Shown: positions 1 through 64,000 of the stretch, piece by piece
How the letters are laid out: every line of letters starts with the position of its first letter
Numbering within the stretch: position 1 is the first letter of the stretch
IMG/VR virus record: IMGVR_UViG_3300007538_000020
Coordinates: 1 to 64,000 of that record
Strand: one strand, 5' to 3'
Source of the DNA: a virus
Length of the DNA stretch: 64,000 nucleotides
Notes under the pieces: model-generated
Databases searched by the model: none
Told to the model about the DNA's origin: nothing
Seen by the model: the letters and a program-made list of their open reading frames with translations, nothing else
Made by a program: the position numbers and the translations under genes

Positions 1-335
1 CATACTATACCCCTAAGAAAATGTGATTTTCTTTAAAACATGTAATTACTTACTGTCCATTTTAACCTCAAACTTCAGTCGTACCGTACGTATCTAAGAT
101 TAAATAATCATCTTAGTTCACCTTCGAGGGGCCATCTCTATCAACCCTATAGGCTTATTCCCTCCTACAACCTTATATTAAGGCAATTTTTAGATCTATC
201 GGGGACAACTTCAGACTATGTATATTACTTTGAGGATATAATGTAAAACCTTGTCCTATCAACCCAACTTCTGTTCCTCTTTCTGTACTTTAGTAAAGTA
301 TGACGCTATGGTATTTAAGCTAAAGGAAGTAATTG
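1..335 (-). ncRNA. Putative structured ncRNA or long 5' leader transcribed leftward
   Basis: No long ORF; higher GC than flanks; lies downstream of the promoter at 344-375; internal repeats CTATCAACCC (138-147, 256-265) and AACTTCWG (71, 207, 266); stem GGACAA/TTGTCC. Confidence 0.4.
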
Positions 336-343
336 ATCTACTG

Positions 344-375
344 CAAAGATAAGAAAAAAAAATTAAACTACCAAA
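344..375 (-). promoter_or_regulatory. Bacteroidota sigma70-type promoter pointing left
   Basis: Minus strand reads TTTG (375-372), 20-nt spacer, TATCTTTG (351-344), matching the -33 TTTG / -7 TAnnTTTG consensus. Confidence 0.75.
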
Positions 376-574
376 TTTTTAGTCACTTTTTTTTAATATT
401 TTTTAAAATTTTTTTGAAACCCTCTGATATCAATAGTTCTATAAAAATTTTTTTTATATTTTTTTAGATTTGTGAGAGAATAAACGGGTGTACCACCTTA
501 TATTCAACCCGCACTCGGTCGGGGCAGAGGGGGAATACCCCCTCAACATTATTCATTAAACAAACTTTAGAGCT

Positions 575-859
575 ATGAGCACATTCAAATTAGTACGCAA
601 AAGTGCTACCTCAAACGGTAGGTTTTGCTTGAAATTCGTCGGTACAGTTAACCGTGGTTTCGGCCACGATACCACTACGCTTTATGCGTACGTATCAGAG
701 ACCGAAATGGAGGTCGACGACGAGATTGACATTCAGGTAAACGGCAACGAGGCAGTGGTTGCAGGAGAGTTTACCATGAGCATTGAGAAGAGAGAGTGGG
801 AGACAGAGGACGAAGAGACTGGAGAAGTAAAAGTAATAACCACTAAGTGGTTGCGATAG
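575..859 (+). CDS. Hypothetical early protein (GC-richer than genome, acidic C-terminus)
   Basis: 94-aa ORF; A-rich upstream region; GAAA-tetraloop hairpin over the stop (854-871). Confidence 0.75.
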   Translation: MSTFKLVRKSATSNGRFCLKFVGTVNRGFGHDTTTLYAYVSETEMEVDDEIDIQVNGNEAVVAGEFTMSIEKREWETEDEETGEVKVITTKWLR

Positions 860-873
860 AGAAATCTATCGTA

Positions 874-928
874 ATGTCTAAATGTATCAGTACTCAGCGT
901 TTTGTTGAGTATTGATATGTCTAGATGT
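874..928 (+). other. Long intergenic RNA hairpin (~26 bp, G-U rich)
   Basis: ATGTCTAAATGTATCAGTACTCAGC pairs with GTTGAGTATTGATATGTCTAGATGT; most deviations are G-U wobbles on the + strand. Confidence 0.7.
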
Positions 929-978
929 ATCAATATTTGTTCATAATAATCTTCATTCATATTTAATTTTGGTTAATT

Positions 979-1082
979 AAATCGTATAATAGAGTATTAT
1001 ACTTTACTATCTACCTGCGTTTATTGTTGAATCATGTAATGCACTGTAGATTAGTAGAGTATAGTATTCTATTGTATGATTT
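979..1082 (+). other. Long intergenic RNA hairpin (~36 bp, G-U rich)
   Basis: 979-1014 pairs with 1046-1082; substitutions are G-U-compatible, plus one bulge. Confidence 0.75.
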
Positions 1083-1110
1083 ATTGATTAATTAATTAAA
1101 CTTTACTACT

Positions 1111-1278
1111 TTGAAAGAAACAAACAATACATTTATGCATGCTGACTATGTTAAGATGCGTATTAAGGAAGCTAAGAAAGCTCCTAAGATGAACAATCTT
1201 CGTAAGGAAATTGCGTTGAAACTAACTCAAGGATACAATAAGAGTCCTTTAGAGTATAAATTAAGGTTATTTAAATAA
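1111..1278 (+). CDS. Small basic hypothetical protein (55 aa, TTG start; below ORF-track cutoff)
   Basis: Open frame MKETNNTFMHADYVKMRIKEAKK...; preceded by the ACTAC start motif. Confidence 0.5.
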   Translation: MKETNNTFMHADYVKMRIKEAKKAPKMNNLRKEIALKLTQGYNKSPLEYKLRLFK

Positions 1279-1523
1279 AATAGTTGAGTAATTTGTTGAT
1301 TATGAGTGAATTTGTTGATGCCTGGACCAAAGTCCACATATCTCATCATTCTAAATTAACATAATATTCCTCTAATCTTATTATATAGCCAAACTTACAC
1401 TTGCCAATGGTGTTAATCTAGTAAGAAAAATAAGGAGAAGTCCTTGTTGCGTTTTCTTTGGCTTTATAAAAAGCAGGTCTTTACGCAACGAAAACTAATT
1501 TTTCAAACAATAAAACAACTACC

Positions 1524-1739
1524 ATGAAAACTTTTGTTATTTGTACAAGAAGTTCAACATTTGCATCACTAATATCAGTAGATGATTGTGGTTTTGTAGT
1601 TAATGGTTTAGATAATAATAAGTTTAAAGATGGTTATTATTATCTTATTCATGTTGACAATACAAATCCAAATATTCCTATTATTAGTAGAATATTTGAA
1701 TTTAAAAAAACTCAAAAATGTAATCTTTTCAACTTTTAA
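1524..1739 (+). CDS. Hypothetical protein
   Basis: ORF track; AACTACCATG start context. Confidence 0.65.
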   Translation: MKTFVICTRSSTFASLISVDDCGFVVNGLDNNKFKDGYYYLIHVDNTNPNIPIISRIFEFKKTQKCNLFNF

Positions 1740-1758
1740 ACATTAAACTTAACTACCA

Positions 1759-2085
1759 ATGAAAGAACAAATAGAATACTTAATAAAAAAATATACCAAA
1801 AGATTAGAGATATATACTTTGGATAAAAATGCAAATTTTTTTCATCAGACTATTGATAAATATACTGAGTTTCTTAAAGATTTAGATGAACTCAAGGATA
1901 TAGCTGAAAAACAAGCATTTGAACATGAATTAGCAACAAAACCTATTTATACTGGTGATGCTGATTTAGATGGATTAGAAGATGATGAAGTTATACGTAA
2001 TATATCTAATATTGAACGTACTCATCAAGCTTTTAAAGATAATAATGCCGATATTGATGAGGATAACATTCCTTATATATATTAA
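1759..2085 (+). CDS. Hypothetical protein
   Basis: ORF track; TAACTACCAATG start context. Confidence 0.7.
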   Translation: MKEQIEYLIKKYTKRLEIYTLDKNANFFHQTIDKYTEFLKDLDELKDIAEKQAFEHELATKPIYTGDADLDGLEDDEVIRNISNIERTHQAFKDNNADIDEDNIPYIY

Positions 2086-2090
2086 AATCT

Positions 2091-2167
2091 AATTGGTAGT
2101 TAGTTTTGAATGAGAATGTCTATGTAATATTATTATGTAGATGTTCTCATTCTTTAACTACCAAATT
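2091..2167 (+). other. Long intergenic RNA hairpin
   Basis: TTGGTAGTTA/TAACTACCAA outer stem plus GAATGAGAATGTCTATGTAAT/ATTATGTAGATGTTCTCATTC inner stem with G-U pairs. Confidence 0.7.
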
Positions 2168-2300
2168 ATTAACTGATTATAAAACATAACTCATGAAAAC
2201 TAATCAAATAGAAGAATATGGCTTAACTATATCAGAAAAAACTGGATGCCTAATTAATAGAGCTGTTATTCATTATTTTTTTTAATTTAACCTAACTATC

Positions 2301-2537
2301 ATGAAAATATTATTACTTGGATTTGATGATAATGGGGCATCTACATTATGTAAAGCTTTATCATCCAAAATACCAGATTCAGTTGAAGTAAACATTGTTG
2401 AAGTAGAACCAAAAACATTAATGGTTCCAATTAAAGCTCCTGATTTAATGGATGTAGATACTTATGTTTTACCTAATTATGTAAAACCTGGTAAATACAG
2501 TAAAAGAGCTTATAGGAAATCTAATAAAGTTATTTAA
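2301..2537 (+). CDS. Hypothetical protein
   Basis: ORF track; TAACTATCATG start context. Confidence 0.65.
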   Translation: MKILLLGFDDNGASTLCKALSSKIPDSVEVNIVEVEPKTLMVPIKAPDLMDVDTYVLPNYVKPGKYSKRAYRKSNKVI

Positions 2538-2635
2538 AATATAGAATTAAATTCGTATCTTTAACTAGATATAGAATAGAGTAATTGTTTTTTGTAAGTT
2601 TTTTCAAAACCTCAATAAAATATAATAAAAACTTA

Positions 2636-2700
2636 CACGCTAATGCAGCTAAAGATATTATCTTTAAGAGTCCAAAACCTCTATAAATGCAGATGGGTGA
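2636..2700 (+). ncRNA. Twister self-cleaving ribozyme (type P1)
   Basis: CGC-UAA-UGCA-GC-[P3 UAAAGAU/AUCUUUA]-AGAG-UCCAAAAC-CUCU-AUAAA-UGCA-GAUGG-GUG aligns element by element with the twister consensus; T1 pair CA/UG; predicted cut U2641^A2642. Confidence 0.8.
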
Positions 2701-2979
2701 TTTTGAATAATAAATAAAAAGATTATGAAATCATTTTTTAAATCAATACTTATAGGAATAGTAACAGGAACATTGTTCTTTGTTATATTTACATTTTGTT
2801 TTTTAATCATATTCATTATATAAACCTTAATAAATGAAAAGAAAAAACTTTAACAGAAACGTTGTAGCTCGTAGAAAGGTTGCTATGAATAATTTGTTTA
2901 AAAAATTAGATAATCCTGATTTATCAGAATCTGATATTTTAAGAATCAATAATGAAATATCAATTTTAAAAAAGAGATT

Positions 2980-3312
2980 ATGATAGTATTATTATTAACT
3001 ATATTTTTTATTTGGTTTACAACTTCTATTATTTGTACATTACTAATTCGTATAAAAGATTATTCAGAAATGAGTAAAATATATAAGAATTTGAAAATTG
3101 AAGATTTTCAAGCAAGAGTTCTTTTAGTAAGAAATAAAGACTGTTCAATTGTTTGGTATCTTGAAAATAATAGTTTTTGTATAAATGATAAAAAAAGAAT
3201 ATACATTCATAACGATAAGTTTTTATTTCTATTTTTACCATTAGATTATTACTGGTGGTTGAAATATAAAAATTGGTTTCAAACAAATTGTTCTGAACTA
3301 ATAAAAGAATAA
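2980..3312 (+). CDS. Hypothetical membrane protein
   Basis: N-terminal hydrophobic segment. Confidence 0.65.
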   Translation: MIVLLLTIFFIWFTTSIICTLLIRIKDYSEMSKIYKNLKIEDFQARVLLVRNKDCSIVWYLENNSFCINDKKRIYIHNDKFLFLFLPLDYYWWLKYKNWFQTNCSELIKE

Positions 3313-3316
3313 ATTG

Positions 3317-3419
3317 ATTTGATTACATTAGTAAACCAATATAAGAAGCAAAATAAAGATAAGTAATATTATCACAGTAGTTTTTTAGTATTATATTGCT
3401 ATTATTAATGTAATCAAAT
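3317..3419 (+). other. Long intergenic stem-loop
   Basis: ATTTGATTACATTAGTAA pairs with TTATTAATGTAATCAAAT. Confidence 0.55.
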
Positions 3420-3950
3420 TTTATTAATTATGAAAAATAAAAATACAATTGTTAATGTAATATTTTTTATAGTATCTTTAACAATTTTAGCAATTATTGT
3501 TTTTACGTAAAATATTCAACTAATGCGTTATTTAAAATTTATACTTTTTATATTAAGTGTGTTTTTATTCTCATATTTAATACTTGTTTTTGTTTATTTT
3601 GATTTTAATGTACTTTCACAAATAGAAAACAGATTAAGTTTTTTAGTTATTTCTGCTTGTATATTATTATATTCATTAATTACTATGGCATTAAATAAAT
3701 AAACCTAACAAAAGAGTTTGTTAGAGCAAAATATAATAAATATTGCCCTAAAATAGAGTGGGTGGATTAAAATAACTCTATTTGAGAATGGACGTTTAGA
3801 TGTAGTATAACGTATATAATTCTGTTCAATAGTTCTTTTTTATATACTTTATTTAATTAATTTTTATTTTGGTTAATTGAACAACGATAATTTTATTTTA
3901 TTTACTAGTTAAAGGTTACTACATACCTTTAATTTTTTAAACTAACTACT

Positions 3951-4133
3951 ATGAAAGAATTAATAGAATTACAAATCTTAATATTAAATAATAAGATTAA
4001 AGCTAATACTGAAGAAATCATTAGCAAAAAACTAACTGATCATCCTTCAAATATTGTTCGATTAAAAGCTAAGAATGATGCTTATAATGAATCTATTTTG
4101 ATGTTTAACCAATTATTGTTAAATCTAAAATAA
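3951..4133 (+). CDS. Hypothetical protein
   Basis: ORF track; TAACTACTATG start context. Confidence 0.6.
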   Translation: MKELIELQILILNNKIKANTEEIISKKLTDHPSNIVRLKAKNDAYNESILMFNQLLLNLK

Positions 4134-4142
4134 TTTGATATT

Positions 4143-4478
4143 ATGAAGTCGAATAAATTAGTAATGGTAACTAATATAATTCTTATTGTATTAATTACTT
4201 TATTTTTAAGTTATTGCACTGAAAATAATCACGAAAAGAAAACGATATTAATAACTCCTAATGATACAGAATTATTTATTCTTGATTTAGATAATGATTT
4301 TTTTCTGTTGTTAGAAGATGATTCTATTATATATACTGGTTACGATACCAATATAGTTTTAAATACTATATTAAAAAACAGTGATGATTTTATATTTATT
4401 TCTAATAATTATAAATATTATTATAATTTAAATAAAGATTCAGCTAGAACTGTATTATATAATATCATTAAAAATTAA
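4143..4478 (+). CDS. Hypothetical membrane/lipoprotein
   Basis: Signal-peptide-like N-terminus followed by Cys (LSYC). Confidence 0.6.
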   Translation: MKSNKLVMVTNIILIVLITLFLSYCTENNHEKKTILITPNDTELFILDLDNDFFLLLEDDSIIYTGYDTNIVLNTILKNSDDFIFISNNYKYYYNLNKDSARTVLYNIIKN

Positions 4479-4509
4479 TAAATTTGTTTTAAACAAAAAA
4501 TCAAAAGCT

Positions 4510-4809
4510 ATGTTTTACGTAGGACAGAGAGTTGTTTGTATCAAAGACCATTCGCTTCGATTTATTAAGAAAGGCGATACCTTTACGGTTTTAGATATAA
4601 ATTCATGTAGTTGTGGAGATATTCATTTATTAGTATTAACCACAAATCACCCTGCTTATCGTTGTGGTATTTGCAATATAATTCATGAAAAGGGGGATTG
4701 GTATGCATCCTCACAACTATTCGCCCCACTAGACGAACAACCCGAACTATCTGAAACCACATCTGAAAACTGGATTGAACGGCTACTACCCGAACCTGAA
4801 TTAGTTTAA
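4510..4809 (+). CDS. Hypothetical SH3-like/Zn-binding protein
   Basis: FYVGQRVVCI start; CSC and CGIC motifs; GC-richer codons. Confidence 0.65.
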   Translation: MFYVGQRVVCIKDHSLRFIKKGDTFTVLDINSCSCGDIHLLVLTTNHPAYRCGICNIIHEKGDWYASSQLFAPLDEQPELSETTSENWIERLLPEPELV

Positions 4810-4832
4810 ACATTAATTAAATATTAAAATAT

Positions 4833-5207
4833 GGGGGATATATTAGCATATCGATTGCAATATTGAAGTTTTACAAACAGCCTGTGGATTAACCTATTTT
4901 ACACAGTAAAAATTGATAGGAACTCTTTTTAAATGGCAACTCTAACGTTGTAATTTCTGAGAATAGCGACATTGACGCTATTCTTAATGGGTTTACTGCA
5001 GACCTGGAAACAGAAGCAGTAGAAGCTGAAGAGCTGGCTCTGGTAGCCTAAACTAACTTTTCTTAGTTTAGTAAAACTAAGTGGTGGATGCTTGTCTTCG
5101 GACAGCCCTTTTAGTTTTGGAATTAGACTTTAACTAATTATCCTAAGCTGTAAGTATTTTGTAAAATGAAAGATTGTAAGACAGGGGTTGGAATCCCCTA
5201 TCCTCCA
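4833..5207 (+). ncRNA. ssrA: tmRNA (transfer-messenger RNA)
   Basis: Acceptor stem GGGGGAT/ATCCTCC with G3-U70 Ala determinant and discriminator A; T-arm AGGGG-TTGGAAT-CCCCT; internal tag frame 4935-5051 GNSNVVISENSDIDAILNGFTADLETEAVEAEELALVA* ending in a hydrophobic ALVA degron-like end; CCA not encoded. Confidence 0.9.
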
Positions 5208-5211
5208 CAGC

Positions 5212-5354
5212 GTTACTTGATCTAGCTCTAGGAAAGTAACTACTATTGGTAGAAGTTAGCTACACGAATAGTCCTGATGGCTGCTTTATAAGCATAAAAA
5301 GTACTCCATCCACGCAGAGTAGGTGTGCAGATCGATATGAGATCTAAGCTCTGT
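5212..5354 (+). ncRNA. Unassigned multi-hairpin RNA between tmRNA and tRNA-CAT
   Basis: Stems GTTACTT/AAGTAAC, ACTATT/AATAGT, GATGG/CCATC, GCAGAGT/GCTCTGT enclosing AGATC/GATCT; GC-rich; no ORF. Confidence 0.45.
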
Positions 5355-5500
5355 ATTTTTTTAGCGGGAATGAAGGCTGGTGGTGATGCCTCAGTAGTCT
5401 CATAAGCTACTAACTTAATTGTGTGTGGGTTCGATTCCCACTCCCGCTTCTATTTATAATTAAACTAAACTAACTATGAAATACAAGCTCTGTATTTTTT
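5346..5500. repeat. 16-bp direct repeat AAGCTCTGTATTTTTT flanking tRNA-CAT
   Basis: Exact copies at 5346-5361 and 5485-5500. Confidence 0.8.
5363..5449 (+). tRNA. tRNA with CAT anticodon (Met-like), atypical long D-arm and variable region
   Basis: AGCGGGA/TCCCGCT acceptor; GTAGT-CTCATAA-GCTAC anticodon arm; GTGGG-TTCGATT-CCCAC T-arm. Confidence 0.8.
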
Positions 5501-5701
5501 ATTTAATTATTTAAACATAACAATCAATAAAAACTTATTAATTATAAGCATTATTTTCCTAGCTTCATGTGGAAATCCTATCGTTTTTGAAAAAGCAATA
5601 GAAATAATAACAGATTATATGAGAAAACACTCAAAATTAGGTTAAGAAGATATGCATAATATCACTATTCAATATCATATAATGCATTAACAAATATTAT
5701 T

Positions 5702-5881
5702 ATGAGTAGAACAATAGATTACTGGTTAGAATCTAATGATAGAATAAAATTAGATGAAAAAATAAAAAGATATTTTGATAGATTTCCTAGCAATGCTTAT
5801 GGTACTTATATACTATCAGAAGAAGTAACAGAAAGTGGATATATAAAAGTTACAATAAGAAGAGATAGGAGTTGTGATTAA
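5702..5881 (+). CDS. Small hypothetical protein (59 aa)
   Basis: Open frame MSRTIDYWLES...RRDRSCD*. Confidence 0.5.
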   Translation: MSRTIDYWLESNDRIKLDEKIKRYFDRFPSNAYGTYILSEEVTESGYIKVTIRRDRSCD

Positions 5882-6368
5882 TTTAAATTTAAAATTTATG
5901 AGTAAAAATATATGCTTTGCTTATTATGGTGATAATACATTCTTAGGTTGGTATTCTGATACGTTTGGAACTTTAGATAAAAATGTACCTAAAATATATT
6001 CAAATTCTGAAAAACAAATAAGTATTATCAGAAGTAATTTTAATTACAAAATGGATATACTTAAAGGTAAAATAGAAGAACACTTATTTAAAAATTTAAT
6101 TAAATCTAGTAATCATATATTATCTAAATACGATAATATAGAATTACGTATTGTAAAATGTCCTATTTACGATGGCCCTAATCCTAATTTTAATAAAGAA
6201 GATTATATAAAATGGTTAGATACAAAAAAAGAAGGAGAAAAATATAATATACCTACTTGGATTTATGCTAATATAGAAGAAGTAAAAGAATGGGCTAAAA
6301 ATGAACCTACTAGATTTATTGATGTTATAAAATATAATTACAATGAGTTTGTTCAAAAAGAAAATTAA
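5874..6368 (+). CDS. Hypothetical protein (likely start at internal Met, MSKNICFAYYG)
   Basis: ORF track. Confidence 0.65.
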   Translation: MINLNLKFMSKNICFAYYGDNTFLGWYSDTFGTLDKNVPKIYSNSEKQISIIRSNFNYKMDILKGKIEEHLFKNLIKSSNHILSKYDNIELRIVKCPIYDGPNPNFNKEDYIKWLDTKKEGEKYNIPTWIYANIEEVKEWAKNEPTRFIDVIKYNYNEFVQKEN

Positions 6369-6641
6369 ACCTGAAGTAATTCACAAAGAAGTTATTGATG
6401 CTAGCAATAATCAAATCACTAATTTAATAAAATATTAAGTGAGCTAAATAGAACAAATCTTATTATTAACAAACTTTAAACAATTAAAAACGGTATCTTT
6501 ATGAATCAATTTGTAGAACTAAATGCTTCTCAAGATAATAAAGCAATAAAAGAAAATAAAGTAAAAAACTTGTATAAAAAAGCATTGCTTTATGCTGATG
6601 AACAAGTATTGAAAACAGAAAAAGCTATAAAAATTTAAAAT

Positions 6642-6860
6642 ATGGAATCACCTATTAAAGGATTGAATTTAAATCCAGCAAGAGAATATAATGAGTCTTA
6701 TGCTGAATATAAAGAGAGAAGATTGAAAAATAAACAGGTGTTATACGGATTTACAGAAAATGTAGTTAATCCTCAAACAGGATTATTTGAAAAAATAAGA
6801 ATTCCTGGTTATTTAAATGTAGGCCCAATATTATTTAAAAAGATATTTGGGGATATGTAA
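6642..6860 (+). CDS. Hypothetical protein
   Basis: ORF track. Confidence 0.65.
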   Translation: MESPIKGLNLNPAREYNESYAEYKERRLKNKQVLYGFTENVVNPQTGLFEKIRIPGYLNVGPILFKKIFGDM

Positions 6861-6891
6861 TTTTTAATAATTTTTAAACACTAAATTTTTT

Positions 6892-7150
6892 ATGAAAATA
6901 TTAATGTTAATTTTGTTTGCAATGAGTTTATCTCTTATCTCTTGTACTGATGCTGAAATTGCTAAAATAGGAGGGTATGGAGGATGAATTTAAAATTGAA
7001 ATGGTAAACTGTGATGGTAGTATTTCTCATACTTGGATAAGTTTAGGTAAAGTATTGAGTGAAGCCAATAGTGATGGTTACTATTTCTACGATAAAGGTA
7101 CTGGTAAACTTATTGAAGTAACTGGTCGCCTTATTATTACAAAATTATAA
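6892..7150 (+). pseudogene. Frameshifted small lipoprotein gene (or sequencing error)
   Basis: MKILMLILFAMSLSLISC lipobox frame stops after ...GGYGG; removing one G near 6982 joins DEFKIEMVNCDG...GKVLSEANSDGYYFYD...ITKL*. Confidence 0.65.
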
Positions 7151-7167
7151 CAAATAATTAAAAATAT

Positions 7168-7274
7168 GTTATTACAATAGATACAATGAAAAATACGGGT
7201 TCAAAGCCTGGGTGGTGCGTAGTAAACTACGCATTACCTGAAGCCAAGTTGCGATGGCTATTTATTGTAATAAC
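7168..7274 (+). ncRNA. Unassigned structured RNA directly upstream of tRNA-Leu
   Basis: 16-bp closing stem GTTATTACAATAGATA/TATTTATTGTAATAAC enclosing three hairpins, including GGTGGTGCGTAG-TAAA-CTACGCATTACC. Confidence 0.6.
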
Positions 7275-7316
7275 TTTTTATGCCAGAGTGGTGGAACTGG
7301 TAGACACGCAGGACTT

Positions 7317-8036
7317 TGACTAAAATTGAATAAAATAATTTAAAGTAAATATATGTTTTATAAAAATCATAAACTATATGGCCCTTATAAATCCAAAATA
7401 GATGGAAGAGAAAGAGTTATATTAATATTTGATGATAAAACTAAAAAAACAATTTCTTATCCCAAATATATAGTAGAATGTGAAATAGGTAAAATTTTAG
7501 ATAAAAATGAAACTATTGATCATATAGATGGTAATTTTCTTAATAATAATTTAAATAATCTTAGAATAGTAAATAGAAATGAACATATAAAACAAGATGT
7601 AATTAGAAATAAAGACATTATTGTAAATTGTGTTTATTGTAATAAAGAATTTACTATAAAAGGTTCTAGTATACGTCAGGTAAATAGACGTAATTCAGGA
7701 ACATTTTGTTCTAAATCTTGTTCTGGAAAATACGGATCAGATATACGAAATAATAAGATTAATGAGTTATATATTAATAAAATAGAAATTGATACTTTTA
7801 AGTTAAAAGATTCAATAAAAATTGAGCCTAATATAGGAAACTATATTAGTGGACAACAGAATATCGGTGAAGGCTTAACAGATAATGCTGATGTTAATAC
7901 CGAGGCATAGGGGATAATGCTCCAGCCGTAGAGACTAGATGCTGTTGCACCTAAGTATAATTTATTATATAAGGTGAAGATATAGTCCAGACTACAAACA
8001 AATTACTAATTTGGTAGTGAAAACTATAGTAGTAAG
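7317..8036 (+). mobile_element. Group I intron (trnL-UAA/IC3-like) with HNH endonuclease in the P1 loop
   Basis: Exon ends in U, intron ends in G; ATTGAGCC IGS (7821-7828); P2 CTAATATAG-GAAA-CTATATTAG; P3 CAACAG/CTGTTG; R GTAGAGACTAGATG; S AAGATATAGTCC. Confidence 0.9.
7353..7910 (+). CDS. Intron-encoded HNH homing endonuclease with C-terminal Zn finger
   Basis: IDHIDGNFLNNNLNNLRIV HNH motif; CVYC...FCSKSC. Confidence 0.85.
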   Translation: MFYKNHKLYGPYKSKIDGRERVILIFDDKTKKTISYPKYIVECEIGKILDKNETIDHIDGNFLNNNLNNLRIVNRNEHIKQDVIRNKDIIVNCVYCNKEFTIKGSSIRQVNRRNSGTFCSKSCSGKYGSDIRNNKINELYINKIEIDTFKLKDSIKIEPNIGNYISGQQNIGEGLTDNADVNTEA

Positions 8037-8318
8037 AAAATCCTGTGAGCAGTAATGTTCGTACGGGTTCGACTCCCGTCTCTGGTACAAGAATCAGCCA
8101 AAAAAAGAGCAACAAAATACATTATAAGAACCATTAAAAGCGTGTTACAATGAATATAGAATTTAGTAACAAAAATAGCAATTATTTGTTACTATTTGAT
8201 GCTATCTTTTGGACTATTGAACCGATAATAGTAGACACTTTAGACCATTGGAAAGTATTATTTAGCAATAGCGACAGGGGTAAAATAGAAAAGATTTAAG
8301 AACCATAAAACTAAAAAA

Positions 8319-8765
8319 ATGATAGCAATAGCACACATAACCGTATTTTCAGTACTGTACGCAGTAGCATTTGCGTTTAGGAATTATTGGCAAAAGGTAG
8401 AGAGGGATAGTAGGGTTAACTTAGGTGGCAACCACTATCAAAACAAAGGCATAGAGGCTAACAAGCTATGGCACTCATGGCAATTTGTAATACAACTCGA
8501 AGTAGGTATAGCCATAGGACTGGTACTAATAGCACTAGACTATAACTGGTTGCAAGCCTTACTAGGTGGCTTGCATTACGGATTAATTTTTTGGGTAGTA
8601 TTTGACACTATTACAGGATGGAAGCTAACAGGCGACCCGTTATATTTAGGCACTACTTCTAAACTAGATGTACTCACCAAAAAGTACTTAGGCCGTGTTG
8701 GTACATTTATAGCGAAGTTACTGTTAGTTGCGGTGGTAACTATTATTTGGTTTTTAACGTTTTAG
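8319..8765 (+). CDS. Hypothetical multi-pass membrane protein
   Basis: About four hydrophobic segments; GC-richer codon usage. Confidence 0.7.
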   Translation: MIAIAHITVFSVLYAVAFAFRNYWQKVERDSRVNLGGNHYQNKGIEANKLWHSWQFVIQLEVGIAIGLVLIALDYNWLQALLGGLHYGLIFWVVFDTITGWKLTGDPLYLGTTSKLDVLTKKYLGRVGTFIAKLLLVAVVTIIWFLTF

Positions 8766-8804
8766 TGGTATGAGCCAACCCATAAACATAACACTACTTA
8801 TAAT

Positions 8805-8876
8805 TTCTTCATAACTCAATAGCTAGAGTACTACACTTTTAATGTAGGAATCCAAGTTCGAGTCTTGCTGGGAGAA
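8805..8876 (+). tRNA. tRNA-Lys(TTT), weak acceptor and T stems (possibly degenerate)
   Basis: ACTC/GAGT D-stem; CTACA-CTTTTAA-TGTAG; TTCGAGT T-loop; mismatches in acceptor stem. Confidence 0.7.
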
Positions 8877-8904
8877 CAATTTTATAAAAATATTAAACAT
8901 AACA

Positions 8905-9090
8905 ATGAAAGAATTTATTAAAATACAGGGTGTTATAGTAAAATTAAATCAAATAAATTATATAGTAAAAGATGAAAATAAAAGATTTCATATAAATTTT
9001 CTAAATGGAACTAATACAACTATTACATTTGACAATCAAAATGAATGTTTACTAACATTTAATTTAATTTCCAAATATTTAATAGAATAA
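8905..9090 (+). CDS. Hypothetical protein
   Basis: ORF track. Confidence 0.6.
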   Translation: MKEFIKIQGVIVKLNQINYIVKDENKRFHINFLNGTNTTITFDNQNECLLTFNLISKYLIE

Positions 9091-9297
9091 TAAATACAAT
9101 AATAATAAATTTACATTACAATGATAATTAAAAAAAACAACAACGAATATGAAATACAGATAGCCGACAAAACCTTCAACATAGCAACTAATAGTGATCA
9201 GGTTATATTTACAAAAGAAATGGTAAATATAATAAGATTACCTAAAAAGTTTATAAAAGAAATTATTTTAGTATTAAACCATTTAATTTAATCAATT

Positions 9298-9606
9298 ATG
9301 ATATCTTTAAATATTAACCAAAAAAGTATTGAAATTAGCTTTTTTCATACCAATAATAATAATGAAAAAAGTACGAAATGTAATGTTAGAGTAAACAATC
9401 ATGATTATTTTGAAATAGCAAAAGTTCATTATAAAGATACTTTTTGTAGGGCTGCTGGAAGAAGGTATTCTTTGGCTAAAACTCTCAGAACAACAAATCT
9501 TAACAAAGAAGAAAGAAAATTTGTTTGGTTCGAATATTTTAAACAAACAAATAAACCATTGCTTGCTGAATCCGTTATGGCTAAATTTGAATTACAATGG
9601 GACTAG
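9298..9606 (+). CDS. Hypothetical phage protein
   Basis: ORF track; HYKDTFCRAAGRRYSL motif typical of small phage proteins. Confidence 0.65.
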   Translation: MISLNINQKSIEISFFHTNNNNEKSTKCNVRVNNHDYFEIAKVHYKDTFCRAAGRRYSLAKTLRTTNLNKEERKFVWFEYFKQTNKPLLAESVMAKFELQWD

Positions 9607-9641
9607 TAATGCAAGATGATATAACTGGCTAGTTACTGCTC

Positions 9642-9719
9642 AAAGGATTAGTTTAACATGAAAAAAACAGTTAAAGTAAAGAAACTTTAAAAGACATGGG
9701 TTAAAGTCCCATATCCTTA
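9642..9719 (+). pseudogene. Degenerate tRNA-like element
   Basis: AAGGAT/ATCCTT acceptor, GTTT/AAAC D-stem, TTAAAG/CTTTAA arm with non-canonical loop, ATGGG-TTAAAGT-CCCAT T-arm. Confidence 0.55.
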
Positions 9720-9724
9720 TTTTT

Positions 9725-9798
9725 GTTCCCGTAGCTCAGCTGGATAGAGCATCTGCCTTCTAAGCAGAGGGTCACAGGTTCGAATCCTGTCGGGAATA
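9725..9798 (+). tRNA. tRNA-Arg(TCT)
   Basis: Canonical cloverleaf; TCTGC-CTTCTAA-GCAGA. Confidence 0.95.
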
Positions 9799-9966
9799 CT
9801 ATTTATTAATTAATAATAAAATCATGAAAGTATGATTTATTAAAAGAAACATTACCTTATAATCCTCAAAATATTATTGAGGCTAAACAGGAAATGATTT
9901 CATATTAAAATGGATTAGAAGAATTAGAAACTTTGTTGAAAGAAGATTTCTAATCTTTATTTCATA

Positions 9967-10040
9967 GCTCTCTTAGCTCAGTTGGTTAGAGCAGTGGACT
10001 CATAATCCATTGGTCGTTGGTTCAAGTCCAGCAGGGAGCA
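9967..10040 (+). tRNA. tRNA with CAT anticodon, probably Ile2 (lysidine-modified, reads AUA)
   Basis: Canonical cloverleaf; GACTCATAATC anticodon arm typical of bacterial tRNA-Ile2. Confidence 0.88.
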
Positions 10041-10157
10041 CATCGATTAAAATATAATCTATTTACTTATGTTTCCAGACATATATAACACCAACACAGA
10101 GAGAACATTATACTTGTTATTATAAAATTGTTTATTATAATAAATGATTTAATAATA

Positions 10158-10331
10158 AGGACTATAATTTCAGATTCTTGAGGTAGTTATATAAGGACAG
10201 TAAATAGTGTGGCAGCAGTTGGTTATTATCAATTGCCTTAACTATTAGTTAAGTAATTATACTATGTAGACATTTTCTATGTATTATAATATTGTGCGGG
10301 GATAGGTACTGGATATACCTATTCCAATATT
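10158..10331 (+). ncRNA. Putative structured RNA (tandem hairpins)
   Basis: GCAGTTGGT/ATCAATTGC, CTTAACT/AGTTAAG, TATGTAGA/TCTATGTA, GGGATAGGTA/TACCTATTCC hairpins; no ORF. Confidence 0.4.
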
Positions 10332-10432
10332 TAATCAAATTTATTTTATGGATCCTTAGATGAACAGTATTAATCAAAAAAACAATTAAAAACAATTAGT
10401 AACTTTTTATTGAATTAAATTAATTAAGAAAA

Positions 10433-11011
10433 ATGAATCTAAATTTTAAGAAAGTAATTCTTGCAGCAAAAATTACATTAATAGAAGACAAAGATAGTTC
10501 TATAGTTTTCAATAAAGAAAACAATACACTGTCTATTAAGAATAAAGAAGAAGAATTATTAGAATCAGAACAGAGAGTGACACCTTATCTTTGCTCTTTA
10601 GATAAGTATTCTACAATGGTTAATAGAATTAAAAAAATATTACCAGAGTTTAATACTAATATCTTAAAAGAAGTAAAAGATAAGATTCTACTTGAACAAT
10701 TATCTAGTAAATTAACAAATGATTTATTGGATAATAGAATTCAATTAGATACTTTATTCTCTATTATGATTAGCTCAAGAGGAGTATTTACAAGAATTAT
10801 GAATTATTATGACGTTAATATGTCTAAAAATTTAATAAAAGATATTGTTCTTCCATATCTTAAAGAAAACTTTATTCCTGATTTAAGTGATGAAGAAATA
10901 AAATCTTTTGATGAACATCTTAAAAACGCATTAATAAATAATAATTTGAGAATTAAGAAAGTTGTAACTAATTTTAATAAAAAAGTTACTGAAAAAGAAG
11001 AAACAAAATAA
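10433..11011 (+). CDS. Hypothetical protein
   Basis: ORF track. Confidence 0.75.
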   Translation: MNLNFKKVILAAKITLIEDKDSSIVFNKENNTLSIKNKEEELLESEQRVTPYLCSLDKYSTMVNRIKKILPEFNTNILKEVKDKILLEQLSSKLTNDLLDNRIQLDTLFSIMISSRGVFTRIMNYYDVNMSKNLIKDIVLPYLKENFIPDLSDEEIKSFDEHLKNALINNNLRIKKVVTNFNKKVTEKEETK

Positions 11012-11072
11012 TTATATTAAACAATTTTTTATTACTTTAACAATTTTAACAAATCTTTAAAACAAACAAATC

Positions 11073-11507
11073 ATGAAATTATTAAAAGTTCATTCAGTAT
11101 CAGAAGTAAAAGTATCATCAGATAGCCGTAATTACATTACTGTTCAGTTTACCCAACCTGGTGAAATGGTAGAAGTAGAAGGTAAAAAAGTTCTTGTAGA
11201 ATCTAACAGAAATCCTATTGGTAGGAATTTGTGGGAACAAGGACCTGAACAACCTGATGGTTCATTTTCTAAAGGTGATGCTTTGTACCAAAAAGTACTT
11301 AGTAAAGAAACCAAATTTGTTGCTGGTACAGTAGAAACTGTAGAAACTGAACCTTACCAAATTGGTGACAGGGAAGTTACTACTTTTAGTGCTGTTGTAT
11401 TCAGTAATGAAACAATGAGTCAAATTCTGAAACGTCAGGGTTTAACCCGTAAAGGTGAAGCTCCTGTTATCGTAGAAGAATTGGAACAGGCTAATGCAGC
11501 TGATTAA
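11073..11507 (+). CDS. crAss-like conserved protein, putative ssDNA-binding/OB-fold
   Basis: Beta-rich; biased codons (GGT, CGT, GAA) suggest high expression; acidic tail; followed by terminator. Confidence 0.5.
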   Translation: MKLLKVHSVSEVKVSSDSRNYITVQFTQPGEMVEVEGKKVLVESNRNPIGRNLWEQGPEQPDGSFSKGDALYQKVLSKETKFVAGTVETVETEPYQIGDREVTTFSAVVFSNETMSQILKRQGLTRKGEAPVIVEELEQANAAD

Positions 11508-11539
11508 TAATTTATAGTTATTATAAATTAACATAAATA

Positions 11540-11583
11540 GGAGTACTGGTGTAGATTAATTTCTACATCAGTACTTTATTTTT
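11540..11583 (+). terminator. Rho-independent terminator
   Basis: AGTACTGGTGTAGA/TCTACATCAGTACT stem followed by U-rich tract. Confidence 0.75.
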
Positions 11584-11595
11584 AAAAAGTATAAA

Positions 11596-12066
11596 ATGAA
11601 AAACACTAGACAATCAGTCTTTGAAACTAATAGTAGTAGTACACATAGTATATGTGTTGCTAAAGGGCAATTAATTGATATACCTATAAAAATAGAATTT
11701 AATTTTGGTGAATTTGGATGGGAAGAGGATACTTTGTCAAGTTTAAATGAAAAAGCTAGTTATTTATATACAGGTATTGTAAATTACTTTCCAGAGTATT
11801 TATCTAAATTAACTGAAATTTTAAAGTCAAACGGAGTAAAAGAAATTATTTACAGTGAAAAAAAAGAAGGATATTGGGATAATGGATATATTGATCACGG
11901 CTCTGAATTAAGTAATTTCTTAAATACTATTATGAATTCTGAAGATAAATTATTATCTTTTCTTTTTTCTCCTTTATCATTTATTCGTACTGGTAACGAC
12001 AATGATGATAGTGATATTAGTATAATTGTAAGTTATGAATATGATGAGTACTACAAAGGTAACTAG
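11596..12066 (+). CDS. Conserved phage protein with N-terminal RxxVFETNSSSTHS motif (radical SAM partner)
   Basis: Motif plus GEFGWE, YIDH and GNDN; overlaps the radical SAM gene. Confidence 0.75.
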   Translation: MKNTRQSVFETNSSSTHSICVAKGQLIDIPIKIEFNFGEFGWEEDTLSSLNEKASYLYTGIVNYFPEYLSKLTEILKSNGVKEIIYSEKKEGYWDNGYIDHGSELSNFLNTIMNSEDKLLSFLFSPLSFIRTGNDNDDSDISIIVSYEYDEYYKGN

Positions 12067-12919
12067 TTATATAAACGGTAATACCAAAGTATCTATATTT
12101 AGTGATGGTACAAAAATTCGTGAATTTGAAGGAGAACCTAAAGTTATTCATCCTGAAAGTATTGATGTAAAAATTACAAACTATTGTGATTTAGGTTGTA
12201 AGTATTGCCATGAAAGTTCAACAACAGAAGGGAAACATGCTGATTTAGATAAACTGTTAGAAGTATTATCTGTACTTCCGGCTGGAGTAGAATTAGCTAT
12301 TGGAGGTGGTAACCCATTGTCACACCCAAAGTTACAACCTTTTTTAGCTGAGTTGAAAACTAGCGGATTTCTGGTAAACATCACTGTTAATCAAGGGCAT
12401 CTAAAAACATACATGCCTTTATTAATAAAGTTATTAGAACAAGAACTTATTTACGGTATTGGTATTTCTATAACTTCTAATAATTTTAAATACGTAAAGG
12501 AGTTAAATAAATATTCAGATAATATAGTATATCATTTAATTGCAGGAATAAATAATATTAATGTCATAAATGACTTAATAAAATTAGGTAACCCTAAAAT
12601 ACTACTTCTTGGTTATAAATTATTTGGTTTTGGTACAAAATATTATACACAAAACGTAAAAGCTAATATAGATGTATGGAAAAAAATAATAAGAAATTTA
12701 TTAAGAAATGTAACTATATCATTTGACAATTTAGCTTTAGAGCAACTAGATGTAAAGAAACATTTTACTAAAGAAGGTTGGGAAGAATTCTATATGGGTG
12801 ATGATTTTAAATTTACTATGTATATAGATGCAGTTAATCAGAACTATGCACAAACTAGTAGAAGTTTAGAACGAACAAGTTTTTCTAAAATTTCTTTACT
12901 TAAATATTTTAATTTATGA
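12035..12919 (+). CDS. Radical SAM protein
   Basis: CDLGCKYC (CxxxCxxC) and GGGNP motifs. Confidence 0.92.
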   Translation: MNMMSTTKVTSYINGNTKVSIFSDGTKIREFEGEPKVIHPESIDVKITNYCDLGCKYCHESSTTEGKHADLDKLLEVLSVLPAGVELAIGGGNPLSHPKLQPFLAELKTSGFLVNITVNQGHLKTYMPLLIKLLEQELIYGIGISITSNNFKYVKELNKYSDNIVYHLIAGINNINVINDLIKLGNPKILLLGYKLFGFGTKYYTQNVKANIDVWKKIIRNLLRNVTISFDNLALEQLDVKKHFTKEGWEEFYMGDDFKFTMYIDAVNQNYAQTSRSLERTSFSKISLLKYFNL

Positions 12920-13246
12920 AAAAACAATTTAAACCAGAAATGATAATCATTTTAGATTAGTACATAAATGGGGAGATGATTTAACTTTCTTTAATAGATT
13001 TAGTGTAGAAAGTCTCAATTTCTTATTTTATTTTGTTTTATTTATTTTAATAAATGCTGTTATAGGTGCTATTAATTATTATTATTTTAATATGAATTAT
13101 AAAGTATTAATTCCTTTATTATTACTTACTTCTACTTTTACAGTTTGTTTATTTTTACTTTTTTCTATTAAAATAGACTTTAAAAACTTTGAAGAAAGAA
13201 CAACTGAAAGAAATTATAATTCTATTACAACAAGATTAAATAGATA
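12916..13246 (+). pseudogene. Frameshifted membrane-protein gene (or sequencing error)
   Basis: ATG frame at 12916 stops early; the adjacent frame is open for about 100 codons (RNDNHFRLVHKWGDD...LFYFVLFILINAVIG...RLNR*) but lacks its own early start. Confidence 0.45.
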
Positions 13247-13249
13247 AAA

Positions 13250-13639
13250 ATGTATATAATAATATTACTAATAATAGGTATCATTATTTATTTTTACAAG
13301 GAAATAGTTTTATTCTTTATAAAACAAAATGATAAAGTTAATTTAATAAATAATGATGATGTATTAGAATTAATACATCAAATAGTAATTGATGAAAAAA
13401 CAGAAATACTAGAAATAAGATATAAGATTAATAATGGCATTAATATAAAACAATTTACATTATACAACGAAAATCATCCTACAATTAAAGATTTAATAGT
13501 TATAGAAAAACATAAATTTGTTAATTCTAATATAACTAATGAATATTTAGTTGTAAGTTATAACGATGTTTATGTAAGTAGTTCTTATGTTAATAAGAAA
13601 GCCTTAAAAATAATAAATTACTTAGAAAACTATAAATAA
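13250..13639 (+). CDS. Hypothetical membrane-anchored protein
   Basis: N-terminal TM segment. Confidence 0.65.
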   Translation: MYIIILLIIGIIIYFYKEIVLFFIKQNDKVNLINNDDVLELIHQIVIDEKTEILEIRYKINNGINIKQFTLYNENHPTIKDLIVIEKHKFVNSNITNEYLVVSYNDVYVSSSYVNKKALKIINYLENYK

Positions 13640-14304
13640 TGTTAAATTATTATTTGAAAGTAGAAATATCATCTGAAGACTTTCTTTATATAAACTGTAA
13701 AACAAGTATATGTAAAAAAGTCAAAGGTGAAGAAATTGTTTTAGATTCTTATATATACTCTGTAAATAAAAAGAAGTTAGACTTAATAAGAGATATTAAA
13801 GAAACTAGAATAAATGATATTAAAAATGAAGAAGAAAAAATAAAAATTGTAACTGAATACTTAAATACTCTATTAATTAAGAAACATAACCTATTATTGG
13901 TTTGTGAAGAAAATAAAAATCAGTTTCCTATTTATACTGATTTAGATGTTGATCAGTTAATCAATACTTATTTACCATCTTTAACTGGCTTTGAAAAAGC
14001 TAATGTGAAATTAATAATTAATAAATTATTTCTTTCTACAATTTCTAAATATTTGGATTTAAATAAGTTAGTTATTTCTGTTAGAAAACATATTCACACT
14101 CAAATCAAAGATTTAGGTGAAAAAATAAGATTAAATAAGAGTAATAAAATGGATTATTTAAGTAAAGCTAAACTCTCAGAAAAAGAAGCTAAAACAGTGA
14201 ATTTATATATACTTAACTTTGAGAATAATTATAAAATGAGAGGATTAGTTAAAGCAAATGGTATTATAAAAAAATACCTAAACAATAATTTTAGTGAATC
14301 TTGA
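13639..14304 (+). CDS. Hypothetical protein
   Basis: ORF track; coupled start/stop. Confidence 0.7.
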   Translation: MLNYYLKVEISSEDFLYINCKTSICKKVKGEEIVLDSYIYSVNKKKLDLIRDIKETRINDIKNEEEKIKIVTEYLNTLLIKKHNLLLVCEENKNQFPIYTDLDVDQLINTYLPSLTGFEKANVKLIINKLFLSTISKYLDLNKLVISVRKHIHTQIKDLGEKIRLNKSNKMDYLSKAKLSEKEAKTVNLYILNFENNYKMRGLVKANGIIKKYLNNNFSES

Positions 14305-14310
14305 TGAATT

Positions 14311-14661
14311 TTGGTTTTGTATAACCAAAAAAAATCAAAAATGTTAAACAAAGAGATTTTAGAAAAATTAAAAAAAGTAAAAGTAAAAGTTCTTAGAAAT
14401 AAGTTTACAGGACAAGCTTTAGGCGTATCTTATACTGAAGAAGGTTTAATGCTTATTTCTAATAAAAAAGGTAGATTATTAGCATATAAAAATGCCTATC
14501 TTAAAAGAGAAAATGATAAAGTAATAATAGTCGGAAACACTTCTAGAAATCCAAATGTGATTATAGAAGATTTTAAACCAAGAAGATTTAATAATCCAGA
14601 GTTTAATAAACACGAAATACTTTGGATTGATAAAGCTTTAAAATTACATTATAACTTATGA
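14311..14661 (+). CDS. Hypothetical protein (likely start ATG 14341)
   Basis: ORF track. Confidence 0.65.
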   Translation: MVLYNQKKSKMLNKEILEKLKKVKVKVLRNKFTGQALGVSYTEEGLMLISNKKGRLLAYKNAYLKRENDKVIIVGNTSRNPNVIIEDFKPRRFNNPEFNKHEILWIDKALKLHYNL

Positions 14662-15266
14662 AACAAGTAAAATGTGTTAATCCAAAAAACTATAGATTAA
14701 CAGTTGATAATGAGTATTCTGTTGAAGATACAAATGATGATTTTTATTTAGTAATTAATGATAACGGAAAACAAGTTAGATACTCTAAAGATTTATTTGA
14801 AGATGTTATTCTAGAAGATACAATAGAACAAATATTAGAAAGAGTTAGTTTAAATCCCAATAGAGTTATTAACAGTTTTTCTATTGATGGTAATAATATC
14901 ACATTTAATAATACAACTCTTTTAGGTTGTTTTGATAACACTCATTTGAGTTGTGGTATTGGTTTTATAACTAATATAAATGAGGCTTATAATAGAATAC
15001 ATACTGCTTTAATAGATTATGTTAATGAAAATAGAAGTGATTTAGTACAACAAGTATTTAAAAAATTATTTAAATTAAATGTAGAAAGAATTAATCAACC
15101 TAAATTGTTTTATCTATCTTCAACTAATACTAATTACATTCATTTTGAAGCAATAGATTCAGTATTAAGTCAATTTACTGTATCAGGTATTACAGGTCAT
15201 AATCCTAATAGCGGAAATGAAATTAAACTTTGGGTTATGACAAAAGAAAGTATTTTAAATAATTAA
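14658..15266 (+). CDS. Hypothetical protein with N-terminal SH3-like domain
   Basis: VKCVNPKNYRLTVDNEY...INDNG pattern; C-terminal SCGI...NPNSGN motif. Confidence 0.65.
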   Translation: MKQVKCVNPKNYRLTVDNEYSVEDTNDDFYLVINDNGKQVRYSKDLFEDVILEDTIEQILERVSLNPNRVINSFSIDGNNITFNNTTLLGCFDNTHLSCGIGFITNINEAYNRIHTALIDYVNENRSDLVQQVFKKLFKLNVERINQPKLFYLSSTNTNYIHFEAIDSVLSQFTVSGITGHNPNSGNEIKLWVMTKESILNN

Positions 15267-15297
15267 ACAAAATTGAAAATAAACAAAATAATAATAA

Positions 15298-17901
15298 TTG
15301 GATTTACTAAATTATTTTAAAGGAGATACTTTAGCGGCTGATGTATGGAAAGCTAAATATGCAGATAAAAAAGAAGTCACTCCAGATGATATGCATAAAA
15401 GATTAGCTAAAGAATTTGCTAAAATTGAAAATAATTATATAGGAAAAGAACATTCAGGTTCATGTTTACCTTCTATATTTAACAAATATAAAAAGAAACT
15501 ATCTGAATATGGTAAATCAAGAAAGGATTTAGATGAACAAGCTATTTATAATTTATTTAAAGATTTTAAATATATAATACCTCAAGGTAGTATAATGGCT
15601 ACTTTAGGTACTAGTAAAATAGCAAGTTTATCTAATTGTTTTTTAGTAGATTCTCCTAAAGATTCCTATGGTGGGATACTAAAAACTGATGAAGAATTAG
15701 CCCAATTAATGAAGCGTAGAGGTGGTGTTGGTGTAGATTTATCTACTTTAAGACCAGCAACTACTGAAGTTAATAATGCAGCAGGTTCTTCTACAGGAGT
15801 AGTATCCTTTATGGAAAGATATTCTAATACAACAAGAGAAGTAGCACAAGATGGTCGTAGAGGTGCTTTAATGTTGTCAATAGATGTTAATCATCCTGAT
15901 ATCTTAGAATTTACTAAAATTAAAAGAGATTTAACTAAAGTTACTGGGGCTAATATATCTATTAAACTCAATAAAGAGTTTATGAATTCAGTAAAAAATA
16001 ATGAAGATTATATACTTAGATTTCCTTGTGATGGAAGTTTAAATCCTTTGAGTATCGATTATCGAAATATTGAAGAAATTCCTTTTAATGAATTAATTCA
16101 TATAAAAGAAACAAATACTTACTATAAAAAAATAAAAGCTAAAGAACTTTGGGATGAAATAATTAAATCAGCACATGGTGTAGCAGAACCAGGTTTAATG
16201 TTTTGGGATAATATGATAGAGTATTCTCCTGATGGAGTTTATTCTGAATATAAACCATTAGGTACTAATCCTTGTGGTGAAATTCCATTACAACCTTATG
16301 ATGCTTGTCGTTTAATGGCTATAAATTTATATTCTTTTGTAAAAAATCCATTTACTAAAGATGCTAAATTTAATTATAAAAAGTTATATGAAGTAGCTTA
16401 TGAACAACAAAGATTAGCAGATGATTTAATTGATTTAGAATTAATACAAATAGATAAAATAATAGATAAAATACACAAGGATCCAGAACCATGGGAAGTA
16501 AAAGAAAGAGAATTTAATTTATGGAATAAGATACGAAATACAGCGAAAGCTAGTAGACGTACTGGTTGTGGTGGTACTGCTTTAGGTGATGCTTTAGCAG
16601 CTTTAAATCTTAAATATGACTCTGATGAAGCATTAAAAGTTATAGAAGAAATATCTAAAACTAAAATGAAAGGAGAATTAGATTGTACTATAGATTTAGC
16701 TATTTTAAGAGAACCTTTTGATAATTGGAATAGCAATTTAGAATACACTAAAGATTTTAAAGTTAAGGGTAATAATTCTTTTTATACTTTTATAGCTAGA
16801 GAATATCCAGAACAATATAGTAGAATGTTATTACATGGTCGTAGGAACGTTTCCTGGAGTACTTATGCTCCTACTGGTACAGTTTCTTTAATGACTCAAA
16901 CATCTAGCGGTATTGAGCCTGTATTCATGGCATATTATAAAAGAAGAAAGAAAATTAATCCTAATGATAAAGATGTTAGAGTAGATTTTGTAGACCAAAA
17001 TGGAGATTCTTGGCAAGAGTATTTTGTAGTACATCCTAAATTTAAAGATTGGTATAATAATTCTGATTTAAGAGGGTTAAAAGGTGCTTATTTCGATTCT
17101 ATTAATTGGACTGAAGAAGGCATAAGTAAAGTATATAAAGAATCTCCTTATTATAATGCTTGTGCTAATGATATAGATTGGACTAAAAGAGTTGAAATCC
17201 AATCTATAATTCAAAAGTATACTACACATAGCATTAGTTCTACTATTAATTTACCTGAAGATGTATCATTAGATTCTGTATCAAAGATATATCTTAAATC
17301 TTATGAACTAGGATTAAAAGGTATTACTGTATATAGAGATGGTTCTAGAAGTGGTGTATTAGTATCTAATAAAGAAACTAAAGATAACCAATTTAAACAA
17401 CACGACGCTCCTAAACGTCCAAAACAATTAAAAGCTGAAGCACATTCAGTTAGAATTAAAGGAGAACTATTCAATGTATTAGTAGGTCTATATGATGATA
17501 AACCTTATGAAATATTTTGTACTAGTGATGGTGACTCTAATTTAAAAGGTGAAGGAACTTTAACTAAACAAGCAAGTGGTAAATATTGCTTTAAATTAAA
17601 TAATTCTGATTTAGATAACTGTATTGTAGATACTTTAACTGATGAACAAGAAACTATTACCAGATTAGTAAGTACATCATTAAGACATGGTTCTAACATT
17701 AAATTCATAGTAGAACAACTTAATAAAACTAAAGGAGATTTGACTTCTTATTCTAAAGCAATTTCAAGAATATTGAAACGATATATTTCTGATGATGAAG
17801 AAATATCATCTAAAGAAACTTGTGATAATTGTGGAAGTACTAATTTAGTTAGAGAAGAAGGTTGTTTAAAATGTGCTGATTGTGGAAGTAGTAAATGTTA
17901 A
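15298..17901 (+). CDS. nrdJ: Adenosylcobalamin-dependent (class II) ribonucleotide reductase
   Basis: SNCF, RRGA, TNPCGEIPL, APTGT, KGITVYRDGSR motifs; C-terminal Zn ribbon; no NrdB gene nearby. Confidence 0.93.
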   Translation: MDLLNYFKGDTLAADVWKAKYADKKEVTPDDMHKRLAKEFAKIENNYIGKEHSGSCLPSIFNKYKKKLSEYGKSRKDLDEQAIYNLFKDFKYIIPQGSIMATLGTSKIASLSNCFLVDSPKDSYGGILKTDEELAQLMKRRGGVGVDLSTLRPATTEVNNAAGSSTGVVSFMERYSNTTREVAQDGRRGALMLSIDVNHPDILEFTKIKRDLTKVTGANISIKLNKEFMNSVKNNEDYILRFPCDGSLNPLSIDYRNIEEIPFNELIHIKETNTYYKKIKAKELWDEIIKSAHGVAEPGLMFWDNMIEYSPDGVYSEYKPLGTNPCGEIPLQPYDACRLMAINLYSFVKNPFTKDAKFNYKKLYEVAYEQQRLADDLIDLELIQIDKIIDKIHKDPEPWEVKEREFNLWNKIRNTAKASRRTGCGGTALGDALAALNLKYDSDEALKVIEEISKTKMKGELDCTIDLAILREPFDNWNSNLEYTKDFKVKGNNSFYTFIAREYPEQYSRMLLHGRRNVSWSTYAPTGTVSLMTQTSSGIEPVFMAYYKRRKKINPNDKDVRVDFVDQNGDSWQEYFVVHPKFKDWYNNSDLRGLKGAYFDSINWTEEGISKVYKESPYYNACANDIDWTKRVEIQSIIQKYTTHSISSTINLPEDVSLDSVSKIYLKSYELGLKGITVYRDGSRSGVLVSNKETKDNQFKQHDAPKRPKQLKAEAHSVRIKGELFNVLVGLYDDKPYEIFCTSDGDSNLKGEGTLTKQASGKYCFKLNNSDLDNCIVDTLTDEQETITRLVSTSLRHGSNIKFIVEQLNKTKGDLTSYSKAISRILKRYISDDEEISSKETCDNCGSTNLVREEGCLKCADCGSSKC

Positions 17902-17927
17902 TTTTTAAATTTTAATAATTTTTAATA

Positions 17928-18917
17928 ATGAATGAATATGTTAAAAAAAATGTAAAAGATTATTTATGTACTTATTATCAATGTTTCAACGATCCAGTTG
18001 ATAAATATTTAAGAGTATTTGGTAATTTAACTAATTGTCATGAAGACTTTAGATGTACTAGAATAAAAGATGTAAGGCATATTTTCTTTAAGTTAAGTAA
18101 ATCAGTATTAACATCAGAATTATTTAATATTTTATTTAATAAATTAGTTAAAGAAGGACATAACGTTTCAATCGATGATAACTTATTTATAATAATTTAT
18201 GAATCTTCTGATTCTAATCATTATAAATGGTTTTTATTTGAATTATCACGATCTATTATATTGAATTACTATATATTAGATAAAATAAAGAATTCAGATA
18301 AAAACTTGTTATTAAAAGTAACAAAAAGATATAACGTATATAATACTTTACAGTTTTTGTTTTATTATTTAAGTTCTTTTGGAAATAACAATTTTATTCC
18401 TAAAAATATGTATTATAGTACTATTAGTATTAAAATATTTTTGTTACATAATTATGTTTTTGGTCTATCTGATATGACAAATTTAAGTCAATATAGTTAT
18501 CAATTTAAACCTGATATAATTACTTATAATACATATATACAGTTATTACAAACAATACGTAATAATGCTGTATTAAGTTTTAATCACAATAGTAAAAAAA
18601 CTATTGTTAATAAAATTAACTTATTAATTAAAAAGAAATTAATAATAACTGATAACAATCCATTATTTTCTAATATTAAAGAAGTATTGTTAGATACTAG
18701 AAAAAAAAGTACAAAAGAAAATATTACATTGGATAAAAACACATCAAAATTGTTATATGATGATGTTGAACAAGAATCTAAAATATTAAGAAAAAAATAT
18801 TTGCCTATAAAAAAAATAACTTCTATAGAAGAAGCGGAATTATTTTATAGACAATATAACAAAGACTTTAAACAATTATTAAACAAGTTTATTAAACACT
18901 TAAAATATTTTAACTGA
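17928..18917 (+). CDS. Hypothetical protein
   Basis: ORF track; coupled to the next gene. Confidence 0.7.
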   Translation: MNEYVKKNVKDYLCTYYQCFNDPVDKYLRVFGNLTNCHEDFRCTRIKDVRHIFFKLSKSVLTSELFNILFNKLVKEGHNVSIDDNLFIIIYESSDSNHYKWFLFELSRSIILNYYILDKIKNSDKNLLLKVTKRYNVYNTLQFLFYYLSSFGNNNFIPKNMYYSTISIKIFLLHNYVFGLSDMTNLSQYSYQFKPDIITYNTYIQLLQTIRNNAVLSFNHNSKKTIVNKINLLIKKKLIITDNNPLFSNIKEVLLDTRKKSTKENITLDKNTSKLLYDDVEQESKILRKKYLPIKKITSIEEAELFYRQYNKDFKQLLNKFIKHLKYFN

Positions 18918-20086
18918 TGAGAAAACCTATTATTGGAATTGTTGGTAAAAAAATTATTAATTCTAAAGGAGGTTTCAGTTATGGAATTCCTGGTCCTTAT
19001 TGGCGTTGGTTATCAATGTTCGGAAGAGTTAAAATGATTAACTTTGATGAATATGATGATACTATAGATGTTCTTGTATTACCTGGTGGTGCTGACGTTT
19101 ATCCTTTAAGATATAAGGAAATACCTCAAATAGAAACAGGTTATCCTGATATTTATATGGAATATTTTGATATTGAAATATTACCTAAATATGTAAATAA
19201 TCCGAGTATTCACATTTTTGGTATTTGTAGAGGTTTACAAACTTTAGCTGTTCATTTCGGTTTAAAATTAGACCAGGATATATCTCAGGAATATTCAGAT
19301 ACATCAAGAGATAAAAGAGTAGATACACTTGAATTTGTTTCATTAAATTTACTACAAGTAAATCTTCAAAAACATTTAAAGAAAAATAAGAAATATCAAG
19401 TTAATAGTTTACATCACCAAGCTGTTAATGATTCTGAATTTATAGTTGAAATTCAAGAAGGTTTAGCGACTAATAATGATATTGTTCTTGTAGCAAAAAA
19501 TAAAGATTTTGGTAATGTTGAAATATTAGATTTTAGTAATTGTACTAAATTAAAATATTATTCAAAATCTATTGTTGGAGTTCAATATCATCCTGAAGAA
19601 TTACTTGATGATTTATATTCTAATTATACATTAAGAACTATGTGTAATATTGCTGTTACTAATACAAAAAATAAAAATACAAGTAGAGAACAAGAATTAG
19701 CAGAAGTATATCATAAAGAAGTAGAAAGAATTAAAAGAGAAAAAATAGTAAAAGATGTATTTAACTCTATGTCTGAAGAGCCTGCAAGTATACCTATACC
19801 TGATAATTCTAAAGATTCACTTAATTTTACTTATTATAGTAATGAAAGAGGTGAATTTATTAAACATCCTACTTTAGAAACAGATATAGTTAAAAAAGAA
19901 AATAAAGAAGAAGAAGTAGATTTAGATTGGTTAGATGAAAAGATTGATGATACAGATGGTAATGAAGTAGAACCAACTCTTGAAAAAGAAATTAATGAAG
20001 TACCTTTAACTGAAGATTCTCTTAAAAAATCAATTGAAACTATTTTTGATAATACAAGAAAAAATAAAGTAAAAAAGATTAATTAA
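18917..20086 (+). CDS. Class I glutamine amidotransferase / peptidase C26 (gamma-glutamyl hydrolase-like) with acidic C-terminal extension
   Basis: PGGADV, GICRGLQ, VNSLHHQAV, QYHPE catalytic triad motifs. Confidence 0.88.
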   Translation: MRKPIIGIVGKKIINSKGGFSYGIPGPYWRWLSMFGRVKMINFDEYDDTIDVLVLPGGADVYPLRYKEIPQIETGYPDIYMEYFDIEILPKYVNNPSIHIFGICRGLQTLAVHFGLKLDQDISQEYSDTSRDKRVDTLEFVSLNLLQVNLQKHLKKNKKYQVNSLHHQAVNDSEFIVEIQEGLATNNDIVLVAKNKDFGNVEILDFSNCTKLKYYSKSIVGVQYHPEELLDDLYSNYTLRTMCNIAVTNTKNKNTSREQELAEVYHKEVERIKREKIVKDVFNSMSEEPASIPIPDNSKDSLNFTYYSNERGEFIKHPTLETDIVKKENKEEEVDLDWLDEKIDDTDGNEVEPTLEKEINEVPLTEDSLKKSIETIFDNTRKNKVKKIN

Positions 20087-20104
20087 TTAAACTAACAAAA
20101 CAAT

Positions 20105-20923
20105 ATGTTAACAATTGACAAAATAGGTTCTGATATGGAAGTTTTTGTTAAAGACATTCATACAGAAGATATAACACCAATTATAGGTTATTTAGGAGGT
20201 ACAAAATACGACCCTAAAGAAATAGAACCTGGTTTTTTTGTACAAGAGGATAATGTTGCAGCAGAATATAATATTCCACCTTGTAACAATAAAGAAGAAT
20301 TTGTGAATAATTTATTTAAAGGTTTAAATATTGTTGAAAAATTAGTAGCTGAAAGTGATTTAACAATAAGCTACAAAGAAACACATGAATTTAAACCTTA
20401 TGAATTAACAGACCCTAAAGCATTAGAAATAGGTTGTGAACCAGATTATAATGCATGGACAAATAAAATTAATAAAAAGGTTCAAGGTCACGAAACAAAT
20501 ATCAGAACTTGTGGAGGACATATTCATATTTCTTTTAAAGAAATTGACCAATTAAATACACCTAAAACAGAAAAGTTTATAATTAATTTTTGTAAAGCTT
20601 TAGATTTATTCTTAGCTGTTCCTTTATTAGCTTACGAAAGTGATAGTAATAGAAGACAATTATATGGTAAAGCTGGTTCTTACAGGAATAAAGTGTATGG
20701 ATTTGAATATAGAACTTTAAGTAATGTATTTTTAAAAGATAGGAAATTAGCTGAATTTGTATATGATGGTATATTTAATGCTTATAATTATTGTCTAACT
20801 ACAACTATTGATGATGAAAGAATCAGAGATATTATAGACAATAATAAAAAGATAGAAGCTACTATTTTATGCGAAGTGTATAAATTACCTATTCCTAATG
20901 AAATAGTATATGACAACAAGTAA
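20105..20923 (+). CDS. phiEco32-like COOH-NH2 ligase type 2
   Basis: GSDMEVF, QEDNVAAEYNIPP, GCEPDYNAW, RTCGGHIH, RRQLYGKAG, EYRTLSN. Confidence 0.88.
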   Translation: MLTIDKIGSDMEVFVKDIHTEDITPIIGYLGGTKYDPKEIEPGFFVQEDNVAAEYNIPPCNNKEEFVNNLFKGLNIVEKLVAESDLTISYKETHEFKPYELTDPKALEIGCEPDYNAWTNKINKKVQGHETNIRTCGGHIHISFKEIDQLNTPKTEKFIINFCKALDLFLAVPLLAYESDSNRRQLYGKAGSYRNKVYGFEYRTLSNVFLKDRKLAEFVYDGIFNAYNYCLTTTIDDERIRDIIDNNKKIEATILCEVYKLPIPNEIVYDNK

Positions 20924-21257
20924 GTTCTCTGAAGGTTCTAAAGTAGAACTTTATAGAGATCATCAAAATAAGAAAGGTTATTTTGGGGAAGGAGTTTTAA
21001 TAAGACTCCTTTCTCAAGGATTACCTTATATGATTGATGATAAAACAGACCAATATTTTGTTTCACATTTATGGAGTATTCAGGTATTGAATTCAAATCA
21101 TTATACAAAAGGACAAAGAATTCAATTAAGAATAAGAGAACCTTATTATAATAACAAAGTAGAAGATAAAGAAGACGATGAAGAAGAAACTAAAAATGAT
21201 TCTTACAATGCTATAAATGATAATTTTATAGAATTTGATGGTGTTGAATCATTTTAA
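20910..21257 (+). CDS. Hypothetical protein
   Basis: ORF track. Confidence 0.65.
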   Translation: MTTSKFSEGSKVELYRDHQNKKGYFGEGVLIRLLSQGLPYMIDDKTDQYFVSHLWSIQVLNSNHYTKGQRIQLRIREPYYNNKVEDKEDDEEETKNDSYNAINDNFIEFDGVESF

Positions 21258-21285
21258 ATAATGAATAAAAAGTAAATAAGTATAA

Positions 21286-23208
21286 GTGTTTAAATATTAT
21301 AGTTATGATATAGAAATAATGAAAAACTTCTTTTCAATAACGTTTATAAACAATCAAAATACCAAAGAAAAACAAATATTTATAATATCTAAAAATAGAA
21401 CAGAAGAATTTAATAAATCTAATTTCTTAAGTTTAAAGAAATTTGTTATTAATAAAAATTATAAAATTAAATTATCAGGATATAATAATGCTTCTTTTGA
21501 TGATATAATATTAAATTATATTCTAATGAAAGAAGAGTTTGATAATGATAGTTTTATTAATGATATATTCTACTATTCTGATTTAGTAATTAAAAATAGT
21601 AACTTAGGTATACTATACTATGATGAATCAACTAGAAATAGTATATTATTTAATAGAAATAATAAATACTATATTTCTATAGATTTGATGAAAATTTATG
21701 ATTCTTTGGATTCTAAGAGAATAAGTCTCAAACAAGTAGCTATTGCCTTAAAATGGCCTAAAATACAAGATATGCCTTATTCTTTTAAGAATTCTATTAC
21801 TCTAGAACAAGAAGAAGAAATCATAGATTATAATGTTAATGACACTTTAATAACAAATAAACTCTTACATAATTCTCTTGATATTCTAAAATTAAGAGAT
21901 TTAGTTTCACATAAATACAATATTAATGTATTAAGTGATTCTAAAAGTAAGATTGCAAATAAAATATTATCTAGTTATTATTCCAAAGAAACAGGTTTAG
22001 ATTATAAAGATTTTAAAGGAGAAAGAACTTTCAGATCTTTTTTTAGATTAAAAGAATGTATATTTCCTAATATTCAATTTAAATCTGAATTTTTTAATAA
22101 AGAATTAGAATCTTTAAAAGAAATAGTTATTGATGGAGAAAATACCAAATCTCCTTTTGATAAAACAATAACCTTTGATGGTGTAACTTATACTCTTGGT
22201 GTAGGTGGATTACATTCTCAGGATAATGCAGGTTATTTTGAATCTAATGATAAAGAAGATATAATAGATGCTGATGTTAGTTCTTACTATCCTAGAATAA
22301 TGATAGAATATGGAATTAAACCAGAACATTTATCTAATAAGTTTTTAGATATATTAAAAACAATAACAGAACAAAGATTAGAGGCTAAGAAAAATAAAGA
22401 TTCTATTACAGCTGATTCATTAAAAATCGTTATTAATAGTACTTTTGGTAAATTAGGTTCTAAGTTATTATGGCTTTATGATCCTAAAGCTATGATAGAA
22501 GTAACTATTAATGGTCAATTATTTTTATTAATGTTAATTGAAGAATTAGTTCTTAACGGTATAAAAGTAATATCTGCTAATACTGATGGTATATTGTCAA
22601 TAGTACCTAAAGATAAGAAAGAATTATATGATTCTATATGTAAAAATTGGCAAAAATATACTTCTATGGATTTAGAATTTATTAAATATAATAAATACAT
22701 TAGAAGAGATGTTAATGCTTATATAAGTATAGAACAAAATACAAATAAAGTTAAAACTAAAGGAATATTTAATAACACAATAGATATAGAAAAAGGTTAT
22801 GATAAACCTATAGTATCTATTGCTTTATATAATTATTATGTAAATAATATTCCTATAGAAGAAACTATATATAATCATAAAGATATTTATGATTTTTGTA
22901 TTTCTCAAAAGATAGGTAGCCAGTTTAATATGGTTACAAGAGATATTAAAAATGGTACTATACAAGAAAAAAAGATACAAAAAACTAATAGATTCTTTGT
23001 ATCTAAAGGAGGTATATTAATACAAAAAAAGAAAAGTGATAATAAATATGATAGTATAGTTGCTAAAAAATCTCTTACTTTATTTAATGATTATTATGAA
23101 GTAGAAGATTTTAAAGACTATAGAATAGATTATAAATATTACATAAATTCTACAAGAGACATTGTTAATTTAATTACACCAAATATTGTTCAGAAAACTT
23201 TATTCTAA
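21286..23208 (+). CDS. polB: Family B DNA polymerase with 3'-5' exonuclease
   Basis: YDIE, GYNN..FDD, DADVSSYYP, KIVINSTFGK, NTDG. Confidence 0.93.
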   Translation: MFKYYSYDIEIMKNFFSITFINNQNTKEKQIFIISKNRTEEFNKSNFLSLKKFVINKNYKIKLSGYNNASFDDIILNYILMKEEFDNDSFINDIFYYSDLVIKNSNLGILYYDESTRNSILFNRNNKYYISIDLMKIYDSLDSKRISLKQVAIALKWPKIQDMPYSFKNSITLEQEEEIIDYNVNDTLITNKLLHNSLDILKLRDLVSHKYNINVLSDSKSKIANKILSSYYSKETGLDYKDFKGERTFRSFFRLKECIFPNIQFKSEFFNKELESLKEIVIDGENTKSPFDKTITFDGVTYTLGVGGLHSQDNAGYFESNDKEDIIDADVSSYYPRIMIEYGIKPEHLSNKFLDILKTITEQRLEAKKNKDSITADSLKIVINSTFGKLGSKLLWLYDPKAMIEVTINGQLFLLMLIEELVLNGIKVISANTDGILSIVPKDKKELYDSICKNWQKYTSMDLEFIKYNKYIRRDVNAYISIEQNTNKVKTKGIFNNTIDIEKGYDKPIVSIALYNYYVNNIPIEETIYNHKDIYDFCISQKIGSQFNMVTRDIKNGTIQEKKIQKTNRFFVSKGGILIQKKKSDNKYDSIVAKKSLTLFNDYYEVEDFKDYRIDYKYYINSTRDIVNLITPNIVQKTLF

Positions 23209-23364
23209 TGAGTTCAGAAAATATAAAAGATATTGATGCTTTATATGAGAAATTAAACTATTATAATAGGATGCATTGTGTAGTTAAATCCAGAGAGATA
23301 AAAGCTAAAATGATGCAACTTAAATTGAATATAGAAAAAGAGATAATTAGGTTAGAAAAGAAAT

Positions 23365-24522
23365 TTGGAAAATAAAAGAGAAATAAGACATAAAGAAGCG
23401 TTTGACAAATGGTATGAAAATAATAAAAAAGGATTAATACAAGCTGCAACTGGATTTGGTAAATCTAAAGTAGCTATTAATATCTTAAAAGAAGAAGTAT
23501 CTAATAATAAAAAGTTGAAGGTATTGTTATTATCTCCAACTCATAGTATTTTAGAAAACTGGAAATCAGAATTTGAATATTGGAAATTTGATTATAATAA
23601 ATATAAGATTGATTTCCAATGTTATCAAAGTGCTTATAAATTTAAAGATAATCATTATAACTTAGTTATAGCAGATGAAATACATAATAGTTTAGATAAT
23701 GAATATGAAGCTTTCTTTCATAATAACACTTATGATTCTATTCTATCTTTATCTGCTGAAGTACCTAAAGATAAATTATTTAATTTAACTAAGATATCTC
23801 CTGTTGTATATAATTATTCTTTAAATCAAGGTATAGAAGATGGTTTCATAGCTCCTTTTGATGTGTATGTTATATTACATACATTAGATGATAAAAATAA
23901 ATACATTCAATCAGGTAGTAAAAAAGTTACTTTTTTTACTACAGAATTAAAGCAATATAAATACTTAACCAGTCAAATATTTGCTGCCAGATTCGCTAAA
24001 AATGTATTTTATGAAAGAAAATTATTAGGAGATAGAATGAGGTTAGTATATAACCTTGAATCCAAAGATAATTCTTGTAAGATATTAATAGAAGAATTAG
24101 CTAAAAGAGGAGAATTCACTCTAGTATTCACTGAATTGTCTAAATCATTAGACAGATTAACAGAGAACGGAATTCACTCTAATAAATCAGAAGAAGAAAA
24201 TAATAAGATAAAACAACAATTTATAGAGAATTCTATTAATACAATAGGTTCTTGTAAAATGTTAAAAGAAGGAGTAACATTATCTACTGTAAATAATATT
24301 ATCTTACATAGTTTTAATTCTAAAACGCTAAACTTTATACAAAGAATAGGTAGAGGATTAAGATATGAAGAAAATAAAAAAGCAAAAATATTTATATATA
24401 AAACCTTAAATACAGTAGAAGAAAAATGGTTTGAAAATATGATTAAATCAACTAACTTTAATATAAAATACTTATCTACTAGTTCAGTTGATTTTAAAAA
24501 AGACTTACAAAATATATTATGA
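23365..24522 (+). CDS. Superfamily 2 (DExH) helicase
   Basis: ATGFGKS, DEIH, QRIGRGLR. Confidence 0.9.
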   Translation: MENKREIRHKEAFDKWYENNKKGLIQAATGFGKSKVAINILKEEVSNNKKLKVLLLSPTHSILENWKSEFEYWKFDYNKYKIDFQCYQSAYKFKDNHYNLVIADEIHNSLDNEYEAFFHNNTYDSILSLSAEVPKDKLFNLTKISPVVYNYSLNQGIEDGFIAPFDVYVILHTLDDKNKYIQSGSKKVTFFTTELKQYKYLTSQIFAARFAKNVFYERKLLGDRMRLVYNLESKDNSCKILIEELAKRGEFTLVFTELSKSLDRLTENGIHSNKSEEENNKIKQQFIENSINTIGSCKMLKEGVTLSTVNNIILHSFNSKTLNFIQRIGRGLRYEENKKAKIFIYKTLNTVEEKWFENMIKSTNFNIKYLSTSSVDFKKDLQNIL

Positions 24523-25172
24523 GCAAAGAACAAACTATAAAGGATTTTAGTAGATTATGTTTGGAGATGGAGTTAAGTCCTAATAGTTTGGTGTACATGT
24601 TTAATACTATAGATGATAGTATAAATGTAAGATTTAATGAATATTTAGAAAATATAAGTATAAATGAATTAGCTTTAAAAGGATATATAATTATAAAAGA
24701 TTATACTAATCCTTATAATTATACTATAAGTAATAAGTTTAATTCATTTGTTAATAAAATTGAAGTAAAAGAAGTAACTCCTATTTTAGAAAAACCTATA
24801 GTTGCTGAAAAAAGTATTAATCAAGTTAATCAATCTACAGATAAAGTAGAAGATTGGATTGAAGAATATAGAACTTTATTTGCTCCTGCAAAGACTAGTG
24901 GTGGTAGACCTATAAAAGGTAATAGAGATAATTGCATTTTTAAAATGAAAAAATTAATTAAAGATGCAAAAATAACAAAAGAAGAAATTATGGAAGCTAC
25001 TCAAGCTTATATGAGAGAAATGAAAAAACAAAATTATCAATACACTCAATGTGCTGATTATTTTATTTTCAAAGGTTCTGTAACAAATTCTAATTTATTA
25101 TCTTTTATAGAGAATTTAAGAGAAAATCCAGTATCAAATATTAATCAGGAAGATGATGATGAATGGATTTAA
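24519..25172 (+). CDS. Hypothetical replication-module protein
   Basis: Sits between the SF2 helicase and DnaB; acidic DDDEWI tail. Confidence 0.65.
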   Translation: MSKEQTIKDFSRLCLEMELSPNSLVYMFNTIDDSINVRFNEYLENISINELALKGYIIIKDYTNPYNYTISNKFNSFVNKIEVKEVTPILEKPIVAEKSINQVNQSTDKVEDWIEEYRTLFAPAKTSGGRPIKGNRDNCIFKMKKLIKDAKITKEEIMEATQAYMREMKKQNYQYTQCADYFIFKGSVTNSNLLSFIENLRENPVSNINQEDDDEWI

Positions 25173-26163
25173 GAATTTATTCAAAGCCACTTTAAGTAAT
25201 ATTAAAGAAGGTCTTATAGGAAAAAATAAAGGTTTAGAATTCAATAAAGATAACTTACTTGAATATTTACCTAATATTCAAAAAGGAACTTATTACGTAA
25301 TTGGAGGGGAAAGTGGATCTGGTAAAACAAGTTTTGTTGACGATGTTTTTGTATATTCTCCTTTAAAAAACTTAATAGAAACTAATTGTGATCTTAATAA
25401 AATATCTATATTATATTTTTCATTAGAAATTGATCCTGTTATAAAAACTGCAAAGTTTATAGGAAGAAGAATGTTTGAAAAATATAAAAGAGAATTAGAT
25501 ATAAATATTATTTTATCCAGAGGTAACTGTAAGTTAAGTGAAAGTTTCTTAAGTAAAATAGAAGAAGAAGAAGAGTTCTTTGAAAAGTTAAATTCCAGAA
25601 TAAAATATGTAACAAAAGGAGCTACTCCTTCTGGTATAAAAAAAGAAGTAGAAATATACTTAAAAGAATCTGGAAAGATAGATGATAACGGTAAAATAGA
25701 TAAAGACCATTACTTTATAATTATTGTAGACCATTTAAATTTAACTAAAAAAGAAACAGGTTTAAGTAAGAAAGAATCTATAGACGAAATTAGCAATTAT
25801 TTCGTTCAGATAAGAAATGAAATAGGAGTTATTCCAATTGTTATTCAGCAATTGAATAGAAATATGGTTAGTAATTCAGCTAGACTAACTAAGAATATGT
25901 ATGAACCTAAATTAGCTGATTTTAAAGAAACAGGAACTACTCAAGAAGATGCTAATGTTGTAATGGCTGTATTTAATCCATTCATTTATAAAATAGCTGA
26001 ATACAAAGGTTATGATATAAAAAAATATAAAGATAATTATAGATTTATAACATTTCTAAAAAATAGAGATGGTAAAAATGAAGGAGGAGTTTCTTTCTAT
26101 TATAATGGAAAAATAGGTTTATATACTGATATTGAAAATAAAGATAATACTTTATTAAATTGA
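25153..26163 (+). CDS. dnaB: DnaB-like replicative helicase
   Basis: GESGSGKT, FSLE, IVDH, QQLNR, KNRDG. Confidence 0.9.
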   Translation: MMMNGFKNLFKATLSNIKEGLIGKNKGLEFNKDNLLEYLPNIQKGTYYVIGGESGSGKTSFVDDVFVYSPLKNLIETNCDLNKISILYFSLEIDPVIKTAKFIGRRMFEKYKRELDINIILSRGNCKLSESFLSKIEEEEEFFEKLNSRIKYVTKGATPSGIKKEVEIYLKESGKIDDNGKIDKDHYFIIIVDHLNLTKKETGLSKKESIDEISNYFVQIRNEIGVIPIVIQQLNRNMVSNSARLTKNMYEPKLADFKETGTTQEDANVVMAVFNPFIYKIAEYKGYDIKKYKDNYRFITFLKNRDGKNEGGVSFYYNGKIGLYTDIENKDNTLLN

Positions 26164-26864
26164 ACAATTTAGAATTACCAAAAGCTAAAGTAAAAGCAAG
26201 TAAAAAGAATCCAAAAATATTAATATTATATGGAAGTCCTAAAGTAGGTAAAACTACTCTATTAAGTCAATTAGATAATTGCTTAATAATTGATTTAGAA
26301 AATGGAAGTAATCACGTAGACGCTTTAAAAATTAATGCATCTAACCCTGAAGAATTATATAAAATAGCACAAAAAATTAAAGAGTCTGGTAAGCCATATA
26401 AATATGTAGCTATTGATACTATTACCAAACTCGAAGAATGGTGTGAAGAATTAGCAACAAAAAAATATAAAGAAAGTCCTATTGGAAAAAACTTTCAAGG
26501 TGTTAGTGTACTAGAACTTCCTATGGGAGCTGGTTACAAATGGCTTAGAAACTCTTTTTCTCAATGGACTGATTTATTATCTGATTTAGCAGAAAATGTA
26601 ATATTTATAGGTCATTTAAAAGACAAATTTATTGTAGATAAAAGTGGTAAAGATGTTGCTGCTAAAGACCTACAATTAACAGGTAAGATACGAGATATTA
26701 CTTGCGCTAATGCAGATGCTATAGGCTATGTTTATAGATTTAAAAATGATATATGGGTATCATTTAAATCTCAAGATGATGTAGTTTGTGGAGCTAGACC
26801 AGACCATTTAAAAGGAGAAAATTTTGTATTTAATTGGAATAAAATTTATATTGATGAAAATTAA
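26160..26864 (+). CDS. AAA_24-type P-loop ATPase (Sak4-like annealing/recombination protein)
   Basis: YGSPKVGKTT, IDLENGS, IDTIT, IGH. Confidence 0.85.
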   Translation: MNNLELPKAKVKASKKNPKILILYGSPKVGKTTLLSQLDNCLIIDLENGSNHVDALKINASNPEELYKIAQKIKESGKPYKYVAIDTITKLEEWCEELATKKYKESPIGKNFQGVSVLELPMGAGYKWLRNSFSQWTDLLSDLAENVIFIGHLKDKFIVDKSGKDVAAKDLQLTGKIRDITCANADAIGYVYRFKNDIWVSFKSQDDVVCGARPDHLKGENFVFNWNKIYIDEN

Positions 26865-27891
26865 ACAAATAGCATCCAAACTATTGGAATGTAACAGTCC
26901 TGATGAATTAAAACAAACTTTAGAAAATTATTATAATAGAAAATTTGCAGGAAAAAAAATTTATTCTCAGTTTGTTTTTAATAACAAACAAAATAAAAAA
27001 AATATATTTATAACTGATAAAACCTGTAAATTAATTAACAATTTATCATTAATGAATTTTAAAGCAGGAAATTATGCACCTGATTTAATATTCAATAGTA
27101 GTATTGAAATAGAACCTATAACGTATACTATTAACTCTATTAAAGTTGATTTTATGTTTTATCATGCTCCTGCTTATGAGTTTGTTAATAATAAATATGA
27201 ATCACAACTATTTAATTGTTTTTTAAGGGATACTACTGTAGAAGAAGTTAAGAAAAAAGCTACAAATGGAGATAGTACCAGAGTAAGTTTTATTAAAAAT
27301 ATTATAGTGTCATTAGATACTATTGAATTTCCAGAAGCGTTTATTGGTATGGAGTTTTGTACTTTAGTAGACTATTGTGAAACATCTCTATTAGAAGTAT
27401 CTGATTTCTTCAAAGATAGTATAACTAACGAAAAAAATATTAATATCAAAGAAGTATTAAATAATCAACAAGATAATGCTTTCTTACAATTATTACCTAA
27501 GAATAAGGATATAAAAATAGGAAGTAATCTTATAAAATTACTTAATATTGATATTAATAAAGAATATATTGGTTTTAGTTTAATAGTAGATGAAAATAAT
27601 AATAATAAAATATCTGTTTTCAAAACAGATAACCCTCTTCACGGATTTAAAGTTAATGATGGATCTAAGATAAATAACAACAAATTGTATGATAAACTAG
27701 TAAAGTTTTTCCCTCCTTTATCAAGGATATATGTTAAGTCTTATATTCCATTTGTAGATTTTTGTGATGAGAATGAATATTATTATTACTATTTAGAAAA
27801 TGAAAATAAAAAGGAAGTTGTAAAAAAAAGAACTTCTAAGAAATTACAAGGAACATCTGATATTAAAAAGAATTTAACAATGCTTGTTTAA
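26824..27891 (+). CDS. Hypothetical protein (likely start ATG 26854)
   Basis: ORF track. Confidence 0.7.
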   Translation: MYLIGIKFILMKIKQIASKLLECNSPDELKQTLENYYNRKFAGKKIYSQFVFNNKQNKKNIFITDKTCKLINNLSLMNFKAGNYAPDLIFNSSIEIEPITYTINSIKVDFMFYHAPAYEFVNNKYESQLFNCFLRDTTVEEVKKKATNGDSTRVSFIKNIIVSLDTIEFPEAFIGMEFCTLVDYCETSLLEVSDFFKDSITNEKNINIKEVLNNQQDNAFLQLLPKNKDIKIGSNLIKLLNIDINKEYIGFSLIVDENNNNKISVFKTDNPLHGFKVNDGSKINNNKLYDKLVKFFPPLSRIYVKSYIPFVDFCDENEYYYYYLENENKKEVVKKRTSKKLQGTSDIKKNLTMLV

Positions 27892-27918
27892 CTTGTAATT
27901 AAAAAAAATTAATTATTA

Positions 27919-28521
27919 ATGAGTAACATAACCTTTAAAACTAGTGGTGTTGAAGTAAGCGAAAATACCTTTGAATCGCCTTATATTTCTTATGGTATTA
28001 ATGAAGTTAGGATTAGTTCTGTAGATTATTTAGAATCTGCACAGAATACTCCTGGAATAAGGTTTAATTTTGAAACGTTGGAAGTATATCCTCAATTGGA
28101 TAATTCTCCAAAAACAACTAATCATGTTTATTATCTTAAAACAGAGATAAATAATAAAATATTTATCGAAAGAGTTATCCTAATGGCTAACGCTTTAGGA
28201 ATAAGACAAGAACTTGATTCTTTGGGTGAAGAGAATCTTTCTATGAAAGACTATGTTTCTGGATTAAATGATATTTTTGCTGGTAAAGAAGCAAGAATAA
28301 AATTTAAAGGAAAAGAAGTAGCGGGTAAAGAAGGTAAAAATAATTGGTTTAAAGCTGAATTATCTATGGATAAAAGGTTTATTGAATCAATAGATGTACC
28401 TTTGGAACAAAGTAAATTAACGTTTGATGAAAATAACAAATATGACGTTGATAAACTTGAGAAATTAGATACTAATTCTCCTGTTACAAACGAAACATCT
28501 TCTTCTAGCGGACTTTACTAA
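27919..28521 (+). CDS. Putative ssDNA-binding protein
   Basis: Position between AAA ATPase and primase; beta-rich with flexible acidic tail; followed by terminator. Confidence 0.5.
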   Translation: MSNITFKTSGVEVSENTFESPYISYGINEVRISSVDYLESAQNTPGIRFNFETLEVYPQLDNSPKTTNHVYYLKTEINNKIFIERVILMANALGIRQELDSLGEENLSMKDYVSGLNDIFAGKEARIKFKGKEVAGKEGKNNWFKAELSMDKRFIESIDVPLEQSKLTFDENNKYDVDKLEKLDTNSPVTNETSSSSGLY

Positions 28522-28539
28522 TATTGAACATTGAGTATT

Positions 28540-28575
28540 ATAGTAGGGGGGTATTTAATTATACCCCTCTATTAT
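28540..28575 (+). terminator. Probable intrinsic terminator
   Basis: ATAGTAGGGGGGTAT/ATACCCCTCTATTAT stem. Confidence 0.6.
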
Positions 28576-28592
28576 ATTATTAATATTAAAAA

Positions 28593-29603
28593 ATGTTTAA
28601 AACAAAAAATGTAATAGTAAACGAAATAGGATATAGTAAAGAAAATATTTTAAAATTAATTCCTCAAGAAGATATATTTAAAAGATATTTTGGTGAATTC
28701 ACAACAGGATGTGCATATAACTCTCCTTTAAGAAAAGGAGATAGTAATCCATCATTTAATATTTATTATTCTGATGGAATATTATTATATAAAGATTTTG
28801 CTCATTCTACTGGTGATTGTTTTAAATTTGTACAAGAATTATATGGATTATCTTATAAAGAAGCTATTAACAAAATATTAACTGATTTTGAAATAGATAA
28901 AACTAAAGTGGTAATTCCTAATAGATCTTTTACAAATAAAACTAAAGTAAAAGAATCAATATGTTTACAAATAGAAAAAAGAGAATTTTCTGAAAAAGAT
29001 ATTAATTACTGGAAACAATTTTATATATCTAGAAATACTTTAGATTATTATAAAGTTTATAGTGTTTCTAAAATATTCAGAAATAAATACTTATTTTTAA
29101 GTATAAATAAAGATGTATTATGTTTTGCTTATTTAGTAAACAATAACTTTAAAATATATTTTCCTTTAAATGAGAAATATAAATGGTATAGTAATATAAG
29201 ATTTTATAGTATTAAAGATATACAAGGGTTTGAACAATTAGATTTATATGAGAATAAACCTAAAAAAGAATTATTAATTATTACAAAATCACTGAAAGAT
29301 GTAATGGTTTTTTATGAATTAGGTATAGATTCTATTGCTATAAGTAGTGAATCTGTTACTTTAAGTAAAGAATACATTGATTATTTGTTAGAATATTATA
29401 ACAATATTATAATAAATACTGATAACGATGAACAAGGTAATAAGATAATTCAATCTTATAAAGATACTTATAAAGATTATATTAATATAACTTATTTTCA
29501 AATACCAACAACAGCAGGAACTAAAGATCCTGCTGAATTTGTTAAAAAATACGATTTACAAACTTTAAAAAATTTAATTATCAATGGACGTAACAGAATA
29601 TAA
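28593..29603 (+). CDS. DNA primase (Zn-finger-like + Toprim)
   Basis: SPLRKGDSNPSF, KDF...GDC, ITKSLKDVM, DNDEQG, KDP. Confidence 0.88.
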   Translation: MFKTKNVIVNEIGYSKENILKLIPQEDIFKRYFGEFTTGCAYNSPLRKGDSNPSFNIYYSDGILLYKDFAHSTGDCFKFVQELYGLSYKEAINKILTDFEIDKTKVVIPNRSFTNKTKVKESICLQIEKREFSEKDINYWKQFYISRNTLDYYKVYSVSKIFRNKYLFLSINKDVLCFAYLVNNNFKIYFPLNEKYKWYSNIRFYSIKDIQGFEQLDLYENKPKKELLIITKSLKDVMVFYELGIDSIAISSESVTLSKEYIDYLLEYYNNIIINTDNDEQGNKIIQSYKDTYKDYINITYFQIPTTAGTKDPAEFVKKYDLQTLKNLIINGRNRI

Positions 29604-29976
29604 AACGATAGCTGTATATGGCACTTTGAAATCTGATAAAGGTAACAGAAGTGTTATGAGAGGAACTTTAATTGGTAAAGGATTAACCAAAGAAAAATAT
29701 GCTATGTTTGCAAGTGGTATTCCTTATTTGGCTAAAAACATTCCTCAAACAAATATTACAGTAGAATTGTATAAAGTTCCTGTAGATGAAGTAAAATATT
29801 TAGATAGGTTTGAAGGCCATCCTACTTTCTATGAGAGAACACCTATCAAAGTATTGTGTAATGAAGAAGAAGTAGATGCTGATATTTATTTTACAAAAGA
29901 TTTTGAAAAATTCAAATCTGTTGACGAAGTTCAGTATTATACTCAAATTCGTAATATAAGTGATGGAATATTCTAA
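29584..29976 (+). CDS. Gamma-glutamylcyclotransferase (AIG2-like)
   Basis: VYGTLK, LDRFEGHP..YER. Confidence 0.88.
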   Translation: MDVTEYKTIAVYGTLKSDKGNRSVMRGTLIGKGLTKEKYAMFASGIPYLAKNIPQTNITVELYKVPVDEVKYLDRFEGHPTFYERTPIKVLCNEEEVDADIYFTKDFEKFKSVDEVQYYTQIRNISDGIF

Positions 29977-31707
29977 TATATATAAAAAATTAATACAAAC
30001 TAATTGGTATAATATTCTGGAAGATTTCTTACTTTCTAAAGATATGGATAAAATAGTATCTCATATTAAAGAAAGAAGTAAACAAACAGATATATATCCT
30101 AAATCAGAAGATTTATTTAAAGCATTTAATTATTTTGATTTCTTTGATTTAAAAGTAGTTATATTAGGACAGGATTAAATATTATTTTTTATTATTTTTA
30201 TAATAAATTATTTATTTGTATATTTGTAGTATGAAAAATACTACAGTAAACCAAATACTAGATTTCCATTCACAAGGAAAAACAAACATTGAAATATTAG
30301 AATTGATTAATGATGATACTATAAGTATAAAAAATATATGCTCTCTTATTAATAGAAAAGGATTAAATAGTAATAAACATAAAGAGATAACAATAACCAA
30401 TGAATTAAATAATTTAATAATTGGAAGTATGTTAGGAGATGGTCATATAACTAAAGAGAAAAACTATAATAGTAAATTATCATTAGCACATTCTATTAAA
30501 CAAGAAAGTTATTTAAAATATAAATTTAATATTTTAAAAAAATATGAATTAGTTAATAAATTTTGTAAATATAAAATTCATAATAATAGATATAAAAATG
30601 GATTTATAGAAGAAGTGAGATTTAAATCAAAAGCTCATCCTATATTTTCTAATTATAGAGATATATTTTATAAAAATAATGTAAAATATATTCCTAATAA
30701 AATAGAAGAGTTAGATGAATTTGGATTATCTATATGGTATTTCGATGATGGAAATAAAACAAAATATGGATATCAATTAAATACTCAAAATTTTACTATA
30801 ACAGATATTAAAAAATTATCATTATTATTAAAAACAAAATTTAATATTAATAATACTATTCATAAAAATAAAACAATTTATATTTTATCAGATTCTAAAG
30901 ATATTTTAACAAATATTTTAAATAAATATTCAATTCCTTGTGTAGATTATAAAATACATAGAAAGACGAGTCCTGTATAAATTGGGTGAATTCGGTGAAA
31001 GTCTAGAAGTAGATAACCCCGAGCCAAGCTAAGTTTAGGTTAAAAGAACTTAGAAGGTGTAACGCATAGTAAATGAGCCTAACAATAATTTTACCACGAG
31101 CGCCCAACATTTTTAATAAAAAATGATGATGTATGCTGAACTGTAGATATAACAATTATGAAACTACAGAATTTAAAGATAAAAAACTTTAAAGATAACA
31201 ACATTGCCATATCATACTCCTAATGTAGCAGATGGTTTATGTTTTAGTTCTAATCTAAAACATATAGTACCACCTAGTCTTAGAAATATTTTAACTGAAA
31301 TGTATAATGATATTTATAATAAAAAACAATTAGATATTAAAGCTAATCCTAATTTGGAATATTTAGCTAAACAAAACGTTTTATTATTAAATACAGCATT
31401 AACAGTTGAAAGAGGTTCGCCTGGTTCTCATACAGAATTATGGAAACCATTTACTAATTATGTTTTAAATAAAATTAGTGATAGAAAAACAGATAATATA
31501 GTAATCTTTTTATTATGGGGAAATAAAGCGAAAGAATATAAACCTATAATAGAAAAAAATAACTTTAATATCATATATGAAGCAGCTCATCCATCTCCAT
31601 TTTCAGCATATAATGGTTTCTTTGGATGTAGACATTTTAGCTCTGTAAATGAAACATTAAGGTTTTATAATGAAAATAGTATTAATTGGATTGATGAAAT
31701 TAATTAA
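29960..31707 (+). CDS. ung: Uracil-DNA glycosylase family 1, exons 29960-30175 and 31207-31707
   Basis: Splicing restores catalytic VVILGQD^PYH; also ADGLCFS, PPSLRNI, LLLNTALTV, HPSP. Confidence 0.92.
30219..30226 (+). promoter_or_regulatory. Intron-internal Bacteroidota -7 promoter element for the endonuclease gene
   Basis: TATATTTG ends 4 nt before ATG 30231 (near-leaderless); -33 element poor. Confidence 0.5.
30231..30980 (+). CDS. Intron-encoded LAGLIDADG homing endonuclease (two motifs)
   Basis: IIGSMLGDGHI and LSIWYFDDG; ORF end overlaps the IGS. Confidence 0.9.
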   Translation: MKNTTVNQILDFHSQGKTNIEILELINDDTISIKNICSLINRKGLNSNKHKEITITNELNNLIIGSMLGDGHITKEKNYNSKLSLAHSIKQESYLKYKFNILKKYELVNKFCKYKIHNNRYKNGFIEEVRFKSKAHPIFSNYRDIFYKNNVKYIPNKIEELDEFGLSIWYFDDGNKTKYGYQLNTQNFTITDIKKLSLLLKTKFNINNTIHKNKTIYILSDSKDILTNILNKYSIPCVDYKIHRKTSPV

Positions 31708-32476
31708 TAAATATAATCCTAAATTAGGAATAGAAGCTTTTAAGTTTGGAATAAAATATGCAGCATGTTTAAAAGGTGAAAATGATGAATTTTATAATAT
31801 AACAGCTTTTGCTACATGTAAAGATTTATTTCCAGACATTTACTGGTATGAATACAAAGGAAAGAAAGAGAAAAAAGAAAAATATATATATGGTTACGAC
31901 TTATTATATACAGAAGAATATGTAAAAAATGATATTAATCATATTTGTTTACAATTAAATAAAGAACAGTTTGAATTATATAATAAGAATTTAGAATTTT
32001 ATACTGATTTTTGTAATAAATATTTGAAATATTTTAATGTAAAAGGAGAAATTAAAACCTTTGTAATTGAGAATGAAACTAAAGATGAATTTAATTATGT
32101 AATGTGTGAATTTCCAAAACACTTATGTGATAAACATTTTTTAGCTTCTATGTTAATATTAGTATTGAGAAATGGAATATATCTAAGTAAAAAGAGAATA
32201 TCTTTTAAACTCTATATTTTAGATTTAATTTCTATAGGTACAGAAATAGAGAACCAAAACAAAAAATCTACTATAATAACTATAATAAGAGATTATTATT
32301 ATTTCAAAAATATTATTAAAGTTTTATCTTTATTAAGAAAACATAAGAAGCATATAAAATCTTATTATAATTTTAATTATATAGGAGATTCCCATGGATT
32401 TGGTGTTGTTAATATTTCAAATAATTTAGCGGATGAATCAAAATTTAAATACGTAGTAAATGAAAGTTTCATATAG
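31670..32476 (+). CDS. Hypothetical protein of the amidoligase cluster
   Basis: CKDLFPD motif; directly upstream of the ATP-grasp gene. Confidence 0.65.
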   Translation: MKIVLIGLMKLINKYNPKLGIEAFKFGIKYAACLKGENDEFYNITAFATCKDLFPDIYWYEYKGKKEKKEKYIYGYDLLYTEEYVKNDINHICLQLNKEQFELYNKNLEFYTDFCNKYLKYFNVKGEIKTFVIENETKDEFNYVMCEFPKHLCDKHFLASMLILVLRNGIYLSKKRISFKLYILDLISIGTEIENQNKKSTIITIIRDYYYFKNIIKVLSLLRKHKKHIKSYYNFNYIGDSHGFGVVNISNNLADESKFKYVVNESFI

Positions 32477-33254
32477 AATAAAAATAAGAAGTAGACATCC
32501 TAGTCATAGTGTCTTAAGAAAAAATTTACCTAAATTAGGTTTTACTAGTATTGTTAGATTAGGCAGTACTACAGAATTACTAGATAAATCCAAAGTAGAA
32601 TTAAATTCAATAGAATCAATAAGAACTAGTAGTAATAAACTACTAATGAAAGAAGCTTTTACAAAACATAATGTTAAAACAGCAGATTGGTTTAAATTAA
32701 TTGATATAAATAAAGAAGAACTTCCTTTCGAATATCCTATTGTAATAAAAAACATTTATGGAAGTAGAAACACAGGTAATCACTTTATTTCTAATAGAGA
32801 GGAATTAGATTCTTTTTTAAGTAAAAGTATTAATTTAAACAATTATATTGTTGAGAAATATTATAATTATAATAAAGAATATAGATTACATGTAAATAAA
32901 CATACTTGTTTTTATACTTGTAGAAAAATGTTAAAGACTGATGCTAAAAATAGATGGTTCAGAAATGATTCTAATTCTATTTGGGTTTTAGAAGAAAATG
33001 AATTATTTGATAGACCAGCTAATTGGAATGAAATAGTTAATGAATGTATAAAAGCTTTAAATGCTGTTGGATTAGATTTCGGAGCAATTGATTTAAGAGT
33101 ACAATCAAATAAAGATAAGAAAGAAAATATAAGACAAAATCCTGATTTTATAGTTATTGAAACAAATAGTGCTCCTAGTTTTGGAAATATAACACAACAA
33201 AAATATTTAGAAGAAATACCTAAAATGTTAATTAACAAATACAACAATAGATGA
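32460..33254 (+). CDS. ATP-grasp ligase (RimK-like)
   Basis: NKLLMK, YPIVIK, EYRLHV, GLDFGAIDL, ETNSAPS. Confidence 0.88.
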   Translation: MKVSYRIKIRSRHPSHSVLRKNLPKLGFTSIVRLGSTTELLDKSKVELNSIESIRTSSNKLLMKEAFTKHNVKTADWFKLIDINKEELPFEYPIVIKNIYGSRNTGNHFISNREELDSFLSKSINLNNYIVEKYYNYNKEYRLHVNKHTCFYTCRKMLKTDAKNRWFRNDSNSIWVLEENELFDRPANWNEIVNECIKALNAVGLDFGAIDLRVQSNKDKKENIRQNPDFIVIETNSAPSFGNITQQKYLEEIPKMLINKYNNR

Positions 33255-35407
33255 TTTTAAGTAATATTTTATTAACGCTTTTATTTTGGTATAGTTTGAT
33301 AACTTTTATAAGTTTGATGTTTACTAAACCAAAATATAATACCTTTAATTGTGGGTTATTTGGATACATAGGTCCTAAAGCTGATGTAATGGCTTTAAAA
33401 ATACTGGGCTTATATAATAATGATAGAGGAGGAGACTCATGTGGTTTTGCTTTAAAAACCGATAATTTAGATGATTTTATTATTGATAAAGGTTTTGATA
33501 GTAAAAAAGACTGGGGAGATTTTATAGTTTCATCTGAATTATGTAATTATGAAGATGAAACAGTTAAAGTTTTCTTAGGTCATACTAGAAAAGCTTCAAA
33601 GTTTTATTCTAAAGAGAAAGAAACACATCCTTTCTTAATACAAAATCAAGATACAAATATAGATATAATAGGAGCACATAATGGCACTATCCATAATATG
33701 ACTGATTTATTAACTAAATATGATATGTCAGATGTTAAAGACATAATGGATTTAGATAGTTATCAATTATTTTCTATATTAAATACTAAGAATTATTCTG
33801 TATTAAAAAACTACGAAGGAACAGCTACTTTAACATGGACTTTTCCTAAAGAAAATGATTCTTTGTATATATATAAAGGAGCTTGTTTAGTTGAACAATG
33901 GAATAATACAACCAAAAAACATGAAGAAGTATTAGTAGAAGAAAGACCATTATATTATGTTAGAATAAATGATGGTTACTATTATTCTTCTTTATACATG
34001 TCTTTAAAAGCTTGTTTTCCTAATAATAAAGTAGAATGTTTTCCTACAAACAAAGTTATTAAACTTTATTTAAACAAGGATAATAAAGTAATAGTAAGTT
34101 ATCCTAAAACTTCTGATGTAGATAGAAGTGATAACAAACAAAATGCTAATACTGGTAGAAAAAGAGTTGTTATTACTAATGTAAATAACAACATAAACAC
34201 TTATTCTAGCGCTGCAAAGCAGACAGCCCTTCCATGGGAGAAAGAAACGGAAAAAACAGAAAGCTCGAAGAAGACGAAGATGATTCAAGATTTCAGTTCT
34301 TTAAAAAATATTTTTGGAACTGGAATTAGTATTTTGTCAGAGCCTAAGTTAGATGTTTTAGACACAACTATTCATTTAGACCGAGTTGTGTATTGGAGGG
34401 GTAGGTACTATAAAAATGGTCATTTGTGTCATGGAACATTTACATTAGATAAGTTCGGATATAAAAAAGATTCACCTTTATTTAGTCAATATCAAGGACC
34501 TAGAATTTATTATTTTATTTTAGGTATGTTGGTAACTGAATCTGATTTTGGAAAATTATATAATGTCAACACAGATAGTGCTATTAAAAACAAAGTATTT
34601 GTAACTGATTCTTGTTATATAGATGTAGCTTTTATGAAAGATTGTTTAGTATCAGGTCATTATTATTCAGATACTACTTATGATTTTATAGAAACCCATA
34701 GTAATTATGGATATGAACTATTTAGTTCAGATGGATTTAATGAGAAAGAAATTGAATACAAACCTTTATTTTCAAATAGAGTATATAAGATTTCATCAGA
34801 TGATAAAGTATTAGGTTTAATGGAAGATATGTTTGATTCTTATATTGTTGTAAAAAAGGATTCTAGTCCAGGGTGGCTAAAGAAAACTGTACAATATTCA
34901 GTATCTTCAGCTAGTACAGAATTTATTTACTTAAATGGTTCTAAAAATCAAAATATGATTATTACAAATGACGATAATGATAATACCAAATCTAACTCTA
35001 ATTCTGATTTCAATCCTACTGAATTAACAGAAGATGTAAAAGATGTAGAAGATGCTCCATTCGATAAAGATATGGAAATGATTTATGACGATAAAAATTA
35101 TATGGAAGGAATAGCGTTAGAATTAAAAAGAGAAATTTGTGATAAATATATTTCATTTGTAGAAACAGAAATAGACAATTTTATAAAAGAAATAGAAGAA
35201 GCTAATGAAGAAATTGTCTATGCTACAGTTAATAAAGATGAAGATTTGGAACAAGTAGATTCTACTTTAAATCGTTTTATTAAAGATTTAAAGCAAGCTA
35301 AACTTTACTTAAAAGAAAGAATGAATTCTGCTATGAAAAATAGCGAGTTTATTGATTTGAATATAGAAGATAAGAATAGCAAACAGGAAATTCTTATTAA
35401 TGATTAA
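33251..35407 (+). CDS. Class II (Ntn) glutamine amidotransferase with hydrophobic N-terminal leader and long C-terminal extension
   Basis: CGLFG at residue 34, RGGDSCG, GHTRKAS, HPF, GAHNGTI, ERPL. Confidence 0.87.
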   Translation: MILSNILLTLLFWYSLITFISLMFTKPKYNTFNCGLFGYIGPKADVMALKILGLYNNDRGGDSCGFALKTDNLDDFIIDKGFDSKKDWGDFIVSSELCNYEDETVKVFLGHTRKASKFYSKEKETHPFLIQNQDTNIDIIGAHNGTIHNMTDLLTKYDMSDVKDIMDLDSYQLFSILNTKNYSVLKNYEGTATLTWTFPKENDSLYIYKGACLVEQWNNTTKKHEEVLVEERPLYYVRINDGYYYSSLYMSLKACFPNNKVECFPTNKVIKLYLNKDNKVIVSYPKTSDVDRSDNKQNANTGRKRVVITNVNNNINTYSSAAKQTALPWEKETEKTESSKKTKMIQDFSSLKNIFGTGISILSEPKLDVLDTTIHLDRVVYWRGRYYKNGHLCHGTFTLDKFGYKKDSPLFSQYQGPRIYYFILGMLVTESDFGKLYNVNTDSAIKNKVFVTDSCYIDVAFMKDCLVSGHYYSDTTYDFIETHSNYGYELFSSDGFNEKEIEYKPLFSNRVYKISSDDKVLGLMEDMFDSYIVVKKDSSPGWLKKTVQYSVSSASTEFIYLNGSKNQNMIITNDDNDNTKSNSNSDFNPTELTEDVKDVEDAPFDKDMEMIYDDKNYMEGIALELKREICDKYISFVETEIDNFIKEIEEANEEIVYATVNKDEDLEQVDSTLNRFIKDLKQAKLYLKERMNSAMKNSEFIDLNIEDKNSKQEILIND

Positions 35408-35418
35408 TTTTTTAAAAT

Positions 35419-37065
35419 ATGTCTATTATAATAAATGAAGACGTTGATATTGATATGAGTAATTTAAAAGTTGTTAGTGTTAGTGGTAAAGAAATTCCAA
35501 GAACAAATGCTATTAGAATTAAAGGAAGATGGTATGAAAGAAATGTAGATTGTTTCATGATTCCTAATATTGGAAACAAAATAGGAAAAAATGGAAAAGA
35601 CTATATGTGGCATATTAAGAATAATGGTATAATTGATTTGGATTTTGAAAAAAATGAATATAGAAGAATTAGTGATATGCTTAAAGAAGGCAAAGTAAAA
35701 GGTTATATAAATAAAAAACTTGACGTTGCTTACTTTACTATTAATCCTAATTATTCTGTATTGATTAAAGAATCTTTGGGAGACCCTGGTTTATATTGTT
35801 TAAATAAAGAATTAATAGAAAACAATCCTAAATTTGTAGAAGATTTAGTAACAGGAATATATTATGTAAAAGATAATATTAATTCTTCTTTACTAAAAAA
35901 TATTACAAAGAAAAGAATAGACCATAACCAATATCCTGAAGGTTTAACCTATAATGCTGACCCTAATAATATACTATATCTAAAAATTATAGAAGAGCAT
36001 ACTAAATACAAAAATAGTATGAAACCTTCTAAAAACGTAAAAATAATTGCTAATAACTTATTAGAAAATTATTCTTTTGGTGTTGAGTTTGAAACTATAA
36101 ATGGAACTATACCTAAGAATCTTTGTTCTATGTATGGTATAGTACCACTTAGAGATGGTTCTTTAAAAGGTCCTTACGGAGAAGGTATTGAATTTACAAC
36201 AGTACCTTTAAGTGGAGCTGTTGGATTAGAAATCCTAAAAAATCAAACTTACGAATTATCTAAAAGATGTGAAATATCTCATAATTGTAGTATGCATTTA
36301 CATATATCTGGTATACCAAAAACAAGATATAATGCGATGGCTGTTTATAAGTTATTTTATCTATTAGAGGAAGAGTTCTTTGGTTTAGTTCAACCTTATA
36401 AAGAGAATCCTGGAAAACTATGTTCTGATTGGAAAAAGTTTTCTTCAGACATAAGAGACAATTATTGTAGCAAATTACCTAAATTTAGTTTTTTAAATAA
36501 AACTGTATCTGAATCTGAAGCTATAAATTATTTTAAAGATTTATTTATATTTTTAGCTGACCATTCAGAGATAACAAAAGAAAGTAGTATTTATAATTTT
36601 GAAGCTTATGTACATCCTAAGAATAGAAAATGGTTGATTAATAGTAGATATTATTGGGTTAACTTTGTTCCATTTGTATTTAATAGAAGTGAAACTATAG
36701 AGATGCGTTTACATACGCCAACTCTTAATTTTACTAAAACAAGTTGTTGGTTATTTATAAATTTAGCTGTATTAAAATTTGCAGAAAATAATGCTAATCT
36801 TATTTTAAATAAAGATTTTAATAAGATTACATTAGAAGATGTAGTTAAAGGATATCTAACTGACTTCGGAAATACTAAATTAAGTAGAACAGAAGAAGAA
36901 AACTTAATAATAAAAGATTTTGTTGATTACTTATTGGCTTATATTAATAATAGAAAAGAGTTATACTTTAGCAATAAAGAAAAGAAATTATATTACGATA
37001 AAAAAGAATTTGTTGACGATAATACATTTTCGTTGAAACATAAAAGAATGAATAGTCTTTATTAA
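35419..37065 (+). CDS. Amidoligase (glutamine-synthetase-like COOH-NH2 ligase)
   Basis: FGVEFET, DGSL, EFTT, CSMHLHI, SRYYWVN, TIEMRLH. Confidence 0.87.
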   Translation: MSIIINEDVDIDMSNLKVVSVSGKEIPRTNAIRIKGRWYERNVDCFMIPNIGNKIGKNGKDYMWHIKNNGIIDLDFEKNEYRRISDMLKEGKVKGYINKKLDVAYFTINPNYSVLIKESLGDPGLYCLNKELIENNPKFVEDLVTGIYYVKDNINSSLLKNITKKRIDHNQYPEGLTYNADPNNILYLKIIEEHTKYKNSMKPSKNVKIIANNLLENYSFGVEFETINGTIPKNLCSMYGIVPLRDGSLKGPYGEGIEFTTVPLSGAVGLEILKNQTYELSKRCEISHNCSMHLHISGIPKTRYNAMAVYKLFYLLEEEFFGLVQPYKENPGKLCSDWKKFSSDIRDNYCSKLPKFSFLNKTVSESEAINYFKDLFIFLADHSEITKESSIYNFEAYVHPKNRKWLINSRYYWVNFVPFVFNRSETIEMRLHTPTLNFTKTSCWLFINLAVLKFAENNANLILNKDFNKITLEDVVKGYLTDFGNTKLSRTEEENLIIKDFVDYLLAYINNRKELYFSNKEKKLYYDKKEFVDDNTFSLKHKRMNSLY

Positions 37066-37073
37066 TAACAATA

Positions 37074-37439
37074 ATGCCAAATAATAAAACAAGAGGAAGT
37101 TCTTTTGAAAGATACTGTATCAATAAACTTAAAGAATTAGGTTATGATAAAGCTGTTTCAAGTAGAGCTGAATCTAAAAATAGAGATAACCTCGGAGTGG
37201 ATATTTGTTATACAGAACCATTTAATATTCAATGTAAAACTTTATCAAAGAACATTGATATTTATGATGTTATAACAAATATGCCCTCTGAGGAATCTAT
37301 GATTAATATGATATTCTATAGAAAAACAAAAAAAGCTAAAGTTAATTTTGTTACACAAGGAGAATATGCAATATTACATTTAAATGATTTTTTAACCATA
37401 ATGAAAATATTAAATAAATATAAAAAAATTGAGTTATAA
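37074..37439 (+). CDS. PD-(D/E)xK Holliday-junction-resolvase-like nuclease
   Basis: NKTRGSSFER, GVDI, IQCK. Confidence 0.75.
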   Translation: MPNNKTRGSSFERYCINKLKELGYDKAVSSRAESKNRDNLGVDICYTEPFNIQCKTLSKNIDIYDVITNMPSEESMINMIFYRKTKKAKVNFVTQGEYAILHLNDFLTIMKILNKYKKIEL

Positions 37440-38457
37440 AACAAAAGATTTAATAAGTCAAAGTGATTTAACATTACTAAGTTTTAGTCCTTTAGCTTAT
37501 TATAATAAAAAGAATTTAAATCCATTAGAAGAAGTATCTAAATCTTATTTTGATTTAGGTAGTTTAGTAGATGCTTTATTATCAGAACCACAAGAAGTAA
37601 TAGATAAACAATTTGCAATTGATTCTAATATAAATAAACCTTCTGATAAATTACTGGATTTATGTAATCAAATAGTTAAAGAAGTATATGAATATACTAA
37701 TTTATTAGGTATTAGTAATCCTAAATTATTAGAAGATCCATTAATAATATTAGATGCTAGAGAAAAAACTGGATATAATAAAAATTTAAAAGAAGATACT
37801 CTTATTAATAAGGTATTAGAATATAAAGATTACATGTTATTTAAATTAGAAAATTATAATAAAGTAATAATTGATTCTAATACTTATAATAAAGCACATG
37901 AAATAGTTAATAGTTTATTAACTAATGATAAGATTAGTAAGATATTAGATAATTGTAAACAAAAACAATTAGAAATATATTGGAATTATAATGAAGAAGA
38001 TTGTAAATCTAAATTAGATTTTGTAAAAGTAGATGAAGTAAATAAAGAAATAAACATATATGATTTAAAAACTACTTCTGATTATGTTTATAGCTTTCCT
38101 AAATCTATTATAAAATTCAGATATGATTTACAAGGAGCATTTTATGTTAGTGCTCTTTATGAATATTATTCTAATAATCCTGAATTATTAAAAGATGATT
38201 TAATTAAGTATACTTTTAATTTTTATTTTATAGTTGAATCAACAAGTTATCCAGGAACACCTTTACTATATAAACTATCTGAAAAAGATTTAAGTTGTGG
38301 TGTATCAGGTGGTATTTTAAAATCTAATAAAATAAAATTAAAAGGATTTGTCGAATTAATTGATGATTTAAAATGGCATAAAGAAAATAATCTTTGGGAA
38401 TATCCTAGAGAAGTATATGAAAATAACATGGAAATAGAAACAAATATTTATGAATAA
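37429..38457 (+). CDS. PD-(D/E)xK exonuclease (RecE/ExoVIII-like)
   Basis: SQSDL, GSLVD, KSKLD, DLKTT, YDLQGAFY. Confidence 0.85.
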   Translation: MSYKTKDLISQSDLTLLSFSPLAYYNKKNLNPLEEVSKSYFDLGSLVDALLSEPQEVIDKQFAIDSNINKPSDKLLDLCNQIVKEVYEYTNLLGISNPKLLEDPLIILDAREKTGYNKNLKEDTLINKVLEYKDYMLFKLENYNKVIIDSNTYNKAHEIVNSLLTNDKISKILDNCKQKQLEIYWNYNEEDCKSKLDFVKVDEVNKEINIYDLKTTSDYVYSFPKSIIKFRYDLQGAFYVSALYEYYSNNPELLKDDLIKYTFNFYFIVESTSYPGTPLLYKLSEKDLSCGVSGGILKSNKIKLKGFVELIDDLKWHKENNLWEYPREVYENNMEIETNIYE

Positions 38458-39010
38458 CAATTATAATTATAGTAGTAAATTCTTACTTCCTTTTTTAAGA
38501 CCTAATTATGGAATGTTATTTAATGCTTTTAATTTAAAAAATTGTTATATCGGAGATGAGAGATTTGTTCCTAAAGAAAAGAATCGTTTATATTTACTTT
38601 TTCATCCTAAACCTAATGATTTAAATGAATTTAAAAAAATACTTCAAAACAAAGGTATACCAAATATGGAATTTTATTATCCAACAAATAATATTTTAGA
38701 ATATGTTGTTGTATGTAATTTTCCAAAAGATTGCTTTTATTATTTAAAAGAATTTATACAAGGAAGATATTCTAAAATTAAGCAAACAGATATTAACAAA
38801 TACTTTCCAAGAATGGTTAGAAACGTATACGGAGATTCTATTATATCTCCTACTTGGGAAATATTAGTTAAATCTAAAAGATTAAAGAAACAATTAGAAC
38901 AAGATTTAGAAGTAGAGATAGATGATGAACAGGAATTATTCAGTATTCCTTATAACAATAGAGAAATAATCGAACAAAGTAAAACAAAATTATTTAATTA
39001 TGTCGAATGA
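38450..39010 (+). CDS. Conserved crAss-like hypothetical protein
   Basis: ORF track; F..GRYSK motif. Confidence 0.7.
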   Translation: MNNNYNYSSKFLLPFLRPNYGMLFNAFNLKNCYIGDERFVPKEKNRLYLLFHPKPNDLNEFKKILQNKGIPNMEFYYPTNNILEYVVVCNFPKDCFYYLKEFIQGRYSKIKQTDINKYFPRMVRNVYGDSIISPTWEILVKSKRLKKQLEQDLEVEIDDEQELFSIPYNNREIIEQSKTKLFNYVE

Positions 39011-39809
39011 GATAGGATTGAGATTTAATAAAGATAAGATTAGACATGATTTATTACCACCTTTTGCTATTAATGAAGTAGCTAAAGTATTAACATTTGG
39101 AGCTACTAAATATGAACCCAGAAATTGGGAAAAAGGATTAAGTTGGACAAGTACTTTAGCTAGTTTAAAAAGGCATTTAAATCTTCTTGAACAAAGAGAA
39201 GATTATGATAAAGAATCTAATATGTTACATGCTGCTCATATAGCTACTAACGCATTAATGTTATTAGAGTTTTATAAAATAGCTCCTCAATTTGATGATA
39301 GACCGCTAAGAACTTTAGATCAACAATTTACCTTAGATATAGATGATGTTATATGTAGTTGGATGGATGCTTGGACAGATAGATTTAATCTTCCAAAAAC
39401 TAATAACTCCTGGTATTTTGATAGAAATATTCTAGATAGATTTAAAGAATTAGCTAATAATAAAGAATTAGATGAATTTTATTTATCTTTAAAACCTTTA
39501 ATTGATCCTAAAGATTTACCATTTGAACCTCATTCTTATGTAACTAGTAGACCTGTTGATTCTGAAATAACAGAGAAATGGTTAGATATGCATGGGTTTC
39601 CAACAAGACCTGTTATAACTGTAGGATTAAATGGTTCTAAAGTAGATGCTATTAAATCTACAGGATGTAAAATACATGTTGATGATAGTTATCGTAACTA
39701 TCTAGATCTAACTAAAAACGGAATCTGTTGTTATTTATTTGATAGACCATGGAATCATAAATACGATGTTGGTTTTAAAAGAATATATTCTTTAAATGAT
39801 TTAAAATAG
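39000..39809 (+). CDS. dATP/dGTP diphosphohydrolase (DUF5664-like) fused to HAD 5'-nucleotidase
   Basis: GLRFNKDKIRHDLLP, FGATKY..RNWEKG, HAAH; then LDIDDVI, TSR, HVDD. Confidence 0.82.
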   Translation: MSNEIGLRFNKDKIRHDLLPPFAINEVAKVLTFGATKYEPRNWEKGLSWTSTLASLKRHLNLLEQREDYDKESNMLHAAHIATNALMLLEFYKIAPQFDDRPLRTLDQQFTLDIDDVICSWMDAWTDRFNLPKTNNSWYFDRNILDRFKELANNKELDEFYLSLKPLIDPKDLPFEPHSYVTSRPVDSEITEKWLDMHGFPTRPVITVGLNGSKVDAIKSTGCKIHVDDSYRNYLDLTKNGICCYLFDRPWNHKYDVGFKRIYSLNDLK

Positions 39810-40051
39810 TGAATATAAAAAATTTATTTTATGTTCCTATTAAGTTAGAAAGTATCTATAAAAGTAAATTCTCTAGTTTTAAATATGATTATATATTATA
39901 TTGTAAATATAGAAGTGATTACGTTATAGATACTTTCTTAACTAAAAAACAAGTTAAAGATTTAATAGGAATAGATAACTACAAATTATTAATTAATAAA
40001 AAACAAAATAAATTTAATATTCACTATAAACAATTAAGAAATTATGAGTAG
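39809..40051 (+). CDS. Hypothetical protein
   Basis: ORF track; coupled. Confidence 0.55.
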   Translation: MNIKNLFYVPIKLESIYKSKFSSFKYDYILYCKYRSDYVIDTFLTKKQVKDLIGIDNYKLLINKKQNKFNIHYKQLRNYE

Positions 40052-40343
40052 TAAAAAAATATTATCAGCACAAGATAAATTAAATAATTTATTAAAAGAT
40101 AGTAATTATAGATGTAATTTTGCAATGAAATCAGGTTTAAATATTTATATAACTAGGTTTAAAAATAAATTAGATGATGCTATTATAGTTACAACTTCTA
40201 ATTTAGAAAGTGATGTTAATTATCTAATAGCTAATTATAATAAAGCAACAAGAAAAAAAAGAATACAAAGATTAAAGAAATTAGAAGAATTCTATAATGC
40301 TTATGAAGATAAAATAACAGATATATTAAATGAAAGTAATTAA
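40044..40343 (+). CDS. Hypothetical protein
   Basis: ORF track; coupled. Confidence 0.6.
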   Translation: MSSKKILSAQDKLNNLLKDSNYRCNFAMKSGLNIYITRFKNKLDDAIIVTTSNLESDVNYLIANYNKATRKKRIQRLKKLEEFYNAYEDKITDILNESN

Positions 40344-40539
40344 AGAATATAAGTTTCCATCTTTATATAAAGTAGTTACTTTAAGAAAGAACAATATAAT
40401 GACAGTAAAAACTGTAAAGTATTATACCTTAGATGGTAAAACAGAAGTTAATTCAAATTATTATCATAAACTTGATAACGAATTGAGTAAAAAAGAAAGA
40501 GAGTTTTTATTAAAAAAAAATCTAAATAATGAGACGTAA
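40330..40539 (+). CDS. Hypothetical protein
   Basis: ORF track; coupled. Confidence 0.55.
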   Translation: MKVIKEYKFPSLYKVVTLRKNNIMTVKTVKYYTLDGKTEVNSNYYHKLDNELSKKEREFLLKKNLNNET

Positions 40540-41065
40540 ATTTAATGTTGGTGATTTTGTTACAATAAATGCTAAAGGATTTAAACTAATTAAAGATTTA
40601 CCAAATGCTTTAGAAATTTATAATCAAAAAACAAAAGTTCAAATTGTTGAGTATGTAAATAGATATGATTATAATCCTTATAAAGTATGTATAAATAATA
40701 AATATATTTATTTTAAATCAGATGAATTAGATAAAATAGAATTAAAAGGAGATATATCAATAGATACTAAAGTAAAAAACAAACAAAATTATTTAGACTT
40801 AAGTAGAAAACTACAAAAGTTAAAAGTAAATAATGAAGAGTTAGAAGAATTAAAAAAACAAAATGATTCAGAAATTTTAGAAATTGAAAATAAATTAAAA
40901 TTTCTAAGAGATTTTGGATTAGGTTCTTTTGATGATAAACAATATAGAGGTATTACTAAAATAACAGGATTTATTTCAAAGATTAATTTTATTAGTAATC
41001 CTAATCAAAGAATGTCACTTTACAATGAATTAATTAAACATTGTAAACAAATAAAAATTGAATAA
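40529..41065 (+). CDS. Hypothetical protein (KOW/SH3-like N-terminus, coiled coil)
   Basis: KFNVGDFV start. Confidence 0.65.
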   Translation: MRRKFNVGDFVTINAKGFKLIKDLPNALEIYNQKTKVQIVEYVNRYDYNPYKVCINNKYIYFKSDELDKIELKGDISIDTKVKNKQNYLDLSRKLQKLKVNNEELEELKKQNDSEILEIENKLKFLRDFGLGSFDDKQYRGITKITGFISKINFISNPNQRMSLYNELIKHCKQIKIE

Positions 41066-41085
41066 AATATAATAAATTTAACAAA

Positions 41086-41415
41086 TTGAATTTAAACGAT
41101 TATCAAACATTTGTAAAAGAAATTTCAGTATATCCTAATGTAGGTGAAAATATAATATATCCTGTATTAGGATTATGTGGTGAAACTGGAGAAGTAGCTG
41201 AAAAGATTAAAAAAGTTATCAGAGATAACAATGGTGTTATTACAAAAGAAAAGCAGATAGAAATAGGAAAAGAATTAGGAGATGTTATTTGGTATATAGC
41301 TGCTATTTGTAATGAATTAAAACTTGATTTATCTGATGTTCTTTTAGCTAATATGGAGAAATTAAATTCCAGAAAAGATAGAGACAAATTACAAGGTAAC
41401 GGAGATAATAGATAA
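41086..41415 (+). CDS. mazG: MazG-family NTP pyrophosphohydrolase
   Basis: GLCGETGEVAEKIKK, KELGDVIWY, NMEKL..R. Confidence 0.9.
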   Translation: MNLNDYQTFVKEISVYPNVGENIIYPVLGLCGETGEVAEKIKKVIRDNNGVITKEKQIEIGKELGDVIWYIAAICNELKLDLSDVLLANMEKLNSRKDRDKLQGNGDNR

Positions 41416-41420
41416 TAGAT

Positions 41421-41750
41421 ATGAACTTAATAATATTATTTGTAATAGCATTTATACAAAATATGGTTTTTACTTGGGTAAGTAGAAGTCGTAATAGTGG
41501 TAATGTAAATAAACATATGATTGCTTCTATATGTAGCAATTTAATTTGGTTTATATGTAACTTTTTTATACTTTTTCCAGAAATATTAAAAACAGTACAA
41601 GAAGGAAGTATATTAGATAGAGTTTTAGTTTTAATAATTTATACTATAGCAACATCGTTAGGTTCTGTAGTAATGATGAAAGTAAATTTAGGACATTGGT
41701 ATATACCTTTTTTAACTGAAAATGGAAAAGATAAAGTAGGAGAAAGATAA
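41421..41750 (+). CDS. Small multi-pass membrane protein
   Basis: Three hydrophobic segments; SRSRNS motif. Confidence 0.7.
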   Translation: MNLIILFVIAFIQNMVFTWVSRSRNSGNVNKHMIASICSNLIWFICNFFILFPEILKTVQEGSILDRVLVLIIYTIATSLGSVVMMKVNLGHWYIPFLTENGKDKVGER

Positions 41751-41774
41751 TGAATATATTTATAATAAGTAAAA

Positions 41775-42134
41775 ATGAAATTAAATAAATCAGAAATAGA
41801 AGCATTAGCTAATAAAATATATGATGAATATAATGTAGAGAGAAACAAAACTATTAAAGCTGAAGAACAATCTGCTTTAGAAAAATATAAAAAAACCAAA
41901 CAGTATTCTTTAATAGAACAATTAAAAAAAGAATTACCAGAAGGAATAGATTTATATTTTAAAAAACAAGGATTGAGTAGAGATTATCCTTATATGTTTG
42001 ATATAAATTATACTATTAAATCAAGATATATGAGTTTAAGTGCTATAAAAGATGCTATAGTTTTAGCTCAATTAGATAACTCTAATATTAATGACATTAT
42101 AGCTACTGTAAAAAAACAATTAATAAGTAATTAA
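41775..42134 (+). CDS. Hypothetical protein
   Basis: ORF track. Confidence 0.65.
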   Translation: MKLNKSEIEALANKIYDEYNVERNKTIKAEEQSALEKYKKTKQYSLIEQLKKELPEGIDLYFKKQGLSRDYPYMFDINYTIKSRYMSLSAIKDAIVLAQLDNSNINDIIATVKKQLISN

Positions 42135-42164
42135 TAAAACTTTAATAATTTTAAATTTTAATGT

Positions 42165-42416
42165 ATGATTGGTTTTTTAATATGTTTATTACTCATCCTT
42201 GGATTTTTTTATTTAAAAGATTGGGATGAGTCTGAGATGCTTAAATCTAGTTTGTTATTTAAGATATCTTCTTTAGAACATAAATTAATAGCAGAGAAAT
42301 ATAATAATGAAGTGTTACAAAAAGAATTAACACTTAAAAAGAAAGAAATAAAACAACTATATAAAACTATAGAAGAGTTAAATAAAAACAACATTGAAGA
42401 TATTTTATTAGAATAA
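42165..42416 (+). CDS. Membrane-anchored coiled-coil protein
   Basis: N-terminal TM plus heptad pattern. Confidence 0.6.
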   Translation: MIGFLICLLLILGFFYLKDWDESEMLKSSLLFKISSLEHKLIAEKYNNEVLQKELTLKKKEIKQLYKTIEELNKNNIEDILLE

Positions 42417-42417
42417 A

Positions 42418-43056
42418 ATGAATGATGAAGGAATAAATATAAATATTAAAGATTCTTTGGATAATAAATATACTCCTTGGTTTTTAATAGCTATTTTAAT
42501 AATAGTAATAATACTAATGAAACAATGTGATGGTGTTAAAAAAGTAGAAGACTTTGTATGTAATTGTGATGAAAGTTATTATGAGTTAAGAACTGTATAT
42601 AGAGATACAGGTTCAGTAGAAAAAATTTACATACCAGAAAGAGATACTTTATTTGATACTGTTTTATTAGATAGATTTATTACTATTCCTCAAGAAGTAG
42701 ATACCCAGGCTATAATAGAAGATTACTTTAGAGTATATACTTGTAGAGATAGTTTTTTAGCTAATGATATTAAAGCTTATCTATATGATACTATAGGTAT
42801 GAATAGAATATTATCAAGAAAGTGGGAACTTCAAAACTTGAGAGAAACATCTATTATACAACCAATTAAGAAACCCAAGTTTCAAGTTTATGTTGGTATG
42901 GGATTATCTAGTAGACATAAACTACCTATAAGAGCTGATATAAATCCTTCTTTAGCATTTAAAACTAAAACAGATTTATTATTAACTTTTAATTATGGAG
43001 TATTTGAAAATAGAATACAGGCAACTGTATATTATAAAATTAAGTTTAGAAAATGA
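42418..43056 (+). CDS. Membrane-anchored protein of a type common in Bacteroidota phages
   Basis: TM then MKQC; DT-rich stretch; VDT..II.DY; beta-rich C-terminus. Confidence 0.65.
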   Translation: MNDEGININIKDSLDNKYTPWFLIAILIIVIILMKQCDGVKKVEDFVCNCDESYYELRTVYRDTGSVEKIYIPERDTLFDTVLLDRFITIPQEVDTQAIIEDYFRVYTCRDSFLANDIKAYLYDTIGMNRILSRKWELQNLRETSIIQPIKKPKFQVYVGMGLSSRHKLPIRADINPSLAFKTKTDLLLTFNYGVFENRIQATVYYKIKFRK

Positions 43057-43177
43057 TAGAAATATTAAATTTTATTTTTAGTAGCTTTTGGATATGGTTA
43101 GGAACTTTTTTACTTTTAGGAGTAATTAGTTTAGGAATTTATAACTTATTCGGAAGTATTATAAAAGCAATAAGAAG

Positions 43178-43912
43178 ATGAGCACTTTCGTAATAGGAGA
43201 TATTCATGGAAATTTAAAATCTTTAAATCAGATTTTAGAAAGAGCTAACATAACCAAGGAGGATACATTGATCTTTCTTGGTGACTATGTTGATAGATTT
43301 CCTGAAAGCGCAGAAGTAATACATAGATTAATTGAATTACAAGAAACTAATCCTTGTATATTTATAATGGGTAATCATGATATTTGGCTTAAAGATTATT
43401 TAAATAAAGGTATAGCTCCTAATTTATGGATAACTCAAGGAGGAAGAGAAACTATAGAATCTTATCAAAAATATTTTGACAATAAAGAATTTATAGAAAT
43501 GCACCGTAAGTTTTTAAATAATATGAAACCATATTATGTTGATAATAAGAATAGAATATTTGTTCATGGAGGGTTTACATCTTATAGAGGTATAGAACAT
43601 GAACCTTATCATACTAATTATTATTGGGATAGAACTTTAGTTCAATTAGCTTATTATTATTCTAAGTTATTAGAAAAAAATGATAACACTCCAATACCTA
43701 AAATATTAAATACTTTTAATGAACTATATTTAGGACATACTAGTACTATAAGTTGGAATGATGAAAATGGTGAACCAATAACTACTCCTATAAAAATGTA
43801 TAATGTTTGGAATTTAGATACAGGAGGGGGGTATAAAGGTAAACTAACAATAATGAATATAGACAGTAAAGAATACTGGCAATCTGATAATGTAGAAACT
43901 TTGTACACATGA
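43178..43912 (+). CDS. Calcineurin-like metallophosphoesterase (Ser/Thr phosphatase family)
   Basis: GDIHG, GDYVDR, GNHD, VHGG, GHT, DTG. Confidence 0.92.
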   Translation: MSTFVIGDIHGNLKSLNQILERANITKEDTLIFLGDYVDRFPESAEVIHRLIELQETNPCIFIMGNHDIWLKDYLNKGIAPNLWITQGGRETIESYQKYFDNKEFIEMHRKFLNNMKPYYVDNKNRIFVHGGFTSYRGIEHEPYHTNYYWDRTLVQLAYYYSKLLEKNDNTPIPKILNTFNELYLGHTSTISWNDENGEPITTPIKMYNVWNLDTGGGYKGKLTIMNIDSKEYWQSDNVETLYT

Positions 43913-44082
43913 AAAGATTAAAATCAACTATTTTTATACTTGCTATAATTATGTTATTATCAATAATTATTTTAATAATATTAAGTTTTTATCAAATAGT
44001 TAATGTGGGAGTTGCTGGTATAATATCTATAGCATTAATTTATATAAGTTATTTTTTACTTGAAACACATAAAAAATTATAA

Positions 44083-44406
44083 ATGAGTCTTAAACAAGAT
44101 TTAATTAAGTTATTAGCTAATAACAAAATAGAAGTTAAATACACAGATGTTATAATAAACAATTATAATACTACAGGATTAAATACAATTGATTTATTTT
44201 TTAGATATAAAGAAGCTAAAGTTTTTTATTTATATACATGGTATACTAAAGGAAATACAGTTAATGCTAAATTAACTATAGATAATATGAATAAATTAAA
44301 TGCTTCTGATTTAGAAAAAATAAATCATATTTTATTTGCTTCTAAAGTGTTAATAGAACAAGAAGTAAAAACAATTAAAGATGGACAACAACAACATATT
44401 GTCTAA
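44083..44406 (+). CDS. Hypothetical protein
   Basis: ORF track. Confidence 0.6.
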   Translation: MSLKQDLIKLLANNKIEVKYTDVIINNYNTTGLNTIDLFFRYKEAKVFYLYTWYTKGNTVNAKLTIDNMNKLNASDLEKINHILFASKVLIEQEVKTIKDGQQQHIV

Positions 44407-44860
44407 ATTAGAAAAACTAGATGCTATATTATCTCATATAAATAATGTAAGAGATAATTGTTTAAAGTTAGGTAAATATCTAATTAAAAATAATAGAGAA
44501 CAATTAGGTTTATTGCTAATAGCTAATTCTCAAATACATGATCATTCTAAATTTTTTGGAATAGAATGGGATAATATAGCAGATAGACATGGTAATCCAG
44601 AATTAATTAAAGTAACAGTATTCCATCATAATCATACTAATATGCATCATCCAGAATATTGGGGTAGTATTCATAATATGCCTGATGTATATTTAGCTGA
44701 AATGGTTTGTGATTGGAAAGCTAGAAGTAATGAATTTGGAGGAGATTTAATTGATTGGGTTACTAATAAAGCTACTATTAGATTTAAATTTACTTTAGAT
44801 GATTTAGTAGGAATTAAAATAAAAGAATTTTTAAATATAATATTAGAAAAACAATTTTAA
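44381..44860 (+). CDS. HD-superfamily hydrolase (DUF5662-like)
   Basis: HDHSK, HH..N.HHPEYW, EMVCDW. Confidence 0.8.
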   Translation: MDNNNILSKLEKLDAILSHINNVRDNCLKLGKYLIKNNREQLGLLLIANSQIHDHSKFFGIEWDNIADRHGNPELIKVTVFHHNHTNMHHPEYWGSIHNMPDVYLAEMVCDWKARSNEFGGDLIDWVTNKATIRFKFTLDDLVGIKIKEFLNIILEKQF

Positions 44861-45156
44861 TGAAAAAAGCTAAATTAAAAGTAATAAAAACATTAATAGA
44901 AACTAATGATTTGAATTATAATAAACTTAAAGCAGCAGAAGAACTTCAAGAATTATCATTAGCTTTAACTCAACAACTTTTAAAACCTACGAGAATAACT
45001 GATGAAGCAGTTATAGATGAAATAGGAGATGTTTGGATTAGGATGCAAATTCTTATGAAGTTATATGATAAGAAAAAAGTTAATGATAGAATAGTTTATA
45101 AGTTAAATAAATTTTCTGAATACTTTGATAAAAGATTATATAAAGGAAGTATTTAA
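44860..45156 (+). CDS. Small MazG-like all-alpha NTP pyrophosphatase
   Basis: EELQEL...DEIGDV. Confidence 0.7.
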   Translation: MKKAKLKVIKTLIETNDLNYNKLKAAEELQELSLALTQQLLKPTRITDEAVIDEIGDVWIRMQILMKLYDKKKVNDRIVYKLNKFSEYFDKRLYKGSI

Positions 45157-45167
45157 TAATAAAAAAC

Positions 45168-45650
45168 ATGAAATTAAAAACAAACAGTTGGCATAGTAGA
45201 TATTATATGTATTTCTACGATTTGCGAGATTTTGAATTACCAAAAGATTATTGTACATATTTTTGGAAGTTGTCTTTTGCTATTCTTTTATTTATATTAC
45301 CTCTATTATCTTTACCAGCATTATTATTTGTATTTTTGTTTGATAAAAGAAATATAGATAGAATTTCTTTAAAAGAATGTTTACTAATGACTTTTTTTGG
45401 AAATATAATATTTTCTGTTTTTGGTATTGTAGGATATGAGTTTTATAGTGATTTTTATCATGCTTTAATGGCATTTCTTATAATAATAGGTATTTTAATA
45501 TTTATTATTCTTGGTGCTGTTGGATATATGTTCGTTACATCAGAAGAGTTAAAAGAATCAATATCCGATGTAGTTGAAGATAATCTAATATATAAGAAAT
45601 ATAAATCATTTAAAGAAAAGAATTGTCCTATAATAGAATGGGATAAATAA
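45168..45650 (+). CDS. Hypothetical membrane protein
   Basis: SWH...C.YFW start; three TM segments; KNCPIIEW end. Confidence 0.7.
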   Translation: MKLKTNSWHSRYYMYFYDLRDFELPKDYCTYFWKLSFAILLFILPLLSLPALLFVFLFDKRNIDRISLKECLLMTFFGNIIFSVFGIVGYEFYSDFYHALMAFLIIIGILIFIILGAVGYMFVTSEELKESISDVVEDNLIYKKYKSFKEKNCPIIEWDK

Positions 45651-45664
45651 TTAATATAAACAAT

Positions 45665-45702
45665 AAAAAAGTCCGTTGAAACCAATCAACGGACTTTTTT
45701 TT
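45665..45702. terminator. Bidirectional intrinsic terminator between convergent modules
   Basis: A6-GTCCGTTGA-loop-TCAACGGAC-T8. Confidence 0.9.
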
Positions 45703-45720
45703 ACCCCTATCAATTAATGT

Positions 45721-48700
45721 TTATCTTGTATATCTTGAATCTAAATTTAGATTTTCTAATTCTTCTAATCTTTGAATATGATTAACAACAGGAATTACTT
45801 TTTTAACTTTTCTAACAAAATTAGATTTATCTTTATTGTAACCAGTTTTAATTTTATCTTCTCCTTGTATTGCTCTTATAGCTGCTGGAATTAATTCATA
45901 TACATCAACTATACTCTTTGTAACAGGACTAATATCTCTTAAAATTTTAATCTGAGAAACAGGAGATACAAAGAAAGATAATTCCCCTTCAATTCTCATA
46001 GATTGATTAGTTATAAAAGTTAATAAAGCTACTTTCTCATCATCATCATCTAATTCTATTGATTTTAATATAGAAGATGCAGCTATTAAAGTTAGAATAA
46101 GTCTAAGTTCAGCTACATTCTTTCTCATATTCTCCTGATCTATTTCACTTAATCCTTCAAAAGAATTAGATTTATATAATCTAAAACTAAGTTGACTTAA
46201 TATTTCAGTTCCTAACATTTTAACATAATTAACTAAATCAGTATTTTTATAAGTATCCATAGCACTTATCCATCTGCCTTTCATAGTTCTTCCTAACCTT
46301 TCATCATAATATTCTTTACCTATTCTCGCAGATATAGCTTGAGGTAACCATCTTCTAAATATCATTATCATTCTTCCCCATGTTTGTGATTTAATCTTTA
46401 TAGGAGAATCAGGATCGTAGTTACCATGTACATATTTATTTATTTGTTGTATCTTTTTGTATAACTCAAATTTGTTTTGAGATCCATCGCCATAATTATA
46501 ATCAGGAAACTCATCTTTTTTAAATTTTCCGTTATCGTCAAAAGCATCGAATAAAGTGTGTTCTTTACCATTTTTATCTTTTAATTTGATATTCAACATA
46601 GTAGCTATCATAGTTTGAGATTGTACAAACTTCTCTGTATGTATTTGAGCAAAGAATAATACATCTCCCATTTTTTTACCTATACTACCTGATTCATAAA
46701 AAGTATCTGTAGCATCTTTAACTAAGTTAAATTCTTTAGCTAAGTTATATACTTTACTATTAGGTTTTACAATACTAGTTGCTAATAAAACAGCTCTTCT
46801 TAATTGTGATTCTGTATAATCAACATTACCTGCAGCATGTATAAAGTTAGATATAGTACCAAATAAAGTATTAGTTACAGCAGAAAAAGCATTAAAAGAT
46901 AACCCTTTTAATCTGGTATAATCTATAAACCTATCAATTATATTACCTATAGTAATTTTTCTTACTTCTCCTTCAACTTCTACAGTACCTATTTTAGAAG
47001 TATGATCTTCTCTATGTTTATCATATAACATAGAATCAATATAATATTCTAATTGGTCAATTGATTGTTTATTACCATTTAAGAGTTCAATCATCTCACC
47101 ATACTTATTAGTTTTATTCTTTCCTTCTACTTCTATTCTCTCTTTTAAAGTTTTAAATATATTTCTAGCTATTATGATAGGATCTTCTACAGCAGCTTTA
47201 TATTCATAAGAATAAGACATTACTGCAAAAGCATTTAATACTTTTTCTAAATCATAAGATTTTTCATCAGCATTTAATTTACCAGATACCATATATACTG
47301 GTATTTTCTTTTGTGGTCTACCTGTTAATGGATCTTGTAAAGAATAATCTTTAACAGCATCTAATGGTTCTGAGAAATACTTAACAAAAGCAGGACCTAA
47401 ACCTCTAAAGATATCTGTCATTTTCTTTTTACTAAGTTCATGCAACATAGACCTTTTCAATTCAGGTATAAAATTAGATTGCATGTTTACTGGAAGAACA
47501 CCTTTTCTTTCATCTAATTTAGTAACAAAATAATTATAGAATCTTTGTAGTTCTGGAGTATTCTCTATTTTAGTATATCTATCATCTTTCCATAAACTTT
47601 CTTTTGGTTTATATTCTATATATAAATATTTTTTCTTACCATTTGTAGGATTGTGTTCTTTTATCCATTCTGTAAATAATGCTTCATTAACATTACCATC
47701 TACATCAGTATATAATAATTTAGCTTCACTTTTAGCTTTATTATATTTATCATTATCTACAATTATATCTGTATTCTCTTCTAAAAATTTATAATACTTA
47801 TTCCATTTTTTAGTTTCTTTAGCTTCTTTTAAAAGTTTAGAACGTATATCATAAAATTCTTGTTTAATATTAGTTATGTAATTACCTGTTAAATTACCTT
47901 TATTATCTTTCTGTACAAATAAATCCCATAATTTTTCATCTTTAATATTATTAGCTTTAGCCCATTCTTTTAATAATTTAACTTCTTTAGAAGTTTCTTC
48001 TTCAAATTCTTTAGCTGACTCATAAGCAGAAAATGAAGCTCTATCTAATAACTCATATATTTTTCTAAACAATGGTATTTTAGATACAGATATATCTAAG
48101 AACTGAGCTTCAAAGAAATTAGTTTCTGTTGGATTTATAAATAAGTTTCTAGGATCATGAGGATTAGAAATAAAAATATCATTTAAATAGTTATTTATGT
48201 ATAATTTATTTACATTATCTAATAATCTACTTGCTTTATCAGATATTAAAGATAAGTTTTTATTTAATTCTTCATCTTCATATTGTATAATTTTAGATAA
48301 ATTTCTCCACGCACTTAAATAGTCATTAGCAATAGCATATAAATCTTCTTTTTCTTCTCTAGATAAACTGGTAAAATTATTAAATAATTGTTCTACTTTA
48401 TCTACTTGTGATTTTGCTAAATCTTCTATTAATCCTATATCTCTTGTTTTAACTAACTTTTTAATATAGTTCTCTATTGCTGTTATTCTCGCATTTATTT
48501 TGTTATTCTTTGTTTCATTTCCTTTTACTCTTTGAGATTTAAGAACATCAATTACTTTTTGTTGTCTTCTTATCTCATCGTCAATTGCTTTTACACCAGT
48601 CTTTTTACCTGATATAGAATATAAAGTATCAGTACTTAAAAAATTTCTTATATCAAAGGATGTTCCTTCTAATAAATAAGAAGATGATTCTTTTAATACT

Positions 48701-49524
48701 TCGTTTAATTGTTTTTCAAATAACTCTTCGTTACTATTTTTAAATATACTTTTAATATACTTTAATATTCTTTGTATTATATTATCTGTTTTAGTATCAG
48801 ATTTATTTTTGTTATTATGGATATAATTATTAATTAATTTACCCATAGTTTCTTTAACTAATAACTCTTCGTTATTATCATATTCATTAGAATATGTTTC
48901 TAATACATTATTATATTCAGTTGTATTTTTAGATAATTCGTATAATCTATTATATAAAGTAGGATTTTTAACTTTTAACATTTCTACTAAAAAGTGAGCA
49001 GCTTCTTCTCCTAGTACTGTACTATCTAATTTATCCTTAGATACTTTAATAACTTTATTTAGAATATCTGCTAAAGCATCTGCTTTTAAATTCTTTCTTG
49101 TAGTTAAATTATCAACAACTTCTACCGATATATCATTGTTATTTAAAAAGTTAGTTATTATATCTAATAATTTAGATTCTGTTTTATCAACAGTCTCTTC
49201 TTTTGTATCCATTGATTTTTTAATAGGATTAAAAGGAGGAATCTCTTTATCAAAAGATGGTGATAAAGAATAAAATATATTATTCTTATTATCAACTTTT
49301 TTAAATAACTCTTTATTAGGAACAGCTTTAGTTCCATTATTTTCTTCATAGAACCATTTACCTTCTATATCATATCTTTCTATTCCGTTTTGAGTTAATA
49401 GTTTATTAACCTCTCTAAACTTCTTTAAATCAGTAATATTTAGATAAGGGTCTATTACATTATTTCTTTTCAAATAATCTTTAGCGTTAGCTTCTGCTGT
49501 TTTATAAGGTAATTTACAAGACAT
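45721..49524 (-). CDS. Large crAss-like virion/ejection (cargo) protein with degenerate zincin-like motif
   Basis: 1267 aa; LGEEAAH motif; adjacent to the virion RNAP. Confidence 0.75.
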   Translation of the reverse strand: MSCKLPYKTAEANAKDYLKRNNVIDPYLNITDLKKFREVNKLLTQNGIERYDIEGKWFYEENNGTKAVPNKELFKKVDNKNNIFYSLSPSFDKEIPPFNPIKKSMDTKEETVDKTESKLLDIITNFLNNNDISVEVVDNLTTRKNLKADALADILNKVIKVSKDKLDSTVLGEEAAHFLVEMLKVKNPTLYNRLYELSKNTTEYNNVLETYSNEYDNNEELLVKETMGKLINNYIHNNKNKSDTKTDNIIQRILKYIKSIFKNSNEELFEKQLNEVLKESSSYLLEGTSFDIRNFLSTDTLYSISGKKTGVKAIDDEIRRQQKVIDVLKSQRVKGNETKNNKINARITAIENYIKKLVKTRDIGLIEDLAKSQVDKVEQLFNNFTSLSREEKEDLYAIANDYLSAWRNLSKIIQYEDEELNKNLSLISDKASRLLDNVNKLYINNYLNDIFISNPHDPRNLFINPTETNFFEAQFLDISVSKIPLFRKIYELLDRASFSAYESAKEFEEETSKEVKLLKEWAKANNIKDEKLWDLFVQKDNKGNLTGNYITNIKQEFYDIRSKLLKEAKETKKWNKYYKFLEENTDIIVDNDKYNKAKSEAKLLYTDVDGNVNEALFTEWIKEHNPTNGKKKYLYIEYKPKESLWKDDRYTKIENTPELQRFYNYFVTKLDERKGVLPVNMQSNFIPELKRSMLHELSKKKMTDIFRGLGPAFVKYFSEPLDAVKDYSLQDPLTGRPQKKIPVYMVSGKLNADEKSYDLEKVLNAFAVMSYSYEYKAAVEDPIIIARNIFKTLKERIEVEGKNKTNKYGEMIELLNGNKQSIDQLEYYIDSMLYDKHREDHTSKIGTVEVEGEVRKITIGNIIDRFIDYTRLKGLSFNAFSAVTNTLFGTISNFIHAAGNVDYTESQLRRAVLLATSIVKPNSKVYNLAKEFNLVKDATDTFYESGSIGKKMGDVLFFAQIHTEKFVQSQTMIATMLNIKLKDKNGKEHTLFDAFDDNGKFKKDEFPDYNYGDGSQNKFELYKKIQQINKYVHGNYDPDSPIKIKSQTWGRMIMIFRRWLPQAISARIGKEYYDERLGRTMKGRWISAMDTYKNTDLVNYVKMLGTEILSQLSFRLYKSNSFEGLSEIDQENMRKNVAELRLILTLIAASSILKSIELDDDDEKVALLTFITNQSMRIEGELSFFVSPVSQIKILRDISPVTKSIVDVYELIPAAIRAIQGEDKIKTGYNKDKSNFVRKVKKVIPVVNHIQRLEELENLNLDSRYTR

Positions 49525-49547
49525 TTAATTGATATTTTATTTTTATA

Positions 49548-52500
49548 TTAAAAAGGAGGAGGACCACAATCGTCACCTTCTACCATATCTTCATCAGTTA
49601 TTTGATCTCTTAGATCGTCTATAGTTAATTGACTTGGGTCTAATAAAGATCCAAATGGAGAACTAGTAGGAAGTAAATCAGAATTTAAAGTAGGTGTTTC
49701 TTCTTTATTTATAGGAACTTCTACTGCTACTTCATTAACAGATTTAGTTAAAAAAGAGTTCATAGAATATTCATTATTTAATTGATTTACTTTTTCAAAT
49801 ATTCTATGAGTATCTGTTTCATCATATATCATATATAATTCACTTCTTCTTTTTTCTTTATTATACAGTTTAACAAAATCTGTTACTAATAAAGTATCAG
49901 GAGTAGTATTTTTAGTTATATCTATAGATACAGTTCTCTTATCTTTTGAAAATCTACCATTAACTATTTCAGGAGCTTTATTAGGATTGTTTCTAAAGAA
50001 TTGTTGGACAAATAATTTAGACATCTTTATCTCATTAATAGGATTATTATTTAGTATAGAATAAAACTCTTTAGAATTATAAGCATCTCCAAATCCAATA
50101 GATACTAAATACTCTATAGGAATAATAGAACTCAATCCATTAGAACTTCTTAGACCACCTGTTGTTAAATAAGAATAAGCTATTAAATCTTTAGCTAATA
50201 AAGCTTCTTCTGCATTATCAGAAGATAACATATCAGCTACAGTTTTCATACCATAAATTCTTTCAGTTGATTCTAATTGGTTTGTATTTAAAGTAATCTT
50301 ATCTACAAATAATTCTTTATTATCAGCTAACTCAATATTCATTCTTTGCATTAACCAATTATCAGGATTATCTGTTTTATATTTTAATAACCTGGCTCCT
50401 ATTCCTTTAAGAATATTTTTTCTATATTCATCAAAAGTTACTTCTGTAGAATAAAGATTATTTTTCTTATAAGTCATTAAGAATTGAATTAATGCTTTTT
50501 TAACATCTCTACTTAGTTTTTGAGATAACTCATCACTACCTAAAGATTTTAAAATATCAGCATTAATATCATAAAACAACTTACTATTATATGGATATAA
50601 ACTATTATTGTTATATAAACTTATAACAGGTCTATAAGCTTTATCCATTAACTCACCTGCAAATGTTTTAGTATAAAAATCATCTACATTTCTAAATGGT
50701 AAAGCTTTAACAGCTTCTTCTGAAAGTTGAGTACTCTCTCTATATTTATCTGATAGATTTATGTTTTTAACTAAATCAGTAAAGTTTTTACCTACTGATT
50801 GAGTATCTATATTTAAACCATTTATAACTTCAGTTAATTTAGCAGCTGTATTACTATATTGCATATAAGTATGTAATATTTTTAATTGAGCTTCATAGAA
50901 TAATATCTTTTGTTGATTATTTAAAGATTCTAAATTTTTATTAATTTTTAAATTATTCTCTAAACCTTTTTTAGAAAATATACCAATATCAGTAGCTGTA
51001 AATGGTTTACCTTTTAATTCTTTTATTTTATTATTAAAATAATTTATAGTTTGTATTTCAGCTTCTTCTTCATAAGTAGTCTTTACATACTTATTTAAAC
51101 TTGATTTACTAGCTTTTAAAATTTCAATATATTTAACAATAGCAGGTTGTTTTAAAAAGCCTACAATCAAAGATAAATCATCTATACCAGATATTGCTAT
51201 ATACATAGCTGTAGGTAATGTTTCTATATTTAAATTAGCTTTATTCAACTGTTGCTCTTTAGCGTTATCCACAGCAGCAGATTGGAATATCTGTAGTATA
51301 TCTGATATATAGGTATTGTTAACAACACCTCTTATTTTATTAAGTTTAAATAATCCAAATAATTCTTTATTATTATAAGAACCTGCTTTGTCTAAATCAA
51401 CATCAGTATATAATTCATCTGAATCATCTTTTTTAAATTTAACTCCTTTTATAACATCATTTGTTTTTAAAGCAAAATTAGTATACTGAGCTTGAGAAAA
51501 GAAAGTAGAAAATAAAGAAGTAATACCAACTGCTGTTTTACCTACTACGTTAGATTCGAAATAAGCATCTTGTGTTACTGAAGAAAAAGGACTTATTACT
51601 TCTGTTTGTTCATCATATTGACTATAGTGATCATTCACTTCTTTTAACACATCAATTTCGTTTGGCTTCAACATTCTTTCTAATAACTTAGGATTAGTAA
51701 GAACATCTAAGTACATATCTATTATCTTATTCTGTCTGGCTTTTAAAGTATTCTGAGCAGCAGGTGATTGTTCTTTAAAGGTTTCAAAGTCAGGAATATA
51801 TTTTTTATTTATCAATTCATTTATTAAAGATTTTTTACTTGTTATATAATCCTCTTCTATTTCTTTAAATTCTTTATTTAAAAATAAAGTCTTAACATTT
51901 AATAACTCTATTTTTTCTCTTATTTCATCTTCTTCTTCTCTAGTTTTAGCTTCTTCTAATTGTTCAGCATAATCTTCTAATAGACGTTGAGTATCTTTAT
52001 TACTCTTTATTGCTTTCTCATACTCTTTCTTATAAAATGAGAATGTTTTGAGTTTTGATTTATTCTCTCTTAAATATAAAGCTAATAACTCTTCTACTTT
52101 TTCAACATACCTATTCTCTACATCTTTCTCATCTAAAGATTCACTATATTTAACTACTTGTTTAGTTATAGGATCTACGTTTTTAAAATAAATATATAAT
52201 TTATCAACGTCAAAGTCAGATCCCATTCTCTTCAACATCTCAGGAGAAACTACAACTAAGTCTCCCATAGAAGGAGGTAAGAATCCTTGAATTTTTAATG
52301 GAACCATTAAGTTATGTCCTTGGTTAGGAATCCTAAAACCAACTACTCTTAATAATTCTTCAGGTATATTATTAATATCGCTAAAATAACTTTTAAAGAT
52401 ATTTGGTAAATATATTCCTTCAGGTAATGTTCTAGCTTCTTCATTAGATTTTTGATTAAACCTTTCATTTAAAATATCAGATAAAGCTCTAGCTTGAGAT

Positions 52501-55500
52501 ATATCTGTAGTAGCAAATTGATCAGTTAATGTTTTACCTTTAGCTTTTTGATATAAATCTTTTTCTAAATCTGGATTTTCATTTAAATATTGTTCCCATA
52601 AAGATTTATAAGCTTGGTAAGACTCTTCTTTAGTCATTTTATTTAAAGGTGCTTTACCTTTACCTAATTTCCAATCGTTACCTTGAACTCTATATCCTTT
52701 AACATCTAATTGATATGCTTCCTCTATAGTTCTACCATCATTTAATTTAGCATATAAAGCACTAAATCTTTTATCTCCTTTAGAAGAAACTTCATAATTA
52801 TTTTTATTTTCTTTTTTATATCTACTCCAATCTATTTTTGTTTCTGATTCAATAGATAAGGTATCTAATGAATTACTATTATCTCTAATATACTGAATCT
52901 TATTTTTTGCATTTTTAAATAATTCTGATTCTGTATCTATTACTTTATTAAATGCAAAGTTAGAAGCTTGAACAAATGATTTACCACTCATCTTCTGTTT
53001 TACTAATTTATTAGTAAAAATAGATAATAAGAGTGATTCTATTTGTTCAGAGTAAGGTGTTAAGTATAAAGGAATTAAGAATTTATTATCAAGTGTTTCT
53101 AAAGCTTGTAAAAAGTTTTCATCAAATCCTCTTGACTCAGCTTCTCTTAATATTACTTCTTTAAATTTATCTATATTATTTATTTGATACCTTTTAGTTT
53201 CAGGATCATAATAAGACTCTAAAGTAGCTACTATTAAGTTTCTATAATTCTCTTGTACTGTATATAAGTGTAAGTCTTCGAACAATGCTTTTTTCTCTTC
53301 TGCATTAGCATCAAATTCTTTTAAAGCTTCAAAGAGAAGTTTTCTAGCCTGAGAAACTAAGTTTACTTTATTTTTCTCTGCATCGAAAGGAACTTCTTGC
53401 TGTAGTCTCATACCACTCCAAGGAAGAACATTTATGTTATCGGGATCTAAATCTAATAACTCATAGTTTTCATTTACAATTGGTTGTATACCTTGTGAAC
53501 CTATCTTAGAAGCAGATTCAAAAAATAGTATATCTACAGGATTATCTTTATTTTCCATTTTATCCTTTAACTCTTTTAATTGAGTAAAGTTATTATTATT
53601 AACTAATTCGTTAATCAATGGAAATGCTGAGAACTTAATATATTTAGGTACATATACTTTTAAAGTATCATCCCATACATCCTCCACGTATACAGGTTTC
53701 AGAGGTCCTAATACTTTGTATAAATCTTTATTAGATAGTTTTTGATTATTTCTTATCTTATTAATAATTCTCTTATAATCTTTATCTAATCTACCTAAAC
53801 CATCTAACATTTTTTCATAAGTATCTAAGGTTACTATTGCCTGAGCATCAGTACCATTCATATCTTTAGAATACTCTTCAACTAATTTATCATAAGTTTT
53901 CTTATCTTTAACAATTGATTTTAAGTCTTCTAAAAATTTATCTTTATTTTTTAAAGGATAATAAATATCTTTAACGATAGCAGCTCTAAATGAACCTTCT
54001 AAAAAGAAGTCTAAACCAGGAGCTAAGTTTTTAGCAGCTCGTTTTGAAGCATCATCAAGGTTTTTAGTAAAAGCTAAATCGTTATCCATCAAACTAGAAT
54101 ATACAATTTGAGATAATAAACTATTATATATATAACTATCTAATAAGTCTATATCTTTATCTTTTTGTTTAGAATAATTTACATCAATATATTTAGATAA
54201 TATATTTCCTTTATTATTTACTAAATTAAGTTTTTGTAATTGTTTTATTTTTTCTTCTTTAAGCTTAATGAAAATATCATTTAAAGCATTTAATATTTGT
54301 TCCTTATGTACTTCTGGATTATATAAAGGATCAGTTAATAAGAAAGTAGAGTTCTCTGTAGATAAACTTGTTTTATTTAAAGTTGGAAATATTACAAATT
54401 TAAAAGCTTCCCCATCTTTACTTAATTTATCTTTTTTGTAATGATAGTTTAAAACTAACTTTGATTCTAATCTCTTTTTTAGAGCTGGGTCAGTTGTAGT
54501 TTTTATAGCATCTATTAATCTATGAGCTTCTCTTATTCTATTAAACTCTGATATATAAATACTATATAAGTTATTTAAAGATTCAGAATCTAATCTATTA
54601 TTAACAAAAGATACTCTAAACTTAGGCATTTTAATAAAAGGAATAGTAGGTTTATCTGACTGAGTAGGAGATATAAACCAACCTGTACTATTACCTTCAT
54701 TCATAAAACCAATCAATTTAGTTATCTCTCTTTCTTGAGGAGATAAGTTTTTAAATGGTTTACCATTACCATAATCTCCTATTTTATTAAAGTTAGAGAA
54801 TATAGCATATTCAAAATTAGTAGAATTCCACTCACCTGAATTTAATTTCTGTGTAATAAAACTATCTTTATGAAAAGGACTATTATTTAAAGCTAATCTA
54901 AAAGTAGAATTAGCATTAAATAAATCTCTCATTTTTTTAGATAAAGCGTGATTAGCAAAAACAGAATAAATGTTTTTACCCTCTTCGTTTCTAAACATAG
55001 TTGAGTAAACGTTATTATTAGTTAATAATTCAGCTAATGATAACATTTTAATATTGTTACTTTCTTTAGAAAAAGGATTATTATCTATCGCATTATCACC
55101 TTCTTTTATTGATTCTAATGATTCAAATATTCTATAAACAGAAGATAAGAATTTAGTAGCAGTGTATTTTCTATTAATTAATTGAGGACTATTAACAATT
55201 ATACTTATAGTTTCAGGACTAATATCTATACCTAAATCTTTTAATAATGGTCTTAAATAAGATAATTTAACTTCAATACTCTGCTGATTATCTTTTATAA
55301 TTCTATAATTCTCTAATATTTTATTTATTCTTTTTAAATCATAAACTAATTGATTATTAGAATATTTTACATTCTTATTTAAATTTGTATTTTTAAAGTT
55401 TTCATACCAATTAGTTATTATTAATTCATTAGCTTCTCTTCTATTAGAATAAATAAATCTTAATGTATTATTATTGTCATTTTTAGTAAACTGAGCTGTA

Positions 55501-58500
55501 ACAAATTTAGCATGTTGTTTACTAAAGTTAGACATGAATTCTTTATAAACAGCAACAGAGTCTTGATTTTTAGAATTCTTAAACTCATTTAATTTCTCAG
55601 CTATGTAATGATACATTGAATTATATCTACCTAATTCTTGTAACCTATCATATATTTCTTCTATAGGAACATTAGATAAGTTTAATACTAAGTTATTATA
55701 TACTACATCATAAGGTAGATAAGATGTCATGTTGAAAATATTAACTTTATTCTCAAACGCACCTTTAGTATTCTTTATTCTTTCAGGAATAAAAGCTAAA
55801 AACTTTTTCATTCTGGCAGAAGCTGAATCTTTTGGATTAACCTGAAATGCTTCTCTACCATAAGATTCTGAACCAATAGAATCTAACTCTAAATCTTCAT
55901 CATACTCATCTTCTAATAATTCAGAGTATGTTATGATTTTATCAAGACTTTTTATATAAGCAATAGATTTTTCTACTATTTTTTTGAAAGTAGGATTATT
56001 AAAATCATTTGCTAGAATAGATTCATATCTTTCTAATATAGGATCTTCTGAATCTAGTAATTCTATTTCTTCTTTAGTTTCTAATAATATATTTTTTAAT
56101 TTACTAACAGCTTCATCTATTTTTTTATCTGGATTACGTAGAATAAAATCCAATAATACTTTACTTGATGATTTTAATATTTCATCAGTTTCGAAAATAG
56201 ATAATTCAGGAACTAAGAAGTTTTCATATAAATCATATGATTTTTCTTCAGAGTTTAATTTATTATTAGAATATTTGTTATCATAGTTTAATATATCAGA
56301 TACATGCTTATCTACTAATTCATAAATAGAATTATTTTTAGTTGATATACCAAATAAAGATTTAATAAAATCTATAAACTTATCAAATACAGATTTATCT
56401 TTATCAGTATTTTTTAATCTTTCTTTAAACTCTTTATTAGAAAAAGCTTCTGATAAGAATTCATCTATTGATGATAAAGCATAATTGAACTTATCATCTT
56501 TTATTTTCTCTTTAGCTTCTTTGTATAATTGTTGTAGATCTTTATTACCTGTGTGTTTATGTAAAGCAGCGTGTAATAATTCGTGTACTATTACATATTC
56601 TATATCTCTTGAAGACTTTTTAATAGCTTTAGTATTAATAAGAATTGTATTAGTATTAGCATTATATTTAGCTATCTTTTTATCCTGAGCATAGTAATAT
56701 TTAAAGGTAGGTAAATTACCTTTTAAGTTATTTAATATCTTATCATAAATAATACTTAATTCAGGATCTTTACTAATTAGTTCTGGTAATACATCATATT
56801 CATTACCTACTAATTTAGTTAATTGTCTTATGTTATGTATATTACCTAATTGTGAATTGAAAGTAACACTAGAATCTATAAAAAATAAGTCATTAGGATT
56901 TTCTACATCATCTAAATCGATTACTTTACCTAAAGGATTTGTTTTACCAGATGATTTACCTTTAGGAGGAGTTTTAGGTGGAGTTTTAGGCTTAGGCTTA
57001 GGCTTAGCTTTTGGCTTAGGTTTAGCTTTAGGTTTAACTGATTTAGTAGCAGGTTCGTTTTTGTTAGTTAAAGCTTTATTAATATATGCTTCGGCAAACT
57101 CTCTTATATTTTTAAAACCTTGTTTATCTTTTTTATATTCAGCTAAAATGCTAGGATATTTCTTAGCAATATTTCCTACAGCTTTTTCAGTTTGTACATA
57201 TTCTAAATCTTCATTTGTAAATTTAGTATTTTCTGTATCAGGTATTAGTACTTCTTTATTATTAGGTTTATAAGTAGATTCTTCTTTTTTAGAAGTTTCA
57301 TCTATAACTTTAAATGATATTACTGGTTGTAAGTTATAATACTTTTTACCAGGATTACTTTCACTATAAGGTAAACCTTTAACATTAGTTGTTAAGTTTC
57401 TACCAAGAAACTCTCTATTACTTATTTTACCTTTATAAACTAATTGGTTATTATCAAATTCCATATTGATATAATCACCTTTAAGTATATTATATCTAAG
57501 GTTAGATAATAATTCTCTTATTTTAGATTCATCTTTATTAGTAAAATATTCAGTAGTCCATCCTCCTTTAGAAGACTTAGTAGTGAATATTCTAATTTCT
57601 TTTGTTTTACTATCTCTAACTACTTTAAAGTTATTAGAGTTATTACCATTATAAACAATATAATTCAATAGTTTTGAAGCAGAATTAATTTCCGCAGGAA
57701 AACCTAATTTAGCTAATTCTGTTGGGTTATCATATCTATCCCAATTTTGTAATATATATAGAGCTTTTTCTATAGCATTTTGATCTAATTGTCTAGGAAC
57801 AACAGCCCATGGCATTAATACTTTTTTATTAGGATTTTTAGAACCTCTTGCGAAAGTAGGTATTAATGCGAATACAGTACCTTTTTTAAATTTATTTACA
57901 TTACTAACATCTATTTCACTATCAGATAAATCTGGGTTACCTATTATTTGTAAAGCATTAACATCATCTGCATAACCAAATGCTATATCAGAATCTAATG
58001 TTTGACCATCTCCTAACTTTTCTACTAAACTACCATAGTTATCTGTTTTATTAAACACACCATTATTCTTATCAGTTATTTCTATAGTAACTGGATTATT
58101 ATTAGTTACTAAACTATCAAATAATTTAGTTCTTAATTCTAATAATTGTTTCTGAGCTTCTTTAGTATTTTTTTCACTTATTAATCTTGCTATGTTAGGA
58201 TCTATTCTATCTAAACTAGTTACTTGATTTTGGAAAGCATGTACATAAGCTACTTTCTTATTATTAGAATCTACTATAACATAAGGAATCTTATGTAAGT
58301 TTTTAGAGTTTATCTCTATATTATTCTCCTTAGCATATTCCTCATCTATAATAATTGAAAATCTCTCACCTGGTAATATCTTATCTCTATCTAATAAATC
58401 ATTGTTTATTAAATTATTAATAACAAGATTACCATTTTCATCATAGACATCTTCTAAATCTTCATTTTTTTCTATATGAAGATAAGCAAAGGTTATGATA

Positions 58501-61019
58501 TTTCCTTTTTTATATTTTACATCTTCTTCTTCATATACACTTTCATTATCTTCTAAAACAGATTCTTCTGTTTGACCACTAGTATCTATTACATCTGGGT
58601 CTGTATTTAAAGTAGGTTTAGTTTTAGTTTTAGGTTTAGCTTTAGCTTTAGACTTAGGAGGAGTCTTTGGTTTTTTACTTAACTCTTTTTCTAAATCTAT
58701 TACGCCTTCAGAAATTAATGTAGCAGCTTCAGCGAATAAGTCCTCATACTTATTCATTAAATCAATTTCTTCTTGTGTTAAATCTACACCTTTGAGTTGT
58801 TTGTCTATTATTTCTAATATTCTTCTTTGAGAAGGTTTTTCGTCAGTAGATGTTGTTGCATCTGATTCTTCTTCTGTATCTGTTTCTGATTCTTTTTGAG
58901 ACTGTTTAAAGTTTTCATACTTTAAATCTATTTCCTTTTTCTTATCTTCTGAAAGATTAGGATACATTAGTTTTAACTCTTCAAATAATTTATCTACAGT
59001 ATCAGCATCATTATTATTAATAGCTTCATCAAAAGAAATTTCTTTTTCTTTAATTACTTTATCAAAAGCATCTTTAACTTCTTTCTCTCTTTGGTCATTA
59101 ATATCTTTTTCTCTTTTAGTGGCATACTCAGAATCTTTTAATTTTCTATAATTATCTGTGTTGTTAGTTACTTGTATTTCAGATGCTAATATATTAGCTA
59201 CTTTTTTCTGTACATCTCCATCTATCTCATCTATTAAAAAATCAACTTCACCAAAAGGTTTATTAGTATCTTCTTTTATTTTTTCTTGTAAAGATTTTAA
59301 TTCTCTAGAATTAGATTCTAATTTAGATTGTAAAAATTCTATATCTTTTTCTGATAAATTCTTTCTGGTATCTTCCTCAGATAATACACCTTCAATTACT
59401 TTATTTTCGTTTAATAATTGATTACCTCTTATTACAGAATCTTTAATTAAATTATCTACATTAGATAAATTAGCTTTACTATATATATCAAATAAAGATG
59501 CTTTAGCTTTAGTTATAGTTTCTTTGTTAAGAAGTATATTAGCTAAGTTATTAAAAGCTTCTAATCTAACATTAGTTAATGAACCATCAAATTCATTAGT
59601 TACTTTATTCCAAGTATTTTCTATAATGTCTACTGCTTTTAGATATTCTCCTTTTTTATTTTTAATAACATTAGGATCTAATCCAGCTGCAACAGCTTCT
59701 TCCTCTGTCATATTGAACATCTCATCTAAAGTAGCTTTAAACTGTTCAATAGTTCCTTGTTCAGCATTATGAAATGCTAAGTTATATAACATTTTCTTTT
59801 GAAGTTGTTCATATTTAACTTCATCATTATTAGCTATAGCTTCTTGCATTTCAGCATAAAGTTTAGAATTTTTATTAAAAATATCTTTAACTTTATCTTT
59901 ATTTTTATTAGCAAATGCCATTGCTTTTTCTTCTTGCTGAGCATATGTAGGAGCACCTTTTATCTTTGATATAGCATCATTCAATTTTTGTCCTCCAGCC
60001 TCAAAAGCAACACCACCAACTGCACCTAATAGACCTGCTGTTAAACCTTCATCAGAAGTTAAATAATCCATAAACCTACTAGATATAGTAGTATCATCTT
60101 GAATATTTAAAGCATCTCTTTCATTATCTTTTGCTATAAAATCCATTAAAACCTCTTCACCATATTCACCAGCAGCGTTCATAAAATATTCTTTTCCTCT
60201 CTTTTTAATCCAAGGAGAAGCAGCATCAGCAAATCTAGAAGCAGTTTTAATTCCTCTCATTAAAGTATAGTATTGAGGAATTTCAAACATTAAATTTATT
60301 TTAGATTGGTATACTATATCCATAGCTTCATTTAAAGCTACTTCATTAGAAACACCTTGACTTAATAATGATTTATAAGTTTGAGAAGCATTTTGCATAG
60401 CTTCTACGTAATTCATTGAATAAGCACTAGTAAGAGCACTACCAAATTTAGTTGCGTTAGCTCCTAGTTTTAAAGCTTGTAATCCTAAAGAAGTAGCTCT
60501 ACCAATAGCCATACCAGGAACCATATAACCTAATGATTCTAATACAGTATCACCATTTCTCATCCACCATTCAAAAGATAATGGGTCAAACTCTTCACTA
60601 CCAGGAATAGATCTACTGAACTCTGGAAGTTCTTCATCTAATTTATCTTTTAATCCTCTTACTGATTCTGATACAGTGTTTGTAAAATCTCTTTCTAATC
60701 CTAATATTTCAGGAATATCTAATAGAAAACCTATTGATTCTGGTATAGTTAAAGCAGCCTTACCTATACCTCTTAAAGTCATATTACCTAATTTAGTTAG
60801 TCTAGATTGCTTTTCATTCAAATCTTCCATTATAGTAGAAGATGTAACATTGTTATAGTTTACACCATATTTATCTGCATACTTCTGTATTACAGGATCT
60901 AAAGTTACACTGTTAGGGTCTGGAAAATTAACCCTATCTATTTTAAATTGTTGTTTAGGATCTTGTAGAGGATCTAAACTGTTGTTAAAATTTATATCTT
61001 TAAATATACTGTTAGCCAT
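49548..61019 (-). CDS. Giant virion-packaged DNA-dependent RNA polymerase polyprotein (crAss-type)
   Basis: 3823 aa; catalytic GSDFDVDK (~52200-52224), RIPNQG, TDAQ, AVDNAK; HELLH zincin motif (~56571-56585). Confidence 0.9.
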   Translation of the reverse strand: MANSIFKDINFNNSLDPLQDPKQQFKIDRVNFPDPNSVTLDPVIQKYADKYGVNYNNVTSSTIMEDLNEKQSRLTKLGNMTLRGIGKAALTIPESIGFLLDIPEILGLERDFTNTVSESVRGLKDKLDEELPEFSRSIPGSEEFDPLSFEWWMRNGDTVLESLGYMVPGMAIGRATSLGLQALKLGANATKFGSALTSAYSMNYVEAMQNASQTYKSLLSQGVSNEVALNEAMDIVYQSKINLMFEIPQYYTLMRGIKTASRFADAASPWIKKRGKEYFMNAAGEYGEEVLMDFIAKDNERDALNIQDDTTISSRFMDYLTSDEGLTAGLLGAVGGVAFEAGGQKLNDAISKIKGAPTYAQQEEKAMAFANKNKDKVKDIFNKNSKLYAEMQEAIANNDEVKYEQLQKKMLYNLAFHNAEQGTIEQFKATLDEMFNMTEEEAVAAGLDPNVIKNKKGEYLKAVDIIENTWNKVTNEFDGSLTNVRLEAFNNLANILLNKETITKAKASLFDIYSKANLSNVDNLIKDSVIRGNQLLNENKVIEGVLSEEDTRKNLSEKDIEFLQSKLESNSRELKSLQEKIKEDTNKPFGEVDFLIDEIDGDVQKKVANILASEIQVTNNTDNYRKLKDSEYATKREKDINDQREKEVKDAFDKVIKEKEISFDEAINNNDADTVDKLFEELKLMYPNLSEDKKKEIDLKYENFKQSQKESETDTEEESDATTSTDEKPSQRRILEIIDKQLKGVDLTQEEIDLMNKYEDLFAEAATLISEGVIDLEKELSKKPKTPPKSKAKAKPKTKTKPTLNTDPDVIDTSGQTEESVLEDNESVYEEEDVKYKKGNIITFAYLHIEKNEDLEDVYDENGNLVINNLINNDLLDRDKILPGERFSIIIDEEYAKENNIEINSKNLHKIPYVIVDSNNKKVAYVHAFQNQVTSLDRIDPNIARLISEKNTKEAQKQLLELRTKLFDSLVTNNNPVTIEITDKNNGVFNKTDNYGSLVEKLGDGQTLDSDIAFGYADDVNALQIIGNPDLSDSEIDVSNVNKFKKGTVFALIPTFARGSKNPNKKVLMPWAVVPRQLDQNAIEKALYILQNWDRYDNPTELAKLGFPAEINSASKLLNYIVYNGNNSNNFKVVRDSKTKEIRIFTTKSSKGGWTTEYFTNKDESKIRELLSNLRYNILKGDYINMEFDNNQLVYKGKISNREFLGRNLTTNVKGLPYSESNPGKKYYNLQPVISFKVIDETSKKEESTYKPNNKEVLIPDTENTKFTNEDLEYVQTEKAVGNIAKKYPSILAEYKKDKQGFKNIREFAEAYINKALTNKNEPATKSVKPKAKPKPKAKPKPKPKTPPKTPPKGKSSGKTNPLGKVIDLDDVENPNDLFFIDSSVTFNSQLGNIHNIRQLTKLVGNEYDVLPELISKDPELSIIYDKILNNLKGNLPTFKYYYAQDKKIAKYNANTNTILINTKAIKKSSRDIEYVIVHELLHAALHKHTGNKDLQQLYKEAKEKIKDDKFNYALSSIDEFLSEAFSNKEFKERLKNTDKDKSVFDKFIDFIKSLFGISTKNNSIYELVDKHVSDILNYDNKYSNNKLNSEEKSYDLYENFLVPELSIFETDEILKSSSKVLLDFILRNPDKKIDEAVSKLKNILLETKEEIELLDSEDPILERYESILANDFNNPTFKKIVEKSIAYIKSLDKIITYSELLEDEYDEDLELDSIGSESYGREAFQVNPKDSASARMKKFLAFIPERIKNTKGAFENKVNIFNMTSYLPYDVVYNNLVLNLSNVPIEEIYDRLQELGRYNSMYHYIAEKLNEFKNSKNQDSVAVYKEFMSNFSKQHAKFVTAQFTKNDNNNTLRFIYSNRREANELIITNWYENFKNTNLNKNVKYSNNQLVYDLKRINKILENYRIIKDNQQSIEVKLSYLRPLLKDLGIDISPETISIIVNSPQLINRKYTATKFLSSVYRIFESLESIKEGDNAIDNNPFSKESNNIKMLSLAELLTNNNVYSTMFRNEEGKNIYSVFANHALSKKMRDLFNANSTFRLALNNSPFHKDSFITQKLNSGEWNSTNFEYAIFSNFNKIGDYGNGKPFKNLSPQEREITKLIGFMNEGNSTGWFISPTQSDKPTIPFIKMPKFRVSFVNNRLDSESLNNLYSIYISEFNRIREAHRLIDAIKTTTDPALKKRLESKLVLNYHYKKDKLSKDGEAFKFVIFPTLNKTSLSTENSTFLLTDPLYNPEVHKEQILNALNDIFIKLKEEKIKQLQKLNLVNNKGNILSKYIDVNYSKQKDKDIDLLDSYIYNSLLSQIVYSSLMDNDLAFTKNLDDASKRAAKNLAPGLDFFLEGSFRAAIVKDIYYPLKNKDKFLEDLKSIVKDKKTYDKLVEEYSKDMNGTDAQAIVTLDTYEKMLDGLGRLDKDYKRIINKIRNNQKLSNKDLYKVLGPLKPVYVEDVWDDTLKVYVPKYIKFSAFPLINELVNNNNFTQLKELKDKMENKDNPVDILFFESASKIGSQGIQPIVNENYELLDLDPDNINVLPWSGMRLQQEVPFDAEKNKVNLVSQARKLLFEALKEFDANAEEKKALFEDLHLYTVQENYRNLIVATLESYYDPETKRYQINNIDKFKEVILREAESRGFDENFLQALETLDNKFLIPLYLTPYSEQIESLLLSIFTNKLVKQKMSGKSFVQASNFAFNKVIDTESELFKNAKNKIQYIRDNSNSLDTLSIESETKIDWSRYKKENKNNYEVSSKGDKRFSALYAKLNDGRTIEEAYQLDVKGYRVQGNDWKLGKGKAPLNKMTKEESYQAYKSLWEQYLNENPDLEKDLYQKAKGKTLTDQFATTDISQARALSDILNERFNQKSNEEARTLPEGIYLPNIFKSYFSDINNIPEELLRVVGFRIPNQGHNLMVPLKIQGFLPPSMGDLVVVSPEMLKRMGSDFDVDKLYIYFKNVDPITKQVVKYSESLDEKDVENRYVEKVEELLALYLRENKSKLKTFSFYKKEYEKAIKSNKDTQRLLEDYAEQLEEAKTREEEDEIREKIELLNVKTLFLNKEFKEIEEDYITSKKSLINELINKKYIPDFETFKEQSPAAQNTLKARQNKIIDMYLDVLTNPKLLERMLKPNEIDVLKEVNDHYSQYDEQTEVISPFSSVTQDAYFESNVVGKTAVGITSLFSTFFSQAQYTNFALKTNDVIKGVKFKKDDSDELYTDVDLDKAGSYNNKELFGLFKLNKIRGVVNNTYISDILQIFQSAAVDNAKEQQLNKANLNIETLPTAMYIAISGIDDLSLIVGFLKQPAIVKYIEILKASKSSLNKYVKTTYEEEAEIQTINYFNNKIKELKGKPFTATDIGIFSKKGLENNLKINKNLESLNNQQKILFYEAQLKILHTYMQYSNTAAKLTEVINGLNIDTQSVGKNFTDLVKNINLSDKYRESTQLSEEAVKALPFRNVDDFYTKTFAGELMDKAYRPVISLYNNNSLYPYNSKLFYDINADILKSLGSDELSQKLSRDVKKALIQFLMTYKKNNLYSTEVTFDEYRKNILKGIGARLLKYKTDNPDNWLMQRMNIELADNKELFVDKITLNTNQLESTERIYGMKTVADMLSSDNAEEALLAKDLIAYSYLTTGGLRSSNGLSSIIPIEYLVSIGFGDAYNSKEFYSILNNNPINEIKMSKLFVQQFFRNNPNKAPEIVNGRFSKDKRTVSIDITKNTTPDTLLVTDFVKLYNKEKRRSELYMIYDETDTHRIFEKVNQLNNEYSMNSFLTKSVNEVAVEVPINKEETPTLNSDLLPTSSPFGSLLDPSQLTIDDLRDQITDEDMVEGDDCGPPPF

Positions 61020-63945
61020 TTAAAATATTGTTTATGTATTTTTGTGTTTCAAGAGGTAAAGCTGTTATATCTTTTTTATCGTATTTAATCCATTTGTCCA
61101 CATTACCTGTTCCCCAGTTATAAGCTGCTAAAGCTAAAACTTTGTCTCCTTTATATTTATCTAATAATGCTTCTAAATAATCTCTTCCTAATCTATATTG
61201 ATGTTTTATTTGTTCTTCAGCTGATAATTGTTCATAATTATCAGGAAGAGGTTTAATATTAAAACCAGGATTTTTACCTGTAGCTGACATTATTTGTGTT
61301 AGTCCAAATGCTCCTTTTTTAGAAACAGCAGATGGATCATAATTACTTTCTTGTTTCATCAAAGGTATCATTAATTCAGTAGCCATATTTTGATATATAT
61401 TATCTTTATTATTAGTTATAATTCCTGTGCTATCTTCTGTATTATCTTCGTTATCAAATATAATAGCCATTATGTTTTCTTTAGTAGGAACTATATCAGC
61501 AAATTTATCTTCAGTAGTTTGATTATTTGTTTGATTATCAGTTACTTTTTTTTTTTCGTTTTCAGCTGCCTGATTAAAGTTTTCTAAAAAATACTGAATT
61601 TGATTAGGAGAAAAACCATGTTGTTGAAGACCTTGTATAAAATAAGCTCTTTTTTGTTCAGCATCTAAATAAGGATTAGGTAATATTTCTGTTTCTAATT
61701 TATTTAAATCATAGAACATATTTAAAGCATCTAAAGTAGTATTAGCTTTTACTGTTATACCTTTATAAGTAACATCTAATTTACCTCCACTATCTTGATT
61801 ATTAAAAATATCTCTTGATAATTCTATTTTAGTATCTCCAACTTTAAATTCTGCGTATGTTCCTAAAGAATTTCTTAATTGATTTTCCATACTTTGAATA
61901 TATGAATAATCTAATTGACTTTGTAAACCTATTTCTTGTAACAATCCTACATCTTCAATAGGATATTCTATTTTAAGCTTATCATTAATAGCTATATCAG
62001 CCATCCATTTATTATCACCAGGATCATAAGTAAGAGCAAAACTAGCATTATAAAAATTATCAACATTTAATTTATCATCATCAACTTTATCTTTTTCACT
62101 TGCTTGTGAATTTTCATATAAAAATTTATTAACTAATTTTTTCTCATCTTCAGTTAAAGGTCTATTATCAGTAGTTCTAATTTCGTTAGAAGGATTAAAT
62201 GCTAAAGCAGTTTTAATTGTACTTATAACTCCTTCTCTTGCTCTTTTAGTATCTGGATTAAAGCCAGCAGGTATAACAAAAGATAAAGTAGAAAAAGAAG
62301 TAGCTTGTGTTAAATTATTTAATTTACCTACTATTTCTTTATACTGAGGAGAATAATTACTTAAATATTCATCTCTTTTTTTATTAGCGGCTTCTATTGT
62401 TTTATCACTTAGCTTTAAATCTTTTAAATCACTTCTTAATACAACATTAGTAGCTAATGGATAATAACCTGGTTTTATTTCTTCGAAACTGTCTACTACT
62501 TTTACAGGATGTGGCAGTAAAGGATTACCTGCATTACTTCTTTGTGCTCTATATAAAGTAATAGCTTCTTCTTCTAAAGCTTGTTCATAAACTTTATCAG
62601 CATTTTTTAATACTTCTGGATGTAAATCGCCATTTTTTAATTGTCTATTTAAATCTCCTAAAATTTGTTTTACTCCATTGTAAGTACTCCAATCTTTTTC
62701 TCTAATAGAATTTATAGGTAAAACAGAGTTAGCGTAAAAGTTATTATATGTTTGTTGTTGAGCTTGACTTAGATTATCATAATCTAAACCAGATACAATT
62801 AAAGATGTAAATCCTTTTCCATTATCTACATATTCAAAATTAACGTTAGGTATTTCTAATCCTTTATCTTGAAAAGCAGTTGTATATTGTGTACTTATTT
62901 CACTTATATATTCTTTATCTCTTTGTTCATTTGTTTCTGATAAAGCTTCTAAGTGTTTAGTCATTCCTTGAAAAGTATTAGCTGAACTTGGTAATAAAGG
63001 TTGTTGAGTTCTACTAGTAGCTATAGATGTTAAACTAGCAAAAGTACTTTCACTTGCTTTTTTACTACCACTACCACTACCATCTTTAGAAGGAGATACT
63101 TTTTTATTCATTTGTTCTGTTACAGAATGTTCATACATTCTTATTAAATTAACTCCTAAAACATCTTCTCTATATTTATTAATATCATATTCTAATCCTA
63201 AATCTTTTTCATAAGAAGCTTTTCTAAAAGCAAGACCTTCACCTTGACCTTCAAATAATGTATTAGTATATTCTTTATTATCACCTGTGATAAAATTAAG
63301 TAACATATCTTTATCTATGTATTCTTCTTGACCATATTCTCCTTCTTGATAATAATAAATTTCTCCATCTTCGGATTTACCTATTTTAAGGTCTGGAAAA
63401 TATGTTTTAATTTTTTCTAAAGAAGGTTTTAATAAATTGAAATGCCCTTGATATTCTTTTATCCAATCAGTTTTAGGTGTAAATTCATACCAAGATGGAT
63501 CAAAATCTTCACCTTTTTTTGTTTGTATATAATTTCCACTTTTATCTAAGTAATTAAATACAGCTCCTTTATTCTCTCTATTTATTTTTTCAGCTTCAGA
63601 TCTATATTTCTCATCATATAATATATTCTTATATTCAGGATTATTAGAAATCTCTCTGGCTAATGATTTTATGTTAGCCATTGCTTTAGATGAATTACCA
63701 GTTTTTTGAAGCTCTGTTAATATAGATTCTATTTGAGGATTATATTTCTCTTTAAACATAGTAGCTCTTTCACTAGTTCTATAACCTCCTTCAGGAAGTA
63801 GTTTAGCTAGTTCATCTGCAGTAGTATTAGCTTTATCAAAATCTGTTTGTTTTTGATTTAATGCTATAATAGCTTCTTTAAAAGGAAGCTCTGGTACTGG
63901 ATTTGGTATGTTATCTATTGATGGTAATTTAAAAAATCTAGCCAT
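61012..63945 (-). CDS. Virion/ejection protein with C-terminal SLT lytic transglycosylase domain
   Basis: QESNYDPSAVSKKGAFGLTQIM, ALAAYNWG.GNV, ETQKY. Confidence 0.87.
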   Translation of the reverse strand: MARFFKLPSIDNIPNPVPELPFKEAIIALNQKQTDFDKANTTADELAKLLPEGGYRTSERATMFKEKYNPQIESILTELQKTGNSSKAMANIKSLAREISNNPEYKNILYDEKYRSEAEKINRENKGAVFNYLDKSGNYIQTKKGEDFDPSWYEFTPKTDWIKEYQGHFNLLKPSLEKIKTYFPDLKIGKSEDGEIYYYQEGEYGQEEYIDKDMLLNFITGDNKEYTNTLFEGQGEGLAFRKASYEKDLGLEYDINKYREDVLGVNLIRMYEHSVTEQMNKKVSPSKDGSGSGSKKASESTFASLTSIATSRTQQPLLPSSANTFQGMTKHLEALSETNEQRDKEYISEISTQYTTAFQDKGLEIPNVNFEYVDNGKGFTSLIVSGLDYDNLSQAQQQTYNNFYANSVLPINSIREKDWSTYNGVKQILGDLNRQLKNGDLHPEVLKNADKVYEQALEEEAITLYRAQRSNAGNPLLPHPVKVVDSFEEIKPGYYPLATNVVLRSDLKDLKLSDKTIEAANKKRDEYLSNYSPQYKEIVGKLNNLTQATSFSTLSFVIPAGFNPDTKRAREGVISTIKTALAFNPSNEIRTTDNRPLTEDEKKLVNKFLYENSQASEKDKVDDDKLNVDNFYNASFALTYDPGDNKWMADIAINDKLKIEYPIEDVGLLQEIGLQSQLDYSYIQSMENQLRNSLGTYAEFKVGDTKIELSRDIFNNQDSGGKLDVTYKGITVKANTTLDALNMFYDLNKLETEILPNPYLDAEQKRAYFIQGLQQHGFSPNQIQYFLENFNQAAENEKKKVTDNQTNNQTTEDKFADIVPTKENIMAIIFDNEDNTEDSTGIITNNKDNIYQNMATELMIPLMKQESNYDPSAVSKKGAFGLTQIMSATGKNPGFNIKPLPDNYEQLSAEEQIKHQYRLGRDYLEALLDKYKGDKVLALAAYNWGTGNVDKWIKYDKKDITALPLETQKYINNILNG

Positions 63946-64000
63946 TATCCTTCTAATTTTTTACCTTTATATGTAATGTTACCTAATGCATCAATATCAA
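63945..64000 (-). CDS. 3' end of an upstream gene (truncated by the window)
   Basis: Open frame ...DIDALGNITYKGKKLEG* whose TAA overlaps the next ATG. Confidence 0.6.
   Translation of the reverse strand, partial: DIDALGNITYKGKKLEG

Follow-up and report, generated by a model that had tools for sequence, protein, structure and literature searches.

A type-P1 twister sequence with a mismatched T2 pseudoknot in an uncultured phage

We find that a 64-base element of an uncultured phage of about 95 kb (window positions 2637-2700) is, judged by its sequence, a type-P1 twister ribozyme by descent, equipped with the optional stems P0 and P3. On balance, we read it as a twister that formerly cut a multi-gene transcript and has since lost most or all of its activity through a C.A mismatch in its T2 pseudoknot, i.e., as a copy that was crippled or attenuated recently and not a working processing site. 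The window is the whole stretch of DNA that was analysed (64,000 nucleotides), taken from the start of an IMG/VR virus record of 94,981 bases that is estimated to be 92% complete. Its + strand encodes a ribonucleotide reductase, a DNA polymerase, helicases and a Sak4-like protein, and its - strand carries a 3,823-codon ORF. Twisters were already known in phages; the phage twister is an ordinary class, and the window copy is an ordinary example of it.

Architecture of the element

The Rfam twister-P1 model (RF03160) matched the + strand from model position 1 to 68 with a score of 48.7 bits and a bias of 0.0, and this was the single match in the whole 95-kb genome. The E-value was 4e-10 when 301 b were searched, 1.7e-8 for 12 kb and 3e-11 for the 95-kb genome (one family). 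The score falls short of the Rfam gathering score for RF03160 (67.2 bits), and a default Rfam scan listed three tRNAs and, the score being below the cut-off, no twister. The initial annotation had called a twister from the letters alone; all of the elements that it named were found in place on checking the sequence (Table 1), and the assignment to the class is borne out by a model match that is significant genome-wide, even if below the gathering score, and by a core that is near-identical to those of other phage twisters.

Table 1. Positions of the ribozyme parts and of the neighbouring reading frames in the window.
Feature	Positions	Strand	Basis or remark
Twister-P1-type ribozyme sequence	2637..2700	+	Full extent of covariance-model match
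P0/L0 auxiliary hairpin	2593..2637	+	Sequence, MFE fold; P0 is a known optional stem (PMC5408937, PMC11662667)
P1 5' strand (C2638-C2640), predicted scissile site U2641^A2642, A2643	2638..2643	+	cmscan alignment
P2 5' strand UGCA (2644-2647); L2 G2648 C2649, the T2 5' half	2644..2649	+	cmscan alignment, viral alignment
Optional P3/L3 hairpin, 7 bp UAAAGAU/AUCUUUA (2650-2656/2660-2666), loop AUU	2650..2666	+	cmscan, MFE fold
P4 AGAG (2667-2670)/CUCU (2679-2682) around L4 GUCCAAAACC (2670-2679)	2667..2682	+	cmscan; L4 architecture from PMC5408937
L4 halves: C2672, C2673, A2674, A2675 (T1); A2677, C2678 (T2)	within 2667..2682	+	
Linker AUAAA (2683-2687); P2 3' strand UGCA (2688-2691)	2683..2691	+	cmscan alignment
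L1 3' strand GAUGG (2692-2696); P1 3' strand (G2697-G2699)	2692..2699	+	cmscan, viral alignment
Upstream 78-codon ORF	2301..2537	+	Ends 55 nt before P0; no PHROG match, no relatives in viral contigs
Downstream ORFs: 32 aa (hydrophobic; putative), 49 aa (basic), 110 aa (hydrophobic N-terminus)	2725..3312	+	First ATG 24 nt past the ribozyme

In both the cmscan alignment and the MFE fold, the essential stems P1 (3 bp), P2 (4 bp) and P4 (4 bp) follow each other in canonical order around L1, L2 and L4. P1 joins C2638-C2640 to G2697-G2699 through three pairs, one of them G.U, and the short P1 that the initial annotation had listed as a caveat is therefore real. An alternative P1 (UUAC 2632-2635 with GUGA 2697-2700, ACGC bulged) would be possible, yet its bases are already taken by P0. 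At the cleavage site, U2641^A2642 is followed by A2643, and G2692 is followed by A2693; A2642 aligns with the general-acid adenine and G2692 with the general base (cmscan alignment), the catalytic roles of the L1 nucleotides of twisters having been described elsewhere (PMC11662667, PMC9901934). In L4, the closing G-C (G2670, C2679) and the conserved U2671 and A2676 are present, as checked at the level of nucleotides, the last two being those that form a trans pair in the published L4 architecture (PMC5408937). The MFE fold of 2580-2710 consists of the upstream hairpin together with P1, P2, P3 and P4. Its folding energy is ordinary (z = -0.87 relative to shuffles), so the evidence for a twister rests on similarity in sequence and structure and not on stability.

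The upstream hairpin pairs 2593-2603 with 2627-2637 through 11 perfect base pairs closing a 23-nt loop, and it stands immediately upstream of the P1 5' strand with no linker in between. Published descriptions of twisters include an optional stem, P0, directly upstream of P1 (PMC5408937, PMC11662667). The presence of a hairpin abutting P1, which the initial annotation had noticed, thus holds, whereas the gating of folding proposed for it is unneeded, since the known P0/L0 stem suffices to account for it. Under a strict criterion, 13 of 26 distinct viral twisters have an abutting hairpin, while the rate at control positions of these loci was 13.4%. In several other viral twisters (L002, L023, L040 and L007), the U-run after P0 doubles as the P1 5' strand, and P0, standing directly ahead of the cleavage site, there resembles an intrinsic terminator.

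Comparison with other viral twisters

For comparison, we collected twisters from viral contigs by pattern. A pattern for the 3' half (GTCCMAARCC...TAAANGCNGAKGG) returned 27 stretches, of which 26 have the full twister signature; the remaining one (L019) lacks it and was set aside as a chance match. A looser pattern added six further real twisters. Some alignment columns were fixed by the search pattern and are hence invariant by construction, while the covariation of P1, P3, P4, T1 and T2 was not fixed. In the alignment of 30 distinct viral sequences, 90.9% of cells were paired under the fold including both pseudoknots (66% in shuffles). The covariation score was 0.597, a value reached by none of 500 shuffles (0.160 in shuffles), and it collapsed when partners were slid by 1-3 columns. 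P3 covaries across the viral twisters as well.

The first pseudoknot, T1, is complete in the window element: C2672-G2696, C2673-G2695 and A2674-U2694 are Watson-Crick, with the trans A.A pair A2675.A2693 in addition. The initial annotation had taken the CA/UG found here in place of CC/GG for a compensatory change, and it is a true one, considering that the pair corresponding to A2674-U2694 is A-U in 16 and C-G in 14 of the 30 distinct viral twisters and is unpaired in none. An A-U pair in T1 is thus, among these sequences, a common natural variant. In a related vein, the twister of one phage (L078:1496-1573, equivalent to G008:C1:17939-18003) has U-A, A-U and C-G as its T1 pairs, L4 GUUACAAGCC and L1 GAGUA, with an 8-bp AU-rich P1 and a score of 54.9 bits; its host record is a complete 104.7-kb phage with terminal repeats.

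The element belongs to a subgroup of AT-rich phage twisters in which an A-U pair of T1 replaces C-G (for example L025, L007/L012/L014, L022, L004 and L008; G001-G005). These share with the window the core TAATGCAGC ... AAGAGTCCAAA-CCTCTATAAATGCAGATGG, and the window core agrees with that of viral twisters such as L025 and L007 at all positions outside A2677 and the variable stems. About 40 nucleotides of the core recur unchanged in other viral twisters, while the flanks share no similarity; only the L012 and L014 loci share distant replication genes with the window. With flanks unlike and cores alike, the conserved unit is the ribozyme itself. Like the window element, the AT-rich twisters have P3, commonly an abutting upstream hairpin and one copy per genome, and they lie between co-oriented small ORFs without assigned function. 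They differ from it in that all have AAGC (T2 intact), in that P1 usually has 5 bp (UUUAC/GUAAA) and in their unrelated flanks. The five closest relatives (G001-G005) and G008, which have all features intact, score 52.4-61.4 bits, all below 67.2 bits, and the window element is the lowest scorer of the subgroup. As intact relatives also fall below the Rfam cut-off, the low score is typical of this subgroup.

Set against the type-P1 description (RF03160; Roth et al. 2014 per PMC5408937), the window shows, in order, P0, P1, UAA, P2, GC, P3, P4/L4, the UAAA linker, P2', GAKGG and P1', with both catalytic nucleotides, the L4 G-C and U.A closing pairs and a complete T1. It departs from that type in the C.A mismatch at one T2 pair, in its sub-threshold score, in the T1 A-U where the Rfam consensus has C-G, in the P1 of only 3 bp and in the AT-rich stems.

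The T2 mismatch and its likely cost

In the published architecture of twisters (PMC5408937), T2 forms between the conserved GC of L2 and the two bases of L4 that are framed by its U.A and G-C closing pairs. Of these two T2 pairs, the window element forms G2648-C2678, while C2649 faces A2677 and is mismatched. This C.A had been entered by the initial annotation as a mere caveat, on account of AAAC in L4 where AAGC is the consensus; the mismatch is real, and the minor weight given to it does not stand, since it falls on the pair C14-G30, at which non-Watson-Crick pairing abolishes activity (PMC5113685).

Across the 30 viral sequences, C2649.A2677 is the sole unpaired T2 cell of 60. The other 29 sequences are Watson-Crick in 58 of 58 T2 cells, six of them by way of compensatory changes. 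At the pair G13-C31, 25 sequences have G-C and 5 have A-U; at C14-G30, 28 have C-G and 1 has G-C, with the window alone mismatched. Nature therefore keeps Watson-Crick pairing at these positions. The six compensated twisters are L040, L046, L048, L049, L052 and L038, five with L2 AC/L4 GU and one with L2 GG/L4 CC. No other twister with AAAC was found in the viral contigs, with patterns that admitted A, and the other matches to the 3'-half pattern are all AAGC. Scans for AAAC twisters gave 6 matches in metagenome contigs and 3 in genome contigs, none of them with the 5' half or P4, and these were regarded as chance. An alternative T2 register (G2648-C2678, C2649 bulged, U2650-A2677) was also weighed, and nothing was found in its favour.

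The cost of such a mismatch can be gauged from the rice twister Osa-1-4 (PMC5113685, PMC9901934), which shares the T1/T2 double-pseudoknot core with the window element and differs from it by lacking P0 and P3 and by its all-G-C pseudoknots. In the correspondence between the two, C2649 is C14, A2677 is G30, G2648 is G13, C2678 is C31 and G2692 is G45, so that the window element is equivalent to the inactive Osa-1-4 single mutant G30A combined with the active-type double change C27A/G47U. All non-Watson-Crick combinations at C14-G30 are reported to abolish the activity of Osa-1-4; the U.G wobble of C14U is given as tolerated (PMC5113685). G30 is also one of four positions where all substitutions give a relative activity below 0.20, as measured at pH 8 and a single Mg2+ concentration on this twister, which has neither P0 nor P3 (PMC5113685). 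In a survey of about 2,600 natural twisters (McKinley et al.), imperfections in P1, P2 and P4 were harmless, whereas non-wobble mismatches in the 2-bp pseudoknot greatly diminished cleavage (PMC11662667). Given the C2649.A2677 mismatch, cleavage of the window element is most likely strongly reduced or lost.

The course of events that we favour is as follows. In the intact relatives, the RNA would cleave itself at the U^A step (U2641^A2642 in the window) and so divide a transcript of several genes; the upstream product would carry the P0 hairpin and a 2',3'-cyclic phosphate at its 3' end, and the downstream product would open with a 5'-OH, followed by the ribozyme body in its folded form. The enrichment of P0 beside phage twisters fits this idea of hairpin-capped upstream and ribozyme-capped downstream RNAs. 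A single G-to-A change (A2677) would then have turned the T2 pair C14-G30 into C.A, and cleavage of the window copy would have been strongly slowed or lost. This change is in line with the AT bias of the genome; an assembly or minor-allele artefact is also conceivable. Apart from it, Watson-Crick pairing is complete in P2, P3, P4 and T1, and neither catalytic nucleotide is missing. With all other parts perfect, either the hit was very recent or some activity is still under selection, and the state of these parts fits the one as well as the other.

A possible but distinctly less probable reading, and that of the initial annotation, is that the element is a working twister, which tolerates the C.A, for example through an A+.C wobble or through the stability lent by P0, P3 and the 4-bp P4, and which cuts the transcript past the 78-codon ORF and ahead of the small ORFs that follow. 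No catalytic or other conserved nucleotide is altered and the stems are perfect, P1 is dispensable according to the literature and harmless when short or imperfect, and the intact relatives occupy the same kind of intergenic, co-oriented setting; natural twisters also tolerate many imperfections, with about 94% of tested candidates cleaving (PMC11662667). The mismatch, however, sits exactly where Osa-1-4 needs Watson-Crick pairing for activity, is of the non-wobble kind that greatly lowers cleavage in natural twisters, and has a counterpart in 0 of 29 other viral twisters, six of which compensate instead. In addition, twisters bearing P0 already cleave worse on average (0.40 compared with 0.85; PMC11662667). 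Some activity at lower pH is conceivable, as the tolerated U.G wobble has an isosteric counterpart in A+.C with a protonated A. We think it unlikely that the C.A is kept on purpose, making the element a slow or conditional cutter that acts, for example, when A2677 is protonated (A+.C) or Mg2+ is high; if true, the state of the infected cell would set the timing of transcript processing, and the element would be a natural 'tuned-down' twister.

Little weight is likewise given to the view that A2677 is not the true or dominant base of the phage, i.e., that an assembly error or a minor allele hides an AAGC sequence and an active ribozyme. The record is a metagenome assembly, and the departure concerns a single base where 29 of 29 other sequences have G or a compensated base; on the other hand, consensus errors are rare in short-read assemblies and nothing singles out this site. 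Lastly, a resemblance by chance, or a structured element of another kind without twister ancestry (such as a terminator or a cluster of protein-binding hairpins), might be suggested by the sub-threshold score, the folding energy no better than shuffles and the ease with which AT-rich DNA forms hairpins, but it is effectively refuted by the genome-wide E-value over the full model length at zero bias, by the shared core amid dissimilar flanks and by the match being the only one in the genome.

Genome setting and wider meaning

Small co-oriented ORFs flank the twister on either side of a spacer of 187 nt (from the end at 2537 to the ATG at 2725). None of the ten neighbouring ORFs has a PHROG family, and neither the 78-aa nor the 110-aa flanking ORF has relatives among the viral contigs. 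The early region and the membrane-peptide ORFs of the initial annotation are putative labels; a hydrophobic frame of 32 codons is nothing unusual in DNA of 23% G+C. A blastn search of 2000-4000 against GenBank phages gave no match. A Bacteroidota-type promoter motif is absent from both strands near 2500-3500, and scans of 1-6000 for sigma-70-like promoters and terminators stayed at or below the expectation from shuffles. In the spacer just upstream of P0, ATATAGAAT occurs twice on the + strand, 30 nt apart (2539-2547 and 2569-2577); the idea of a phage promoter word was dropped, as it is not enriched in the window as a whole. The viral twisters, too, are mostly intergenic and co-oriented with small ORFs. 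The downstream genes of ten other viral twisters have no family in common, so no gene-specific role emerges.

In the window, the DNA polymerase gene shares the strand of the twister and lies 18.6 kb downstream of it. Three distantly related phages whose DNA polymerases are 35%, 31% and 37% identical to that of the window (G004, G005 and G008, respectively) carry one twister each, with T2 intact, which precedes the polymerase gene by 13-23 kb and is encoded on its strand. No twister was found in other polymerase-related phages, namely the complete G010 and eight others, mostly fragments. In this group, the element is thus of old standing with a patchy distribution, and the G-to-A change is, on the sequences compared, specific to the lineage of the window.

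Transcript processing by twisters is offered in reviews as a suggestion only (PMC6765202). Such a role is plausible for the family and doubtful for the window copy.

The HDV-like theta ribozymes of gut phages, which Kienbeck et al. reportedly described in 2024, lie next to tRNAs and have been proposed to act in tRNA maturation. They resemble the window element in being a small self-cleaving class that recurs in large uncultured phages, and differ from it in their fold and in standing beside tRNAs, the nearest tRNA being 6 kb away from the window twister. Elsewhere on the + strand, the Rfam tmRNA model gave a sub-threshold match over its full length at 4851-5200 (33.2 bits, gathering 47; E 2e-10 on 12 kb), for which ARAGORN made no call, and a weak tRNA-Sec-like match follows just after this region at 5364-5447 (28.3 bits, E 0.035), also with no ARAGORN call.

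Little hangs on the window copy as such, which would be a convenient natural test of what a T2 mismatch costs. More can be taken from the set around it. The compensatory changes in both pseudoknots of natural phage twisters independently support the requirement for Watson-Crick pairing in T2, and P0 is several times commoner beside phage twisters than at control positions. The AT-rich phage twisters with A-U in T1 score 49-61 bits and hence form a subgroup that is missed by the default Rfam threshold and by routine annotation.

What the first reader, a model, noticed from the sequence alone, without database searches (positions are those of the whole stretch)
52458..52820. NADAR-like domain inserted into the catalytic region of the virion RNA polymerase
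Seen: a ~115-aa module (YEVSSKGDKRFSALYAKLNDGRTIEEAYQLDVKGY...GKGK...LWEQYLNENP...LTDQFA...SQARAL) lies about 45 residues before RIPNQG and about 80 before DFDVD. I recognise it as a motif set of stand-alone phage/bacterial NADAR-superfamily-like proteins. Established: NADARs remove ADP-ribose from guanine and counter DarT1. Inference: the injected RNAP carries its own de-ADP-ribosylase to clear defence-installed lesions from the template, a pre-packaged anti-defence device riding on the polymerase.
Basis: partly seen in the sequence, partly recalled or inferred. Interest (0 to 1): 0.75.

Follow-up and report, generated by a model that had tools for sequence, protein, structure and literature searches.

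The report
NADAR-like domain inside virion RNA polymerase
A crAss-like phage has a small, very well conserved enzyme-like domain with the fold of ADP-ribose-removing (NADAR) enzymes built into the giant RNA polymerase that such phages pack into the particle, so it probably enters the cell with the DNA as a ready-made counter to ADP-ribose-based host defence, though its activity is untested.

Summary
Residues 2730-2856 of a 3,823-aa minus-strand ORF (window 52452-52832) form a discrete 127-aa domain. The ORF is a crAss-type Zn-protease plus two-barrel virion RNA polymerase polyprotein. The domain sits between the Connector-equivalent block and the DFDVD barrel, where four homologues without it have only 43-80 residues.

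It matches PHROG 9995 ("unknown function", E 5e-49) and has no Pfam or NCBIfam family. Profile comparisons with canonical NADAR are not significant. The AlphaFold model (pLDDT 96) finds all three NADAR representatives of the PDB at Z 8.3-8.8, with the next chain at 4.2. NADAR-labelled viral proteins follow the family's own members in BFVD. Invariant E2766, K2774, K2787 and D2833 line up in order with NADAR ADP-ribose-site residues.

The same module occurs alone, at four or more other positions in crAss-type polymerases, and on T7-like RNA polymerases, SF1 helicases, PolA, Macro, SLOG, DUF4326 and AlkB-like domains. None of 133 deposited Crassvirales genomes carries it.

I read it as a divergent, probably active NADAR-type glycohydrolase delivered with the polymerase. 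Cleaning of DarT1 lesions from the template is plausible but unshown. Earlier notes of this scan report NADAR insertions in virion polymerases of other crAss-like genomes.

The parts
49548..61019 (-). 3,823-aa polyprotein ORF (P0001): N-terminal part with a zincin-like HELLH motif, then a crAss-type two-barrel virion RNA polymerase (about residues 1623-3823)
   Evidence: phmmer to 6vr4_A (phi14:2 gp66) gives E 2.8e-29. An alternative gene call, P0253, is identical from residue 1623.
52452..52832 (-). NADAR-like module, residues 2730-2856 (the finding's segment is 2734-2854)
   Evidence: PHROG 9995 E 4.9e-49. A1 profile E 6.9e-61 at 52452-52832. AF2 pLDDT 96.1. NADAR folds on top at Z 8.3-8.8.
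52848..52919 (-). Low-confidence, probably flexible linker before the module (residues 2701-2724)
   Evidence: AF2 model of residues 2660-2990: pLDDT below 50 at local residues 42-65, and 88-98 over the module.
52722..52724 (-). E2766 (module E33), invariant; candidate equivalent of the NADAR distal-ribose Glu (YbiA E48, E. coli C7 E88)
   Evidence: 100% conserved in 324 members. Aligned to YbiA E48 in non-significant but collinear hhalign and HMMER alignments. Role of the Glu from PMC11543638.
52698..52700 (-). K2774 (module K41), invariant; candidate equivalent of the NADAR phosphate/adenine Lys (YbiA K55, C7 K95), offset by one residue
   Evidence: 100% conserved. Spacing is E-x3-Q-x3-K here and E-x3-Q-x2-K in NADAR.
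52659..52661 (-). K2787 (module K54) in the G-K-G-K..P-L loop; candidate equivalent of the NADAR G78-R79 pyrophosphate loop
   Evidence: 99% conserved. Aligned to YbiA G78-R79-D80-R81..PL. Role of R79 from PMC11543638 section 12.
52521..52523 (-). D2833 (module D100), invariant acidic residue right after the last predicted strand; candidate equivalent of the family-defining charged residue (Asp in the BC4488/DarT1-linked NADARs)
   Evidence: 100% conserved. Strand at module residues 97-99 in the AF2 model. Family rule from PMC11125620 and PMC11543638. The forced hhalign pairs it with YbiA D130 instead, so the assignment is open.
52317..52334 (-). RIPNQG motif at the start of the conserved DFDxD-bearing barrel block
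   Evidence: Homologues resume alignment at about residues 2864-2887.
52203..52217 (-). DFDVD catalytic metal-binding motif of the polymerase (residues 2935-2939)
   Evidence: Equivalent to gp66 1361-DFDID-1365 (bioRxiv 10.1101/2020.03.07.982082).
56571..56585 (-). HELLH (HExxH) zincin-like metallopeptidase motif in the N-terminal part of the polyprotein
   Evidence: Weak Pfam YgjP-like (E 9e-5) and SprT-like (E 0.0037) hits at 1447-1492, both below the gathering cut-offs. Motif position. A gp65-type zincin fused to the polymerase in some crAss-like phages is described in bioRxiv 10.1101/2020.03.07.982082.

Best explanation
The segment is a minimal (about 125 aa), strongly diverged member of the NADAR/YbiA fold class, most likely a working N-glycosidase for ADP-ribose-type adducts. 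It is inserted through a flexible N-terminal linker into the variable stretch between the Connector-like block and the DFDVD double-psi barrel of a crAss-type virion RNA polymerase polyprotein. Polymerases of this kind are packed in the particle and enter the cell with the DNA, so the module would be present before any phage gene is expressed. My committed reading is that it removes ADP-ribose (or a closely related ribosyl adduct) from bases of nucleic acid that the polymerase meets, either the incoming DNA template or the nascent RNA. In that reading it acts as a pre-packaged counter to ADP-ribosylating host defences. Shown here: domain boundaries, insertion, NADAR-like predicted fold, intact family signature, and recurrent fusion to nucleic-acid enzymes and ADP-ribose-network domains. 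Inferred: homology to NADAR, the equivalence of the catalytic residues, packaging of this particular protein, and the substrate.
For: Fold: AF2 pLDDT 96.1, pTM 0.89. VIA-align against 48,161 chains ranks 8bat_A (Z 8.8, 114 residues aligned, rmsd 3.3, 21% id), 8bau_A (Z 8.3) and YbiA 2b3w (Z 8.3) first, and the next chain scores Z 4.2. The top two Foldseek PDB hits are the same NADARs. In BFVD, after four family members, the list is dominated by NADAR-labelled proteins.
Active site: all 35 positions that are at least 90% conserved in 324 members are kept in this copy, including invariant S20, E33, Q37, K41, D100 and A110. Non-significant but collinear alignments pair T-x-E33..Q37 with YbiA T46-x-E48..Q52, G-K54-G-K..PL with G78-R79-D-R..PL, and D100 with an acidic residue after the last strand. 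These are the ADP-ribose contacts described in PMC11543638 section 12.
Context: the module is fused to Macro, cpYpsA SLOG, DUF4326 and AlkB-like domains. That is the network in which the Aravind group places viral NADARs (PMC9503650). It is also fused to SF1 helicases, PolA, RNase H and T7-like RNA polymerase. In crAss-type polymerases it occurs at four or more different positions.
Timing: it is the third gene from the left end of an N4-like phage genome, in what is the early region in N4. Here it lies inside a protein whose homologue gp66 is virion-packaged and injected (bioRxiv 10.1101/2020.03.07.982082).
Age of the insertion: composition equals that of the host gene, so it is an old, maintained insertion.
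Precedent: phage NADARs (AdfN) remove guanine-ADP-ribose and defeat DarTG1 (PMC11825919).
Against: No sequence method links the module to NADAR. Pfam PF08719 gives no hit. hhalign gives probability below 1%. HMMER gives E of about 0.4-1 against a set of only 47 sequences. The residue equivalences therefore rest on forced alignments and on a predicted model that I could not superpose residue by residue. The Lys is offset by one position from the NADAR spacing. The acidic residue could match either E125 or D130 of YbiA. Z of 8-9 is only moderately above what unrelated models reach in this tool. The module lacks the N-terminal extension proposed to bind ssDNA in DarT1-linked NADARs. Its SLOG, Macro and DUF4326 partners are interpreted in PMC9503650 as acting on soluble ADP-ribose derivatives. 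Packaging of this protein, and whether the polyprotein is cleaved, are not known. The host and its defences are unknown.
Confidence: 0.5

Rival explanations
1. Same fold and same chemistry, but the substrate is a soluble NAD/ADP-ribose-derived molecule, such as an immune signal or a toxic ADP-ribose derivative. The polymerase merely serves as the vehicle that carries the enzyme into the cell at time zero.
For: The module is fused to cpYpsA/YAcAr SLOG, Macro, DUF4326 and a dual-specificity phosphatase. PMC9503650 (section 3.7.4) argues that phage NADAR, Macro, SLOG and Nudix domains mainly target low-molecular-weight ADP-ribose derivatives and are often virion-packaged. There is no DarG1-type N-terminal DNA-binding extension. 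Its position in crAss-type polymerases is not fixed, as expected for cargo.
Against: The recurrent fusions are to enzymes that track nucleic acids: two unrelated classes of RNA polymerase, PolA, SF1 helicases, RNase H and AlkB-like. All NADARs tested so far hydrolyse guanine-ADP-ribose on DNA (PMC11125620, PMC11825919).
Confidence: 0.22
2. The module is a NADAR-fold N-glycosidase with a substrate unrelated to ADP-ribose. Examples would be a damaged, modified or chain-terminating nucleotide, or a base adduct that would poison phage polymerases and helicases.
For: YbiA itself cleaves riboflavin-pathway ribosylamines, not ADP-ribose conjugates (cited in PMC11543638 and PMC9503650). The family is too diverged for any sequence link to ADP-ribose-active NADARs. 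It is fused to an AlkB-like dioxygenase, to polymerases and to helicases.
Against: Basic residues sit where NADAR binds the pyrophosphate (K41, K54). Macro, SLOG and DUF4326 partners point to ADP-ribose.
Confidence: 0.13
3. The module is a non-catalytic structural, nucleic-acid-binding or regulatory insert of the polymerase, which merely retains a NADAR-like shape.
For: There is no assay. The insertion lies in a tolerant linker. gp66-type polymerases have many unique accessory domains (bioRxiv 10.1101/2020.03.07.982082).
Against: About 35 positions are at least 90% conserved over clusters that are at most 50% identical overall, many of them polar (E, D, K, S, Q, Y), whatever the partner protein and also in stand-alone forms. 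The same domain works in many unrelated architectures.
Confidence: 0.07
4. The similarity to NADAR is convergent or a modelling coincidence, and the module belongs to another superfamily, for example the DUF4326/rhodanese-phosphatase-like group suggested by the language-model search.
For: The nearest named clusters in the ESM Atlas are DUF4326 (0.84), DUF6939 and DUF488. All sequence comparisons with NADAR are non-significant.
Against: The Atlas scores are below its own reliability line, and DUF4326 is a frequent fusion partner, which can mislabel clusters. DUF4326 proteins align over only 57-63 columns at low probability in BFVD, whereas NADARs cover 130-160 columns. Two independent aligners and two libraries put NADARs first.
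Confidence: 0.08

Closest known systems
AdfN, anti-DarT factor NADAR (T4 gp30.3, AdfN-Bas32, AdfN-Bas60; PMC11825919, PMC11125620)
   Same: A phage-encoded NADAR-fold protein deployed early against host ADP-ribosylation of phage DNA. AdfN proteins are diverse, were co-opted several times, and some are detectable only with sensitive searches.
   Different: AdfN proteins are free-standing, expressed after entry, and recognisable as PF08719-type NADARs. T4-type AdfN has His as the charged residue of the last strand. The module here is about 40 residues shorter, invisible to Pfam, has an invariant Asp, and is built into a virion polymerase. Its activity is untested.
DarG1 / BC4488-family NADAR antitoxins (G. 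lovleyi NADAR 8BAT, E. coli C7 NADAR; PMC11543638)
   Same: 8BAT is the best structural match (Z 8.8, 21% identity over 114 residues). There is an Asp after the last strand, and Glu and Lys on the first long helix.
   Different: There is no N-terminal beta1-beta2-alpha1 extension (model residues 3-121 align to chain 39-196), no neighbouring DarT, and no significant sequence similarity.
YbiA (E. coli N-glycosidase, 2B3W) and the YbiA subfamily
   Same: Core fold (Z 8.3). Motif order: aromatic-x-x-S strand, FS-hydrophobic, DG-basic..T-x-E-x-x-x-Q, basic G-x-x loop, acidic residue near the last strand.
   Different: hhalign probability is below 1%. The module is shorter, lacks the Y-W-G motif, and has a different spacing of the Lys.
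phi14:2 gp66 and other crAss-like virion RNA polymerases (PDB 6VR4; bioRxiv 10.1101/2020.03.07.982082)
   Same: The host protein is of this kind: DFDxD motif, phmmer E 2.8e-29, and fusion with a zincin-bearing N-terminal protein as described for some crAss-like phages.
   Different: gp66, crAss001, p-crAssphage and all 133 deposited Crassvirales records searched lack this module. Here about 130 extra residues sit between the Connector-equivalent block and the DFDxD barrel.
Polyvalent, virion-embedded multi-domain effector proteins of phages, and virion-packaged NADAR, Macro and Nudix proteins (as discussed in PMC9503650)
   Same: A large protein delivered with the DNA that combines several enzymatic domains meant to act at the first moment of infection.
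   Different: [quoted passage not shown] An internal insertion in a two-barrel RNA polymerase is not mentioned in any paper I could search.
NADAR domains embedded next to the RdRp in nidovirus and other RNA-virus polyproteins (PMC9503650; yellow head virus pp1ab hits in BFVD)
   Same: A NADAR-fold domain carried within the same polypeptide as a viral RNA polymerase.
   Different: Those are eukaryotic RNA viruses with RNA-dependent polymerases and canonical NADAR sequence.

Membership tests
NADAR superfamily (Pfam PF08719 / YbiA fold) | YbiA fold: helical core flanked by two small beta sheets | tested here: met
   AF2 model pLDDT 96. 8bat, 8bau and 2b3w rank 1-3 of 48,161 chains at Z 8.8, 8.3 and 8.3 with 112-116 of 121 residues aligned; the next chain scores Z 4.2. 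Foldseek PDB top two are the same NADARs. NADAR-labelled proteins appear in BFVD. This rests on a predicted model.
NADAR superfamily (Pfam PF08719 / YbiA fold) | Significant match to the family's sequence profile | tested here: not met
   No PF08719 hit at E<=1. hhalign of A1 against a YbiA-branch profile gives probability 0.1%. Richer profiles (324 modules against 47 NADARs) give E 0.19. HMMER in both directions gives E 0.4-1. A PDB sequence-profile search finds no NADAR.
NADAR superfamily (Pfam PF08719 / YbiA fold) | Conserved Glu and Lys on the first core helix (YbiA E48/K55; C7 E88/K95) | tested here: inconclusive
   Invariant E33 and K41 lie on the first long helix. E33 and Q37 pair with E48 and Q52 in forced alignments, while K41 is one residue further along than K55. 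No residue-level superposition was available.
NADAR superfamily (Pfam PF08719 / YbiA fold) | Conserved charged residue in or at the last strand (Glu in YbiA family, Asp in BC4488 family, His in phage gp30.3 type) | tested here: inconclusive
   Invariant D100 directly follows the last predicted strand, residues 97-99. This would be the BC4488-type state. However, hhalign pairs it with YbiA D130 rather than E125.
NADAR superfamily (Pfam PF08719 / YbiA fold) | N-glycosidic hydrolysis of ADP-ribose-base (or ribosylamine) bonds | not testable with these tools
   Needs an enzyme assay.
AdfN / DarG1-type anti-DarT1 NADARs | N-terminal fold extension with a basic groove for ssDNA, and the K115-type Lys needed for rescue from DarT1 | tested here: not met
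   The module starts at the core: model residues 3-121 align to 8BAT residues 39-196. The module is 121-127 aa, against 189-219 aa for the crystallised NADARs.
AdfN / DarG1-type anti-DarT1 NADARs | Rescue from DarT1 toxicity, or restoration of plaquing on DarTG1 hosts | not testable with these tools
   Genetic assay required.
crAss-type two-barrel virion RNA polymerase (gp66 family), the host protein | DFDxD metal-binding motif with Ile or Val at position 4, and homology to gp66 on both sides of it | tested here: met
   DFDVD at 2935-2939. phmmer to 6vr4_A gives E 2.8e-29, with stretches 1688-2693 and 2885-2958. tblastn finds 133 Crassvirales and Flavobacterium-phage records annotated as RNA polymerase.
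crAss-type two-barrel virion RNA polymerase (gp66 family), the host protein | Packaged in the virion and injected | not testable with these tools
   Shown for phi14:2 gp66 (bioRxiv 10.1101/2020.03.07.982082); inferred here. The neighbouring ORF 61012-63945(-) has a C-terminal endolysin/transglycosylase-like domain typical of internal virion proteins.

The most novel reading that the evidence does not exclude
Phages tether a minimal NADAR-type eraser directly to the enzymes that must travel along their nucleic acid: crAss-type virion RNA polymerases at several sites, T7-like RNA polymerases, PolA, SF1 helicases, and possibly the phiKZ gp82 protein (annotated as DNA polymerase in related phages) through a -1 frameshift. 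ADP-ribosyl (or similar) base lesions laid down by host defences would then be removed in cis at the point where they would stall the motor. This would be a phage form of transcription- and replication-coupled lesion reversal, with the fusion partner supplying the nucleic-acid binding that the stripped-down core lacks.
Probability: 0.22. Interest if true: 0.85.

Novelty: new variant of a known kind. Interest (0 to 1): 0.66.

Why it matters
DarT-type and other ADP-ribosylating defences act within minutes. A phage that brings the eraser in with its DNA, on the very enzyme that reads that DNA, would escape the window in which ordinary early genes are still silent.

The family has hundreds of clusters, is listed as "unknown function" in PHROGs and has no Pfam family. 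Giving it a fold and a testable active site would annotate genes in phiKZ-like, N4-like and crAss-like phages.

Its repeated fusion to unrelated polymerases and helicases gives a concrete, testable idea of lesion removal in cis. It also points to which host defences matter for crAss-like phages, the most abundant gut viruses, whose counter-defence repertoire is almost unknown.

Tried and rejected
Searches that gave nothing:
- Pfam and NCBIfam scans of the segment gave nothing relevant.
- The source name "A1S_2505 family phage non-structural protein" on one long fusion protein is not a model for this module. NCBIfam does not hit the module, and the two papers that hold the term did not look relevant from their titles and abstracts and were not opened.
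- A PDB sequence-profile search found only noise.
- hhalign and HMMER against NADAR profiles built from YbiA homologues and 37 viral NADAR loci were not significant. I used the forced alignment only to check motif order.
- The ESM Atlas gave DUF4326, DUF6939 and DUF488 below its reliability line. I judged these a fusion-partner artefact.

Context of the family:
- The search for related loci with the barrel region as a single protein found only one relative.
- The genome-contig scan found only 9 cellular loci, mostly cyanobacteria.
- The own genome has no canonical NADAR and no second copy of the module.

Origin of the insertion:
- The tree of module sequences was too poorly resolved to count independent insertions (7 of 130 branches supported). 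It showed only a loose cluster of crAss-polymerase and SF1-helicase copies.
- A recent horizontal origin is rejected: GC is 26.0% against 25.6% for the ORF.
- An intein or homing-element reading is rejected: the fold is NADAR-like, stand-alone forms exist, and terminal fusions are common.

Tangents and literature:
- A tblastn with a DUF7831+module protein did not link the module to deposited crAss genomes.
- Pfam found nothing in phiKZ gp82 or in several mid-size fusion proteins.
- Literature searches for NADAR together with crAss-like phages gave no relevant paper.

Full report
WHAT IS THERE

The finding lies on the minus strand inside one uninterrupted ORF, 49548..61019(-), of 3,823 codons (P0001). 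The stated coordinates 52458-52820 are residues 2734-2854, and every quoted string is present. YEVSS starts at 2742, SQARAL at 2841, RIPNQG at 2896 and DFDVD at 2935.

The ORF is a crAss-type polyprotein:
- phmmer finds the phi14:2 virion RNA polymerase gp66 (6vr4_A) at E 2.8e-29.
- The upstream part carries an HELLH zincin-like motif at 1479-1483, with weak YgjP/SprT-like Pfam hits below the cut-offs. This is the gp65+gp66 type of fusion described in bioRxiv 10.1101/2020.03.07.982082.
- The record is a 94,981-bp IMG/VR virus, 92% complete by CheckV. The window's GC is 24.8%.
- The neighbouring ORF 61012-63945(-) ends in an endolysin/transglycosylase-like domain typical of internal virion proteins.

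A DISCRETE, INSERTED DOMAIN

The segment matches PHROG 9995 (124 positions, "unknown function") from end to end at E 4.9e-49. It also matches at least 246 stand-alone proteins of 116-200 aa at 50-71% identity. The profile boundaries in P0001 are 2730-2856, which is window 52452-52832.

In gp66 the flanking blocks align (query 1688-2693 and 2885-2958) with 61 residues between them. The query has 191. Three further polymerases without the module have 43-80 residues there and no module hit in six frames: an IMG/VR contig (L049), the Steigviridae phage cr128_1 and Flavobacterium phage Fpv3.

By the gp66 domain map (Connector 1095-1238, DFDID 1361-1365), the insertion point lies between the Connector and the DFDxD-bearing double-psi barrel. 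That is about 80 residues before the catalytic loop.

An AF2 model of residues 2660-2990 gives pLDDT 88-98 for the module. A stretch of about 24 residues before it (2701-2724) falls below 50. The module's last helix runs on towards the polymerase block. The picture is a folded lobe on a flexible N-terminal tether.

Its GC (26.0%) equals that of the gene (25.6%), so the insertion is old. It is the only copy in the genome.

WHAT THE DOMAIN IS

No sequence library names it. Pfam and NCBIfam give nothing, and a PDB sequence-profile search gives only noise.

The AF2 model built on 33 homologues is very confident (pLDDT 96.1, pTM 0.89). Fold searches with it gave:
- Foldseek against the PDB puts two NADARs first: 8bat at E 0.17, probability 0.87, and 8bau.
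- The Foldseek-independent VIA-align search of 48,161 chains puts all three NADAR representatives first. These are 8bat_A (Z 8.8, 114 residues aligned, rmsd 3.3, 21% identity), 8bau_A (Z 8.3) and E. coli YbiA 2b3w (Z 8.3). The fourth chain scores Z 4.2.
- In BFVD, after four family members, the list is filled with NADAR-labelled proteins. They include yellow head virus pp1ab, Fadolivirus, Bacillus phage pW2, Tupanvirus, Marseillevirus and BcepSaruman.

Against this, profile-profile and HMM comparisons with NADAR alignments are not significant. I built those alignments from YbiA homologues and 37 viral NADAR loci.

When hhalign is forced to extend, and in the best HMMER alignments, the conserved motifs of the two families fall in the same order:
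- Y-E-x-S-S with the first NADAR strand.
- F-S-A-L with F-S-N-F.
- L-x-D-G-R-T-I-E33-x-x-x-Q37 with L-D-G-K-x-W-P-T-S-E48-H-Y-F-Q52.
- G-K54-G-K..P-L with G78-R79-D-R..P-L.
- An aromatic at module position 68 with W89.
- D100 with an acidic residue at the end of the fold.

According to PMC11543638 (section 12), these are the residues that hold the distal ribose (E43/E48, E125), the phosphates (K50/K55, R79, W89) and a water-mediated phosphate contact (D130).

PMC11125620 states that the subfamilies are told apart by the charged residue of the last strand: Glu in YbiA, Asp in BC4488/DarT1-linked NADARs, His in phage gp30.3. Here an invariant Asp (D100 = D2833) follows the last predicted strand directly.

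In 324 family members the copy in P0001 keeps all 35 positions that are at least 90% conserved, and all 20 that are 75-90% conserved. I conclude that this is a strongly diverged, minimal NADAR-fold domain with an intact, probably catalytic, signature. The probability of true NADAR kinship is about 0.85. It fails the family's sequence test, so I do not file it as a plain member.

WHERE ELSE IT OCCURS

The profile finds 893 clusters at 50% identity. The forms are:
- Stand-alone proteins of 120-145 aa.
- N-terminal fusions to T7-like RNA polymerase (PF00940, e.g. P0178), to RecD/Pif1-like SF1 helicases (e.g. P0123) and to PolA (P0164, P0219).
- Fusions with DUF4326, cpYpsA SLOG, Macro, an AlkB-like dioxygenase, RNase H and DUF7831.
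- Many giant proteins of 2,000-6,146 aa.

Among the giants that align with P0001 around a DFDxD motif, the module sits at several sites:
- The same site as here: P0250, P0261, P0141.
- 38-200 residues after the motif: P0256, P0310, P0197, P0246, P0278.
- Near the C-terminus: P0247, P0251, P0254 and others.
- At the N-terminus: P0274.

A tree of the modules is poorly resolved. It shows only a loose cluster of crAss-polymerase and helicase copies, and the query's nearest relative is a C-terminal copy (P0247, 74% identity).

In 50,697 deposited phage genomes the module occurs in 108 records, none of them Crassvirales. The polymerase barrel, by contrast, is found in 133 Crassvirales and related records. 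The carriers are:
- phiKZ-like jumbo phages.
- N4-like Achromobacter and Delftia phages, where it is the third gene from the left end, in what is the early region in N4.
- Sphingomonas phage PAU, Rhizobium phages and others.

Only 9 of 185,579 species genomes have it, mostly cyanobacteria, where it lies in large multi-domain proteins. It is thus essentially a viral domain. [quoted passage not shown]

HOW IT MOST LIKELY WORKS

Shown: fold class, intact signature, insertion on a flexible tether in a polymerase of the packaged and injected kind, and the two sets of partners.

Inferred: the module is a glycohydrolase for ADP-ribosyl-base bonds and arrives with the polymerase. It would therefore act before any phage gene is expressed, clearing adducts from the DNA the polymerase must read, or from its nascent RNA.

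Precedent: AdfN NADARs of T4, Bas32 and Bas60 remove guanine-ADP-ribose and defeat DarTG1 (PMC11825919). PMC9503650 argues that NADAR, Macro and Nudix proteins are often virion-packaged.

Against the specific DarT1 story:
- The module lacks the N-terminal extension proposed to bind ssDNA. Only residues 39-196 of 8BAT are matched.
- The SLOG, Macro and DUF4326 partners fit soluble ADP-ribose derivatives as well.
- Nothing is known of the host.

One way to reconcile the two partner sets is that the stripped core relies on its fusion partner for nucleic-acid binding. That is speculation.

I give the general "pre-packaged NADAR-type eraser for nucleic-acid adducts" reading 0.5. The rivals are soluble ADP-ribose derivatives (0.22), another N-glycosidic substrate (0.13), not NADAR at all (0.08) and non-catalytic (0.07).

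NOVELTY

Known: phage NADARs as anti-DarT1 factors, virion-packaged ADP-ribose-processing enzymes, and polyvalent injected proteins.

Not found in the papers I could search:
- This Pfam-invisible clade.
- Its insertion inside two-barrel virion RNA polymerases at several sites.
- Its fusion to T7-like RNA polymerases, PolA and helicases.

Earlier notes of this same scan describe NADAR domains in virion polymerases of other crAss-like genomes (25 findings in at least 19 genomes match the search words). The follow-up verdicts shown were similar to mine. These are AI notes, not independent evidence, but the phenomenon is not unique to this window. I class it as a new variant of a known kind.

LIMITS

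- The fold evidence rests on predicted models.
- I could not superpose residues.
- No activity, packaging or host data exist for this phage.

Noticed in passing
L050 (phiKZ AF399011.1) 5986-6366; slippery site at L050:5989-5995: In phiKZ the module's reading frame opens 10 nt before the stop codon of gp82 and has no ATG, GTG or TTG start until its last 38 codons (annotated as PHIKZ082.1). The last codons of gp82 read AAC CCA AAG TAA, which contains the classical -1 slippery heptamer C_CCA_AAG. A -1 shift there would fuse gp82 to the NADAR-like module. gp82 carries a D-I-E-T-N motif that resembles a polymerase exonuclease motif (my own reading), and the matching region in phages Noxifer and KEN51 overlaps features annotated as DNA polymerase. 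In PhiPA3 the module is a separate gene (gp084), 578 nt downstream of the gp82 homologue gp085.
   Followed up: partly
proteins P0148, P0185, P0195, P0197, P0199, P0213, P0216-P0218, P0221, P0223, P0225, P0226, P0235, P0236, P0239: In about 16 proteins the module is itself split into two halves by 60-310 extra residues. The split falls between about profile positions 50 and 105, in or after the G-K-G-K loop. This looks like a second tier of domain insertion. The inserted sequences were not examined.
   Followed up: no
L064 (Achromobacter phage phiAxp-3, KT321317.2) 1229-1606: In N4-like Schitoviridae the stand-alone module is the third gene after the left terminal repeat. In N4 this early region is read by the injected virion RNA polymerase. 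It is another link between this domain and phages that carry their own polymerase.
   Followed up: partly
proteins P0166, P0176, P0178, P0181, P0184, P0192-P0194, P0209 (about 524 aa): The module (residues 2-124) is fused to the front of a short protein whose residues 137-275 match only the first 170 positions of Pfam RNA_pol (T7-like), at E 7e-19. One cluster has 114 member sequences. This may be a split or miniature single-subunit RNA polymerase.
   Followed up: no
window 56571-56585 (-), residues 1479-1483 of P0001: An HELLH zincin-type motif with weak YgjP-like and SprT-like Pfam hits, both below the cut-offs. It is the gp65-type protease part of the polyprotein, possibly the enzyme that releases the polymerase.
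   Followed up: partly
window 58611-58679 (-) and 56961-57035 (-), residues 781-803 and 1329-1353 of P0001: Two Lys/Pro/Thr/Ala-rich low-complexity tracts (K-P-K-A-K-P-K-type). They look like spacers or processing sites between parts of the polyprotein.
   Followed up: no
window 61012-63945 (-): A 977-aa ORF overlapping the start of the polymerase ORF by 8 nt. Its last 170 or so residues match endolysin, lytic tail protein, transglycosylase and 'internal virion protein with endolysin domain' PHROGs. It is likely an ejected, wall-degrading virion protein.
   Followed up: partly
BFVD hits A0A7M1RV35 (cr131_1, 1,401 aa, DUF7831-containing), A0A7M1RTM7 (cr130_1), A0A7M1RU68 (cr272_1): Large proteins of deposited crAss-like phages give NADAR-like structural matches to the model (TM-score 0.56-0.67 on the query, E 0.25-0.66), although tblastn with the module does not find them. 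Still more diverged NADAR-like domains may exist in Crassvirales. DUF7831 is also a direct N-terminal neighbour of the module in P0147, P0149 and P0237.
   Followed up: partly
window 35419-37065 (+): A 548-aa ORF with a match to an 'amidoligase enzyme' PHROG (E 2e-16), next to an unassigned 718-aa ORF.
   Followed up: no
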